Assembly (NCBI RefSeq): GCF_015706575.1
Contig: NW_024037060.1
Coordinates: 1,073,983-1,137,982 of the forward strand
Length of the DNA stretch: 64,000 bases
Direction of reading: 5' to 3'
DNA from: Patiria miniata
Lineage: Eukaryota
The notes below the pieces were generated by a model, which had not been told where the DNA came from, ran no database searches, and worked only from the letters and a program-made list of their open reading frames with translations. Of the stretch, positions 1 to 64,000 are shown in pieces (the first letter of the stretch is position 1; each line of letters opens with the position of its first letter). Made by a program: the position numbers and the translations under genes.

Positions 1-672
1 ATTTGCGTATGCACGCGCTGCTGCTCCTGATCGGATGAGCTGTAGTATAGAATCGATTTGAACAAAAATGAATTCGATTTGTACTCCCAGTACCAGTACT
101 GGAGCCGAGTACCGAGTCCAAAACCAACGAGTCCGTGCCAAAATAATCGAATACGGGCCGAGTCCAAATAATTTTCGAGTAGGCCGATCGAGTGCTTGCG
201 TGTAGTACTCGAGTTGTACAACACTGCTAATTTTTGGGCAACCGCTTGACATTGAGCAATCTCACCCATTTAATAATGGGATGGTCCAACTATTAAAGAT
301 ACTAGTGGCAGCATGGCAGGCGCGGCGCAGGCAGCACGGTACAGCACAGGCGCGGCTGTGTGAGTGTTGATCCGACCATCCGACGAAATGTCAAAGTTTT
401 CCGTCATTCAAATAGTCATACTCTTTCCACACATTGAACTAAAATAACTGCTAAATGTGTTTTGTAACCAAAGCTTCGGCAAATACAATATCTTATTACA
501 ATTAGGGGCCTACATGCAATTAATTATTTGTGAAGGACGGTGGAATCGCAGGGCGGCCTCGGACTGGTTTTGTACACACGGTAGGCCTACGTACTGCTGT
601 TTGGCATGTTTAGATGATGTGCTATATTCTGTACGAATCTCGTGATCCGGCCATTCAACCTTTTTTTAAGGC

Positions 673-1670
673 TGTTGTGCCCATTCTTGAAAATCACGCA
701 TTCTCGAGAATGGGCGCGCATTCTTAAGAATGAGCGCCCATTCTTAAGAACGAGCACGCGTTCTTAAGAATGAGTGCTCATTCTTAAGATTGGGTGGGAA
801 TATCACGTGCACAATTTATGAATTTTGCCCAATCTTAACAAACATTGCACGACATAATTATGTTAAATGAATTGTATAGCGGTTAAAAGGGAAACAATTC
901 ATATAAAGAGGAAAGAAAATGTTCTATGCTTCTGTACTCGTAAAACTACGATAATTTGAATCAAATTAAACCTGTTATTATTGCTTTTTTTCTGCCCACT
1001 ATGGGAAGTTTTGTAATAACGGAGGACTGGGAACTAGTCTGGGAAGTGCTTTGTTTAGGCTAAACAAGTTACAAGTCCCTGCATGTATCATATGCGTGCC
1101 ACGAAAAAAAAACGATGTCCAGAAGCTGCCAAAATTGCTCTTTTGACTAGATAGAATCCAGCTCTGCGACGTTATGGTGGGGTGTGAACAATAAATTGGT
1201 GGCAATTTAAATGGGAAATAGCATTAGCACTATGGGATGTCGCAGTATTCATTCTCATTCTTCACATTCTTCATTCTTACGTCCCCCCCCCCCCCCCCCC
1301 CCCCCCGCTTTTATTATCCCAAAAATCAGAATTCTTCGAACTAGTATTATTATGTCTCTTATTTTTTCCCGCTCCCCCCCCCCCCATATCAATACGCCTT
1401 TAGTTATCATATTCCACTCTACTTTTCAGCGCCTTGCGTTGCAACAGTATAATTATTGAGAATCAGTGAACGAGGATTCAGCTAGACTTGCCAAGCGCAG
1501 CCGGTGCTCGGCATCGACAAGACCGTTATCTTGTCGCGCATACTCAAGAATGTGCGCTCAATCTGGAAGAGTTATTTTTTGCCAAGATTGAGCAAGGATC
1601 CAGTTGCACATTCTCAAGAATGTGCATGCCCATTCTCGAGAATGCGTGATTTTCAAGAATGGGCACAACA
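673..1670. mobile_element. 998-bp non-autonomous TIR DNA transposon in the P1 upstream region (absent from P2-P4)
   Basis: Perfect terminal inverted repeats of about 43 bp (TGTTGTGCCCATTCTTGAAAATCACGCATTCTCGAGAATGGGC); subterminal palindromic CATTCTTAAGAATG repeats; 4-bp TSD AGGC (669-672 and 1671-1674); the empty site ttttttaaggcgattgtg is present in P2. Confidence 0.75.
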
Positions 1671-1904
1671 AGGCGATTGTGTAGGCCTAGGCGCAAGGCT
1701 ATACATGTATAGTTATTTCATCATAGTAGTACAGTGCAGTGTCCACCGGCCCCCTCTATCTTTTGGTCCTAAGACGACTGTGCCAACATGCACGCCTAGC
1801 ATGTCTGACTAAGCCTGACTTGCTATTGCGGCTTAATTTCCTTTCCTTAAATTGATCTTTGTTTTGTTCTAACCGGTTGTTTACATTTTAAAACTTTCTC
1901 CAAT

Positions 1905-2149
1905 TCTTTCAGTTTCAGCTCAGTGACGTGCCATGCGTGTGGGTGGTAATCAGGTTATGAACTGCCCACCTCTTTCAAGGGTCCTGCAAAAAGGATGTGG
2001 CAGGCTGCAGGCAGAGGCAGTCGCTACGTCTTAATTAATGTCACCCTTGCTGCATCTGGTGCAGATGTCCTGATATTACCAACAAATCCCACGCAGGTTG
2101 AGAGACCGCTAGTCACGACACTAGTTTTAATTGAACACATCAAGTAACC
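1905..2149 (+). promoter_or_regulatory. Conserved proximal promoter/5'UTR block of the + strand paralogs, containing TGACGTGCC (CRE-half/ACGTG)
   Basis: About 250 bp immediately upstream of the ATG is near-identical in P1, P2 (23110-23353) and P3 (34205-34442). In P4 (44170-44633) the same block is interrupted by a 208-bp insertion and the motif reads TGATGTGCC. Confidence 0.3.
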
Positions 2150-2414
2150 ATGGCAGAAACCGACGCCCTGTTGTCGTACGTATCACCCAAGGATTCACAC
2201 CCAAGCTTGACCAAATACAATACTGTCAATGGGGACAGCCTTAGTGCGGAGACCCCATCTCCTGTGACGAACAGCTTGAAGAATGAGAGGGGAAAGCCCA
2301 TGGCAGCAGAACACGTGGTGTACAAAGCAAGGTGGTTCATTCTGGCCGTCTTCTCGCTACTTTGTATGTTGCAAGCAGCAACGTGGAACACATGGGGTCC
2401 CATCGCAGACACAG
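2150..2414 (+). CDS. SLC49-family MFS transporter (DIRC2/SLC49A4-like) paralog P1, exon 1/11
   Basis: Kozak aaccATGG at 2150; GT donor at 2415-2416 (phase 1); encodes MAETDALLSYVSPKDSHPSLTKYNTVNGDSLSAETPSPVTNSLKNERGKPMAAEHVVYKARWFILAVFSLLCMLQAATWNTWGPIADT (TM1). Confidence 0.8.
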
Positions 2415-2877
2415 GTTTGTCACACAATTTCACCAGTCTGTGCTGACAGGAGAGTTGTAACCAAGTCATTTTTGTCCTAGTCAAGTCAAGTCACAAGTCA
2501 CATATTTTCAAGTCAAGTCAAGTCTCAAGTCATTTTTTTCCAGAGTGAAGTCGTCTCAAGTAAAAAAAAGTAGTGACTTGAGTCCGACTCGAGTCCAAGT
2601 CAGCGACTCGAGTTAACAACACTGGCTGACAGCGTTAGCAGAAAATGTCTGATCTAACCCAGTAACCGCAGAATCCTTCGTTACGGGATGTAAACATGTG
2701 TATAATCCAAAATTCCTCTCTAACCCGTAAAAATAATTTGATTCCTTTTAATTCTAGGACCTACCTATAGATCTGGAATTATATTGTGTACATAATATCA
2801 GATTTTCGATTTACTTATAAGCTTCATTGATTGTAATGCATGATTTTAAACCTAATTCTTCATCATCTGATTTCTAG

Positions 2878-2988
2878 CCAAGGTTGTGTTGGACTGGACG
2901 GATGGTGACATAGCCCTGTTGGCCAACTGGGGTCCCATTGCATTCGTAATCACCTGCTTTTTCTTTTCCTATCTACTTCTCATCAAAG
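2878..2988 (+). CDS. P1 exon 2/11
   Basis: ttctag|CC acceptor, AAAG|gtaaga donor; 111 nt; AKVVLDWTDGDIALLANWGPIAFVITCFFFSYLLLIK (TM2). Confidence 0.8.
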
Positions 2989-3442
2989 GTAAGAAATTGT
3001 AGCACAATAATCTCATGGTTTTCATGTCGTGTTTTGTGAAATTTGTTGTTTTTATGAGAGCTACCTTGTGGGGTACTTGCACAAATGGAACAATGGTGCC
3101 GTATTTGTGTCTGCCGGTTGTTGTCTAACGGTGCCCAGAAGGGAAATTCTAAAGAAGAAGAATAAGAGTAGAACAATGCAAGACCCATAAGCCTCATCTA
3201 TAAGGTTGGGTGTAGGCCGGTGCAGGGGAGGGGGGGGGGTAGTTTGGGGCAGTATAAGGTGTTAACATCCCTCCCTCCTAAAACAGACAAAATTTGAATG
3301 GAAAAAAAAAAACGCACTTCCCTTTGAAAATAATTTTTAGAACACATGCTTTAAAGACATTATATAGCGTTAACATGTTTGAAACTCACGGAAATAGTGC
3401 AAAATAATTCATCAGCTATCTGTTTCTTTTCGTGTCCTGCAG

Positions 3443-3533
3443 GTCTCAGGTTTTTCGTATTATGCAGTTCCTTGATCTTCCTATTGGGAGTCACTATACG
3501 GTGCATTCCTGTCGGTGTAGAAAACGTGAAGTG
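3443..3533 (+). CDS. P1 exon 3/11
   Basis: ctgcag|GT acceptor, AAGTG|gtaaga donor; 91 nt; GLRFFVLCSSLIFLLGVTIRCIPVGVENVKW (TM3). Confidence 0.8.
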
Positions 3534-3795
3534 GTAAGAAAAATTATGAAGGCACAAATTGATTAATTTTCTATTTTTTTTATGAGATGGAAATAGATTC
3601 TGTTTCGTCCACGGGCTGCGAGAAACTAATCATTAGCTTACTTAGGTGGGACTTGAACCCAGGACCTCCTGGACTAGTGCAGATGTCTCAACATGACTAC
3701 GTTGTAGTACCATATTCAAACCATGGAATATTCATTGTCACATTGTAAATTGTCGTCTTAGATTCATTAAATACCTGTTTTGTGTTTTATCCAAG

Positions 3796-3996
3796 GACAA
3801 TGAATGCTGGCCACGTTTTAATTGGCATAGCTAGTCCTGTTATGATGTCAGCACCAACTGAATTATCAGCGGTCTGGTTCCCGCCTCACCAACGGACTAC
3901 GTCCACAGCCATTTCTTTGACCTCAGCAGGTTTTGGCATGTCCATGTCGTTTCTGGTGGGGCCATTAGTGGTCACAAGTCTTCCGCAAAATGCAAG
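3796..3996 (+). CDS. P1 exon 4/11
   Basis: ccaag|G acceptor, GCAAG|gtagta donor; 201 nt; ...[55 protein letters not shown] (TM4-5). Confidence 0.8.
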
Positions 3997-4254
3997 GTAG
4001 TAACCTTACCTATTTGGTTAGTTTCACGTTTGATCTTTTTTTAGAGCAACTGATCTTTGGAAAGAGAACTAATTGAAATCAATTGTCTCTTTTGACAATG
4101 GAAAAGAAGGTTTACTTTTGTTAAATTGAAGAATTATGAATTGTTAAAATGTTCCTCTTAATATCGCTAAGCTGTTACCAAATAATGTTTTTGTTGAATA
4201 AAAAAAAGAAGAAAAAAAAGACACTGCATTGTAACAGTGAATATTTGGTTTCAG

Positions 4255-4328
4255 TTCAAATGCAGAATCCATAGACCCAAAGGAGAAAGCACTGTACTTC
4301 AATGAGATAATGAAGTTAATGTATATAG
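4255..4328 (+). CDS. P1 exon 5/11
   Basis: tttcag|T acceptor, ATAG|gtatgt donor; 74 nt; SSNAESIDPKEKALYFNEIMKLMYI (cytoplasmic loop). Confidence 0.75.
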
Positions 4329-4595
4329 GTATGTACAAACTGTTGTCTTTCCAAAAAGTTACAGGGCTTAATGTTTTGGTCGTAGTAAAACTTCAGTTAA
4401 GGCAAACAGAATGTTGCCTGTAACAAAGATCTAACTGTATTTCAGTAAGTAAGCAGTCTGCAGCAATTTAGTCTTTTAAATATTCGTTGTCAGATTTGAT
4501 TCCAAAAAGGGAGGCTTCGTGATTTGTTTTTAATTTTGTTGAAGTTGAAAAAAAAACCATAAAAGACTTCCCTGAAAAGTCATTTGACTGTTGAA

Positions 4596-4722
4596 CCCAC
4601 TGCTGTTCCGGATTTAAACCAGCCGGAAACCAAACCAACCAAGGTGGTCGAGTGATTAAACATGATTGCGCTTTTAACCAAAATGTTGTTGGCTCAAGTC
4701 CCACCTGAGCAAGCTTGAGGCT
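4596..4722. mobile_element. tRNA-derived SINE-like relic (D-arm-like GTGGTCGAGTGATTAAAC, T-arm-like GGCTCAAGTCCCACC) in intron 5; orthologous in all + paralogs
   Basis: The same element sits at 26160-26290, 36850-36990 and 47095-47230. No acceptor-stem pairing, so it is not a functional tRNA. A second relic (GGGTTCAAGTCCCACC on the minus strand) is in intron 3 (3640-3700 and paralogous sites). Confidence 0.4.
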
Positions 4723-4869
4723 TTTATTTTCTGACTAGTCGCCAGACAGTGTTTAGTGTATATAAATTGCTGCGAGTGCCTATTAAATAACATTGGGGAA
4801 GGGTGAAACCTAATGTAAACAATAGATATTACACACATTTGTATTATTTGTTTTCATTTGATGTTTCAG

Positions 4870-4999
4870 AATGTGGAGCTGTGGCCGTCGTGGTCATCGC
4901 GGCTCTATTGTACTTCCCTGAGAAGCCACCAACCTCGCCCAGCTTATCTGCCACCAAACCTCGGGAAAGCTTCAAAGATGGAGCCCTGAAGATGATCAA
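4870..4999 (+). CDS. P1 exon 6/11
   Basis: tttcag|AA acceptor, ATCAA|gttagt donor; 130 nt; ECGAVAVVVIAALLYFPEKPPTSPSLSATKPRESFKDGALKMI (TM6). Confidence 0.8.
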
Positions 5000-5169
5000 G
5001 TTAGTCTTTAGACAACTGTCCAAAAATTGAAAGAAGAAAACTTCATTTTCAATTTTTTAAGAAACATGCTTTAATTCAATCAAGTGTCAACACGTATTAA
5101 TCATAATCCTTAACTCTGAAACAGCTAAAGATTAAAAGAGTCCCATTTTTGTTGAATATTTGATTAAAG

Positions 5170-5281
5170 GAGCACCCATTTTTGGATTCCTGCGGCAGCC
5201 TACAGCATATCATCTGGAGTTTACAGTGGCTGGACCACGCAAATGGACACAATTTTCAAGAATACTCTGAATATAGGACAG
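5170..5281 (+). CDS. P1 exon 7/11
   Basis: ttaaag|G acceptor (an alternative AG lies 3 nt downstream), GACAG|gtaaca donor; 112 nt; KSTHFWIPAAAYSISSGVYSGWTTQMDTIFKNTLNIGQ (TM7). Confidence 0.7.
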
Positions 5282-5454
5282 GTAACAATCACAGTATTCA
5301 AAATTATTTATAATCGCTGAAAGTTTTGTTTAGTACAAGTGCGGCACTGTCCAATATGCTATGCTATGTCTCTGTTGAGTTGTGCTTAGCTGTGTTGTGT
5401 GATTTAGCCATGTTAGCGGATGAATTTCTAATATTTGGGTGGGGTTTTTTTCAG

Positions 5455-5522
5455 GACACTGTTGGTTGGATTGGATTCATCTCCAATATTGCCGGGATGC
5501 TGGGAGGCTTGATAGTTGCAAG
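5455..5522 (+). CDS. P1 exon 8/11
   Basis: tttttcag|GAC acceptor, GCAAG|gtgagt donor; 68 nt; DTVGWIGFISNIAGMLGGLIVA (TM8). Confidence 0.8.
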
Positions 5523-5979
5523 GTGAGTGGTGCAACAGTGTCACAAAAGTTTCACTTCAGTAGAAAAAATTGCTCCTCGTTGAGCTTTGGTCCCAATGGA
5601 GGATCAAGGAGGGCGCTGGGGGGGGGGGGGGCTTAGTCCCCTTAAACTCTCCAGTAAGGTTAAAAAGTCTGGATCTTAAGCTCTGACATTTTGTAGTTTA
5701 CATGTATGTGCCTGGGTTGGTCTACCTTTCCACTCCCCATTTTATAAAATGTACCAGTCCATTGACCTGTGTGGTTAGATTAGGTGGGTGATAAGGCATA
5801 CAGGATCACCAGGTCAGTGCCACGCTCATGTAGATGGTCACACAGGGTGAAAGTTTTCCATATGGTGGGTTAAAAATCCTCGAAAAAATCATGCATTCAG
5901 ATGCTGATCTGGATCACTTCCAAATGAAATTAACTATTATTAACTATTTTATCTCTCCTTGTTTTTGTGACTTCACCAG

Positions 5980-6098
5980 ACTTGTAGACATCCTAGGCGG
6001 TAGGATGAAGGCAGTATTGATTTCACTCACCCTGGCAGCCTTCGTTAGCTGTGTATGGTGTGTCCTACTCTCAATGAAGTATATCTCATACAGTTTAG
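5980..6098 (+). CDS. P1 exon 9/11
   Basis: tcaccag|A acceptor, TTAG|gtgagt donor; 119 nt; RLVDILGGRMKAVLISLTLAAFVSCVWCVLLSMKYISYSL (TM9). Confidence 0.8.
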
Positions 6099-6463
6099 GT
6101 GAGTAACATGAGATAGTGTCGAAAAAAATGTAATGCGCACTTTTTATGTAAGTCGTGTGTGCTTCAACTTCAAGTTGAGATTATCTGAAAGATTGTGAAA
6201 TTGAAGCAGATACGGGCAAATTTCTAACAGGGGTGCAGAGTTTCGAAATTTTCAGGTTGTTTTATTTATCTTAAAAAGCTTCATAAGAAAATGTGAACAC
6301 CCCTAATAAAAAAATATGAAATATGACAGTCACCCAGGTTTTACAAATGTTTTAAGCTTATATCAGACATACATTGCAAGTGTTTTCAATGTTTATTTTT
6401 GGGAATTGTTTATTGGACATTCACCTATATTTGATTCTGTGATTTGTTTCTCTTTGGTTGCAG

Positions 6464-6646
6464 TGAGTGTCTACATTGCATGTATCTTCATTGGACTTTT
6501 CATCAACGCCTCCTTCCCCATATACTTTGAGATCACGGTCGAGGGCATGTATCCTGTCTCGGAAGGCAACATAACAATGGTGATGACATTCCTGACCAAT
6601 GTGGTTTCTGTGATATTCCTGTTGCTGCCGATGATTCCAAATCTAA
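6464..6646 (+). CDS. P1 exon 10/11
   Basis: ggttgcag|TG acceptor, CTAA|gtaagt donor; 183 nt; VSVYIACIFIGLFINASFPIYFEITVEGMYPVSEGNITMVMTFLTNVVSVIFLLLPMIPNL (TM10-11). The acceptor was chosen by homology to P5, since the ORF reads through upstream. Confidence 0.75.
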
Positions 6647-6823
6647 GTAAGTTCAAAATTCTGAAATAACTGAGGCTGCTACCACCGTCACAATGGACTC
6701 AGTGCGCAAACAAGAGAGGGCGCTTTTTCTACCACTTTTGAGAGCCATGTGGACGGGAGACATCATGTGCCCGTTCTGGTTCATGCACCTGCAGCATGAA
6801 GGAGGCATGACTAGTTTTGTTTT

Positions 6824-7098
6824 CAGGGGCTGATCCAGAACACAATTTTTTTTGGGGGGGGGCCAAAAAAATGTTGGTCCCCAAAAAGTGGGTCCAAGAA
6901 TATAACTGTGTGGGTTTTGGGGACCGCTTAAGGGCCCCCCCCCCCCCCCAATTTTTTTTTGGATTTTAGTGGTGTGATCTGTGGTGCGATCTGAGGCAAT
7001 TTTCTGACCACTTTGACCCAATTTTTTTGAGGAAAAGATGGTGGTGTACGCAGTGCCTGCCTTTATGACCCCCCCCCCCCCCCCCGGATCTGCCCTTG
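6824..7098. mobile_element. MITE family A (TIR CAAGGGCGGATCCAG, G/C homopolymers) in P1 intron 10; the copy is orthologous in P1-P4
   Basis: Terminal CAGGGGCTGATCCAG ... CCGGATCTGCCCTTG; the same insertion site occurs in P2 (28500-28713), P3 (39393-39670) and P4 (49414-49731). Confidence 0.7.
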
Positions 7099-7837
7099 TT
7101 TATTTTGAATATGCATATAGCAGGGTTCGACCTTAGCGGTGGTCCGCTGGCCAAATGCCAGTTGAATTGCCGGCGGACCAGCTGAAACACCTTGCCAAGT
7201 GGTCCGGCTGGCCAGCTGAAAAAATCTGCGTCAAAAAAATGCTTGTTGTATTTATTTGGTTTCTTACTTACATTCGCTATTTTTTCAAAAGAAACCTCTG
7301 TTATTTTTACAAATTTGCTTCGCGATATGACGACTTCGCAATTCGATGTCACGGTGACTATAATCATGTGCGTAATCCAGCCCAATGCGGCGATGACTGG
7401 TTCCCGCCGCGCCAATTTAGAAGACATCATGATGAAAATGCGGTAACTATTCTGTGCACGGCTATGCGATCGATAGAGCATGGCTATGCATCGTGCTCTG
7501 TCAACTGGTCGGATTCGACATCGAAAAAATGCCAAGAAAACACTTATGGAGAAAGAACATTTTTGCAAGTTAATTTTATACAGAATTGAACTAGCTTGCC
7601 TGTGTATGTATTTTCTGTGTTCAAGAGTTCATTTTGAGAACGCATTACTCGTATTTGGAGTGATACATGCCGTGTGTTTCCCGAAATTTTTGACCGTGAA
7701 AACGGGTCTGTCGGCCCATGGTGGGCCGCTTGCCACACACGCACGCATCACACACCTCGGAGTTTTGGCCAGCTCCCCACGTCTTGACTAGCATTGTGCA
7801 TATGGTGCGAACGACCTGAATTTTCCATTATTTTTTG

Positions 7838-8249
7838 GGTAATCCTTACTTTTAGGACCCCTTTCCTATATAAGGTTAAAAGACTCACCAACACAGCTGA
7901 CTAAATGACACTCAAAAGTGACATTCTGTTATTTCTTGGCACATTTGAACAGTTGGCAATGACACCTCTTGAATATCAGCAGGTTTGATTTTGTAGAAAG
8001 AGGGCAGGGTTTTGATTTATGAGGGGACGATGACAAACAGAAAATAGATTTAAAAAGCAAGATGGCGAACTGCAAAAAAAGGTAGGAAAGTCACTTTTTC
8101 TTTCAAAATAATAACTAACATGAGTTTGTTAGAAGAAAAAAGACTTCTTTAGCCTGCAAAAGTCACTTTGGTACTGGACAGTCATCTGCAAAAGTCAGTT
8201 TTGAACAGAACTCGTACAAAATAGAGGTGTCCTAAAAGTAAGGATTACC
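7838..8249. mobile_element. MITE family B (21-bp TIR GGTAATCCTTACTTTTAGGAC)
   Basis: Perfect 21-bp inverted termini at 7838-7858 and 8229-8249; AT-rich flanks; TSD ambiguous. Confidence 0.55.
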
Positions 8250-8561
8250 ATTTTTTTGAAATTATCGAACGTAAATATATTGACAATAATTAAAAGTAGG
8301 TTTTATTCACTTTTTGTCGCCATTTCGTGTATAGCTTTCGTAGTGCAATGAAAATAGTTCAGGCTAATACTTCGCATATAAATAATTGAATACCCCATTC
8401 AATCTGCATTAAAAAAATTGGCAAAAAAAAGAATACTTTCCGACCAACCGACCCTATTTTTGAAAGGCATGTAATCGGAAGCAGAACTATATTTTTTTGG
8501 CCTAATTAAGGTAGGTTTTATTCACTTTTTGTGGCCATCATTTTGTGTATAGCTTTCGTAG

Positions 8562-9037
8562 TCAAGGGCGGATCCAGGGGGGGGGGGGCATCCCCCCCCC
8601 CCCAAAAACGAAACCAATTTTTTTTTTTTGTATGTGACATTGCAATAAAGGCAGGCAATGAGTACACCACCATCTTTTCCTCAAAAAAAAATTGGTGAAA
8701 GTGGTCAGAAATTGCCTCAGATCGCAGAGCATCTAGAATCCAAAATGTTTTCGGGGCCCTTAACCCTTAATACCAAAACGAAACCAATTTTTTTTTTTTT
8801 TTGTATGTGACATTGCAATAAAGGCAGGCAATGAGTACACCACCATCTTTTCCTCAAAAAAACATTGGTGAAAGTGGTCAGAAATTGCCTCAGATCGCAG
8901 AGCATCTAGAATCCAAAATGTTTTCGGGGCCCTTAAGCGGGCCCCGAACCCCACGCCGTAATTTTTTTGACCCACTTTTTTTGGGGACCACAATTTTTTT
9001 TGGCCCCCCCAAAAAATGTATTCAGGATCCGCCCTTG
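8562..9037. mobile_element. MITE family A copy, opposite orientation, with an internal roughly 150-bp duplication
   Basis: CAAGGGCGGATCCAGGGGG...CAGGATCCGCCCTTG; inserted into the second copy of a local roughly 250-bp tandem repeat (8270-9230), whose first copy gives the empty site. Confidence 0.65.
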
Positions 9038-9675
9038 TTTGTATTACAATGAAAATCAATCAGGCTAAAACTTCGCCTACTGAGGCCTAATTGAATACCC
9101 CTTTCAAGCTGCATAAAAAAAAATTGGCCAAAAAACCCCCAAAAATCCGACCGACCAACCCTATTTTTAAAAGGCATGTAATCTGAGGCAGAACTTTATA
9201 TTTTTTTTGCGGCCTCAGATCATGGAGGAAGAAAATAGACCTCTATTGCTCAGGTGACATGGGTGTTGACTATAGTCTAGTTATAACTTATGTGAAACTG
9301 ATTAACTGGTGGGTACACGCTGTATAAGACGGACCAGTCAAAAACCTGGCAGACCAGTCAAAATTCTAGCCAACTGGTCCGGCTGGCCAGTCAAAAAAAA
9401 AGTTAAGGGCCATGTCATCCCGCATGAGCGTCAGGCGTCAGCAATGCATTGGAATGTCTCTCCCAGTGGTCTCCCCCAACTCTGCCCTTCTTACCGTTGA
9501 GGGGGTACTTGTGCACAGAGCCCGTAGACTCGCCCATTATGCCCTGCCCAATTTTGTTTCAACCAATCACAGCCTTAAAGTCTAGCAACAAGTCCAATAA
9601 GTCCTCAGCAAATTTTTGTACTGAGTAGCTGTATGAAATTGTGTTGGTCATTGATATTTTCCTCTTTGTTCGCAG

Positions 9676-9806
9676 GTGTGATTTGGATGAACTGGCTCCT
9701 TCTAGGTTCCCGCTTTGTGTGCTTGCCTCTCCTCATGATGTATAAGGAGCATTATAATCGTCTGGATGAAGATATGACGGAAGTATCCAGAGAGGATAAC
9801 AAATGA
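9676..9806 (+). CDS. P1 exon 11/11 (terminal, TGA 9804-9806)
   Basis: ttcgcag|GT acceptor after a 3.0-kb intron 10; SVIWMNWLLLGSRFVCLPLLMMYKEHYNRLDEDMTEVSREDNK* (TM12 plus tail). Total CDS 1485 nt, 494 aa. Confidence 0.75.
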
Positions 9807-12114
9807 TATTGTCCTCTTCTAGGGCTAATTTCATATTTGATTATTCTAACTTGGATTGATTGAATATTCAAATATATGAATTGCACCGATCAAAATTAAC
9901 TGGCACTTGAATTATCATGTTTTTAATTCATAATTTTCTCTCATTAACTAAGTTATGAACTTGCCAATGAGACGTTGCACGCAAATCTTCTGACAGTATG
10001 ACGGTTAAGTTTGAATTGGAGTGACTTGCTCCCAAGTTTTGACAGTATTTCTTCTATATCCCCCTGGACTGTGTGGAGTACTAAGTGTAATACAGCATTA
10101 TTACTTTTAAAAAGTACAGTTTTTTTCCCACAATTAGTGGGTATGTGGAAGACTGACATACTAACTTTGCAACTCATATTTGCTTGTATTCCCACATCTT
10201 CTCAACCAAGAAGTATTGAGGGCATTATTTCATTTAATTGTTTATTTTGATAGTTATTCACCAAAGTAAAATTAATTTTGTTTTAAAATCAACTAACTTG
10301 TAATTAATAGAATGTTTTGAAGCATTAGGGTTGTAATGGGATTTTTGGATTTTTGTTTTGTTTTGTTTTGTTGTTGTTGTTTTTTTGGGATTTTGTTTAT
10401 GATTGTAAAGCGCCTTGAACGTCAATTTGAAGGATTTGGCGCTATATAAGGATTTAATTATTATTATTATTATTAATAAGAAAACGGTGCAAGACATGAC
10501 TTTTGACGGAATGCTTGCCTCAGAGAGACATAGATTGTAATTTTGCTTGAACACCTGTGCAAGTTTGTTGTATTGTTATCTCACCAGCTCATGGAAACCA
10601 CTGAATATATAATGAGTAAATAACAAAGATATTTAAACTTACAAGATATTTTCACATCAAAGGTGTATTAATATTAACATGTAACATGTATCACTCAGGT
10701 CACCTGTAAAGTGAATATAATAATTACATAATGTACATAGGTCTACATATTAATATTACAGGCAATGTTAACTTTTAATGAGGCTTTATCAATGCTATTG
10801 CATTTCCGATAACATTAAGAGGTGTTCAAGGCAGTGCTTATGTATCGAAGGTGGTTCGTTCTTAAATTTATACAAACTTAAAAAAAATAAATTTTCCAAC
10901 AATGTACATTGATAAAGATGATACTCGTTTTTCGTGTGTATAATGCTTGAAATTATACACACGAAATAATGCTACCATGACTGTAAATTTAATTGGTATA
11001 TTTTTTAAATTCAAAACAAATAGTCGACTTTTATCCAATTTCTCGTCACCCCAATCATGATTGCTGCCTTATGCCATTGAATTTAAACTAAACTTTTTTC
11101 TAGACGGTTTGACGCAAGTCTTGTAAATATGGGTAAAATGTTGGTGGTTTTTGTTAGATGATTATTTGAGTTATGATTAATTGTATTTCCTTTTGTAGTA
11201 CATATATGTGGCAATTATGGTGAAACTTCAAACCGATTGTTGCACTAAAAACATTTGTTATAAAAAAATATCAATAGAAACCAAGTCTTTCACATACTGC
11301 CATGTTTTATTTAAATGTCAATTATTTTAAGGATAGTCATAAATTAACATGAAATCATACGGTGGGCAGAAAAGTGATATTGTACTTTATTATTATATCA
11401 CAAATTTGACATAAGCCTATCGTTGTTTATTGCCATAACAAGAGAAAAAGAAAAAAGAAGATTCCATTCATGCGACTACCGCAGCCATTGTTTAATATAA
11501 CATCAATTTATAACATTTTTAAACACCTTGCAAAGCAATAATGCCGTACATTTTTCTTAGTTTTGTGCTGGAGAATTTCACTTTATTTATTAAGTAAACG
11601 CTTCAGATTTCAAATATGCACTTGTTATTTTTCAAAGCTGGGTTGGGGCAACCTTGAAATTATAAAGCAAATAATTCTGCGCAAAATTACTGCATTTATT
11701 AATGTTACTCGAGAAAAATTAATATTAACAAAGTTCATGAAGTACAAAATAATGATACCAGTTGGTATGAATAAAACATGGCCATTTGCTTTTACTACCA
11801 AAATTTTAGCATTTTTGCATCAGTTCTGTATGAGTAAATTTTAATAAACGCTTTTAATGAAAACCATTTGCTAAAATCTGATTAGTTTGCTGCACTGTTA
11901 GCGTTTACTTCGTTTCGTACGAATAATAAAAAAGGAGTATATATTTGCTGCAGAGTTCAACTAATATATTTCAAAGCTGGATTGTGGCTTCCTTGAAGAT
12001 ATAAAAGCAAATACTTTTGCGCAAAAACTACTACGTTTTAAAATGTGGATCGCGAAAAATTAATATACAAAAGTTCATAAAGTACAAATAATACCATATC
12101 GTATGAATAAATAC

Positions 12115-12420
12115 TGGCATTTGCGTATGCACGCGCTGCCGCTCCTGATCGGATGAGCTATAGTATAGAATCGATTTAAACAAAAATGAACTCGATTTGT
12201 ACTCCCAGTACCACTCCTGGAGCCGAGTACCGAGTCCAAAACCACCAACGAGTCCGCGCCAAAATAATCGAATACGGGCCGAGTCCAAATAATTTTCGAG
12301 TACTCAGAGTCGGGCCGATCGAGTGCTTGCGTGTAGTACTCGAGTTGTTCAACACTGCTAATTTTTGGCAACCGCTTGACATTGAGAAATCTTACCCCTG
12401 GACTTTTCCATTTCACGATA
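12115..12420. repeat. Unit-boundary repeat of the tandem array
   Basis: 12115-12420 matches 1-300; 43310-43620 also matches, as does 32700-32830 in part (atttgcgtatgcacgcgctg(c/t)cgctcctgatcggatgagct...cttgacattgagcaatctcacccatttaataatgggatggtccaacta). Confidence 0.7.
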
Positions 12421-12424
12421 GTGA

Positions 12425-13090
12425 GGTACCTTAGTGAAAAAATCGTGACACAGTGGACAAAAGCACCATTTTTTCACCAAAGCATCTCCATGGTATACCT
12501 TTTCGAAAAAAAAGACGGACGCAAAAAATTGGATGAAAAAATATAAATTGATAATAATCTTCAGAACTACAAGCATTACAACAACAAATGTGGTATCAAA
12601 TTAAAGGGGACAGCAAGCTCTTTCATTTGAGTGGTATGTCATGGGGATGGAATATAGTTAAGGGTGATTTTGTGGGTCAAACAGACCCCTTTTTGGGGTC
12701 AAAAGACATGTTTTTAGGCTAAAATCATGGATTTTGGGTAGTCACATTGGCACCTTGTTTTAACATGCAAACAGTCTGTGGTATTGTGAGATGTTGCTTT
12801 TAAGTTCGAGAGAAAAGTTCAAATTCTATGCCAAAACAGTTTTTGTAATTGATTATTAGTATCATAAATATGTTTAAACTTGTTCCAAAGACAAGCGGAA
12901 AAGTGAGGCATCTTATAGCGAGCTACATTAGTAACAAAAATGCTATTAGGATCGTTACATGGTATTTAAAAGCACCATTTTTTTCACCAAAGCTTTGCCA
13001 ATGTGTTACGATCAAAAATAGGGTAGGATGCAAAAAATCGGATGACAGGAAGGGTACTTTATGACGTTATAATGACGTCACAATATACTA
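12425..13090. repeat. Left arm of a roughly 670-bp complex inverted repeat (partner 19215-19906)
   Basis: 12436-12840 is the reverse complement of 19490-19906; 12900-13080 is the reverse complement of 19230-19400. Together they bracket about 6.1 kb inside a roughly 10-kb block that exists only between P1 and P2. Confidence 0.6.
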
Positions 13091-15059
13091 CCAAGCTCGT
13101 ACAGTAATTAATTGTAGAAAATAAGGTCGTGAAGCGTTGTGATGAGATTCCAAGTAATTAATTTGACATTTTGAGGGTCAGGGAATTGAAGAGTGATATA
13201 ATCAGTGACATTTAAGTAACAATAAGCTGATTTGCTGTTGCAGTGACGTCACTATTTTCAAATTTTCTTGAAAAATCTAAGCATTTTTTGATTATGGACA
13301 AAAGTGCTACAATGACGGTATTCGTCACGCAGAAAATAAATTGTGTGAAATTGTGCGGCTCCTTGAATTTGGTCTTTACCACATCCATTTGTTTTGACCA
13401 TTTACTATAGCTGGAAGACGTAACATTCTTATATGTGTTGTATATTACGGGTAATGAGGTATGGGTTAGGAGCCAGACAAAAAAGGAACGTGGTAACCTG
13501 AAATAGATTAACAGAGTGGCCGGAAATGGTGATGGTATTTCCTTTAACAATGTATTACAAACGGGGGCCGCCCGATAGTCCGAAGGTCCAATAGTCCGAA
13601 GGTTCTTTAGTCCGAAGGTTCGATAGTTCAAATCAGGGGCGGATCCAGGATTTTCAAAAAGGGGGGCACAAAAACTTTGTGCGCGTTGCACACATAACGA
13701 GACTGAAGCGCGAAATCCCTTGCGGGCAGGGTTGAGGGCACTGGAAGCTCTACGATTCTAGATGTTCTCTCCTACATCATGAGTACTTTAAGCCATTAAG
13801 AGCAAAATTCACAATGTTTATTTTTTACTTTTAATAACACTATTTTTGCCTATCAAATATAGAATTTAAAGTCACTGTTGATGTAAGTTGAAAATGAACC
13901 CCAAAATTAGAAGGTGCTGATGACAGCCCCCGGGTGAAAAATATGAACATGTGTTATTTTGCGAGCGAGCGGAGCGAGCGAGCCAAAAAAAAGTCATGTT
14001 TACTATTAAAACATACATTTCTACCCAGAAATTTGCCTTGCAAACAAAGAAAATAAAATAAATTGAATTTCATTAGGGGACAGCCTGCCCCAAGCAGCCC
14101 CTACCCCACCCCACCCCACGGCTGAGCAAATCAACCGGCCCAGAAAATTTCTCCGTCCCAATTCCTTTGAAAAATGTTGTATAACTTATAAGCCTGCTGA
14201 GTATTACATTACGAATAGTCTTTACAAACAAAAAGAAGAAATAAAACTTTATTTCAAAACCATCTCGGTTGTCATAAAAAAAATTGATGATATTAGCAAA
14301 ATTTCCCCGTAGCGTTTAAATGTTTAGTCAAGACTTCAAAAAGACTGCCGCCTGTGTCCCAGTATAATGTGAGGTAACTGCGGTCACATATATACTAACT
14401 TTGTATATACACTTGTATACACTTTAACCACCATTTTTTTCCATGTTCTTTTGAAGTCTGCTGGCTAAATAATTTAAGACGAAATGAATCGTCTGCATTC
14501 TGCAAGTGTTGTCGAATCACTTCAAGAAATGTCAAGGCCTGAGGAAAATCGTTTATTTGTATTTTTTTGGGGGGGGGCGCCGATTTTCTTAAAAAGAAAA
14601 CAAAAAAAAACAAACTTTAATTTAACGGAAATGCAAACTACATCAAAATTCCAAATTCCAAAATATGAAAAAGTTTGTCTGCACAAATTTCCCGAAAGTG
14701 GCAGCATTCCTGAGCTGTTATCAAAGGCCTTAAAGTTCGGTGGCCTACAGCTGAACCCAAATGTATATGCTTTGTAATGAACAAGAGTAGCATTGTATCA
14801 ATTTGAACAATGCGGCTATCAATCATTCTCTGGAAAGGCTTTTCGGAGCTGAGATTTTATTTGGGCATTTGTTTTCCTCAGAGACAGGGGAAACCTTTAT
14901 GCGAAAAATGTGGGAAACTGAATTGAACGTGAAATTTCACCTCCGTGTTGTGTACATGCACATAGATAAACGATTGGGGGATGATATTCCAAGTCCAAAT
15001 AATTCATTAAATGTAGGGCTCCCGATGTCTTTTTTCGTAGTACGATTTTATTCTTCGCT

Positions 15060-15780
15060 TATTAAAAAAATAAAACTGCATGGCCTACATTATTTTTGTA
15101 AATGTTACTCTAAAATATTTCGGAATACATTTTGAAATTAAGTTTGAAGTCAAAGGGCTGTTGATAATCTTATTCGTATTCCTTTTAAAATTAGGAAAAA
15201 CTAAGCATAATTCGTATTAAAATTTCCCCTGGAATCTACAAAAGAATTAACTGAGGGTTCAGAACTTAATGGGCTAGGGTAGTTGAAATCGTTTTACTTT
15301 AAAAATAAATCGAGAGAACAAGACATACTAAATCGTATTAAAATAACCCCTATTTATTTGATTTCTCTCTATTTGAGGCAAAAGGGATGACGATTAATTC
15401 TTCGTGTATCTAAAAAATAAAATGCATGGCCTACATTATTTTGTGAAAATGTTTTACTCTAGAATATATTTTGGAATATATTTTGACGCTATTATTTGAG
15501 GGATGTTGTTAATCCTGATCATATTCATTTAAAAATAAGAAAAACCGAGCATAATTCGTATTAAATTTCCCCTGGAATCTACAAAAGAATTAACTTCGAG
15601 TACAAACTTTAACGAACTAGGTTTTTTTTAATCATTTTGCTTTTAAAAAAAAAGTTTTTGTAGAGAACCAGACGTAAATCTCTCTCTGAGGCCGGGAAAA
15701 TAAAAGAAGGGGAAGGCGATTTTATTCTTCATTTATTAAAAAAAACACATAGCCTACATAATTTCGTGTACCGGTACATG
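15060..15780. repeat. Roughly 355-bp tandem repeat (2 full units plus the start of a third)
   Basis: Units begin ...aaaataaaa(c)tgcatggcctacattatttt... at about 15068, 15418 and 15738 and share ...gcataattcgtattaaa(a)tttcccctggaatctacaaaagaattaact... Confidence 0.55.
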
Positions 15781-15782
15781 TT

Positions 15783-16141
15783 CTACTCAAGGGTGGATCC
15801 AGAACACAATTTTTGGGTGGGCCAAAACAAATTTTTGGTCCCCCCCCCCCAAAAAAAGTTTTGGTCCCCCCAAAAAGTGGGTCAAAAAAATTACGGCGTG
15901 GGGTTCGGGGCCCGCTTAAGGGCCCCGAAATTTTTTTGGATTCTAGATACTCTGTGGTGCGATCTGAGGCAATTTCTGACCACTTTAACCACTGTTTTAT
16001 TGAGGAAAAGATGGTGGTGTACTCATTGCCTGCCTTTATTGCGATGTCACATAAAAAAAAAAAATTGGTTTCGTTTTTTTTTGGGGGGGGGGGGGCATGG
16101 CCCCCTTTGCCCCCCCCCCCCCCCCCCCGGATCCGCCCTTG
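15783..16141. mobile_element. MITE family A copy inserted in the third unit of a roughly 355-bp tandem repeat
   Basis: CAAGGGTGGATCCAG...CCGGATCCGCCCTTG; flanks ctactc...ctactctagaatatattttggaata match the uninterrupted units at 15100 and 15460. Confidence 0.65.
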
Positions 16142-16727
16142 GCTCTACTCTAGAATATATTTTGGAATACATTTTGACATGAAGCATTAAATGCAAGTGC
16201 TGTATTAAATGTGCCCCTAGTGCAGCCGGGAAATAAAAAAGTGTCTTATAAAAATATATTCTTGCTTTGAAAGAAATTTTGAGACAATGATTGACAGGCG
16301 ACCTTCAAAACTTATACATTGTATATTTTTGTTGATAATTATGTATAATAGTTATGTTCCAAGCGATTGATTTGATGACCGCCCGTCCGCCCGCCATAAT
16401 GACTCCTCAAAAAGGAAAAAGATAGCCATGTTCTCAAAGGGATGTATTTAATGCGCGCCCGCCCTAAGATAACTCGTTAAAAAAAAAAATAAAAAAAAAC
16501 AGTTGCAAAAAGGGGGGCACGGGCCTGGTGTGCCCCCATCTGGATCCGCGCGTGGTTCAAATGCACAAAATTTCCATAAGAGGGGGTTCGTTGGTCCGAA
16601 AATGAAATAAGGTTCGTTAATCCGAACATTTGATGCAATAGTCCGAAGGTTCATTAATCCGAAGGTTCATTAGTCTGAAGGTTTATTTCTCCGAAGGTTC
16701 GATAGTCCGAATCGGTGATGTAGTGCC

Positions 16728-16850
16728 TTGATGCTGGGCCTTGGCCTTAAGGCTGCCTTAAGGCTGGACTTTAGGGCCTTGGCCTTGGCCTCGAGGCTTG
16801 AGGGCAAAAGCCTTGGCCTTGGCCTTGGCCTTGTCTACTGCGAAGGTGAA
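16728..16850. repeat. (GGCCTT)n-like microsatellite
   Basis: ggccttggccttaaggctgccttaaggctg...gccttggccttggccttg. Confidence 0.6.
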
Positions 16851-19214
16851 AAGAAAGAATGGTTTTGGAAAGAATGCATGCGACATGTTAAATGCCGTCA
16901 TGTAGCATGGACAGGGTAACCAATAGCACACATCAATCTGCATGGAATTGAAAACTTGCGGTACTTTATCTGAAAGGAAAAGAGGACCTAATTTTAGCAT
17001 AGTTAATGTTTTGCAAGTTGCTATCGATTTGTTGCTTCTACAATGTTTTCATATGTGAAGCTTGCTGACTGAAAAATGCACCTACTTCAACAGTTACGAG
17101 TTTCAAATTTGATAATATAATGAACCTTGCTTTTCAGTGTGGAACAGACCTTGCCAGCTTTATCCAGAGGAGGGACGAGGAATGCAGCAAGACGGGAGTA
17201 ACTCTCAAGACATACCATGGACCATTTCTTCAGTTCTTTAATGAGGTGACAGTGGCAAAGCTGTTTCGAGATGACCGTTTGTGGTATTAAAGTTTTAAAA
17301 TAACACATAAAGGTTTTCTGAAAATTTGGGAAGTTCATTTTTTACAATAAACTGATACAAAATAATGTATTTTGTGAAAAGTGACGCAATAACATTTGGA
17401 AAGAAACTTAACCTTTTTCAACAGCTTGTGCTCATCTAGTAAATAATTATCTGAAGTTGCTTCCCTTCAAGATGAATCAGAACAATTTATACCAAGTTTT
17501 GAAAAATCTACTTTCAAGATTAGGCAATTGTTAATAAGATTTATAATGAATTACAAGACAATTCAGCAAGTCTATCTGTAAAATTGGCAATTTGAAGAAA
17601 TCAAATGCTGAACTTAAAGTACAAATCTTGAATATCATCCAACTTCTATTGGGGAGAACCGGAGAACCACAAGATGGGTTCAAACTCAAAGTTAAAATTG
17701 ACTGAATCTGAGGGAGAGGGTGACGATATTACGGAAACTAAAATATAACATCCACTTATTAAAGGGAATATACATCATTTGCTTTTGCTGTAATTTTCAG
17801 AAATGGATGGAATTGGGGGGTTGGAAATATAAAGCAAATATAGTTACACTGACTTTTTGGAGGTTTTGGGTTCGAAAATGCTATAAAAACCAAGAAAAAC
17901 GATCATTTTCCTGTAGTCTGGTTCCCTGACTCCATATAAGAAGAAACAGAGCAGTTTACATACATTGGGGAATTGTAAGGTCAGGGAACCAGTCTAGCTG
18001 GCTCGTACCCGTTCATAGGTTTGTAATCGATTGCAAACAAGTGCAATGGTCAATTGGGGCCAGTATTTGAAAAAAAGCCAGTTGTTTCCAACGCTGATCG
18101 GCCGATCAGCGTTGGAAATTGATACAAAAATACCACTTTTCTTGAAAATGACAGTATACCAGGTGCCATAATTTTACAGGATGCTTTAGACTGTCATTTA
18201 CCAACATCCTGTTAAGGTATTTCGCAAAAACTTGGTAGTTTTATTTTTCGATGTTTACAAATGTTGTATATTCCCTTTAAGCAATGATGTCATTTGATGC
18301 AGGTCAGGTCGGTTGTTTTTGTTTGTCTTTTGTTAAAAAACAACCAAGACATGTTGGTTAGAATTCTGACTAATATAGATAGGTTGAAAAGCAAACCATT
18401 TCAGATTGGTTATTTTAAGCAATAGATTGGTTGGACACATATCTACCAACCACATTGGTTGAATTTGACTAATATATTGATTTCAACCAATTTGTTTTTA
18501 GAGTGTAGACACATGGATTACAAGATACGAGAACTGTTCGATTGCCTCATTGATGTTCTCCGAGGTCACCGTGTTAAAATTACAAAAAGTGTTAATTGTA
18601 GAAGGTTGTGAATCTTTTCTTTCAAAACTGAGGGAGGAATTATTGCAGTCATATTTATTTTATCGTCAATGTAAAATTGTGTCTTATTTCATTTTGTTCC
18701 CGGGTATTTTCTTGTTTTTTCTTTAGTGTGTGTATTTAATCTGAGTGTAGACCTATGTATGTCAACTAGGTTGTTTGTTTCTATGGGTTGCATTTTTCTC
18801 TCTGGGGAATGGGATTGCTTTTGTTTCTCGGTTTTGTTTTGTTTTGTTTTGTTTGTAATAATCTCTTTAGCCCGTTTGTCATTCGTTCCCGTTATTGAGT
18901 CTGAAGGGTTTAGGGCAATAAATGCATTGCCAGTTGATGTAGAATACGGAGCCGAAGGGACAGTAGAATAGCTACTAACGAATCATTGATCACAACAGGG
19001 GATAGGAGCGAGGGTCAAATGTACATGTACATACATGTTTAATTTAATACATTAAATTAGGAAACATCCCTCATTTTATCAAACTATTTGTATTTAAATC
19101 TTTTAAAGATAGTCTAAGAACAAAATTGGCAACTGCACTGATTTCCTTGATCTCAGAAACGTATATTAAATGTAAAAAAAACGATCCATGGCTTATTCCT
19201 AGATAATATTTCAA

Positions 19215-19906
19215 TTTTAATGTATAAGTGTTTAATAATTAGCCGATGACGTCATAATGATGTCATAAATGGCCCTTCCCATCATCCAATTTTTTGCATC
19301 CTACCTTTTTTTCGAAAACGTAAACAATGGAGATGCTTTGGTGTGAAAATGGTGCTTTTCTCCACCCGTGTCACGATTTTATCACCAAGGTACCTCACTT
19401 TTCCGCTTATCTTTGGAACACTAAACATTTAAGATACTAATAATCAATTACAAAAACTCTTTAAGCATAGAATTTGAGCCTTTCTCTCTGACTTCAAAAC
19501 AACATCTCACAATACCACATACTGTTTGCATGTTAAAACAAAGTGTCAAAGTGACTACCCAAAATCCATGATTTTAGCCCCAAAAAACGGTCTTTTGACC
19601 AAAAAGGTTTTTTTGACCCACAAAATCACCCTCAACTATATTCCATCCCAATGACATACCACTCAAATGAAAGATCTTGTTGTCCCCTTTAATTTGATAC
19701 CAAATTTGTTGTTGAGATGCTCGCAGTTCTGAAGATTATTATTAATTTATATTTTTTCATGTAATAATTAGCTGATGACGTCATAATGACGTCATACATG
19801 CCCTTTCCATCATTCAATTTTTTGCGTCCGTCTTTTTTTCGAAAAGGTATACCATGGAGATGCTTTGGTGAAAAAATGGTGCTTTTGTCCACTGTGTAAC
19901 GATCCT
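19215..19906. repeat. Right arm of the complex inverted repeat
   Basis: See the left arm. Confidence 0.6.
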
Positions 19907-20295
19907 TAGCATTTTTGTTACTAATTATAATGTACCTCACTACGAGGCGAAGCCGAGTGAACTGAGAAAGTCCAGATTTTACCGAGCGATAATATTCCTC
20001 CCATTTCACAATTTAAAGCCACTCAATATTTGTTTTATATAGCTGACATATAGATCCTTGTCATTTGATATATTTGAACTTTTTTCAATACAAAACTGAA
20101 GGAAAATCTATTTCTCTCTTCCAGATCACCCCTTCACGAAAATATTTGAACCTAACGCTGTAGCGCTGGCTCTTTGGAACAATACGCGCTACGCGCAACG
20201 CTGAACGCGCACACCAGCATTCATTTGCACACAAATACCGCGTCATGATCCTAACTGTTGAATAGTATTTCCCATTCCCCATGGGCGGATAGTAT

Positions 20296-20420
20296 CCAAA
20301 TACTTCGAGTGGTGTAGTAAAACTAGCCTCCCGAGGTGATGCATGGACATTCTATTTTCCCGAGGCAAAGCCAAGGGAAAATAGAATGCTCCATGGATCA
20401 CCGAGGGAGGCTAGTTTTAC
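20296..20420. repeat. Perfect roughly 48-bp-stem hairpin with loop GAGGCAAAGCCAAG
   Basis: tagtaaaactagcctcccgaggtgatgcatggacattctattttccc | gaggcaaagccaag | ggaaaatagaatgctccatggatcaccgagggaggctagttttact. Confidence 0.6.
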
Positions 20421-20583
20421 TTCACCAAGAGATAAAGCATTCAATACAGGCGCGGTTCTAGAACCAATATTTTTGGGGGGCTAGCACGGTCGATCCAGAA
20501 ATTTTTTTCAGGGAGGCGTGCTGAAATGTTGACCGGTTATTTTTTCCAGACACTTAGGCCTCCGAAGATCAATAGGTGGTGGT

Positions 20584-20621
<38 letters not shown>
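20584..20621. repeat. Poly-G tract (about 38 G)
   Basis: Uninterrupted G run inside the hAT-like element; similar C/G runs occur at 1289-1306 and inside MITE-A copies. Confidence 0.8.
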
Positions 20622-20680
20622 CTCATGCCATATTTTCAACGGGGAACGCCAATAAAATCCTAAAATCATTCACACTATAG

Positions 20681-21001
20681 CAAGGGCGGATCCAGAACAC
20701 AATTTTTTGTGGGGGGGGGGCCCAAAAAAAATTTGGTCCCCCAAAAAAGTGGGTCCAAAAAATTACGGCGTGGGGTTCGGGGCCCCGAACAATTTTTGGA
20801 TTCTAGATGCTCTGTGGTGCGATCTGAGGCAATTTCTGACCACTTTAACCAATTGTTTTTGAGGAAAAGATGGTGGTGCACTCATTGCCTGCCTTTATTG
20901 CGATGTCACATAAAACAAACAAAAATTGGTTTCGGTTTTTTTTTGGGGGGGGGGGCGATGGCCCCCTTTGGCCTCCCCTCCCCCTCCTGGATCCGCCCTT
21001 G
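20681..21001. mobile_element. MITE family A copy nested inside the hAT-like element
   Basis: CAAGGGCGGATCCAG...CTGGATCCGCCCTTG. Confidence 0.65.
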
Positions 21002-23353
21002 CACTATCTATACTACAATTCAAGGAATCTCTGTCTGTCTGTCCGTCTGTCTGTCTGTCTGTCTGTCCGCCGATTATCTCCAGAACTGGGCACCGTATGA
21101 AGTTGAAAATCGGCGGGTGTATTGCTCGGGACACCAGAATGTGCAGTGCCAAATTTGAAGGGGTTTGGAAGAGCGGTTGTCGAAAAAGCTGCAAAAAAGC
21201 AGCATTTTTTGAGACTCAACGTGGCAGAGTATAGCCTAGAACTCCACGCACTACTGTTCTTTTCAATTGTTTACGTCATGTTAAAGCTAAAGCGCGCGTG
21301 CTCAATATGACGCAAACAATGCAAAAAGGACGAGCACGCGCACGTGCATTGTAGGGCGATACCATTGTCCAGTATGGGTGAATAGCACTGCGTACCATAT
21401 GTTTCCGTACGTGATGACTGCACGGGCACATGCATTTTGCAGTCGATTGAACCACTATTGTAGGCGGTGGATTGAGCAACCTTACTCACGTAGGTGAGTA
21501 GCTGCACGGGCGTATTGGTGAATATCAGTGCCGGGGATGGCCTGGCGACATGTACAAAGTGCGCTCAACCTATGAGTGTGAGTTTAACATGTGAAAACAA
21601 CACAATTGAATCGTGTGCGTTGTTTGCATGATATGAGCATTTTGAAATTGCCCCTAACGAACAGGTGCATTTTTTTGACGGGCCCTGCAAAAATGACGGG
21701 CACATTGTAGGGAGATAAGCACTGCACACTATGTCTTCGTACGTACATATACGTGAGTAGCATGCACGGGCACATGCATTTTGTACTCAAATGAGCAACC
21801 ATCACTGCACTGTATGTGCCGGGGGGGGGGGGTGACGACATTTTGTGAGTTTAACTTGCGAGTGTGCTTTCACACCATTGAATAATGTGCGTTGTTTGCA
21901 CGAGCTGCAGTTCTCAACTGCCCCTTCCGAACACGCACATTTTCGACTGGCCCTGCACTAGTATTAACTAATGCACCCTTGTCACGGCTATTTCTTCTTT
22001 AGGGGGAGACCGTTCACATGTACATCACAATCCTTCTTTTTGCTAATGCAATTTGTTTTTTTACGGAATTTATTTTGGGGGGGCTAGACAAAATTTTTTG
22101 GGGGCTACAGCTCCCCCTAGCCCCCCCGTAGAACCGCGCCTGATTCAATATTTGTTTTTTTAACACTTCACCCACAGATTCTGCTTGATTTTAATATTTT
22201 AAATTATTTAAATCTGAACACAGTTGAAATTAACTTCAATTTCAATACAAAATTGGTGGAAAATGTATTTCTCTCTTAAAAACCACCCCTTCACGAAATG
22301 TTTGAACCGTAAGTCTGCGGCGCGCTCTCTTTGGAATAATGCGCGCTACGCACTACGCGCAACGCGCACACCAGCATGCATTTGCACACAAATACCGCGC
22401 CATGGAAATAGTACTTTGGTTGCTAATGGTATAGTACTTTGGTTGCTATGCGCATAGTACTTTTGGCCGTGCACAGAAAGATAGCAAAATTAGAAAGTAA
22501 CACGTGACTCGCTCTCGGCCAATCAAGACACAGAATCTGTGGGTGAGGTGTTATAATCCAAACAAGTACAAGTGCAGGCAGCACGTATACAGGCGCGGCT
22601 GTGTGAGTGTACGTGTACCGACGAAGTGTCAAAGTTTTCCGTCATTCAAATAGTTATACTCTTTCTGCACATTGAACTAAAATAACTGCTAAATGTGTTT
22701 TGTAACCAAAGCTTCGGCTCGTTACACCTACATGCAATTACTTGTGAAGGACGGTGGAATCGCAGGGCGGCCTCGGACTGGTTTTGTACACACTAGCTGA
22801 CTAGGCCTACGTACTGCTGCTGTTTAGCATGTTTAGATGATGTGCTATATTCTGTACGAATCTCGTGATCCGGCCATTCAACTTTTTTTAAGGCGATTGT
22901 GTAGGCCTAGGCGCAAGGCTACATGTATAGTTATTTCATCATAGTAGTACAGTGCAGTGTCCACCGGCCCCCTCTATCTTTTGGTCCTTAGGACGACTGT
23001 GCCAACATGCACGCCTAGCATGTCTGACTAAGCCTGACTTGCTATTGCGGCTTAATTTCCTTTCCTTAAATTGATCTTTGTTTTGTTCTAACCGGTTGTT
23101 TACATTTTAAAACTTTCTCCAATTCCTTCAGCTCAGTGACGTGCCATGCGTGTGTGGGTGGTAATCAGGTTATGAACTGCCCACATCTTTCAAGGGTCCT
23201 GCAAAAAGGATGTGGCAGGCTGCAGGCAGAGGCAGTCGCTATGTCTTAATTAAAGTCACCCTTGCTGCATCTGGTGCAGATACCAACAAATCCCACGCAG
23301 GTTGAGAGACCGCTAGTCACGACACTAGTTTGAATTGAACACATCAAGTAACC

Positions 23354-23591
23354 ATGGCAGAAACCGACGCCCTGTTGTTGACCAAATTCAATACTGTCAA
23401 TGGGGACCGTGACATCCTTAGTGCGGAGACCCCATCTCCTCTGACGAACAGCTTGAAGAATGAGAGGGGAAAGCCCATGGCAGAAGAACACGTGGTGTAC
23501 AAAAGAAGGTGGTTCATTCTGGCCGTCTTCTCGCTACTTTGTATGTTGCAAGCAGCAACGTGGAACACATGGGGTCCCATCTCCGACACAG
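23354..23591 (+). CDS. SLC49-family (DIRC2-like) paralog P2, exon 1/11
   Basis: aaccATGG; homolog of P1 exon 1 with an in-frame N-terminal indel (79 aa + phase-1 G); MAETDALLLTKFNTVNGDRDILSAE...WNTWGPISDT; GT donor at 23592. Confidence 0.8.
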
Positions 23592-23997
23592 GTTTGTCAC
23601 ACAATTTCACCAGTTTGTGCTGACAGGAGAGTTGTAACCAAGTCATTTTTGTCCTAGTCAAGTCAAGTCACAAGTCACATATTTTCAAGTCAAGTCAAGT
23701 CTCAAGTCATTTTTTCAAGAGTGAAGTTGTCTCAAGTCAAAAAAAGTAGCGACTTGAGTCCGACTCGAGTCCGAGTCAGTGACTCGAGTTAACAACACTG
23801 GCTGAAAGCGTTAGCAGAAAATGTCTGATCTTACCCAGTAACCGCAGAATCCTTCGTTACGGGATGTAAACATGTGTATAATCCAAAATTCCTCTCTAAC
23901 CTGTAAAAATAATTTGATTCCTTTTAATTCTAGGACCTACCTATAGATCTGGAATTATATTGTGTACATAATATCAGATTTTCGATTTACTTATAAG

Positions 23998-24363
23998 GCC
24001 CAAAAAAAAAAATATTCGGTCTCTGGTCAGACCAAATGTCTGCAATTGACGCGGCCACACGGCTTTTTTTTTTTTCTTCAAGCTTGGATTGTACAGACAA
24101 GGTGGGTACTATTTTGCTTTTTTGGTGTCCTCATGTACATTGGTGTCCTCCATAATTTGCCTTGGTGCTTTCGATCATTTGCCTTGGTGCAATTTCCCAT
24201 TCCTTGGTGCTCTTTGGTAAAAAAAATTGAGGAGGTGCGGAAATAGTGGGCGCCGTTTGGAGCTACCGCGGCGCGGAACATTTTGGAAAAAAAAAAGATC
24301 GATGCGCATGGTTAAAATCGACGTGCGCGCTGACCAGAGACCAACTTATTTTTTTTTTGGGCC
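23998..24363. mobile_element. 366-bp TIR element with GGCCC(A)11 termini inserted in P2 intron 1 (absent from P1)
   Basis: 5' GGCCCAAAAAAAAAAATATTCGGTCTCTGGTCAGACC, and the 3' end reverse-complemented gives GGCCCAAAAAAAAAATAAGTTGGTCTCTGGTCAGCGCG. 4-bp TSD TAAG; the P1 empty site is cttataagcttcattg. Confidence 0.65.
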
Positions 24364-24423
24364 TAAGCTCCATTGATAGTAAACCATGATTTTAAACCTA
24401 ATTCTTCATCATCTGATTTCTAG

Positions 24424-24534
24424 CCAAGGGTGTGTTGGACTGGACGGATGGTGACATAGCCCTGTTGGCCAACTGGGGTCCCATTACATTCGTAATCACC
24501 TGCTTTTTCTTTTCCTATCTACTTCTCATCAAAG
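24424..24534 (+). CDS. P2 exon 2/11
   Basis: 111 nt, AG/GT conserved; AKGVLDWTDGDIALLANWGPITFVITCFFFSYLLLIK. Confidence 0.8.
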
Positions 24535-24985
24535 GTAAGAAATTGTCACACAATGATCTCATGGTTTTCATGTTGTGTTTTGTGAAATTTGTTGTTTTTA
24601 TGAGAGCTACCTTGTGGGGTACTTGCACAAATGGAACAATGGTGCCGTATTTGTGTCTGCCGGTTGTTGTCTAACGGTGCCCAGAAGGGAAATTCTAAAG
24701 AAGAAGAATAAAAGTAGAACAATGCAAGACCCATAAGCCTCATCCATAAGGTTGGGTGTAGGTGCAGGGGAGGGGGGGGGGGGGTAGTTTGGGGCAGTAT
24801 AAGGTGTTAACATCCCTCCCTCCTAAAACAGACAAAATTTGAATGGAAAAAAAAACGCACTTCCCTATGAAAATAATTTTTAGAACACATGCTTTAAAGA
24901 CATTATATAGTGTTAACATGTTTTAAACTCACGGAAATAGTGCAAAATAATTCATCAGCTATCTGTTTCTTTTCGTGTCCTGCAG

Positions 24986-25076
24986 GTCTCAGGTTTTTCG
25001 TATTATGCAGTTCCTTGATCTTCCTATTGGGAGTCGCTATACGGTGCATTCCTGTCGGTGTAGAAAACGTGAAGTG
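24986..25076 (+). CDS. P2 exon 3/11
   Basis: 91 nt, ctgcag|GT...GTG|gtaaga; GLRFFVLCSSLIFLLGVAIRCIPVGVENVKW. Confidence 0.8.
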
Positions 25077-25344
25077 GTAAGAAAAATTACGAGGGCACAG
25101 ATTGATTAATTTTCTATTTTTTTTATGAGATGGAAATAGATTCTGTTTCGTCCGCGGGCTGCGAGAAACTAATCATTAGCTTACTTAGGTGGGACTTGAA
25201 CCCACAACCGCCTGGACTAGTGTTAGATGTCTCAACATGACTACCTTGTACATGTAGTACCGTATTCAAACCATGGAATATTCATTGTCACATTGTAAAT
25301 TGTCGTCTTCGATGATTAAATGTCTGTTTTGTGTTTTATCCAAG

Positions 25345-25545
25345 GACAATGAACGCTGGCCACGTTTTAATTGGCATAGCTAGTCCTGTTATGATGTCAG
25401 CACCAACTGAATTATCAGCGGTCTGGTTCCCGCCTCACCAACGGACTACGTCCACGGCCATTTCTTTGACCTCAGCATTTTTTGGCATGTCCATGTCGTT
25501 TCTGGTGGGGCCATTAGTGGTCACAAGTCTTCCGCAAAATGCAAG
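25345..25545 (+). CDS. P2 exon 4/11
   Basis: 201 nt; homolog of P1 exon 4 ([35 protein letters not shown]). Confidence 0.8.
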
Positions 25546-25818
25546 GTAGTAACCTTACCTATTTGGTTAGTTTCACGTTTAATCTTTTTTTAGAGCAACT
25601 GATCTTTGGAAAGAGAACTAACTGAAATCAATTGTCTCTTTCGACAATGGGAAAGAGGGTTTACTTTTGATAAATTGAAGAATTATGAATTGTCCCTTGT
25701 CAAAATGTTCCTCTTAATATCGCTAAGCTGTTACCAAATAATGTTTTTGTTGAATTAAAAAAAGACCCAAAAAAAGGCACTGTCACACTGCATTGTAAAA
25801 GTGAATATTTGGTTTCAG

Positions 25819-25892
25819 TTCACATGCAGAATCCATAGACCCAAAGGAGAAAGCACTGTACTTCAATGAGATAATGAAGTTAATGTATATAG
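25819..25892 (+). CDS. P2 exon 5/11
   Basis: 74 nt; SSHAESIDPKEKALYFNEIMKLMYI. Confidence 0.75.
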
Positions 25893-26436
25893 GTATGTAC
25901 AAACTGTTGTCTTTCAAAAAAGTTACAGGGCTTAATGTTTTGGTCGTAGTAAAACTTCAGTTAAGGCAAACAGAATGTTGCCTGTAACAAAGGTCTAACT
26001 GTATTCCAGTAAGTAAGCAGTCTGCAGCAATTTAGTCTTTTAAATATTCGTTGTCAGATTTGATTCAAAAAAGGAAGGCTTCGGGATTTGTTTTTAATTT
26101 TATTGAAGTTGATAAAAAAAATCCATGAAAAACTTCTCTGAAAAATCATTTGACTGTTGAACCCACTGCTGTTCTGGATTTAAACCAGCCGGGAAACCAA
26201 ACCAACCAAGGTGGTCGAGTGATTAAGCATGATTGTGCTTTTAACCAAAATGTTGTTGGCTCAAGTCCCACCTGAGCAAGCTGGAGGCTTTTATTTTCTG
26301 ACCAGTTGCCAGACAGCGTTTAGTGTATATAAATTGCTGCGAGTGCCTATTAAATTACATTGGGGAAGGGTGAAACCTAATATAAACAATAGATATTACA
26401 CACATTTGTATTATTTGTTTTCATTTGATGTTTCAG

Positions 26437-26566
26437 AATGTGGAGCTGTGGCCGTCGTGGTCATCGCGGCTCTATTGTACTTCCCTGAGAAGCCACCAAC
26501 CTCACCCAGCTTATCTGCCACCAAACCTCGGGAAAGCTTCAAAGATGGAGCCCTGAAGATGATCAA
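26437..26566 (+). CDS. P2 exon 6/11
   Basis: 130 nt; ECGAVAVVVIAALLYFPEKPPTSPSLSATKPRESFKDGALKMI. Confidence 0.8.
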
Positions 26567-26711
26567 GTTAGTCTTTAGAAAACTTCATTTTCAATTTTTT
26601 AAGAAACATGCTTTAATTCAATCAAGTGTCAACACGTATTAATCATAATCCTTAACTCTGAAACAGCTAAAGATTAAAAGAGTCCCATTTTTGTTGAATA
26701 TTTGATTAAAG

Positions 26712-26823
26712 GAGCACCAATTTTTGGATTCCTGCGGCAGCCTACAGCATATCATCTGGAGTTTATGTTGGCTGGACCACGCAAATGGACACAATTTTCA
26801 AGAATACTCTGAATATAGGACAG
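26712..26823 (+). CDS. P2 exon 7/11
   Basis: 112 nt; KSTNFWIPAAAYSISSGVYVGWTTQMDTIFKNTLNIGQ. Confidence 0.7.
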
Positions 26824-27001
26824 GTAACAATCACAGTATTTAAAATTATTGATAATCGCTGAAAGTTTTGTTTAGTACAAGTGCGGCACTGTCCAATATG
26901 CTATGCTATGCTATGTCTCTGTTGAGTTGTGCTTAGCTGTGTTGTGTGATTTAGCCATGTTAGTGGATGAATTTCTAATATTTGGGTGGTTTTTTTTTCA
27001 G

Positions 27002-27069
27002 GACACTGTTGGTTGGATTGGATTCATCTCCAATATTGCCGGGATGCTGGGAGGCTTGATAGTTGCAAG
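27002..27069 (+). CDS. P2 exon 8/11
   Basis: 68 nt; DTVGWIGFISNIAGMLGGLIVA. Confidence 0.8.
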
Positions 27070-27647
27070 GTGAGTGGTGCAACAGTGTCACAAAAGTTTC
27101 ACTTCAGTAGAAAAAATTGCTCCTCGTTTAAGCTTTGGTCCCAATTGAGGATCAAGGAGGGCGCTGGGGGGGGGGGGGGGGGGGGGGGCGGGCTTAGTCC
27201 CCTTAAACTCTCCAGTAAGGTTAAAAAGTCTGGATCTTAAGCTCAGAATTTTTGTAGTTTACAGGTATATGCCTGGGTTGGTCTACCTTTCCACTCCCCA
27301 TTTTATAAAATGTACCAGTCCATTGACCTGTGTGGTTAGATTAGGTGGGTGATAAGGCATACAGGATCACCAGGTCAGTGCCACGCTCACGTAGCTGGTC
27401 ACACAGGGTGAAAGTTTTCCATATGGTGGGTGAAAAATCCTTGAAAAAATCATGCATTCAGATGCTGATCTGGATCACTTCCAAATGAAATGATTCGTAC
27501 TTGTACCAAGGACCACCCCTAAATGAGTGACGGCAGGAGTATGCCATCGAATAGTAAGACAATTCTTATTTGGCAATGCGTTTGACAAATTCCAGTCTTC
27601 ACTCTTGTTAACCATTTTATCTCTCCTTCTTTGTGTGACTTCACCAG

Positions 27648-27766
27648 ACTTGTAGACATCCTAGGCGGTAGGATGAAGGCAGTATTGATTTCACTCACCC
27701 TGGCAGCCTTCGTTAGCTGTGTATGGTGTGTCCTACTCTCAATGAAGTATATCTCATACAGTTTAG
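27648..27766 (+). CDS. P2 exon 9/11
   Basis: 119 nt; RLVDILGGRMKAVLISLTLAAFVSCVWCVLLSMKYISYSL. Confidence 0.8.
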
Positions 27767-28139
27767 GTGAGTAACGTGAGATAGTGTCGAAAAAAATGTA
27801 ATGCGCACATTTATTTTTTATGTGAGTCGTGTGGGCTTCAACTTCAAGTTGAGATTATCTGAAAGATTGTGAAATTGAAGCAGATACGGGCAAATTTCTA
27901 ACAGAGGTACAGAGTTTCGAAATTTTCAGGTTGTTTTATTTATCTTAAAAAGCTTCATAAGAAAATGTGAACACCCCTAATGAAAAAAAAACTGAAAAAT
28001 GACAGTCACCCAGGTTTTACAAATGTTTTAAGCTTATACCAGACATACATTGCAAGTGTTTTCAATGTTTATTTTTGGGAATTGTTTATTGGACATTCAC
28101 CTATATTTGATTCTGTGATTTGTTTCTCTTTGGTTGCAG

Positions 28140-28322
28140 TGAGCGTCTATATTGCATGTATCTTCATTGGACTTTTCATCAACGCCTCCTTCCCCATATA
28201 CTTTGAGATCACGGTCGAGGGCATGTATCCTGTCTCGGAAGGCAACATAACAATGGTGATGGCATTCCTGACCAATGTGGTTTCTGTGATATTCCTGTTG
28301 CTGCCGATGATTCCAAATCTAA
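28140..28322 (+). CDS. P2 exon 10/11
   Basis: 183 nt; ...EITVEGMYPVSEGNITMVMAFLTNVVSVIFLLLPMIPNL. Confidence 0.75.
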
Positions 28323-28499
28323 GTAAGTTCAAAATTCTGAAATAACTGAGGCTGCTACCACCGTCACAATGGACTCAGTGCGCAAACAAGAGAGGGCGCT
28401 TTTTCTACCACTTTTGAGAGCCATGTGGACGGGAGACATCATGTGCCCGTTCTGGTTCATGCACCTGCAGCATGAAGGAGGCATGACTAGTTTTATTTT

Positions 28500-28713
28500 C
28501 AGGGGGCGATCCAGAACACAATTTTTTTGGGGGGGGGGGGCCAAAAAAATGTTGGTCCCCAAAAAGTGGGTCCAAGAATATAACTGCGTGGGTTTTGGGG
28601 TCCGCTTAAGGGCCCCCCAAATTTTTTTTGGATTCTAGTGGTGTGATCTGTGGTGCGATCTGAGGCAATTTTCTGACCACTTTGACCCAATTTTGACCCT
28701 GGATCTGCCCTTG
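28500..28713. mobile_element. MITE family A copy (P2 intron 10, internally deleted)
   Basis: CAGGGGGCGATCCAG...CTGGATCTGCCCTTG. Confidence 0.6.
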
Positions 28714-29005
28714 TTTATTTTGAATATGCATATAGCAATGTCATCTCGCATGAGCGTCAGGCGTCGGAAATGTATTGGAATGTCTCTCCCAGTGGTCTCC
28801 CCCAACTCTGCCCTTCTTACCGTTGAGGGGGTACTTGTGCACAGAGCCCATAGACTCGCCCATTATGCCCTGCCCAATTTTGTTTCAACCAATCACAGCC
28901 TTGAAGTCTAGCAACAAGTCCAATAAGTCCTCAGCAAATTTTTGTGCTGAGTAGCTGTATGAAATTGTGTTGGTCATTGATATTTTCCTCTTTGTTCGCC
29001 ATCAG

Positions 29006-29136
29006 GTGTGATTTGGATGAACTGGTTCCTTCTAGGTTCAGTCTTTGTGTGCTTGCCTCTCCTCATGATGTTTAAAGAGCATTATAATCGTCTGGATGAA
29101 GATATGACGGAAGTATCCAGAGAGGATAACAAATGA
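29006..29136 (+). CDS. P2 exon 11/11 (TGA 29134-29136)
   Basis: 131 nt; SVIWMNWFLLGSVFVCLPLLMMFKEHYNRLDEDMTEVSREDNK*. Total CDS 1458 nt, 485 aa. Confidence 0.75.
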
Positions 29137-30561
29137 TATTGTCCTCTTCTAGGGCTAATTTCATATTTGAGTATTCTAACTTGGACTTGATTGAATATTC
29201 AAATATATGAAATGCACCGATCAAAATTAACTGGCACTTGAATTATCATGTTTTTAATTCATAATTTTCTCTCATTAACTAAGTTATGAACTTGCCAATG
29301 AGACGTTGCACACAAATCTTCTGACAGTATTAAGGTTAAGTTTGAATTGGAGTGACCTGCTCCCAAGTTTTGACAGTATTTCTTCTATATCCCCCTGGAC
29401 TGTGTAGAGTACTAAGTGTAATACAGCATTATTACATTTAAAAAGTACAGTTTTCTCCCCACAGTAAGTGGGTATGTGGAAGACTGCCGTACTAATTTTG
29501 AAACTCATAATTTGCTTGTATTCCCACATCTTCTAAACCAAGAAGTATTTAGGGCATTATTTCATTTAATTGTTTATTTTGATAATTATTCACCGAAGTA
29601 AAATTAATTTTGTTTTAAAATCAACTAACTTGTAATTAATAGAATGTTTTGAAGCGTTAGGGTTGTAATAGAAAAACGGTGCAAGACATGACTTTTGATG
29701 GAATGCTTGCCTCAGAGAGACATTGCTTGAACACCTGTGCAAGTTTGTTGTATTGTTATCTCACCTGCTCATGGAAACCACTGAATATATAATGAGTAAA
29801 TAACAAAGATATTTAAACTTACAAGATATTTGCACAACGAAAGTGTTATTAATATTAACATGTAACATGTATCACTCAGGTCACCTGTAAAGTGAATATA
29901 ATAATTACATAATGTACATAGGTCTACATATTAATATTGCAGGGAATATTAACTTTTAATGAGGCTTCATCAATGCTATTGCATTTCCAATAATATTAAG
30001 AGGTGTTAAAGGCAGTGCTTATGTATCGAAGGTGGTTCATTCTTAAATTTTACACATTTATACAAACTTTTTATAATTTTTTTTCCAGCAATGTACATTG
30101 ATAAAGATGATACTCGTTTTTCATGTATATAATGCTTGAAATTATAAATGCTGGCATTTCTACCATGACTGTAAATTTAATTGGTATTTTTTTAAATTTA
30201 AAACAAATCGTCGACTTTTATCCAATTTCTTGTCACTCCAATCATGATTGCTGCCTTATGCCATTGAATTTAAACTAAACTTTTTTTCTAGACGGTTTGA
30301 CGCAAGTCTTGTAAATACGGGTAAAATGTTGGTTGTTTTTGTTAGAAGATTATTTGAGTGATGATTAATTGTATTTCCTTTTGTAGTACGTATATGTTGC
30401 AATTATGGTGAAACTTCAAACCGATTGTTGCACTAAAAACATTTGTTATAAAAATATCAATAGAAACCAAGTCTTTCACATACTGCCATGCTTTATTTAA
30501 ATGTCAGTTATTTTAAGGATAGTCATAAATTAACATGAAATCATATGGTGGGCAGAAAAGT

Positions 30562-31803
30562 ACGAAAGCCCATTAGCGCCACTGCAAGTATATATGTTGC
30601 GGAATATTTAATTCGTTATTATGGATTATTAATTCGTTATTACGGATTACTAATTCGTTATAACGGATTATTTAATTCGTTATTACGGATTATTAATTCG
30701 TTATTACGGATTATTAATTCGTTATTACGGATTATTAATTCGTTATTACGGATTATTAATTCGTTATAACGGATTATTTAATTCGTTATTACCGATTATT
30801 AATTCGTTATTACGGATTATTAATTCGTTATTACGGATTATTAATTCGTTATAACGGATTATTAATTCGTTATTACGGATTATTTAATTCGTTATTACGG
30901 ATTACTAATTCGTTATAACGGATTATTTAATTCGTTATTACGGATTATTAATTCGTTATTACGGATTATTAATTCGTTATGGATTATTAATTCGTTATAA
31001 CGGATTATTAATTCGTTATTACGGATTATTTAATTCGTTATTACGGATTACTAATTCGTTATAACGGATTATTTAATTCGTTATTACGGATTACTAATTC
31101 GTTATAACGGATTATTTAATTCGTTATTACGGATTATTAATTCGTTATTATGGATTACTAATTCGTTATTACGGATTATTTAATTCGTTATTACGGATTA
31201 TTAATTCGTTATTACGGATTATTAATTCGTTATTACGAATTACTCATACGTTCCGAGTCATTACTCGGCAAGTATGGCACAGGGTGCAAACGTTGTATGC
31301 AAAGATAGCGCCGCCTAGCGGCGCTATATACACAGGCCCCTGGTCACGTGCTCTCCAAGTGTGAGAACATCAGACCTAATTCGTAATAACGAATTAATAA
31401 TCCGTAATAACGAATTAAATAATCCGTAATAACGAATTAGTAATCCGTAATAACGAATAAGTAATCCGTAATAACGAATTAATAATCCGTAATAACAAAT
31501 TAGTAATCCGTAATAACGAATTAATAATCCGTAATAACGAATTAATAATCCGTAATAACGAATTAAATAATCGGTTATAACGAATTAATAATCCGTAATA
31601 ACCAATTAGTAATCCGTAATAACGAATTAATAATCCGTAATAACGAATTAATCATCCGTAATAACGAATTAATAATCCGTAATAAAGAATTAAATAATCC
31701 GTTATAACGAATTAATAATCCGTAATAACGAATTAATAATCCGTAATAACGAATTACATAATCTGTAACATATATACTTGCAGTGGCGCTAATGGGCTTT
31801 CGT
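30562..31803. mobile_element. Foldback-type element: long TIRs built from 23/24-bp tandem repeats around a 125-bp unique core; 8-bp TSD AGAAAAGT
   Basis: Termini ACGAAAGCCCATTAGCGCCACTGCAAGTATATATGTT / AACATATATACTTGCAGTGGCGCTAATGGGCTTTCGT. Arrays of TTATTAATTCGTTATTACGGAT-like units run 30602-31250 and, inverted, 31376-31770. TSD at 30554-30561 and 31804-31811. Uninterrupted empty sites ggtgggcagaaaagtgat occur at 11360, 41461 and 51548. Confidence 0.8.
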
Positions 31804-33074
31804 AGAAAAGTGATTGTACTTTATTATTGTGTCAATAACTTGACATAAACCTATCGGTGTTTTTTTGTAATTGCCAGAGAAAAAAAAGGGAAATATCAAG
31901 ATTCCATTCAAGTGTGTGGACTAACAGCCATTTTTGAATCGTAGTAATAATTTAATATTTATAACATTTTTAAAACACCTTACAGTGCCTTGATACACAT
32001 TTTTCTTAATTTGTGCTTGGGAATTAAATCGATAAATCTCGAATAACAACTTCAACAGTAGCTGCATTTTCAACGCACTGTCTTAAGATTAAGAATCTTA
32101 CGATTAACCACAACGGTACTAATTAAATACTAATTAAAGTTTGCATTGTTTGCAATCAACACATAGTTTGAACGTACTAAATTCTGGGGGAAAATGATGT
32201 ATTCAATGTCTGCGTAAATATATTTTCACAAATCTTGAAAACATATTGATATCAATTAAAATTTAGGTTGCACAACACGGTTCTTGGAAGATTTAGTAAT
32301 TGTAAACACATTATAGTTACTCTCTTTAACAACTTCGATTTTGTTTTTTTTATAATAGAATTCATGTTTTCAATTAAAATAAAACCAACATTTTCTATTT
32401 TTCGACGACTGCAACCCTCCGATTTGTTTTTCTTTTTGACTTTGGGTAGCGCTCTTCTTAACGTACACAAAAAAAAATCCGGATGAATTATTGTCAATCG
32501 CAAAAAATCGAAATTTGTAAAGTAATTATTCCATAACACTACACGTCAACTTGACATATTTTCGTTTGATGTCTCATTTAAAAGTAAATAACTTTTGCAT
32601 TTCCAGGAAAAAAAGCTAGCTCGTGCTAGTCTTTTTTACCTGCCAGCATCCGGGGTGCGTTACGTGTCCGGATGGTCCGGGTATAGGCGCGTGGGACTTG
32701 ACTAAAGGCTAATCGAGTGCTTGCGTGTAGTACTATACTACTATACTCGAGTTGTACAACACTGCTAATTTTTGGCAACCACTTGACATTGAGCAATCTC
32801 ACCCATTTAATAATGGGATGGTCCAACTAGCACGGTGAACTAAAATAAACTGCTAAATGTGTTTTGTTACCAAAGCTTCGGCAAATACAATATCTTATTA
32901 TTACAATTACATGCAATTACTTGTGAAGGACGGTGGAATCGCAGGGCGGCCTCGGACTGGTTTTGTACACACGGTAGGCTTACGTACTGCTGTTTGGCAT
33001 GTTTAGATGATGTGCAGTGTACGAATCTCGTGATAATCCGGCCATTCAACTTTTTTCAAGGCGATTGTGTACAA

Positions 33075-34093
33075 GCATGTTTTATTTCTCCATGGTACAA
33101 GTATACAGTATTTCATCAACTCGGACCCACGACCAACTCGGACCAACGACCAACTCGGACCCACGACCAACTCGGACCCCAACTCGGACCCAACAATGAC
33201 TTAATCATTAGTTAAAGTTATTAATTTGAAATAGGCCTTTCATTTCATGTAATTGTTAGTTTTTTTAATTTTTTTTTTTTTTACGAATCTGTTTAACTTT
33301 TTATACTTTTTTGATTAACTTTTTTGTTCAATATGGAACCTTCGTTTTTCTTGCAGTGTATGCAATGGTGTTTATGTGTTTTTTTTTTTAAATACATGTA
33401 CATGTAGAGTTTAGAGTAGTCTTCGTTTTTATACCTTAATTATTTTATTTAATGACTTATATAATGTTTACTTATATTTATTGAATTAATAATGTCATGT
33501 TTGAAAGTGTTTATGTTTCAATGTCATACTTTTCAATTTTATTTTTCTATGAAGATCTGTTCTGAATTTATGTGGTGTTAATTAAAAAGGAAATAAATTG
33601 CTGTTAAATTGAGCAAGATGGCATGAACGATGTCAAATATGAAAATGAATAATTGGTTAAACTTTAATTTTAATTACTTTTGGTTAAAGTGCAATATGTT
33701 TCAATGGAAACAAATGATAAAAATAAATAATTAATTACACTTTTAAAAGCGCATTTCAAAATAGCATTTCAATGCGCTTACAACAACAAACTGCTGCAAG
33801 TGCAATACAGATATTTTACCTGACAACTACAATGAAAATTTATACTTACCAGTAACAGCATCACTGTATTAACAGATGATAAGTGGACAAACTGTATGAA
33901 ATTGTCGAATGATTGAAAACGCTGTCGAATGATTGTAAACGATGGGTCCGAGTTGGTCATACATGGGTCCGAGTTGGTAGTGGGTCCGAGTTGGTTGTGG
34001 GTCCGAGTTGGTGGTGGGTCCGAGTTGGTAGTGGGTCCGAGTTCGTATGGGTCCGAGTTGGCTCGGGTCCGACTTGGTTTGGGTCCGAGTTGG
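33075..34093. mobile_element. Foldback-like roughly 1-kb insertion with inverted arrays of the unit AACTCGGACCC, upstream of P3
   Basis: Left array 33115-33195 (CAACTCGGACCCACGAC x5); right inverted array 33945-34095 (GGGTCCGAGTTGGT x10). It replaces about 140 bp (aggcctaggcgcaaggct...gcctagcatgtc) that is present upstream of P1, P2 and P4. Confidence 0.65.
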
Positions 34094-34442
34094 ATCGAAA
34101 CCCTGACTAAGCCTGACTTGCTATTGCGGCTTAATTTCCTTTCCTTAAATTGATCTTTGTTTTGTTCCAGTAACCGGTTGTTTACATTTTAAAACTTTCT
34201 CCGATTCTTTCAGCTAAGTGACGTGCCATGCGTGTGGGTGGTAATCAGGTTATGAACTGCCCACCTCTTTCAAGGGTCCTGCAAAAAGGATGTGGCAGGC
34301 TGCAGGCAGAGGCAGTCGCTATGTCTTAATTAAAGTCACCCTTGCTGCATCTGGTGCAGATGTCCTGATAACCAACAAATCCCACACAGGTTGAGAGACC
34401 GCTAGTCACGACACTAGTTTGAATTGAACACATCAAGTAACC

Positions 34443-34713
34443 ATGGCAGAAACCGACGCCCTGTTGTCGTACGTAGCACCCAAGCATTCACACCCAAGCT
34501 TGACCAAATACGATACTGTCAATGGGGACCGTGACATCCTTAGTGCGGAGACCCCATCTCCTCTGACGAACAGCTTGAAGAATGAGAGGGGAAAGCCCAT
34601 GACAGGAGAACACGTGGTGTACAAAGCAAGGTGGTTCATTCTGGCCGTCTTCTCGCTACTTTGTATGTTGCAAGCAGCAGCGTCGAACGCATGGGGTCCC
34701 ATCGCAGACACAG
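34443..34713 (+). CDS. SLC49-family (DIRC2-like) paralog P3, exon 1/11
   Basis: aaccATGG; 90 aa + phase-1 G; MAETDALLSYVAPKHSHPSLTKYDTVNGDRDILSAE...RWFILAVFSLLCMLQAAASNAWGPIADT; GT at 34714. Confidence 0.8.
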
Positions 34714-35187
34714 GTTTGTCACACAATTTCACCAGTTTGTGCTGACAGGAGAGTTGTAACCAAGTCATTTTTGTCCTAGTCCAGTCAAGTCACAAGCCAT
34801 ATATTTTCAAGTCAAGTCTCAAGTCATTTTTTCCCAAGTAAAGTCAAGTCTCAAGTCAAAAAAGTAGCGACTTGAGTCCGACTCGAGTCCGAGTCAGCGA
34901 CTCGAGTTAACAACACTGGCTGACAGCGTTGGCAGAAAATGTCTGATCTAACCCAGTAACCGCAGAATCCTTCGTTACGGGATGTAAACATGTGCATAAT
35001 CCAAAATTCCTCTCTGACCCGTAAAAATAATTTGATTCCTTTTAATTCTAGGACCTACCTATAGATCTGGAATTATAATTTATATTTTGTACATAATATC
35101 AGATTTTCAATGTACATACTTATAATATAAGCTCCATTGATTGTAATGCATGATTTTAAACCTAATTCTTCATCATCTGATTTCTAG

Positions 35188-35298
35188 CCAAGGTTGTGTT
35201 GGACTGGACGGATGGTGACATAGCCCTGTTGGCCAACTGGGGTCCCATTACATTCGTAATCACCAGCTTTTTCTTTTCCTATCTACTTCTCATCAAAG
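35188..35298 (+). CDS. P3 exon 2/11
   Basis: 111 nt; AKVVLDWTDGDIALLANWGPITFVITSFFFSYLLLIK. Confidence 0.8.
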
Positions 35299-35745
35299 GT
35301 AAGAAATTGTCACACAATGATCTCATGGTTTTCATGTTGTGTTTTGTGAAATTTGTTTTTTTTTGAGAGCTACCTTGTGGGGTACTTGCACAAATGGAAC
35401 AATGGTGCCGTATTTGTGTCTGCCGGTTGTTGTCTAACGGTGCCCAGAAGGGAAATTCTAAAGAAGAAGAATAAGAGTAGAACAATGCAAGACCCATAAG
35501 CCTCATCTATAAGGTTGGGTGTAGGTGCAGGGGAGGGGGGGGGGTAGTTTGGGGCAGTATAAGGTGTTAACATCCCTCCCTCTTAAAACAGACAAAATTT
35601 GAATGGAAAAAAAAACGCACTTCCCTTTGAAAATAATTTTTAGAACACATGCTTTAAAGACATTAAATAGTGTTAACATGTTTTAAACTCACGGAAATAG
35701 TGCAAAATAATTCATCAGCTATCTGTTTCTTTTCGTGTCCTGCAG

Positions 35746-35836
35746 GTTTCAGGTTTTTCGTATTATGCAGTTCCTTGATCTTCCTATTGGGAGTCGCTAT
35801 ACGGTGCATTCCTGTCGGTGTAGAAAACGTGAAGTG
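35746..35836 (+). CDS. P3 exon 3/11
   Basis: 91 nt; GFRFFVLCSSLIFLLGVAIRCIPVGVENVKW. Confidence 0.8.
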
Positions 35837-36048
35837 GTAAGAAAAATTACGAAGGCACAGATTGATTAATTTTCTATTTTGTCTTATTAGCTTACTTAGG
35901 TGGGACTTGAACCCAGGACCTCCTGGACTAGTGCAGATGTCTCAACATGACTACGTTGTAGTACCATATTCAAACCATGGAATATTCATTGTCACATTGT
36001 AAATTGTCGTCTTCGATGATTAAATGTCTGTTTTGTGTTTTATCCAAG

Positions 36049-36249
36049 GACAATGAACGCTGGCCACGTTTTAATTGGCATAGCTGGTCCCGTTATGATG
36101 TCAGCACCAACTGAATTATCAGCGGTCTGGTTCCCGCCTCACCAACGGACTACGTCCACGGCCATTTCTATGACCTCAGCATTTTTTGGCATGTCCATGT
36201 CGTTTCTGGTGGGGCCATTAGTGGTCACAAGTCTTCCGCAAAATGCAAG
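36049..36249 (+). CDS. P3 exon 4/11
   Basis: 201 nt; homolog of P1 exon 4. Confidence 0.8.
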
Positions 36250-36509
36250 GTAGTAACCTTACCTATTTGGTTAGTTTCACGTTTGTTCTTGTTTTAGAGC
36301 AACTGATCTTTGGGAAGAGAACTAATTGAAATCAATTGTCTCTTTGCGACAATGGAAAAGAAGGTTTACTTTTGGTAAATTGAAGAATTATGAATTGTCA
36401 AAATGTTGTTCTTAAAAATATCGCTAAGCTGTTACCAAATAATGTTTTTCTTGAATTAACAAAAGAAAAAAAAAAATATTGCATTGTAACAGTGAATATT
36501 TGGTTTCAG

Positions 36510-36583
36510 TTCACATGCAGAATCCATAGACCCAAAGGAGAAAGCACTGTACTTCAATGAGATAATGAAGTTAATGTATATAG
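36510..36583 (+). CDS. P3 exon 5/11
   Basis: 74 nt; SSHAESIDPKEKALYFNEIMKLMYI. Confidence 0.75.
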
Positions 36584-37137
36584 GTATGTACAAACTATTG
36601 TCTTTCCAAAAAGTTACAGGGCTTAATGTTTTGGTCGTAGTAAAACTTCAGTTAAGGCAAACAGAATGTTGCCTGTAACAAAGGTCTAACTGTATTCCAC
36701 GTCACTCTAGTCAATAAGCAGTCTCCAACAATTTAGTCTTTTAAATATTCGTTGTCAGATTTGATTCCAAAAAGGGAGGCTTCGGGATTTGTTTTTAATT
36801 TTATTGAAGTTGAAAAAAAAAAACCATAAAAGACTTCCCTGAAAAGTCTTTTGACTGTTGAACCCACTGCTGTTCCGGATTTAAACCAGCCGGGCAACCT
36901 AACCAACCAAGGTGGTCGAGTGATTAAACATGATTGCGCTTTTAACCAAAATGTTGTTGGCTCAAGTCCCACCTGAACAAGCTTGAGGCTTTTATTTTCT
37001 GACTAGTTGCCAGACAGCGTTTAGTGTATATAAATTGCTGCGAGTGCCTATTAAATTACATTGGGGAAGGGTGAAACCTAATATAAACAATAGATATTAC
37101 ACACATTTGTATTATTTGTTTTCATTTGATGTTTCAG

Positions 37138-37267
37138 AATGTGGAGCTGTGGCCGTCGTGGTCATCGCGGCTCTATTGTACTTCCCTGAGAAGCCACCAA
37201 CCTCACCCAGCTTATCTGCCACCAAACCTCGGGAAAGCTTCAAAGATGGAGCCCTGAAGATGATCAA
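37138..37267 (+). CDS. P3 exon 6/11
   Basis: 130 nt; homolog of P1 exon 6. Confidence 0.8.
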
Positions 37268-37437
37268 GTTAGTCTTTAGACAACTGTCCAAAAATTGGAA
37301 GAAGAAAACTTAATTTTCAATTTTTTAAGAAACATGCTTTAATTCAATCAAGTGTCAACACGTATTAATCATAATCCTTAACTCTGAAACAGCTAAAGAT
37401 TAAAAGAGTCCCATTTTTGTTGAATATTTGGTTGAAG

Positions 37438-37549
37438 GAGCACCCATTTTTGGATTCCTGCGGCAGCCTACAGCATATCATCTGGAGTTTACGGTGGCTG
37501 GACCACGCAAATGGACACAATTTTCAAGACTACTCTGAATATAGGACAG
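37438..37549 (+). CDS. P3 exon 7/11
   Basis: 112 nt; KSTHFWIPAAAYSISSGVYGGWTTQMDTIFKTTLNIGQ. Confidence 0.7.
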
Positions 37550-37719
37550 GTAACAATCACAATATTCAAAATTATTTATAATTGCTGAAAGTTTTGTTTA
37601 GTACAAGTGCGGCACTGTCCAATATGCTATGCTAGTCTCTGTTGAGTTGTGCTTAGCTGTGTTGTGTGATTTAGCCATGTTAGCAGATGAATTTCTAATA
37701 TTTGGGTCATTTTTTTCAG

Positions 37720-37787
37720 GACACTGTTGGTTGGATTGGATTCATCTCCAATATTGCCGGGATGCTGGGAGGCTTGATAGTTGCAAG
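37720..37787 (+). CDS. P3 exon 8/11
   Basis: 68 nt; DTVGWIGFISNIAGMLGGLIVA. Confidence 0.8.
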
Positions 37788-38164
37788 GTGAGTGGTGCAA
37801 CAGTGTCACAAAAGTTTCACTTCAGTAGAAAAAATTGCTCCTCGTTGAGCTTTGGTCCCAATGGAGGATCAGGAGGGCGCTGGGGGGGGGGGGGGGCTTA
37901 GTCCCCTTAAACTCTCCAGTAAGGTGAAACAGTCTGGATCTTAAGCTCAGACATTTTGTAGTTTACATGTATGTGCCTGGGTTGGTCTACCTTTCCACTC
38001 CCCATTTTATAAAATGTACCAGTCCATTGACCTGTGTGGTTATATTAGGTGAGTGATAAGGCATACAGGATCACCAGGTCAGTGCCACGCTCACGTAGCT
38101 GGTCACACAGGGTGAAAGTTTTCCATTGAAAAAATCATGCATTCAGATGCTGATCTGGATCACT

Positions 38165-38400
38165 TCCAAATTATTTGGGGGGGGGGGCAAAAAAATGTTG
38201 GTCCCCAAAAAGTGGGTCCAAGAATATAACTCTGTGGGTTTTGGGGACCGCTTAAGGGACCGCCAAATTTTTTTTTTGATTCTAGTGGTGTGATCTGTGG
38301 TGCGATCTGAGGCAATTTTCTGACCACTTTGACCCAATTTTTTTGAGGAAAAGATGGTGGTGTACGCAGTGCCTGCCTTAATGACCCCCCCCCCGTACCA
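38165..38400. repeat. Internal fragment of MITE family A without TIRs (P3 intron 8)
   Basis: Matches the MITE-A core (GTGGGTCCAAGAATATAACT...GCGATCTGAGGCAATTTTCTGACCACTTTGACCC) but lacks both termini. Confidence 0.5.
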
Positions 38401-38539
38401 AGGACCACCCCTAAATGAGTGACGGCAGGAGTATGCCATCGAATAGTAAGACAATTCTTATTTGGCAATGCGTTTGACAAATTGCAGTCTTCACTCTTGT
38501 TAAATATTTTATCTCTCCTTGTTTTTGTGACTTCACCAG

Positions 38540-38658
38540 ACTTGTAGACATCCTAGGCGGTAGGATGAAGGCAGTATTGATTTCACTCACCATGGCAGCC
38601 TTCGTTAGCTGTGTATGGTATGTCCTACTCTCAATGAAGTATATCTCATATAGTTTAG
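38540..38658 (+). CDS. P3 exon 9/11
   Basis: 119 nt; RLVDILGGRMKAVLISLTMAAFVSCVWYVLLSMKYISYSL. Confidence 0.8.
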
Positions 38659-39032
38659 GTGAGTAACATGAGAAAGTGTCGAAAAAAATGTAATGCGCAC
38701 ATTTATTTTTATGTGTGTTGTTTGGGCTTCAACTTCAAGTTGAGATTATCTGAAAGATTGTGAAATTGAAGCAGATACGGGCAAATTTCTAACAGGGGTG
38801 CAGAGTTTCGAAAATTTTCAGGTTGTTTTATTTATCTTAAAAAGCTTCATAAGAAAATGTGAACACCCCTAATAAAAAAAAAATGAAATATGACAGTCAC
38901 CCAGGTTTTACAAATGTTTTAAGCTTATACCAGACAAACATTGCAAGTGTTTTCAATGTTTATTTTTGGGAATTGTTTATTGGACATTCACCTATATTTG
39001 ATTCTGTGATATGTGTTTCTCTTTGGTTACAG

Positions 39033-39215
39033 TGAGCGTCTACATTGCATGTATCTTCTTTGGACTTTTCATCAATGCCTCCTTCCCCATATACTTTGAG
39101 ATCACGGTCGAGGGCATGTATCCTGTCTCAGAAGGCAACATAACAATGGTGATGACATTCGTGACCAATGTGGTTTCTGTGATATTCCTGTTGCCGCCGA
39201 TGATTCCAAATCTAA
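39033..39215 (+). CDS. P3 exon 10/11
   Basis: 183 nt; ...EITVEGMYPVSEGNITMVMTFVTNVVSVIFLLPPMIPNL. Confidence 0.75.
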
Positions 39216-39392
39216 GTAAGTTCAAAATTCTGAAATAACTGAGGCTGCTACCACCGTCACAATGGACTCAGTGTGCAAACAAGAGAGGGCGCTTTTTCTA
39301 CCACTTTTGAGAGCCATGTGGACGGGAGACATCATGTGCCCGTTCTGGTTCATGCACCTGCAGCATGAAGGAGGCATGACTAGTTTTATTTT

Positions 39393-39670
39393 CAGGGGGT
39401 GAGCCAGAACACAATTTTTTTTGGGGGGGGGGCCAAAAAAATGTTGGTCCTCAAAAAGTGGGTCCAAGAATATAACTGCGTGGGTTTTGGGGTCCGCTTA
39501 AGGGCCCCCCCCCAAAAATTTTTTTTTTTGATTCTAGTGGTGTGATCTGTGGTGCGATCTGAGGCAATTTTCTGACCACTTTGACCCAATTTTTTTGAGG
39601 AAAAAATGGTGCTGTACGCAGTGCCTGCCTTTATGACCCCCATTGCCCCCCCCCCCTGGATCTGCCCTTG
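39393..39670. mobile_element. MITE family A copy (P3 intron 10)
   Basis: CAGGGGGTGAGCCAG...CTGGATCTGCCCTTG. Confidence 0.6.
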
Positions 39671-39943
39671 TTTATTTTGAATATGCATATAGCCATGTCA
39701 TCTCTCATGAGCCTCGGGCGTCTCTCCCAGTGGTCTCCCCCAACTCTGCCCTTCTTACCGTTGAGGGGGTACTTGTGCACAGAGCCCGTAGACTCGCCCA
39801 TTATGCCCTGCCCAATTTTGTTTCAACCAATCACAGCCTTGAAGTCTAGCAACAAGTCCAATAAGTGCTCAGCAAATTTTTGTGCTGAGTAGCTGTATGA
39901 AATTGTGTTGGTCATTGATATTTTCCTCCACGTTCGCCATCAG

Positions 39944-40068
39944 GTGTGATTTGGATGAACTGGCTCCTTCTAGGTTCAGTCTTTGTGTGCTTGCCTCTCC
40001 TCATGATGTATAAAGAGCATTATAATCGTCTGGATGAAGATATGACGGAAAGTATCCAGAGAGGATAA
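39944..40068 (+). CDS. P3 exon 11/11 (TAA 40066-40068)
   Basis: 125 nt; an extra A (GGAAAGT) relative to P1/P2 shifts the tail to ...EDMTESIQRG*. Total CDS 1485 nt, 494 aa. Confidence 0.75.
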
Positions 40069-41518
40069 CAAATGATATTGTCCTCTTCTAGGGCTAATTT
40101 CATATTTGATTATTCTAACTTGGACTTGATTGAATATTCAAATATATGAAATGCACCGATCAAAATTAACTGGCACTTGAATTATCATGTTTTTAATTCA
40201 TAATTTTCTCTCATTAACTAAGTTATGAACTTGCCAATGAGACGTTGCACACAAATCTTCAGACAGTATTAAGGTTAAGTTTGAATTGGAGTGACTTGCT
40301 CCAAGTTTTGACAGTTCTATATCCCCCTGGACTGTGTAGAGTACTAAGTGTAATACAGCATTATTACATTTAAAAAGTACAGTTTTTCCCCACAATAAGT
40401 GGGTATGTGGAAGACTGACGTACTAATTTTGAAACTCGTATTTGCTTGTATTCCCACATACTTCTCAACCAAGAAGTATTGAGGGCATTATTTCATTTAA
40501 TTGTTTATTTTTATAATTATTCACCGAAGTAAAATTAATTTTGTTTTAAAATCAACTAACTTGTAATTAATAGAATGTTTTGAAGCGTTAGGGTTGTAAA
40601 AGGAAAACGGTGCAAGACATGACTTTGACGGAATGCTTGCTTTAGAGAGACATAGATTGTAATTTTGCTTGAACACCTCTGCAAGTTTGTTGTATTGTTA
40701 TCTCACCAGCTCATGGAAAGCACTGAATATATAGTGAGTAAATAACAAAGATATTTAAACTTACAAGATATTTGCACAACGAAAGTGTTATTAATATTAA
40801 CATGCAACAAGTATCACTCAGGTCACCTGTAAAGTGAATAATTACATAATGTACATAGGTCTACATATTAATATTACAGGCAATGTTAACTTTTAATGAG
40901 GCTTCATCAATGCTATTGCATTTCCAATAATATTAAGAGGTGTTAAAGGCAGTGCTTATGTATCGAAGGTGGTTCGTTCTTAAATTTATACAAACTTAAA
41001 AAAAAAAAATTTCAACAATGTACATTGATAAAGATGATACTCGTTTTTCGTGTGTATAATGCTTGAAATTAGAAATGCTGGCATTTCTACCATGACTGTA
41101 AATTTGATTGGTATATTTTTTTAATTCAAAACAAATAGTCGACTTTTATCCAATTTCTCGTCACTCCAATCATGATTGATGCCTTATGCCGTTGAATTAA
41201 ACTTAACTTTTTTCTAGACGGTTTGACACAACTCTTGTAAATATGGGTAAAATGTTGGTGGTTTTTGTTAGAAGATTATTTGAGTGATGATTAATTGTAT
41301 TTCCTTTTGTAGTACGTATATGTGGCAATTATGGTGAAACTTCAAACCGATTGTTGCACTAAAACATTTTATAAAAATTTAATAGAAACCAAGTCTTTCA
41401 CATACTGCCATGCTTTATTTAAATGTCAGTTATTTTAAGGATAGTCATAAATTAACATGCGGTGGGCAGAAAAGTGATATTGTACTTTATTATTATATCA
41501 CAAATTTGACATAAGCCT

Positions 41519-41878
41519 TTATACAACACCTGAATAAATCCCCGTCATCTGATTGGTGAATTGTAGATCACGTGACATATTATTATTCGGTATAATGCAC
41601 GGTGCGACCATGCGTTATACCCATGCGTTATACCGTTTCACTTTGCGCTTGTTCCATGACGCGGTATTTGCGTGCAAAATGCATGCTGGTGTGCGCGTTT
41701 AGCGTAGCGCGTATTGTTCCAAGAATCCAAATAGCCAGCGCTACAGCGTTGGGTTTAAACATTTTCGTGAAGGGGTAGTTCAACATCTTTAAAATCAAAA
41801 TAAATTGTAGTTTATAATTTACCAATCAAATGACGAGAATTTATTTAGGTGTTTGTATAAAACAAATAACGAATGTTT
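41519..41878. mobile_element. Roughly 360-bp TIR element (about 55-bp TIR TTATACAA(A)CACCT(G/A)AATAAAT...) inserted in the spacer after P3
   Basis: Left 41519-41575 is the reverse complement of 41818-41872. Its internal module (gcgctacgcgc...gcacaccagcatgcatttgcacgcaaataccgcgtcatgg) also occurs at 20100-20270 and 22250-22410. Absent from the equivalent spacer after P1 (11400-11430). Confidence 0.5.
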
Positions 41879-41884
41879 TACGTT

Positions 41885-42005
41885 CGTGCGATGGAAAGAA
41901 TAATTTCATCGGTGACAGATTGAATGTTCTATTCCACTCGGCTTTGCCTCGTGGAATAGAACATTCAATCTGTCACCTCATGAAATTATTCTTACCATCG
42001 CACTC
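41885..42005. repeat. Second long perfect hairpin, with a loop nearly identical to the 20296 hairpin
   Basis: gtgcgatggaaagaataatttcatcggtgacagattgaatgttctattccactcggctttgcctcgtggaatagaacattcaatctgtcacctcatgaaattattcttaccatcgcac; the loop CTCGGCTTTGCCTCG is the reverse complement of CGAGGCAAAGCCGAG. Confidence 0.6.
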
Positions 42006-42094
42006 ACAAACATTCGTTATTTGTATAATATCGTTGTTTATTGTCATAACAAGAGAAAAAGAAAAAAGAAGATTTTATCCATGCGAACTAACGC

Positions 42095-42564
42095 CACTGA
42101 TCTCTATATAAAGACTGGATAGCTAATAAAGAGCTGCACAATGAATGAATTTGACGCCAAATTGGTGAGACCGGCTGGTGATCTACAAAGGACAAGTTGC
42201 CGTCTTTATAGACAGCATGATTTCTTTTGTAACGTCGCGGTTCACTTGACTTATATTTTGGCCACCACCACTGACCAACTGACCAAGGTTTACTACAATT
42301 TTTCTAACGTCGTGGTTACTTTTATAATGCCGCAAATCACTTTTTCGGCGTTTTTGAAATAATAATCACTACGGAAATGTGTCCCTTTTAGAACATCATA
42401 ATATGTGTACGTGACCAAAATGCGCGTCAACTGTTGATACAACGCGCGCGTATTTACGCGTAGAACGTTCGTATTATACGCGGCCATCTTCGTGAGACCG
42501 GGGGCGTCTACTGTGTTAATGTTGTATGCATATCCGCTATCCAGTCTTTATATAGAGATCAGTG
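42095..42564. mobile_element. 470-bp TIR element with 8-bp TSD ACTAACGC (hAT-like MITE) in the spacer after P3
   Basis: Perfect 29-bp TIR CACTGATCTCTATATAAAGACTGGATAGC; TSD at 42087-42094 and 42565-42572; the P1 equivalent (11470) has the single site gcgactaccgcagcc. Confidence 0.7.
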
Positions 42565-44378
42565 ACTAACGCAGCCATTGTTTAATATAACAACAATTTA
42601 TAACATTTTTAAACACCTTGCAAAGCAATAATGCCGTACATTTTTTTTAGTATTGTGCTGGAGAATTTCACTTTATTTATTAAGTAAACGCTTCAGATTT
42701 CAAATATGCACTTGTTATTTTTCAAGGCTGGGTTGGGGCAAGGCTTTGAAATGATAAAGCAAATAATTCTGCGCAAAAAGTACTGCATTTATTAATGTTA
42801 ATCGCGAAAAATTAATATTAACAAAGTTCATAAAGTACAAATGATACCAGTTGGTATGAATAAAACATGGCCATTTGCTTTTACTACCAAAATTTCAGCA
42901 TATTGTACGCATCAGTTCTGTATGAGTGAAGTACAAATGATACCAGTTGGTATGAATAAAACATGGCCATTGCCAGTGCTTTTACTACCAAAATTTCAGC
43001 ATATTGTACGCATCAGTTCTGTATGAGTAAATTTAAATAAACGCTTTTAATGAAAACCATTTGCTAAAATCTGATTAGTTTGCTGCACTATAAGCGTTAC
43101 TTCGTTTCATACGAATAATAAAAAGGAGTATATATTTGCTGCAGAGTTCAACTAATATATTTCAAAGCTGTGGCTTCCTTGAAGATATAAAAGCAAATAC
43201 GTTTGCGCAAAAACTACTACGTTTAAAAATGTGGATCGCGAAAAATTAATATACAAAAGTTCATAAAGTACAAATATTACATAATACCATATATCGTATG
43301 AATAAATACTGGCATTTGCGTATGCACGCGCTGTCGCTCCTGATCGGATGAGCTATAGTACAGAATCGATTTAAACAAAAATGAACTCGATTTGTACTCC
43401 CAGTAATTATATACTGGAGCCAGTACCGAGTCCAAACCAACGAGTCCGTGCCAAAATTAGCACAAAGACTCGAGTACGGGCCGAGTCCAAATAATTTTCG
43501 AGCAGTCGGGCCGATAACTTTTGTGTAGTTCTCGAGTTGTACAACACTGCAAATTTTTGGCAACAACTTGACATTGAGCAATCTCACCCATTTAATAATG
43601 GGATGGTCCAACTATTAAAGATCAAGGCAAAGCCGGCCGGTCGCGCCACAGGCTAGGCAGCGCAGCACGTACGTACAGGCGCAGCTATATGTCAAAGTTT
43701 TCCGTCATTCAATTTTAGTTACTCTTTCCGCACATTGAACTAAAATAACTGCTAAATGTGTTTGTAACCAAAGCTTCGGCAAATACAATATCTTATTACG
43801 ATTACATGCAATTACTTGTGAAGGACGGTGGAATCGCAGGGCGGCCTCGGACTGGTTTTGTGCACCGGTACTCGGTAGGCCTACGTACTGCTGTTTAGCA
43901 TGTTTAGATGATGTGCTGTATATTCTGTACGAATCTCGTGATCCGGCCATTCAACTTTTTCAAGGCGATTGTGTAGGCCCTATAGACTATTTCATCATAG
44001 TAGTACCGGTACAGTGCAGTGTCCACCGGCCCCTCTATCTTTTGGTCCTTAGGACGACTGTGCCAACATGCACGCCTAGCATGTCTGACTAAGCCCGACT
44101 TGCTTGTGGCTTAATTTCCTTTCCTTAAATTGATCTTTGTTTTGTTCTAACTGATTGATTGTTTACATTTTAAAACTTTCTCCAATTCTTTCAGCTTAGT
44201 GATGTGCCATGCGTGTGGGTGGTAATCAGGTTATGAACAGCCCAGCTCTTTCAAGGGTCCTGCAAAAAGGATGTGGCAGGCTGCAGGCAGAGGCAGTCGC
44301 TATGTCTTAATTAAAGGCACCCTTGCTGCATCTGGTGCAGATGTCCTGATAACCAACAAATACCACATAGGTTGAGAA

Positions 44379-44586
44379 ACCCCCGGACAACTTGTGAATG
44401 GAACATCCTCCCACCAGACGTTAGAGCTCAACCTGACATCAAATAATTCAAAGAGAGACTGCATCAAATAAATATGGATGAGCTGGTCAAAAAAGCTCAT
44501 TACAAAATTTAATCACCACTGCCACACTGACCTATACGTTATACCACCATCTGCAGTGTTTGCATACTATCCAGCAGAAGCAGAAG
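44379..44586. other. 208-bp P4-specific insertion 48 bp upstream of the ATG
   Basis: P1-P3 read ggttgagagaccgctagtcacg; in P4 ggttgaga|aacccccggacaacttgtgaatgg...cagcagaagcagaaga|gaccgctagtcacg. Confidence 0.6.
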
Positions 44587-44633
44587 AGACCGCTAGTCAC
44601 GACACTTGTTTCAATTGAACGCATCAAGTGACC

Positions 44634-44897
44634 ATGGCAGAAACCGACACCTGTTGTCGAGTGTAGCATCCAAGGATTCACACCCAAGCTTGACCAAATA
44701 CGATACTGTCAATGGGGACATTCTAAGTGCGGAGACCCCATCTCCTGTGACGAACAGCTTGAAGAATGAGAGGGGAAAGCCCATGGCAGGAGAACACGTG
44801 GTGTACAAAAGAAGGTGGTTCATTCTGGCCGTCTTCTCGCTACTTTGTATGTTGCAAGCAGCAACGTGGAACACATGGGGTCCCATCGCAGACACAG
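44634..44897 (+). pseudogene. P4 exon 1, disrupted: canonical ATG 44634 followed by a 1-bp deletion and in-frame TAG (codon 11)
   Basis: gacgccctgttgtcg changed to gacacctgttgtcg; exon is 264 nt versus 265 in P1; downstream homology (SKDSHPSLTKYDTVNGDILSAE...WNTWGPIADT) continues in the +1 frame. The next in-frame Met is at ...GKPMAGEH... just before TM1. Confidence 0.55.
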
Positions 44898-45377
44898 GTT
44901 TGTCACACAATTTCACCAGTTTGTGCTGACAGGAGAGTTGTAACCAAGTCATTTTTGTCCTAGTCAAGTCAAAAGTCACAAGTCATATATTTTCAAGTCA
45001 AGTCAAGTCTCAAGTCATTTTTTCCAGAGTGAAGTCGTCTCAAGTCAAAAAAAGTAGCGACTTGAGTCCGACTCGAGTCCGAGTCAGCGACTCGAGTCAA
45101 CAACACTGGCTGACAGCGTTAGCAGAAAATGTCTGATCTAACCCAGTAACCGCAGAATCCTTCGTTACGGGATGTAAACATGTGCATAATCCAAAATTCC
45201 TCTCTAACCCGTAAAAATAATTTGATTCCTTTTAATTCTAGGACCTACCTATAGGTCTGGAATTATAATTTATATTTTGTACATAATATCAGATTTTCAG
45301 TGTACATACTTATAATAAAAGCTCCATTGATTGTAATGCATGATTTTAAACCTAATTCTTCATCATCTGATTTCTAG

Positions 45378-45488
45378 CCAAGGGTGTGTTAGACTGGACG
45401 GATGGTGACATAGCCCTGTTGGCCAACTGGGGTCCCATTACATTCGTAATCACCGGCTTTTTCTTTTCCTATCTACTTCTCATCAAAG
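45378..45488 (+). CDS. P4 exon 2/11 (gene possibly pseudogenic or N-truncated)
   Basis: 111 nt; AKGVLDWTDGDIALLANWGPITFVITGFFFSYLLLIK; AG/GT intact. Confidence 0.55.
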
Positions 45489-45940
45489 GTAAGAAATTGT
45501 CACACAATGATCTCATGGTTTTCATGTTGTGTTTTGTGAAATTTGTTGTTTTTATGAGAGCTACCTTGTGGGGTACTTGCACAAATGGAACAATGGTGCC
45601 GTATTTGTGTCTGCCGGTTGTTGTCTAACGGTGCCCAGAAGGGAAATTCTTAAGAAGAGGAATAAGACTGAGAAGAACAATGCAAGTACCAATAAGTCCC
45701 ATCCATAAGGTGAGGTGTTGGTGAAGGGGGGGGGGGGGGTAGTTTGGGGCAGTATAAGGTGTTGACATCCCTCCCTCCTAAAACAGACAAAATTTGAATG
45801 AACCAAAAAAAGTCTATTCGAAAATGATTATTAAAAAACATGCTGGTTTAAAAGACATTAAATGGTGTTAACATGTTTTAAACTCACGGAAATAGTGCAA
45901 AATTATTCATCAGCTATCTGTTTCTTTTCGTGTCCTGCAG

Positions 45941-46031
45941 GTCTCAGGTTTTGCGTATTATGCAGTTCCTTGATCTTCCTAATGGGAGTCGCTATACGGT
46001 GCATTCCTGTCGGTGTAGAAAACGTGAAGTG
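45941..46031 (+). CDS. P4 exon 3/11
   Basis: 91 nt; GLRFCVLCSSLIFLMGVAIRCIPVGVENVKW. Confidence 0.55.
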
Positions 46032-46325
46032 GTAAGAAAAATTACGAGGGCAAAAATAGATTATTTTTCTATTGTTTTTTTTTTTTATGAGGTGGAAATA
46101 GATTCTGTTTTGTCCGCGGGCTGCGAGAAACTAATCATTAGCTTACTTAGGTGGGACTTGAACCCACAACCGCCTGGACTAGTGTAGATGTCTCACCACT
46201 CTCCAGGATTGGCTGAGATGGTTATCTCAACATGACTAGTACTTATTAAAACCATGGAATATTCATTGTCACATTGTAAATTGTCGTCTTAGATGATTAA
46301 ATGCCTGTTTTGTGTTTTATCCAAG

Positions 46326-46526
46326 GACAATGAACGCTGGCCACGTTTTAATTGGCATAGCTGGTCCCGTTATGATGTCAGCACCAACTGAATTATCAGC
46401 GGTCTGGTTCCCGCCTCACCAACGGACTACCTCCACAGCCATTTCTTCTACCTCGGCATTTTTTGGCATGTCCATGTCGTTTCTGGTGGGGCCATTAGTG
46501 GTCACAAGTCTTCCGCAAAATGCAAG
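46326..46526 (+). CDS. P4 exon 4/11
   Basis: 201 nt; homolog of P1 exon 4. Confidence 0.55.
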
Positions 46527-46783
46527 GTAGTATTTTTTTAGTTGGTTAGTTTCAGGTTTGATCTTCTTTTTTAATGCAACTGATCTTTTGAAAGAGAACT
46601 AATTGAAATCAATTGTCTCTTTCGACAATGGAAAAGAAGGTTTACTTTTGGTAAATTGAAGAATTAAGAATTGTCAACCTATTCCTCTTAGTATCTCTAA
46701 ACTGTTGCCAAATAGTGTTTTTGTTGAATTAAAAAAAAGAAAAAAAAAGATATTGCATTGTAACAGTGAATATTTGGTTTCAG

Positions 46784-46857
46784 TTCAAATGCAGAATCCA
46801 TAGACCCAAAGGAGAAAGCACTGTACTTCAATGAGATAATGAAGTTAATGTATATAG
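46784..46857 (+). CDS. P4 exon 5/11
   Basis: 74 nt. Confidence 0.55.
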
Positions 46858-47392
46858 GTATGTACAAACTGTTGTCTTTCAAAAAAGTTACAGGGCTTAA
46901 TGTTTTGGTCGTAGTAAAACTTCAGTTAAGGCAAACAGAATGTTGCCTGTAACAAAGGTCTAACTGTATTCCAGTAAGTAAGCAGTCTGCAACAATTTAG
47001 TCTTTTAAATATTCGTTGTCAGATTTGATTTCAAAAAGGGAGGCTTCGGAATTTGTTTTTAATTTTATTGAAAGAAATCCATCAAAAACTTCTCTGAAAA
47101 GTCATTTGACTGTTGAACCCACTGCTGTTCCGGATTTAAACCAGCCGGGAAACCAAACCAACCAAGGTGGTCGAGTGATTAAACATGATTGTGCTTTTAA
47201 CCAAAATGTTGTTGGCTCAAGTCCCACCTGAGCAAGCTGGAGGCTTTTATTTTCTGACTAGTCGCCAGACAGTGTTTAGTGTATATAAATTGCTGCGAGT
47301 GCCTATTAAATTACATTGGGGAAGGGTGAAACCTAATATAAACAATAGATATTACACACATTTGTATTATTTGTTTTCATTTGATGTTTCAG

Positions 47393-47522
47393 AATGTGGA
47401 GCTGTGGCCGTCGTGGTCATCGCGGCTCTATTGTACTTCCCTGAGAAGCCACCAACCTCACCCAGCTTATCTGCCACCAAACCTCGGGAAAGCTTCAAAG
47501 ATGGAGCCCTGAAGATGATCAA
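47393..47522 (+). CDS. P4 exon 6/11
   Basis: 130 nt. Confidence 0.55.
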
Positions 47523-47692
47523 GTTAGTCTTTAGACAACTGTCCAAAAATTGAAAGAAGAAAACTTCATTTTCAATTTGTTAAGAAACATGCTTTAATTC
47601 AATCAAGTGTCAACACGTATTAATCATAATCCTTAACTCTGAAACAGCTAAAGATTAAAAAAGTCCCATTTTTGTTGAATATTTGATTAAAG

Positions 47693-47804
47693 GAGCACCC
47701 ATTTTTGGATTCCTGCGGCAGCCTACAGCATATCATCTGGAGTTTACGGTGGCTGGACCACGCAAATGGACACAATTTTCAAGACTACTCTGAATATAGG
47801 ACAG
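47693..47804 (+). CDS. P4 exon 7/11
   Basis: 112 nt. Confidence 0.5.
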
Positions 47805-47974
47805 GTAACAATCACAGTATTCAAAATTATTTATAATCACTGAAAGTTTTGTTTAGTACAAGTGCGGCACTGTCCAATATGCTATGCTATGTCTCTGTTG
47901 AGTTGTGCTTAGCTGTGTTGTGTGATTTAGCCATGTTAGCGGATGAATTTCTAATATTTGGGTGGTTTTTTCAG

Positions 47975-48042
47975 GACACTGTTGGTTGGATTGGATTCAT
48001 CTCCAATATTGCTGGGATGCTGGGAGGCTTGATAGTTGCAAG
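47975..48042 (+). CDS. P4 exon 8/11
   Basis: 68 nt. Confidence 0.55.
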
Positions 48043-48620
48043 GTGAGTGGTACAACATTGTCACAAAAATTTCACTTCAGTAGAAAAACATTGCTCCTCG
48101 TTTGAGCTTTGGTCCCAATGGAGGATCAAGGAGGGCGCTGGGGGGGGGGGGAAGGGGGGGGGGGCTTAGTCCCCTTAAACTCTCCAGTAAGGTGAAACAG
48201 TCTGGATCTTAAGCTCAGAATTTTTGTAGTTTACATGTATATGCCTGGGTTGGTCTACCTTTCCACTCCCCATTTTATAAAATGTACCAGTCCATTGACC
48301 TGTGTGGTTAGATTAGGTGGGTGATAAGGCATACAGGATCACCAGGTCAGTGCCACGCTCACGTAGCTGGTCACACAGGGTGAAAATTTTCCATATGGTG
48401 GGTGAAAAATCCTTGAAAAAAATCATGCATTCAGATGCTGATCTGGATCACTTCCAAATGAAATGATTCGTACTTGTACCAAGGACCACCCCTAAATGAG
48501 TGATGGCAGGAGTATGCCATCGAATAGTAAGACAATTCTTATTTGGCAATGCGTTTGACAAATTCCAGTCTTCACTCTTGTTAACTATTTTATCTCTCCT
48601 TGTTTTTGTGACTTCACCAG

Positions 48621-48739
48621 ACTTGTAGACATCCTTGGTGGTAGGATGAAGGCAGTATTGATTTCACTCACCCTGGCAGCCTTCGTTAGCTGTGTATGGT
48701 GTGTCCTACTCTCAATGAAGTATATCTCATACAGTTTAG
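48621..48739 (+). CDS. P4 exon 9/11
   Basis: 119 nt. Confidence 0.55.
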
Positions 48740-49065
48740 GTGAGTAACATGACACAATCTCGAAAAAAGTGTAATGCGCACATGTATTTTTTATGTGAGT
48801 CGTGTGGGCTTCAACTTCAAGTTGAGATTATCTGCAAGATTGTGAAATTGAAGCAGATACGGGCAAATTTCTAACAGGGGTACAGAGTACAATGTGAACA
48901 CCCCTAACAAAAAAAACCCGAAATATGACAGTCACCCAGGTTTTACAAATGTTTTAAGTTTGTACCAGACATACATGGCAACTTTTTACAATGTTTATTT
49001 TGGGGAATCGTTTATTGGACATTCACCTATATTTGATATGATGATTTGTGTCTCTTTGGTTGCAG

Positions 49066-49248
49066 TGAGCATCTACATTGCATGTATCTTCATTGGACTT
49101 TTCATCAACGCCTCCGTGCCCATATACTTTGAGATCACGGTCGAGGGCATGTATCCTGTCTCGGAAGGCAACATAACAATGGTACTGACATACCTGAACA
49201 ATGTGGCTGCTCTGATATTCCTGTTGCTGCCGATGATTCCAAATCTAA
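49066..49248 (+). CDS. P4 exon 10/11
   Basis: 183 nt; ...VPIYFEITVEGMYPVSEGNITMVLTYLNNVAALIFLLLPMIPNL (more diverged than P1-P3). Confidence 0.55.
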
Positions 49249-49413
49249 GTAAGTTCAAGATTCGGAAATAACTGAGGCTGCTACCACCGTCACAATGGGC
49301 TCAGTGCGCAAACAAGAGAGGTCAATATTTCTACCACTTTGGACGGAATACATCATGTGCCCGTACTGGTTCATGCACCTGCAGCATGAAGGAGGCATGA
49401 CTAGTTTTATTTT

Positions 49414-49731
49414 CAAGGGCTGATCCAGAACACAATTTTTTTTTTTGGGGGGGGGGGGGGAAACGGTGGTCCCCAAAAAGTGGGTCCAGGTAAATAACTG
49501 CGTGGGGTTCGGGGCCTGCTTAAGGGCCCCAAACATTTGTTGGATTCTAGTGGTGTGATATGTGGTGCGATCTGAGGCAATTTCTGACCACTTTAACCCA
49601 ATTTTTTTGAGGAAAAGAAGGTGGTGTGTGCAGTACCTGCCTTTATTGCGATGTTTGCCTTTTGCCGACGTTTTTAGTGCCTGCCTTTATGGCCCCTGTT
49701 GCCCCCCCCCCCCTTCCCGGATCTGCCCTTG
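49414..49731. mobile_element. MITE family A copy (P4 intron 10)
   Basis: CAAGGGCTGATCCAG...CCGGATCTGCCCTTG. Confidence 0.6.
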
Positions 49732-50007
49732 AATGTGCATATAGCCATGTCATCTTGCGCGAGCTTCAGGCGTCGGTAATGTGTTTGGAAGGCTTCCAGT
49801 GATCTCCCCAACTCTGCCCTTCTTACCGTTGAGGGGGTACTTGTGTACAGAGCCCCTCGACTGACCCATTAAGCCCCGCCCAATTTTGTTTCAACCAATC
49901 ACAGCCTTGAAGTCTAACGACAAGTCCAACAAGTCCTCGGCAAGTTGGTGTGATGAGTAGCTGTATGAAATTGGTTTGGTCATTGATATTTTCCGCTTTG
50001 TTCACAG

Positions 50008-50132
50008 GTGTGATTTGGATGAACTGGCTCCTTCTAGGTTCCGTCTTCGTGTGCTTGCCTCTCCTCATGATGTATAAGGAGCATTATAATCGTCTGGATG
50101 AAGATATGACGGAAAGTATCCAGAGAGGATAA
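50008..50132 (+). CDS. P4 exon 11/11 (TAA 50130-50132)
   Basis: 125 nt; tail ...MMYKEHYNRLDEDMTESIQRG*, the same as P3. Confidence 0.55.
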
Positions 50133-53100
50133 CAAATGATATTGTCCTCTTCTAGGGCTGTGCATGTTCAAATAATTTCATATTTGATTATTCTAACTTG
50201 GATTGATTGAATATTCAAATATTTGAAATGCACCGATCAAAATTAACAGCCACTTGAATTATCATGTTTTTAATTCATAATTTTCTCTCACTAAGTAAGT
50301 TATGAACTTGCCAATGAGACGTTGCACACAAATCTTCTGACAGTATTAAGGTTAAGTTTGAATTGGAGTGACTTGCTCCCAAGTTTTGACAGTTCTATAT
50401 CCCCCTGGACTGTGTAGAGTACTAAGTGTAATACAGCATTATTACATTTAAAAAGTACATTTTTCCCCCCACAATTAGTGGGTATGTGGAAGACTGACGT
50501 ACTAATTTTGAAACTCATATTTGCTTGTATTCCCACATACTTCTCAACCAAGAAGTATGAAGGCATTATTTTATATATTTTGATAATTATTCAATGAAGT
50601 GAGATTGATATTTGTTTTAATATCAACTAACTTGTAATTAATAGAATGTCTGTGAAGGGTTGGGTTTGTAAGAAAATAATATTTTATGTTATGAATATTA
50701 CATGAACACCTGTCCAAGTTTGTAGTATTGTTATCTCACAAGCTCTTGGAAAGCACTGAATATATAACAATTATATAACAATGATATTTAAAATTTCAAG
50801 ATATTTGCACATATCTACATCAAAGGTGTTATTGATCAAAGGTGTTATTGATATTTACATGTAACAACTATCACTCAGGACACCGGTAAAGTCAATACAA
50901 TTAATACACAATGTATATAGGTCCACATTTTTAATATTGCAATGAATGTTGACTTTTGTGGCTTCATATAGTATGCTACTGCATTTCCAATAATATAAGA
51001 AGGTGTTATAGGCAGTGATTACGTATCATAGGTGGTTCGTTCTAAAATTTTACACATTTATACAAACTTTTTATAATTTTTTTTCCAGCAATGTACATTG
51101 ATAAAGATGATACTCGTTTTTCATGTGTATAATGCTTGAAATTAGAAATGCTGGCATTTCTACCATGACTGTAAATTTAATTGGTATATTTTTTAAATTT
51201 AAAACAAATAGTCGACTTTTATCCAATTTCTCGTCACTCCAATCGTGATTGATGCCTTATGCCGTTGAATTTAATGTAAACTTTTCATTCTAGACGGTTT
51301 GACACAACTCATGTAAATACGGGTAAAATTTTGGTGGTTTTTGTTAGATGATTATTTGAGTTATGATTAATTGTATTTCCTTTTGTAGTACGTATATGTG
51401 GCAATTTTGGTGAAACTTCAAAACCGATTGTTGCACTAAAACATTTTTATAAAATATCAACTGGAAATCAAGTCTTTCACATACTGCCATGTTTTATTTA
51501 AATGTCAGTTATTTTGAGGATAGTCATAAATTAACATGAAATCATACGGTGGGCAGAAAAGTGATTGCACTTTATTATTATGTCAAAATTTGACATTAAC
51601 GTATCGGTTTTCTTTGAAACTGCCAGAGAAAAAGAAAGGAAATATTAAGATTCCATTCAAGTATGTGGACTAACAGCCATTTTTGAATCGTAGTGATAAA
51701 TTAATATTTATAACATTTTTAAACACCTTACAGTGCCTTAATACACATTTTTCTTAATTTGTGCTTGGAATTAAATCGATAAATCTCGAATAACAACTTC
51801 AACAGTAGCTGCATTTTCAACGCACTGTCTTAAGATTAAGAATCTTACGATTAACCACAACGGTACTAATTAAATACTAATTAAAGTTTGCATTGTTTGC
51901 AATCAACACATAGTTTGAACATAATAAATTCTTGGGAAAAATGTTGTATTCAATGTCTGCGTAAATATATTTTCACAAATCTTGAAAACATATTGACATC
52001 GATTAAAATTTAGGTTGCACAACACGGTTCTTGGAAGATTTAGTAATTGTAAACACATTAAAGTTACTCTCTTTAACAACTTCGATTTTGTTTTTTAAAA
52101 TAGAATTCATGTTTTAAATTAAAATAAAACTAACATTTTCTATTTTTCTTTTTCGACGACTGCAACCCTCCGATTTGTTTTTTTTTTCTTTTTGACTTTG
52201 GGTAGCTTTAGCTCTTAACGTACAAAAAAAATCCGGAAGAATTATTGTCAATCGCAAAAAAAAATCGAAATTTGTAAAGTAATTATTCCATAACACTACA
52301 CGTCAACTTGATATATTTTCGTTTGGTGTCTCATTCAAAAGTAAATAACTTTTGCATTTCCAGGAAAAGAGCAGTTTGAAATACAAATCTATTTTCTGGT
52401 CACAATGAACTCGAAAATGGCACGGGAAAGGTCATTTTGTCTTAAAATGAGACCATTATTTCAAAGGTATGACTAAATATAATACATGCATGTCAGTGCT
52501 TCAGCCTCCAAATTGTGTACATTAAGACAGTGCCAACCCATTTACAATGTGACATGACACTGCAAAAAGTTCCAGTGTGTTATATATAAGTTATAACTAT
52601 AACTTGGAAATCTGTATTATAAGTGCCAACAGTAAATTCAATGCTTAAAGGAAAGATTGAAGAGCGTCATATTCCCGACAAATAGGAAATTGAAATTGTC
52701 ACCGGCCCAAGTTTTATTTCAGTTATTGGTACCTTACCGCACCCATACAAAGGAAGACAAAAGTAGACGGAAAGGATTAAAGAAGATCGTCGAAGTTGAG
52801 TTATTTATTTTAGCCCTTCTTTTTTTTTCTTTTCTTTTTAAAGTACATGTAACATAAACTGCTGCCGAAAGGGCTTTATATAGTAAAAAGTTGTTTTGAA
52901 ATAGTGCCTTCATCATCAGGCGTCGTCTTCACCCAACTTTTCCGATTTTTTCACGGCTATTTTGCTAGTATGCTAATGTTTTGCACTCACTTTGGAAAAA
53001 TCCTGGCTTCAACTATGCTTATTATCAGTGGTGGAAGAATCGACATTTTTGTTATTTGTGATTATGTAGTAAAAACAGTAGCTGCAGCCTGAGTCAACAA

Positions 53101-53177
53101 TTTATGTGTTTAGAAGAAAAATGAAAAGTCGTTGGCACCTAAGTTATATTTATAGCTTTGCTCGTGCGGGCCGGTGT

Positions 53178-53290
53178 TTACTCGTCCTTCGTGTCGAGAT
53201 TGAGCCGCTTATATTGCTCCTTGTACATCAAGAGGAGCGGGACGCAAATGACCACTGACCCAAGGAGCATCCAATTCATCCACACCACTC
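53178..53290 (-). CDS. P5 exon 11/11 (TAA = plus 53180-53178)
   Basis: 113 nt; GVVWMNWMLLGSVVICVPLLLMYKEQYKRLNLDTKDE*. Total CDS 1521 nt, 506 aa, all phases consistent. Confidence 0.7.
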
Positions 53291-53937
53291 CTAGAAGAAG
53301 AAAACACAACCGAAATTAATCAGTCACAATCCAGAACTTGTAGAAACTGCTGACATGCCTCCAGTTTTTTTTTTCGCCAAGTTTTATAGTAATGTTTTAC
53401 GCATAACGACCCGTCATAGTCATTCGCACTGAACAAGCATGGCCGGGGAGTGGCTTTTGGGGGTTCATTACCAACATATTACGCTTTTATTACCAACAGT
53501 GTACAAAATGATGTACAAAATGTAGTTTGCTTATAGGGCTGTAAAAATAAGAACGGAAGTAACAATTTATTGCACTTTTTACAAAAACGAAAATCACCTT
53601 CCTCTGACTGGCTCCGTTTTTGGTGTTCCGTTGTCCCGGTTACTGTGCTATGCCCCACATTTTGTAATAAGTATTTGGGGGGGGGGGAGACGAATATAGA
53701 TCCTCGAATCCTCAAATTGGCTCATAGCTAATGAAGCAGTAAAGGCCATGACAATGAGGAAAATGATAAGGTGCCTTGTTGCACTTGCAATCTTTAGGAA
53801 GAAATGAACAGTATTACGTGGAATAGACGCTCCCAAGAAGGCTTCGTCGCCGTGCCTGAGAATATTGCCTCGTGTGAATTGGTGTTTGTTAAAAAACAAA
53901 AGTCGTCGATGATATTGACAGTGTTTTGTTATTTTAC

Positions 53938-54120
53938 CTATGCCGTGTATCTGCGGTAGGAGCAGGAAGACCAGCACGCACACGTTGTTGAGCCACGTCA
54001 TCAGCATGGTGATGGTTCCCTCGGAGACGGGATACATGCCCTCTACCGTCACCTCGAAGTAGATGGGAATGGAGGCATTGATGAAGAAACCGATGATGAT
54101 ACAGGAGATGTACAGACTCG
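53938..54120 (-). CDS. P5 exon 10/11
   Basis: 183 nt; PSLYISCIIIGFFINASIPIYFEVTVEGMYPVSEGTITMLMTWLNNVCVLVFLLLPQIHGI. Confidence 0.7.
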
Positions 54121-54562
54121 CTACATGATCAAGAGAGAAAGAAATTTGATCACAATATCCACCCGTTTCTCTCGTTTCTCTGATATTATTTTTTCAATTC
54201 CTATTTTGTTTTCTCTCGCACTACAAAAGTCATTCACTTTAGAATGAGATAGCGAACGACAAAATCTGCCCACGCACGTTTAATTACCGTACAAAACGTG
54301 AGTTATTTGCGGCCCGATAATAAATCAGGAGGATTTTTTTGTGCGTTATATGAGTCGCAAAAGCAACCCCAAAATAAGTGTTGCAGACTGCCCCAAAGGA
54401 AACAAACATTGTCGAAATATAACAAAAGAATTGAAAACTCGTCGGGGAAATATAATTGTTTTTTTTTTTTTGGCAGGGCACGGGGCAAGTTTAAGTTCTC
54501 CAAGGAGGCATCGTACCCTCCTCCCAATTCGCCCTGGAAGTATATCAACTTGAGCTACTTAC

Positions 54563-54681
54563 GTAAGTTGAACGAGATGTAGGACATGGACAGCAGGACA
54601 CACCAGACACAACTACCGACCGAGCCAATCATCATCAAAATAAGAATCAACTTCATGCGACCTCCGAGGTAATCAACTAAC
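54563..54681 (-). CDS. P5 exon 9/11
   Basis: 119 nt; RLVDYLGGRMKLILILMMIGSVGSCVWCVLLSMSYISFNL. Confidence 0.7.
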
Positions 54682-54920
54682 CTGCCAATGGAACAAAGAA
54701 GATTTCAAAAATAGACGCATGGGTGATTTTTATTGTGAATTTGTACCAGATTTTTATTATGTAGTATAATTTTTCCCACCAATGATATGAAATATAGTAG
54801 CAGCCATAGTTTAAATAATGCAGTTTGTCTCAATTTTTGGAAATAATGAAGATATCTTGGACACGTTAAACGAATGTGTAACATTCAAAGGGCTCTTAAT
54901 ACCAATCTAGCAGCTCATAC

Positions 54921-56204
54921 TATAGTCAGGTGGCATATGGTCGGAATCGTGACCGACTGGTCCAAAGCACCAAACTTGGCAGATAGATTCTTATAGCCCT
55001 AGAGAAGATATTTAGAAGGGGTGACACCTGAAATTCTTTTGGGAAGGGTGCCTAATTTGCATAAATCGTTAATCCCTGCCGTGTAATATATTTATTCCCA
55101 TATTTGGGTATATTTTTATTTTTTATTTTTTTTGAAAAGTGTATTTTGGTGATTCTACTTGCATATTCTTACTTCAATAACATTTTGTAAAACATATAAG
55201 TGACTGAATAATTAGGAGGACATAGTAAAGAACCACAATTGCTACTATTTTACCCTAAAGTTACGCGCATTTACCTTTTCCTCAGATATCATCAACTAGT
55301 CTCGCCAAACGTTGGTATTGATGAGCTTCAAATTAACAAAGTTACTTACTGGCATAGTTACCCTGACAAAAATAAATGGGAAATCAAGTGAAAATTGATA
55401 ACATCTTGATGCTTAGCCCAAAAGACCAAAAAAGGGGAGAAAATGTGGTGTCCGTAAATTGGGCTAGTACGAGAAGGGTATAACGTGGGAACTTAAACAA
55501 GTTCAACAAAATCCCCCTTAAGAAGAGATTATTGTTGTTTACAATAATTTTGTCTACGCCAAAACGTTTTCTTAACAATAATTAGGGGAATTTTCTTGAA
55601 CTTGTTCCAGTGTTCCATATGTTAGGCAACCATTCACCTACTTGTTAGCCTAATTTATGGACACCTCGTTTTTCCCCAGTTTTTGTTTTCTGGGCTTAAT
55701 ATCACAATGTTATCATAGTTCACATGATTTTGCATAAGGTTTTAATAGGGTAGCTGTACCAGTAAGCTACTTGGTGAATTTGAAGTTCATCAATGCTAAT
55801 GTTTGGCAAGACTAATTGATGATATCTGGAGACAAGGTAAATGCGCGCAATTTTAGGTCATAATAGTAGCCATTTTGGATCGTTACTATGTCCTCATAAT
55901 TATTCAGTCACTTATATGCTTTGGAAAATGTTATTTAAGTAAAGATATGTAAGTAGAATCCCCAAAATACACTTTTCAAAAAAAATAAAAAAATGGAAAT
56001 ATACCCAAATATGGGAATAAATATATTACACGTCAGGGATTAACGATTTATGCAAATTAGGCACCCTTCCCAAAAGAATTTCAGGTGTCACCCCTTCTAA
56101 ATATCTTCTCTAGGTCTATAAGAATATATCTGCCAAGTTTGGTGCTTTGGACCAGTCGGTCACGATCTTGACGAAAATTAGATCTAAGCCACCTGACTAC
56201 TAGG
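54921..56204. mobile_element. 1.28-kb near-perfect palindrome (two arms of about 640 bp at about 90% identity, centred on AAAACGTTTT near 55565) in P5 intron 8
   Basis: 54921-55560 is the reverse complement of 55570-56204 (for example tagtcaggtggc...gaccgactggtccaaagcaccaaacttggcagata versus tatctgccaagtttggtgctttggaccagtcggtc...gccacctgactacta). Confidence 0.75.
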
Positions 56205-56209
56205 CCTAC

Positions 56210-56277
56210 CTTGCGAAGGCCAATCCACCAGCAACCGCCGCCAGGTTTCCGATGAAGCCGATCCATCCAACCGTGTC
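56210..56277 (-). CDS. P5 exon 8/11
   Basis: 68 nt; DTVGWIGFIGNLAAVAGGLAFA. Confidence 0.7.
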
Positions 56278-56725
56278 CTGTCTCAAAAGTAGACTAAATT
56301 ATTATCCTAAATAATTATCTTTAATATCTAACAAATTTCCGTTCAGTTTTGATCCTTGCAGAACCTAGGATCGAAACGTAGGCCGTTTAATTTTGTTTGA
56401 TTTGTACACGTACATGTATCTCAGAGCAGTCAGGGCAAAATTCAATGGTGCAAAATTCAATGGCGCAAAAACTTCATCAAAAATCCTTCATAATTCCATC
56501 CAAAGTTCCAAACACGTCCCTAAATTACAACTTCGCCATCAGCATACAATTACTGGTGGAATTTTAATGAGACTGGCGTTGTACCAAAATGACTCGAATT
56601 TGAGAGTGTCTCATCCGAAAACGGACGGCTGTTCACGACTACGGCCATCAAATTAGCCACAAATTTTCCGATTCTGACAATGCCAGATATTTAAGAAAGT
56701 AAATTCTATCAAAATGCATACCGAC

Positions 56726-56837
56726 CTGCTTAACGCCAAGAGACTTGTCAAAGATGACGTCCAGTTGCGTGCTCCATCCCGCGTACACTCCCGTACTCAC
56801 ACTGTACGCCAGGGCGGGAATCCAAAACTGCACGTTC
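56726..56837 (-). CDS. P5 exon 7/11
   Basis: 112 nt; KNVQFWIPALAYSVSTGVYAGWSTQLDVIFDKSLGVKQ. Confidence 0.7.
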
Positions 56838-57317
56838 CTGCAGTTTTTATTGATAAGTGTATAGTTAGTTCACCATCATTTAGCACTTCTTTTTCTTCTA
56901 AAAATATAACCACTTCATTTTTTTTCGGCTTGCAATACAGTGTATAGTACTAGTATACAATCCATTGTAATGTCATCTTTGGATTAAAATGACCAAAAAA
57001 ATCACTTTAAAGATGGCTAATGAATGCAAAGAGTGTATACATAATCTGTCAGTCCATTTAGAAATGTGAGAAACAATCGATATTCAACAGACAAAGTAGG
57101 CCTATGCACGTGGTAAATTTCAAAATCGGATCCGTTAAGAACACGTCACGTAAAGAAGTTGCAATGTAAAATACGGACTCCATGAAAAACGGACCCATGA
57201 CCATACTGCGCATGTCTATTGCAGAACTTGGGTCGCGTGAGTGGGCTATTCCAAAATAATAAAGTAAAAAAGGACCGGCTGTTATAAAAGTCAATATTTT
57301 CTATAATGACAACATAC

Positions 57318-57447
57318 TTCAGAAGACTTATGGCACCAGACAGGAAGCTTTCCCGGTCTTCGCTGGCTGATATGCTTGGTGGAGTCGGTGGCTTGTCAGG
57401 GAAATACAACATGGCGGCGATCACAAGAACGGCAGCCATTCCACATT
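57318..57447 (-). CDS. P5 exon 6/11
   Basis: 130 nt; ECGMAAVLVIAAMLYFPDKPPTPPSISASEDRESFLSGAISLL. Confidence 0.7.
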
Positions 57448-57644
57448 CTGTCCATTCAAAGAGAGAAAACAAAATCTTATAACCTAGGATACACGCTATA
57501 AGTTCTTAAAGGGGAAAAACAGATCAAATATATAAATTTTAAAACGAGTGTATGATTTTCTTTTAAATGTAAAGTGTGTTTCTGGAAGCTATTTTCCTCT
57601 TTAGAAATTCCCGATTGCATGGACTAAATGGTACGGAGTCTTAC

Positions 57645-57712
57645 CTATGTACAGAAGGTTCATGATTTCGCCAAAGTGTTGTGTTCGACTCTCCGCTGTA
57701 ATGTTGTTAGCT
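57645..57712 (-). CDS. P5 exon 5/11
   Basis: 68 nt (2 codons shorter than P1); acceptor catag|AGCT chosen to keep phase; TANNITAESRTQHFGEIMNLLYI. Confidence 0.55.
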
Positions 57713-57897
57713 CTATGTTATTTGAAAGTCAAATAAAATATAATCATTAGAAATTTTATTGTGAAATTGCACGAAACAAAATGTTGTCGACTATAATTAT
57801 ATTTCCTATAACATCAGAATACTTCTGCATGGGCTTCAAGATCCTAAACTTAACTTTAAAAATGGCCTTAAATTTGGCATGTGAATTATACAAAACC

Positions 57898-58054
57898 AAC
57901 CCGACCCAGCCCAACCCAACCCAGCCCAGCCCAGCCCAGCCCAGCCCAGCCCAGCCCAGCCCAGCCCAGCCCAGCCCAGCCCAGCCCAGCCCAGCCCAGC
58001 CCAGCCCAGCCCAGCCCAGCCCAGCCCAGCCCAGCCCAGCCCAGCCCAGCCCAA
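57898..58054. repeat. (CCCAG)n microsatellite, about 31 units, in P5 intron 4
   Basis: cccagcccaacccaacccag(cccag)n. Confidence 0.9.
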
Positions 58055-58079
58055 ACCCAACCAATGTGGTAAGTCTCAC

Positions 58080-58280
58080 GTGACATTCTTGGGCACATCG
58101 CTCACGATGTTCGGACCAATCAGGAAAGAGCAAGCCAGGCCGAAGTAGCCTGCCGTGGAGGCTATAGCCGTAGATGTAGTGCGCTGATGAGGTGGAAACC
58201 AGACTGCCGAGAGCTGCGTCGGTGCCGCTTGGAGAATGGGTGCTGACACGCCCACAAAGACCTGACCAATGTTGGCCGTC
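58080..58280 (-). CDS. P5 exon 4/11
   Basis: 201 nt; [67 protein letters not shown]; donor AC|gtgaga. Confidence 0.7.
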
Positions 58281-58722
58281 CTGGAAAAAAGGGAAATAGA
58301 GGTTTAGTGCGAAATTTGAACTTTATGAAATACGGACTGTAGGTTGTCTTGCGCAGGCCTCTTGAGGTGATTAAAAAAACAAAGAAAGGTGGAAGCCGTT
58401 CGTGAACATGACTGTGTGCTTGTATTTATGTGAACATTAGGATGAAATTGGGCCCTGAACTTGTTCTGTAATTTTGCAACGGAGTACAGGCACCATTTTT
58501 GAAAATGGTGACGGGCTTCAGGACTACTTCTACAGGGGTGATCATAATTATTTGAATGGAAATTTCTCCCAAAAGTCATCGGATTACCCCCCCCCCCAAA
58601 AAAAATGAACAGAAAATGAACGACGATGAAGTAAGCTTTAATTTGATGTGTATCAAATAACTTGGAGAGGTGCGAGTATTTTTTCTTGATTTTTGGAACA
58701 AAACATTTGGGGACATTCGTAC

Positions 58723-58813
58723 CATTTGATGTTTTCCATTCCGACTGGAATGCAACGTAAACCCATGCCGAACAGGAAGAGTAAAGCACTGCACAGCACA
58801 GCAAAGCGTAGTC
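58723..58813 (-). CDS. P5 exon 3/11
   Basis: 91 nt; GLRFAVLCSALLFLFGMGLRCIPVGMENIKW. Confidence 0.7.
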
Positions 58814-59267
58814 CTGTTAAGATAAAGTCAAACAAGAATCGTTTGGGTGGACTCTAACCAGCCAGTGAATCCGAACAAGATCATTGGTCGAAAGTCGAAA
58901 CACGTGTTTTTTTTTTAAGTTAACAGGTGGTTGTGTGCGAGCTTCTTGTGCTTTTTCTGACAATCCTATACGGAGGGTGCCGTGTTTAGATTGTGTAAAT
59001 ACTTCAAGTAAGAAGCAACCGCTGTAGGAAATAAGTATTAAATTCGCACACCAATTTTGATGTAACAAAATGGCGTTGTATATCGATGACCCAAAGTTAG
59101 ATTTTAAAATTCAATGATGTGGATTAACAAGACTAATTTTAAATATTTATACGACCTCCGTGCTATGGCTCATTAAAAAGAATTAATGACCGTCACATCA
59201 AAAATATATTCACAAACAAGATTGTTTTATTATTATACACACAAAAACAAAAACGTCATTCACCGAC

Positions 59268-59378
59268 CTTTGACCTTCAGTATATAGGAAAAGATGAATC
59301 CCGTCACGACGTACGTGATTGGCCCCCAGTTGATGCACAAGTCGAGGTCCGCTTGGGTCCACCGTAGAACTACTTCGG
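59268..59378 (-). CDS. P5 exon 2/11
   Basis: 111 nt; acag|CC...AAAG|gtcggt; TEVVLRWTQADLDLCINWGPITYVVTGFIFSYILKVK. Confidence 0.7.
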
Positions 59379-59962
59379 CTGTGTCAAACATCACAACAAA
59401 TGACTTGAAGAGCAAACAAATGTTTTGATAGCAAATTCTTATTGTTGAGGGCGTGAGTTTGAACGTTCTGAGGGAAGTTGCATTATATAAGCAAAAAAAA
59501 AAAAACCAAGCTTAAGGCCATCAACAGATGTTCCTCCGCTGGTGGCCCTCTATAATCACTGCACACGTAAATCCCAACCGAACAGCTGCGCAAACTTAAT
59601 TATCCCTCCACTCTTTTCCGCAGCATTGCACTGTACGCGGAATATGCTTAATTATGTTCCATTATAGAGTAAAGTATAGTCATCGCAAAAGGTAAAAAAA
59701 ACCCAAATTACCAGACAAATCATCAAACGAGTAGAGAGTAGGGGCGTGGGCTAAAATTTGGAGGGAGGAATTTGGAGGTAGTTCGCATCGTTTGAAGAGG
59801 GACTCAAAGGTTAAAAAAAAAGAGCTCATTTGCATTCAACGAATTCTGAGCGGGGAAAGCACAAGCCATGGAGGGGGTGGGGGGGGGGGCCGGGGGGTAC
59901 CCCCATTTCCCCCTTAATAACATCACTGCCATCAGAGAGACAAAACAATGAGGACATCTTAC

Positions 59963-60287
59963 TGGTATCAGCTATGGGACCCCACGTGTTCCAGGCAGCC
60001 GCCTGTAAGACAAAGAGAAGCGAGAAGACGGCCAGGATGTACCACCGTCTTGCATAGGCCACATAGTGCTCCTCCTGCAGATGCTCATGGTGCTTATGAT
60101 GATAACCGTCCAGACTCTGGCGAAGGCTGCAATTCTTCTCGGAGTCTCTGGGCGAGATTGGGGGAGGAGTGCAGGCGTCGTTCAGCGTGCACTCGGGCGG
60201 CCCGGCGAGGGGTGTGGTCCGAGGGAAGTCATCTTCAGCGTACGGCAGGAGCGGTCTTGTGTCGGGTTCTTTCTCAGTCCGATCCAT
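59963..60287 (-). CDS. Divergent SLC49-family (DIRC2-like) paralog P5, exon 1/11
   Basis: Minus strand; cgatATGGat Kozak (ATG = plus 60285-60287); MDRTEKEPDTRPLLPYAEDDFPRTTPLAGPPECTLNDACTPPPISPRDSEKNCSLRQSLDGYHHKHHEHLQEEHYVAYARRWYILAVFSLLFVLQAAAWNTWGPIADT; donor GT at 59962-59961. A longer N-terminus from an upstream ATG (60422) is possible but passes through a poly-T-derived FFF stretch. Confidence 0.65.
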
Positions 60288-62989
60288 ATCGAAAAAAAAA
60301 TCTGCCGAACTTAAAGAAACGGAGACGGAAAGTATGCAAAACTTGTCTAGATTTTTCCAGTCAATATTATTGACTATAGGAAAAATTGTTATGCAAATAA
60401 CTAAAACTGGAGTCAAATCCAACTAGTCAATATTTTGACTACATGTAAGTTGTTTTATTTCCTTTTAAAGTAGCAAATTAATCATTCAATTTCAGGTTTA
60501 AATTGAAGTTTATAAACACATTAATATGCATGACAACTAACTGAAGTGCCTTCCTAGATCTTACAATTGGACAGCGATAAGCAACCGGAATCGCAAAATC
60601 GCATTTTTTATTAGTAAAATTTGAAAGTTCTATATGGACCTCCATTACACTGTGATGTCCGTGTTTCCTGGTGTGAATTGTATGTCTGGTAAGACTCTGG
60701 TTCACTTCCCCTTTCAATTTAGTGCTGAATGAACATTTAAGCTATATCTGTCAAGGAAATAGTAAGCCGACACAGCTTTATGAAACTGTACTTTTTCATG
60801 CAGAGCAGAGGTATGTGTAATATCCACCATCGTGTTTACTGCATGAAGGTGCATACAAAGTTACTAACAAAAGCAACATTGTTGGTTTTCCTTTCGTGAC
60901 AGGCTTCAAAGTGTGATGGTTTGTTAGTGATGGTTTGTTAATGACGGTTTGTTCGCCATTTGTTGTAAATAGGATGCTTGCAACACATGTCTTTTATGCT
61001 GAGCTCCTCTGTAAAGCATATAAAAAAGTTAGTTTACGTGTGCGTTTTGTAACACGCGCGAACATCGCCAAAATTGACTGAAATGTGTGAAATCTAGATT
61101 GAAGCAAGCATGTTAACAGCGTCCCACAATGTGAACAAATGCCCTAAAGTAATGAGCAATCTGAATACGTTGAATACACAAGCCATTTGCCTTCCCGCAC
61201 TTGTCATATCATCAGCCGCATTACACCCAATTCACATTTAAATACAATATTAGTATAAGCGAACAAAGATTTCTCAATGTCATGAACAGGATAGCTCTTT
61301 TATCATGTGACCGCGGCCTGACTCGTGGAGAGTACACGCGCAATCGGAACTTCCTCTTCAAGGCTACTTCCTGTGTATAGGCTACGAATTATTTGCTTCA
61401 TATGTCATTTGGCGAACGATACCATCATGACGTCACTGAAGAAAGCCACATTCATTTTGAATTTATCTCATCATATCTTCTGGTTTGTGAGATATGGCAT
61501 TTTAACTTTTATAAATGGTCACATTTCTTAGTTTTCTAAAATCTGACATGACACGTTTAATATGCCTACGTTTATTGTGTACTGGAGTGTGTGCTCAAAC
61601 AGGCGCAGAAACAAAACTGGTGAAAAAGACGGCAGAAAAAAAATAATCTGAACAGAAACAAAAGGCGTTTGGGATACAAACTCGCGCTAGTTTGAATCAA
61701 ACAGATCAGTGTAATTAAAGCATAAAGTGACGCTATCTCATCTTACCTCAATTCCAAAGATAATCACGCCTTATTTCACACAGAAGGCAAACTAGAAGGA
61801 ACAAGCAGGGTCGAGTTTAGGTTTGCACATTTAAAGGCTCACACTTGATATATTCATGCACGCCTTCCCTAGCCCTGCGCGTGACTGCTTCGCGGTTTCG
61901 CACTCGTGAATATAACCCGACTGTTGAACTTTAACCACCAACAACAGACTACAAACAAATCAAACACTTATGAACAACTATGGACCATTGTGTTTCAAAG
62001 ATTGAACTAACTGTGATATAATATGTACATGCAATTCCCAGTATTTAGAGGGTATTTGACGTCGCCGGGGCGCATCAGAAAGATGGGAGTTAATAATTGG
62101 CCGAAATTGTGGAACTGTTTGTTGGGAGCTGGAGGGAAGTGCGGTCTTTTTTGAATGGTTTTATCATGACGAAATACTACACCGCGCAGCATTAAATAAC
62201 CTTAACGTCCTAGCCATTACTTTGGGATAAAGAACTGAGTACATGTACTACAGAAAACTTTCAGTGTTGTGCACGCTTAAGTGTAATATATGCTGAAGTA
62301 TTTCATACTATCGTTACTAGTACAGGTAGCTACGTGCACAACTTTTGCAAGGCGCAGTCCAATTTAAAAGCACTCCGATTCAAAATAACGGACTAAGTAC
62401 AGTTGAAAATTATCACGACTATAAATACATCGTCACCAGGCATGTTTATTTAATGTGCCAGAATTTCCAATTGACTAATACTACAAAGAAAGAGTGCTCA
62501 TCTGGCCAGTACATTTTAAAATTTATAATCACAAATTAATCGTTTTCATATTTCAAATATTATTTTTTTTCGGGAGGTCTACATATGACCATTTTTCATA
62601 TGAGAATTTTTTTCGTGACAGTATAAAGTTGCACTGCTTCAGCAACAGAAATCAAAAGAACTTGAGTAATTCCACTTCTTAATTGTAACATTTTTTTAAA
62701 TGTTCATACTGTGTTTTCAGTATTATAAACCAAGGCTTTTTTTTTTTTTTTTTTACAATATCAGCTTAAATAGAAAAGAACAACTTGTTGCACTTCTAAC
62801 TGATGTTTTAAAGTCACTTAAAACAATGATTTCACTTACCGGTCTTTTTTTGCTTTTTTTTGCATTAATTGATTTCGGACCTCAATTTAATAAAAAATAA
62901 AAACTGCCACTGTTCACACTTCGTTCACATATCTATTTGAATTTTTAGAAAAACGAAAAGAACAGATACTTCCACCATTCACTGGCATG

Positions 62990-63470
62990 GGGCACCAAAC
63001 CCCACATAGGGTACTGTGACTGTTGTGGGGCTCTACCTTTCTTAATCCTGCGAAATCCTCGCAAACATCTTGGTGGACTTTGAAGTGTCTGGGAAGATTG
63101 CGAGTGAACAGTTTCTTCCATTCTGAGCTCAACTCTCCTAGCTCTTAAAAAATCCTACAAATCTTCTGGTCTGTTGGAGTTTGAAAGATCTGGGAAGGTT
63201 GGGGTCAAACAAGTTTATCCTTTTTTTGTGTTATTCATGTAATAGCAACATGGCTCAACCTTCCTCAATCCTACAAAATCCTCCAAACATCCTCTTAGAA
63301 TCTGGATGATCAAAAAAGCTTAGTATTGAACAGTTTTTTCCTTTCATGTAATGTCATAGAGGAAGGGCTTAACATTCCTTGATCCTACAAATTCCTCCAA
63401 AACCTGTTGGAGTTTGAAGGATCTGGGAATATTAGGGTTGAACAGCTTCTGTATCTATCTGTCAACCATC
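62990..63470. repeat. Degenerate roughly 110-120-bp minisatellite (about 4 units)
   Basis: Recurring ...cttaatcctgcgaaatcctcgcaaacatcttggtggactttgaagtgtctgggaagattgcgagtgaacagtttcttcc... with variants (atcctacaaa(a/t)tcctccaaa...ggagtttgaa(a/g)gatctgggaa(g/t)(g/a)ttggggt(c/t)(a/g)aaca). Confidence 0.5.
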
Positions 63471-63488
63471 AAACAGTTGATTTTTGTT

Positions 63489-64000
63489 TTAGAAAATCAG
63501 TAGCTGGTCTCCATTCAAGCTGATTCTAGCTTGATTTTTGCTCCTCTTCTTGGTCGTCACATCCTTCTGCTCCGATTTGCTCAGTCGAATCCCAGTGAAC
63601 TCTTTAATCTTCGGCTCCTCTTCAGGTGTGTCGCTGCTCTCGTAATCATCGCTGGAGGGCTCCGGCTCAGACGTCTTTGACTTTCTTCTACTCTGAGGTG
63701 TCTTTGTTTTAGATAGAAGACCCTGGTCTTTTCTCAAACTGCTCGGCACTTTGGGGGTTTCGGGGACTACTTTGGGAGTGACCGAGGTATCCTTTGAGAG
63801 ATTCTTTGCTGTGCTCTTTGGCGTGGCTGCTGTGCTTTTCCTAGCATCTCCCGTCTTCTTTGGCGTCTCAAATTTGGACTTGACTGCTGGAGATGCTGCT
63901 CTCTTCAAAGACAACCTCCCACTTTTCCTGGTCTGGCTCAGAGCTCCTGATGACTTTTCCTCCTTATTTTTCTTGAGTGGGGATGCAGGAGAGGCAGCCT
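63489..64000 (-). CDS. 3' part of a K/S/P-rich (probably disordered, nuclear-type) protein-coding exon. The ORF is open to the window edge
   Basis: Minus-strand ORF runs uninterrupted from position 64000 to TAA at 63491-63489: ...KKNKEEKSSGALSQTRKSGRLSLKRAASPAVKSKFETPKKTGDARKSTAATPKSTAKNLSKDTSVTPKVVPETPKVPSSLRKDQGLLSKTKTPQSRRKSKTSEPEPSSDDYESSDTPEEEPKIKEFTGIRLSKSEQKDVTTKKRSKNQARISLNGDQLLIF*. Confidence 0.4.
   Translation of the reverse strand, partial: AASPASPLKKNKEEKSSGALSQTRKSGRLSLKRAASPAVKSKFETPKKTGDARKSTAATPKSTAKNLSKDTSVTPKVVPETPKVPSSLRKDQGLLSKTKTPQSRRKSKTSEPEPSSDDYESSDTPEEEPKIKEFTGIRLSKSEQKDVTTKKRSKNQARISLNGDQLLIF

Follow-up and report, generated by a model that had tools for sequence, protein, structure and literature searches.

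The 3'-most of four tandem SLC49A4/DIRC2-like transporter genes in the bat star, Patiria miniata, carries an ORF-disrupting mutation relative to its paralogs and to the orthologue in Acanthaster planci, in the form of a 1-bp deletion in exon 1 that places a TAG at codon 11. Among the lesions claimed for this gene (P4), the frameshift alone is exceptional and is a real lesion; P4 is otherwise not decaying and is the most ancestral-like copy of the array. The explanation that we tentatively prefer, at somewhat less than an even chance, is that P4 is a very recent null or hypomorph, whether a nascent unprocessed pseudogene or an allele that is still segregating.

The SLC49A4-type gene array

The window, the whole 64,000-nt stretch of contig NW_024037060.1 that was analysed, contains four tandem 11-exon SLC49A4/DIRC2-like genes on the plus strand, located as follows:

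2150-9806, plus strand: P1, 11-exon model built here
23354-29136, plus strand: P2, 11-exon model built here
34443-40075, plus strand: P3, 11-exon model built here
44634-50139, plus strand: P4, 11-exon model built here

Translated, the models of P1, P2, and P3 match exactly the RefSeq proteins XP_038058424.1 (494 aa), XP_038058425.1 (485 aa), and XP_038058418-421 (494 aa), respectively. A fifth intact 11-exon gene, P5, is on the minus strand (~60272-53181), adjoins P4, and is the orthologue of A. planci P0005; the Patiria protein P0125 was considered as a possible product of P5, and mapping gave no match. In A. planci (locus L001), a plus-strand gene encoding the orthologue P0003 (484 aa) is followed by its head-to-tail neighbour P0005 on the minus strand, much as P4 and P5 are arranged in Patiria. 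The P0003 gene has the same 11-exon structure, with shared exon sizes of 111, 91, 201, 130, 112, 68, 119, and 183, and differs in being the only copy, in contrast to the Patiria array of four, in having no frameshift, and in lacking a methionine at the position of P4 Met52. Because A. planci has just one plus-strand gene before P0005, the four-fold array is specific to the Patiria lineage, with P4 the copy in the position beside P5.

The body of P4 consists of the following segments:

44783-44897, plus strand: exon-1 part of the RefSeq P4 coding sequence, starting at Met52 (cccATGg), then TM1 and the WNTWGP motif
45378-45488, 45941-46031, 46326-46526, 46784-46857, 47393-47522, plus strand: P4 exons 2-6
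47693-47804, 47975-48042, 48621-48739, 49066-49248, 50008-50139, plus strand: P4 exons 7-11

Every P4 junction is AG/GT and the frame is open through exons 2-11, with 442 codons from Met52 and a TAA stop codon ~10 nt before 50139, the end homologous to the P1 stop. An earlier reading of this DNA from its sequence only had described exons 2-11 and all of the splice sites as intact, and they are. The Met52-frame translation is identical to RefSeq XP_038058426.1, a 442 aa protein named "SLC49A4-like", and the RefSeq status of the locus is protein-coding, not pseudogene.

A protein search with the P4 body returned first P. miniata proteins that are named "solute carrier family 49 member 4 homolog" and are 92-94% identical to it, and then SLC49A4/DIRC2 homologues of other echinoderms, molluscs, and vertebrates; at least 100 of the best matches, from echinoderms to vertebrates, are named SLC49A4 or DIRC2. 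Structures of FLVCR1/2 match P4 only at E ~1e-20, and the nearest named relatives are SLC49A4/DIRC2, not FLVCR1/2 or MFSD7. The Pfam MFS_1 domain (PF07690) is found in the Met52 product at 76 bits (cut-off 33.4), covering profile positions 3-345 of 347, a span as in P1. In a word-indexed protein search, the 88-aa peptide of exon 1 gave no match, and a full-length query was required. Judged by these matches, P4 is an SLC49A4/DIRC2-type MFS transporter gene, the 3'-most in the Patiria miniata tandem array. Human DIRC2/SLC49A4 is likewise an MFS transporter of the SLC49 family, and the P4 body is 38-40% identical to vertebrate SLC49A4 proteins. The human protein is a lysosomal H+-driven pyridoxine exporter, with lysosomal membrane localisation and pyridoxine export established for human DIRC2 only (PMC9719028); the sea-star genes differ in forming a lineage-specific tandem array, and their substrate and localisation are putative.

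The frameshift in exon 1 and the upstream differences

In an alignment of the paralogs, P1-P3 read ATGGCAGAAACCGACGCCCTG where P4, whose canonical ATG is at 44634, reads ATGGCAGAAACCGACACCTG. The lesion combines a G>A substitution at 44649 with a CCC run shortened by one C, and leaves the following features:

44634-44666, plus strand: residual canonical ORF, with a strong-context ATG (gaccATGg), 10 codons (MAETDTCCRV), and TAG
44646-44653, plus strand: lesion site, with GACACCTG replacing GACGCCCTG between D5 and L7 of E3-T-D-A-L7-L8
44651-44782, plus strand: former N-tail coding sequence, with the homologous frame open and no AUG able to reach it

The frame from the P4 ATG terminates at the TAG at 44664-44666, and the homologous frame, open from 44651 through all 11 exons, is out of register with it, just as had been proposed. 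We sought an upstream AUG in the homologous frame and found the frame closed by a TAG at 44594-44596; an in-frame AUG farther upstream (44474), within the insertion described below, ends after 12 codons. The site is undeleted and in frame in P1-P3 and in A. planci, and because the A. planci orthologue reads ATGGCAGAAACCGACCCCTTG, the undeleted, in-frame reading is ancestral. The N-tails of P1-P3 differ by indels of 33 bp and 6 bp, both divisible by 3, and the N-tail is therefore coding in the sister copies. The P4 frameshift is the sole singleton 1-bp indel in the exons of the four copies (~5.9 kb), and 33 are present in the non-coding alignment.

The deletion falls within a putative sorting signal. 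P1-P3 start M-A-E3-T-D-A-L7-L8, corresponding to a [DE]xxxL[LI] motif, and the missing base in P4 is between D5 and L7. N-terminal counterparts are present in Acanthaster (MAETDPLV), Asterias (MADRDSLL), P5 (DTRPLL), and vertebrates (EREPLL), and the strict motif occurs in 63 of 100 homologue N-tails, where shuffling predicts 5.7, and in 27 of the 30 closest homologues, which are mostly from echinoderms; the other 37 homologues, such as Mytilus proteins with 18-aa N-tails, do not have it. Lysosomal targeting of human DIRC2 requires E10RQPL14L15, and an LL>AA mutant is found at the plasma membrane with pyridoxine transport kept (PMC9719028). The human element and E3TDAL7L8 of P1-P3 are both N-terminal cytosolic [DE]xxxLL motifs ahead of TM1, whereas P4 as assembled cannot put the motif on any AUG-initiated product. 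Because translation cannot enter the homologous frame from any AUG ahead of Met52, any P4 protein would be without the dileucine signal, and the Met52 product has an N-tail of 6-12 residues with no dileucine motif. The N-terminus had been viewed as the most variable part of the family, and overall it is variable, but the deletion is within its one conserved element and is not readily dismissed as a change in merely variable sequence with a harmless rescue downstream.

Two further lesions had been proposed, an insertion and a promoter-motif mutation, and correspond to these features:

44200-44208, plus strand: mutated 9-mer, TGATGTGCC in place of TGACGTGCC in P1-P3, with C>T at 44203 in a CpG
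44375-44584, plus strand: P4-only insertion in the 5' flank or leader, 210 nt, with a 3-nt AGA microhomology at the junction

The insertion is indeed present only in P4, although it measures 210 nt and ends 49 nt upstream of the ATG rather than 208 nt and 48 nt as reported, and its placement is ambiguous by the 3-nt AGA microhomology. A sensitive blastn search of the window and the A. planci locus found no further copy, repeat and inverted-repeat searches found no terminal inverted repeats, and Rfam and tRNA scans gave no match; all of these searches for a transposon origin were negative. If transcribed, the insertion carries potential upstream AUGs at 44398, 44474, and 44478. Indels of at least 100 nt are common between the paralogs (intron 1 of P2, intron 8 of P3, and intron 10 of P1), and the insertion is anonymous and without demonstrable effect.

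P1-P3 each have a single upstream occurrence of the 9-mer TGACGTGCC, and the change to TGATGTGCC in P4 is a CpG>TpG transition, so that this part of the earlier description stands. Its role as a promoter motif is unsupported; TGACGTG was not found upstream of the A. planci orthologue (three matches elsewhere in the A. planci locus are at chance level). Conservation of the 9-mer is limited to recent duplicates that are 93-99% identical, and the surrounding P4-unique divergence is 4-8%, at which a single substitution in the 9-mer is expected ~30-50% of the time. With the 9-mer change being a CpG transition at this level of divergence, and the insertion having no demonstrable effect, the proposed three independent lesions are reduced to the frameshift only. 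A conserved uORF starting from an ATG beside the 9-mer was also considered and rejected, as a 2-bp insertion in P2 shifts its frame.

Constraint and gene conversion in the P4 body

Exon 10 has the most P4-unique residues of all the exons, and in this sense was correctly identified as the most diverged. This is not a sign of decay, as polarisation with the Acanthaster CDS shows that six of these residues (L, Y, N, A, A, L) are ancestral and that the derived states at the same sites (M, F, T, V, S, and V) are the ones common to P1-P3. P4 itself has three derived replacements, L>M, V>I, and P or F>V, all of them conservative. From Met52 onward, the P4 protein is the closest of the four copies to all eight outgroups tested; its identity is 92.4% to the Patiria paralog XP_038058623.1 (89.0-89.9% for P1-P3) and 80.9% to Acanthaster (77.9-79.1% for P1-P3).

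Pairwise dN/dS is 0.42-0.60 for P4, no higher than the 0.59-1.02 seen among P1-P3; low counts and gene conversion made this measure uninformative, and outgroup-polarised branch counts were used in its place. The nonsynonymous to synonymous counts on the terminal branches are 3-4:2-5 for P4, 5-7:1 for P1, 7:1 for P2, and 9-10:0-1 for P3, with 9:3 on the P1-3 stem. Comparison of P4 with pooled P1-3 gives a Fisher p between 0.013 and 0.135, the value varying with the assignment of ambiguous sites. Relaxed constraint is not evident in P4, which has the lowest ratio of the four and no further lesion, in a comparison of low power in which half of the gene is converted.

The frequency of P4-unique substitutions varies sharply along the gene, from 0.6-1.4% in introns 1 and 5-8 to 5.9-9.0% in introns 2-4, 9, and 10 (chi-square 102.6, 9 df, p = 5e-18); pooled, the intron differences are 0.8% in the homogenised parts and 7.6% elsewhere. 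Tract boundaries were placed by sliding window:

44726-45629, unstranded: recently homogenised tract, ~0.7% P4-unique, starting ~75 nt downstream of the frameshift
45630-46773, unstranded: old unconverted tract, introns 2-4 and exons 3-4, 6-8% P4-unique
46774-48741, unstranded: second homogenised tract, exons 5-9 and introns 5-8, ~1% or fewer P4-unique
48742-50074, unstranded: old unconverted tract, intron 9, exon 10, intron 10, and the 5' part of exon 11, 7-9% P4-unique, with ancestral residues kept

P4 is thus a gene-conversion mosaic, a feature missed in the earlier reading, in which exchange with the sister copies has homogenised roughly half of the sequence, and because of this homogenisation the intactness of the converted half is uninformative on selection. 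The 5' flank up to ~44725 is an old tract as well and contains the frameshift, which a slightly longer conversion tract would have repaired or spread. The unconverted exons (545 nt) have 5-7 P4-derived changes and no indels, compared with a P4-unique divergence of 7.6% in the flanking introns, where indel events number 9.7 per kb; neutrality predicts ~1.6-2.1 indels in these exons on the P4 share of the branch, such that finding none is only mildly unlikely (p = 0.12-0.21). CYP21A1P/CYP21A2 is an example of an unprocessed pseudogene exchanging sequence by gene conversion in a tandem array, and P4 is likewise a tandem duplicate with a coding frameshift, a conversion mosaic with functional neighbours, and retained introns and splice sites. 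Unlike pseudogenes of this type, it has just one lesion, constraint on it shows no sign of relaxation, and by sequence it is the most ancestral member of its array.

In the array as a whole, P1-P3 have neutral-like or higher nonsynonymous to synonymous ratios and a burst of exon 10 replacements, P4 is conservative, and conversion is pervasive. The most radical changes are in P3, where the conserved ATWNTWGP motif has become AASNAWGP.

Translation from Met52 and the explanations of the frameshift

Rescue by initiation at a methionine just before TM1 had been suggested, and is possible. The in-frame Met at 44783, in KPMAGEHVVYK, opens the 442 codons of the RefSeq product, and is preceded by three out-of-frame AUGs that the earlier reading had also missed, the canonical AUG at 44634 and those at 44712 and 44766:

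44712-44726, plus strand: out-of-frame AUG, 4-codon mini-ORF (MGTF, then a stop)
44766-44768, plus strand: out-of-frame AUG with A at -3, 48-codon ORF overlapping the Met52 start and continuing into exon 2

The Met52 AUG itself has a C at -3. Ready access by scanning would call for a good context and for freedom from strong or overlapping upstream AUGs, and the P4 leader offers neither; given the AUG order on a transcript that starts upstream of them, the 442-aa product should be scarce. Met52 is an internal residue in other Patiria paralogs and is absent in Acanthaster (…KQEGAQHEAY…) and Asterias, and by this comparison is Patiria-specific and not a conserved alternative start. Downstream reinitiation following AUG-proximal stops is well established. 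Stop codons close to the AUG reportedly evade NMD to a substantial degree (PMC3273812), and AUG-proximal nonsense and frameshift alleles with downstream reinitiation can escape NMD and give N-truncated proteins (PMC3273812, PMC10275272). P4 resembles such alleles in having a stop at codon 11 and an in-frame AUG 117 nt later, and differs in having two intervening out-of-frame AUGs, one of them overlapping the rescue AUG.

If P4 is a very recent null or hypomorph, purifying selection would have acted on the transporter body for most of its history, with gene conversion recently overwriting part of it. As assembled, the G>A change and the deletion, which affect codons 6-7 and so the conserved N-terminal dileucine signal for lysosomal sorting (ETDALL), uncouple the strong-context AUG from the transporter ORF, with a stop at codon 11. 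Scanning ribosomes would yield a 10-residue peptide from the canonical AUG, and would initiate at Met52 only via reinitiation or leakage past the two further out-of-frame AUGs, giving at most little 442-aa transporter, without the lysosomal signal. The frameshift would have to be very recent because the body was long under purifying selection and has no further decay. The sequence shows the lesion, the intact body, the ancestral character of P4, the conversion mosaic, the conservation of the motif, and the arrangement of AUGs; from these we infer that the deletion is real, that translation from Met52 is inefficient, and that function or localisation is lost. The initial proposal of a young pseudogene or N-truncated copy is upheld in that the ORF is cut and a truncated product is possible, and a pseudogene, if that is what it is, would have to be very young; the signs of decay put forward for it are not supported. 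Several observations sit less comfortably with a recent null. The frameshift is in an old unconverted tract, and its youth follows solely from the lack of further decay; the strongest constraint signal of the four copies is in P4, which suits a functional gene equally well, and the locus is annotated as protein-coding.

The missing base also raises the prospect, possible if on the unlikely side, that the deletion is an assembly or consensus artefact or is one haplotype of a heterozygous site, with the true P4 reading GACACCCTG and encoding ~493 aa (MAETDTLLSSVASKD...) with E3xxxL7L8 intact. With one C put back, the full-length ORF runs without interruption and includes the dileucine motif, conservation is in other respects better in P4 than in any other copy, and a lost C in a C homopolymer is a classic error type. 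The Pmin_3.0 assembly (GCA_015706575.1) was generated from 125x PacBio Sequel data from one male, presumably heterozygous, using Canu with default parameters and with no polishing mentioned (PMC13317027), and one exon indel in ~5.9 kb is compatible with an error rate of ~0.1-0.2 per kb. Nonetheless, the CCC run is just 3 nt long, the site is amid genuine P4-specific substitutions including the adjacent G>A, and the RefSeq model has neither a LOW QUALITY PROTEIN flag nor a corrected frameshift. Exon indels are also ten-fold rarer than intron indels, and because there is one exonic singleton and 33 non-coding ones, most indels at the locus are real and filtered by selection rather than random errors. 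Older decay fits the data least well. An old pseudogene that seems intact through repeated gene-conversion repair from P1-P3 would account for homogenisation of about half of P4, but we consider it very improbable, as the unconverted exons 3, 4, 10, and part of 11 have no stop or indel where neutrality would predict ~1.6-2.1 of the latter (a mildly unlikely absence), their substitutions are several-fold below those of the flanking introns, and they keep ancestral residues with the three conservative replacements.

A functional P4, making the 442-aa protein from Met52, is rather unlikely. Such a protein, having lost the dileucine signal, would not be sorted to the lysosome and, by analogy with the DIRC2 LL>AA mutant, would work at the plasma membrane, which would be sub- or neofunctionalisation via a start shift. 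The Met52 ORF is intact over the whole MFS_1 domain and is the product annotated by RefSeq, P4 has the lowest nonsynonymous to synonymous ratio and the most ancestral sequence, and the frameshift, being in an old unconverted tract, is possibly old. More than a third of the homologues (37 of 100) do without the strict motif, AUG-proximal stops reportedly evade NMD (PMC3273812), and human DIRC2-AA at the plasma membrane still transports pyridoxine (PMC9719028). Set against this are the three out-of-frame AUGs before Met52, one strong and one overlapping, the C at -3, and the restriction of Met52 to Patiria. Retargeting is further complicated by the conserved C-terminal YNRL (YxxPhi-like), which is kept in P4; relocation is plausible rather than certain, because this signal might still direct endolysosomal sorting. 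A Met52-initiated P4 product would resemble the engineered DIRC2-AA (PMC9719028, after Savalas et al. 2011), in which the transporter body is present and the dileucine signal is disabled, although DIRC2-AA is a point mutant expressed from a strong promoter, whereas P4 would lose the whole 51-residue N-tail, start at a poorly placed AUG, and keep YNRL. That P4 is a naturally retargeted SLC49A4, in which dileucine loss and a Met52 start would turn a lysosomal exporter into a plasma-membrane importer and a natural counterpart of DIRC2-AA, we regard as quite improbable.

We return to a very recent null or hypomorph as the tentatively preferred explanation. A single 5' frameshift in one copy of a young tandem array is in itself a routine case, and the shortened protein is already in RefSeq; it provides an example of how a "-like" N-truncated annotation can mask a probable null or an assembly error, and of how comparison of paralogs without an outgroup mistakes ancestral states for decay. 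The P4 lesion removes exactly the dileucine signal and, if the gene is expressed, would be a natural experiment in the retargeting of a lysosomal transporter. For transporter evolution, the whole array may outweigh the frameshift in interest.

The 5' ends of the four tandem copies

The four plus-strand, 11-exon SLC49A4/DIRC2-like genes (P1 to P4) share a block of ~160 nt 5' of the ATG that is 97-99% identical across the four copies, above the identity of the flanking sequence:
~1933-2095, plus strand, upstream conserved block of P1
23146-23300 (approximate), plus strand, upstream conserved block of P2
~34228-34390, plus strand, upstream conserved block of P3
44209-44370, plus strand, upstream conserved block of P4

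The block includes several ATGs, and is preceded by a polypyrimidine tract and CAG (…CTCCAATTCTTTCAG|CTCAGTGACGTGCC), which resembles a splice acceptor. It is a candidate promoter, 5'UTR exon or conversion tract. Further out, ~500 nt before the ATG (43988-44148 versus ~34000-34100), P1, P2 and P4 are almost identical to one another whereas P3 mismatches them at 52-54 of 150 aligned positions, and the distal 5' flank of P3 is therefore different. P3, for which RefSeq has four transcript isoforms, also departs from the family in exon 1 (34674-34703), where the family-wide motif at the end of TM1, ATWNTWGP, has become AASNAWGP through T>A, W>S and T>A, the most radical changes among all four copies.

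Introns and dispersed repeats

Directly 3' of exon 1 all four copies conserve a low-complexity array of AAGTCA-type units followed by CGACTCGAGTC repeats; in P4 intron 1 it occupies 44945-45098, with periods of 7 and 32. Intron 10 of every paralog contains a dispersed repeat of ~240 nt (79-88% identity), probably a SINE- or MITE-like element, that is also found in intergenic DNA and on both strands:
49414-49654, copy in the P4 intron
6824-7066, further copy
15868-16047, further copy
20681-20906, further copy
28504-28694, further copy
38171-38379, further copy
39393-39634, further copy
8637-8726, minus strand, further copy
8810-8991, minus strand, further copy

Intron 10 of P1 (6647-9675) is 3029 nt long, as against 683-759 nt in P2 to P4, and its additional DNA contains internally repeated segments and copies of this repeat.

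The minus-strand neighbour

A fifth gene in the window, P5, is intact and SLC49A4-like:
~53181-60272, minus strand, P5, 11 exons

It has its own N-terminal dileucine motif, DTRPLL, and is the orthologue of P0005, one of two SLC49A4-like genes at a single Acanthaster planci locus; P5 and P4 (P0003 in Acanthaster) lie tail-to-tail, with synteny conserved between the species. P5 was not found among the named Patiria matches from the protein search. One of its introns holds a self-overlapping inverted repeat (54946-56166) of ~1 kb and 81% identity, in which 54946-55992 pairs with 56166-55119.

Divergence of the coding sequences

Two coding segments distinguish the copies:
9780-9806, plus strand, end of exon 11, P1
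29110-29136, plus strand, end of exon 11, P2
40048-40075, plus strand, end of exon 11, P3
50112-50139, plus strand, end of exon 11, P4
6464-6646, plus strand, exon 10, P1
28140-28322, plus strand, exon 10, P2
39033-39215, plus strand, exon 10, P3
49066-49248, plus strand, exon 10, P4

An A run in exon 11 varies by 1 bp (GGAAGT or GGAAAGT), with the result that the P1 and P2 proteins end in ...TEVSREDNK* and those of P3 and P4 in ...TESIQRG*. The Acanthaster C-terminus reads …MESSIQN*, which supports the P3/P4 frame as the ancestral one; P1 and P2 thus bear a C-terminal frameshift, which is tolerated.

Six amino-acid replacements that P1 to P3 have in common, all derived, cluster within ten codons of exon 10 (MVLTYLNNVAAL > MVMTFLTNVVSV). 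Nonsynonymous changes outnumber synonymous ones by ~5-10:1 on the terminal branches of P1 to P3, polarised by the outgroup, an excess above neutrality that is not significant (binomial p = 0.14). This ratio and the exon 10 cluster together suggest that the young copies P1 to P3 are under relaxed or diversifying selection, while P4 remains ancestral.

Follow-up and report, generated by a model that had tools for sequence, protein, structure and literature searches.

Intron 8 of a minus-strand SLC49A4/DIRC2-like (MFS transporter) gene of Patiria miniata contains a 1277-bp palindromic element. It is probably one copy, intact or decayed to a relic, of a class II DNA transposon of the non-autonomous, palindromic (foldback-like, long-TIR) type, and its insertion point would lie 10 nt into the intron from the 5' splice site. 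Its long terminal inverted repeats (TIRs), the short direct repeat on its flanks, the absence of coding capacity and its lineage-specific occurrence all point to a non-autonomous class II element of this palindromic, foldback-like kind. An earlier note on this DNA had proposed a long-TIR or foldback transposon with no unique core, and the architecture described below fits that proposal. At its length the element exceeds the usual size of MITEs, below ~800 bp, and we therefore prefer to call it a long-TIR or palindromic non-autonomous element and do not class it as a strict MITE. The palindrome is real, and features of this kind are ordinary in genomes. All positions refer to the window, by which we mean the whole 64-kb stretch of DNA that was analysed.

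The host gene is intact. Its conceptual protein matches starfish SLC49A4/DIRC2-like transporters, and a gene model whose junctions were refined against the orthologue of Acanthaster planci comprises 11 exons, uses GT-AG splice sites throughout and encodes 506 amino acids. The translation agrees at every residue with XP_038058242.1 ('solute carrier family 49 member 4-like [Patiria miniata]'), which maps to an 8.3-Mb scaffold, and the gene is thus annotated with exactly the same splicing. The best match obtained at first was an A. planci protein at 79%, and the notion that the gene was unannotated was ruled out by this exact identity, the P. miniata protein having been grouped within the A. planci cluster. 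The palindrome had been placed in intron 8, and on the annotated exon structure this placement is correct. The element starts at position +11 of the intron, just beyond the 5' splice-site consensus, and on the transcribed strand the intron reads GTAGGCC-TAG-element-TAG-TATGAG.... The sequence on either side of it is unique and runs collinearly into exons 8 and 9. Subtracting the element and one CTA leaves an intron of 248 nt, and the element accounts for its being about six times that length.

The inverted repeat is far beyond chance. An ungapped repeat search recovered three collinear inverted blocks: 54946-55138/55974-56166 (193 nt, 95%), 55119-55442/55669-55992 (324 nt, 82%) and 55491-55518/55584-55611 (28 nt, 86%). 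Gapped local alignment merged these into two arms, 54946-55518 and 55584-56166, that agree at 496 positions and differ by 76 mismatches and 12 gap positions (85%), and global alignment of the full halves matched 537 of 662 columns (81%), the remainder being 78 mismatches and 47 gap columns. Consistent with these alignments, blastn of the element region against the whole window returned a reverse-strand self-match of 1243 nt at 82.9% identity (E = 0). The interval originally given for the palindrome, 54921-56204, was essentially right; perfect 12-nt terminal inverted repeats set its true ends at 54923 and 56199. The arms are ~575 nt each, and the whole element is arm except for ~65 nt at its centre. 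The complementarity of about 90% once attributed to them was an overestimate, since we measured 81% over the complete halves and 85% in the best local alignment. Similarly, the description 'near-perfect' suits the outer block of ~200 bp, where the global alignment of the halves gave 96-100% identity, but not the rest of the arms, which carry 15-23% mismatch. The arms had also been said to meet at a palindromic centre. A 10-nt palindrome, AAAACGTTTT, does lie at 55561-55570, near the geometric centre of the element (55561), but it sits within a stretch (55519-55583) over which the two arms give no alignment and for which only small local hairpins are predicted. Arm identity reaches its minimum, 62-64% in the same global alignment, beside this centre, the values on its flanks spanning 62-68%. 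The coordinates of all features are collected in Table 1.

Table 1. Features of the palindromic element and its host intron (window positions)
Feature	Position	Strand	Description
Exon 9 of host gene	54563..54681	-	tblastn and splice model
Intron 8 of SLC49A4-like gene	54682..56209	-	1528 nt; 5' splice site GTAGGC starts at 56209
Left flanking CTA	54920..54922		candidate 3-bp target-site duplication; alternative, 2-bp TA
Left terminal inverted repeat	54923..54934		TAGTCAGGTGGC, 12 nt, perfect
Left block without counterpart in the other arm	54935..54945		11 nt, between terminal repeat and arm
Left arm, outer near-identical block	54946..55140		2-4% mismatch; longest perfect run 81 bp, 54998-55078
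Left arm, inner diverged block	55141..55518		15-23% substitutions, plus indels
Central non-aligning segment	55519..55583		65 nt; local hairpins and AAAACGTTTT
Right arm, inner diverged block	55584..55974		repeat search and alignments
Right arm, outer near-identical block	55975..56166		repeat search and substitution profile
Right unmatched block	56167..56187		21 nt, between arm and terminal repeat
Right terminal inverted repeat	56188..56199		GCCACCTGACTA, reverse complement of the left 12-mer
Right flanking CTA	56200..56202		candidate target-site duplication
Exon 8 of host gene	56210..56277	-	tblastn and splice model

The ends of the element have the form expected of a transposon. With up to one mismatch allowed, the terminal 12-mer TAGTCAGGTGGC occurs at only two sites in 64 kb, and these are the two ends of the element; the shuffle expectation is 0.16. 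The trinucleotide CTA found on both flanks is no more than suggestive of a target-site duplication, because a 3-nt match arises by chance about once in 64. Because the junctions read CTA/TAG...CTA/CTAG, the ends can also be read as a 2-bp TA duplication with termini beginning GTCAGG. Duplications of 3 bp are the length made by PIF/Harbinger, CACTA or Zator elements, whereas TA would point to Tc1/mariner. The PIF/Harbinger target consensus is TWA, which CTA fits in length but not in sequence, and we know of no superfamily consensus that the element termini match. There is no Mutator-like target duplication of 8-10 bp: the flanks share CTA only, and the 8-mers TCATACTA and CTAGGCCT differ. Before insertion, the empty site would have read ...CATACTAGGCCTAC.... 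If the element moved in this way, its terminal repeats, TAGTCAGGTGGC..., would have been recognised by a transposase acting in trans, and a short target, either CTA or TA, would have been duplicated on integration.

We next consider coding content and copy number. The element has no coding capacity. The longest stop-free stretch is 65 aa, and a concatenate of 13 of the stop-free stretches (>=28 aa), designed to catch spurious gene calls on other copies of the element, had no match at E <= 0.01 when searched against 5.8 billion protein clusters. Blastn with a word size of 9 detected no second copy in the 64-kb window, including the paralogous genes. In metagenome, viral and prokaryotic collections, which hold no starfish genome, a 23-mer common to both arms had 0 matches; a 20-mer common to both arms matched four loci at which similarity ended at 21-23 nt, as expected by chance. 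Nothing similar to the element is present in the orthologous intron of A. planci (437 bp, L001 22698-23134) or elsewhere in 35 kb of A. planci sequence. The two orthologous introns are unalignable throughout, so absence from A. planci defines no empty site. The corresponding introns of four or five paralogues in the window, located by tblastn, are ~450-750 bp long. Tandem repeat analysis of the arms (TRF, minimum score 30) revealed only a T-rich run of ~20 nt in each. Finally, an Rfam search at E <= 1 gave a single match, to a plant miRNA family, whose 21 bits against a gathering score of 117 indicate chance, and no tRNA, 7SL or 5S similarity. The stretch should be masked as a repeat, and its importance beyond annotation is small; should the family turn out to be multi-copy, the starfish repeat catalogue would gain a palindromic long-TIR family.

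Elements built in this way are known from several animals. In how it would act, the intron 8 element is like the palindromic MITEs; in appearance it is like a foldback element. The PAL families of C. elegans in Repbase are palindromic MITEs. A further parallel is provided by the Harbinger-derived palindromic MITEs of Xenopus tropicalis, which, like the intron 8 element, are non-coding, consist almost entirely of two inverted arms, carry a short flanking duplication (a candidate one in our element) and can alone form tight dsRNA inside introns, the Xenopus copies being heavily edited by ADAR (PMC5625713). The comparison is one of structure, and our element is at least 5 times longer than the 221-bp Xenopus example (PMC5625713). 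Drosophila FB, sea-urchin TU and Tetris share with it very long TIRs, which account for most of the element, and a short non-coding middle, TU being likewise from an echinoderm (PMC4079207; TU elements are attributed there to Liebermann et al. 1983). Classical foldback elements are defined by long TIRs, tandem sub-repeats within the TIRs and an 8-10-bp duplication (PMC4079207); the intron 8 element has neither the sub-repeats nor a duplication of that length. As summarized in PMC4079207, most foldback elements are assigned to the Mutator superfamily, with Galileo, of the P superfamily, an exception credited to Marzo et al. Galileo resembles our element in having TIRs of hundreds of bp, in which sub-repeats are not obligatory, and non-autonomous copies that amount to little more than two arms. 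However, the characteristic Galileo termini and the 7-bp duplications that Galileo makes were not seen. Inverted Alu pairs in human introns are a functional analogue rather than a relative: they too are intronic inverted repeats that yield long imperfect dsRNA, but they represent two separate retroposon insertions, whereas the element described here is one unit with its own terminal repeats. Such inverted repeats are the main class of ADAR substrate (PMC5625713), and their stability in DNA depends on spacer and divergence (PMC10164571).

A local origin of the palindrome has to be weighed against transposition. In such a scenario, a template switch or fold-back break repair would have copied ~640 bp of intron 8 in inverted orientation, and the copies would then have decayed. 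Only one copy of the palindrome is known, and the 3-bp identity of its flanks could be due to chance or to microhomology at the junction. In addition, the 248 nt that remain without the element fall short of the A. planci intron and of the paralogous introns, so that an ancestor of ~890 nt containing one arm is not absurd. Nevertheless, perfect 12-nt ends with the same trinucleotide immediately outside are the signature of a transposon and would not be expected of fold-back repair. The arms show no resemblance to the orthologous intron, the paralogues or other sequence in the window, which is a weak objection given that the introns are unalignable. Furthermore, a foldback-type transposon lies 24 kb away (30561-31804), demonstrating that this genome hosts hairpin-type transposons. 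We therefore consider a local inverted duplication unlikely.

Less probable still, two copies of a dispersed repeat of ~640 bp, of the SINE or MITE type, could have inserted head-to-head, or one into another. The 15-20% divergence between the arms over most of their length is typical of members of an older repeat family, and intronic dsRNA in animals arises most often from inverted pairs of repeats (PMC5625713). Against this, the inner ends carry no A-rich tail, microsatellite or separate terminal repeat, and the terminal 12-mer is absent near the centre even with one mismatch allowed. The arms lie only 65 nt apart, neither has a flanking duplication of its own, and the 64 kb hold no further copy. 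The identity of the outer ~200 bp would also need an extra explanation. We rejected a SINE dimer specifically, as tails and any tRNA, 7SL or 5S similarity are lacking. A single transposon copy remains the reading that we favour.

The distribution of differences between the arms provides a further view of the history of the element. From the outside inward, substitutions per successive 100 alignment columns amount to 2, 4, 15, 17, 23 and 16% (Spearman p = 5e-6), and the identity profile drops in a step near 55140/55975, not along a smooth gradient. The outer block of near-identity does not reach the ends of the element: it sits inside the 12-nt terminal repeat and the unmatched blocks of 11 and 21 nt. 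Because the profile is step-like, uniform decay of a once-perfect palindrome does not fit. The likeliest source of the near-identity is a relatively recent arm-to-arm gene-conversion tract of ~200 bp, and we take the step as a small hint of conversion within the element. Alternatively, the original TIR may have been only ~240 bp long, with an inner palindrome that was older and already degenerate when it was inserted. After insertion the arms would have diverged by ~15-20%, while the outer ~200 bp (54946-55140 and its partner) would have stayed, or would have been remade, near-identical. A more consequential interpretation is that the step records conversion that is still ongoing, or selection for ~200 bp of perfect dsRNA (with its 81-bp perfect run) in the pre-mRNA, in which case the element would not be plain decay but, in an invertebrate deuterostome, a source of intronic hairpin RNA or a structural part of its intron; we give this only a slim chance.

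The transcribed strand of the element is predicted to fold into one continuous imperfect hairpin of -750 kcal/mol, in agreement with the hairpin of roughly 600 bp anticipated in the earlier note. Such an RNA should loop out of the intron and keep the spacing of the splice sites close to that of the ancestral intron of 248 nt, which is consistent with an intact and annotated host gene. By analogy with other intronic inverted repeats, it is a plausible substrate of ADAR or Dicer, and its expected fate would be hyper-editing by ADAR, perhaps cleavage by Dicer, and breakdown together with the intron. In Xenopus, ADAR massively edits palindromic Harbinger repeats, and the purple sea urchin is among the species screened for hyper-editing (PMC5625713). 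The locus is a convenient and well-defined candidate for the study of ADAR hyper-editing, or of endogenous siRNAs, at intronic palindromes in echinoderms.

A dedicated function for this hairpin, either as a hairpin-RNA locus that produces endogenous siRNAs or as a splicing regulator that brings the 5' splice site near the branch region, is improbable in our view. The very stable predicted fold with its long perfect run, a stem base only 10 nt from the 5' splice site, and an outer block that is unexpectedly well kept between the arms would all suit such a role. However, transitions and transversions between the arms are equal in number (39:39, a ratio of 1.0), and mismatches due to G.U-compatible transitions are not favoured in RNA from the host strand (16, versus 23 on the opposite strand; p = 0.34). 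The latter gives no sign of selection for RNA pairing, and both results fit neutral decay. About 19% of alignment columns are unpaired or gapped. Moreover, the arms have no similarity elsewhere in the window or to any protein and hence no evident hairpin-RNA target, and absence from the orthologue and the paralogues indicates that the element is not a conserved feature of the gene. Most likely, it is now a neutral passenger of the intron. As for an assembly artefact, missed-adapter or fold-back reads are known to generate palindromes that have next to no spacer, but a chimeric read of this sort in the consensus, which the earlier note had raised as a caution, is contradicted by the patterned substitutions and gaps that hold arm identity to 81-85%, by a structure that is internal and bounded by terminal repeats, by unique flanks whose exons 8 and 9 are not duplicated, stand in the correct order and yield the annotated protein, and by a window free of N bases, and it is scarcely credible.

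Cruciform extrusion begins at the centre of symmetry, and it is here that the arms are least alike. A cruciform and fragile site had been predicted from the palindrome, but the 65-nt non-palindromic centre and the low arm identity beside it make this unlikely. In yeast, lengthening the spacer from 12 to 20 bp lowers recombination induced by inverted repeats ~40-fold, a single mismatch close to the centre already has a marked effect, and instability is wholly lost at 75% homology (PMC10164571). Taken together with the diverged centre, these data make it unlikely that this copy forms a cruciform or is fragile in duplex DNA.

Several other features of the window were observed in the course of this analysis. 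The foldback transposon mentioned above (window 30555-31810) is of textbook form and is unrelated in sequence to the intron 8 element. Its unique terminal inverted domains of 38 nt, TACGAAAGCCCATTAGCGCC..., lie at 30561 and 31804, and its arms are inverted arrays of a 21-bp repeat, CGGATTATTAATTCGTTATTA, with ~30 copies at 30600-31242 and 18.5 copies at 31377-31768, separated by a 134-bp middle domain. In contrast, the arms of the intron 8 element have no such tandem repeats. A 6-bp direct repeat, GAAAAG, flanks both ends of the foldback transposon, and the composition profile has an AT-rich trough over the same stretch.

The window also contains at least four SLC49A4-like paralogues in tandem on the plus strand (~2150-50130), with first exons at ~2150, 23354, 34443 and 44651 and exons that are 90-100% identical to one another. 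The minus-strand paralogue that hosts the element (60287-53178) is older. A P. miniata RefSeq protein, P0005, is 100% identical to one plus-strand paralogue in all exons with a tblastn match (34443-39217), but the only 100% match of its last exon lies past the next paralogue, at 50010-50129, which suggests that P0005 is a read-through or cross-paralogue gene model.

Other repeats were also present. A dispersed repeat forms an inverted pair at 6824-7066/8818-9037, and similar motifs occur near 15.9, 20.9, 58.5 and 59.85 kb. It starts CAGGGGCTGATCC..., contains a G-run, CC and an A-run (GGGGGGGGGCCAAAAAAA) and gives rise to common pseudo-ORF motifs such as 'LRKRWWCTHCLPLLRCHIK...FFLGGGG'; its CAGGG terminus looks hAT-like. 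A further inverted repeat at 673-735/1606-1670 (65 nt, 92%; TGTTGTGCCCATTCTTGAAAATCACGC...), with arms 871 bp apart, may represent the terminal repeats of another non-autonomous element of ~1 kb. Finally, intron 4 of the host gene contains a long tandem repeat at ~57836-58100 that translates as (GLGWA)n or (PAQPS)n in several frames; these translations, our sole view of the repeat, point to a unit of ~15 nt rich in GGCTGGGCTGGG.
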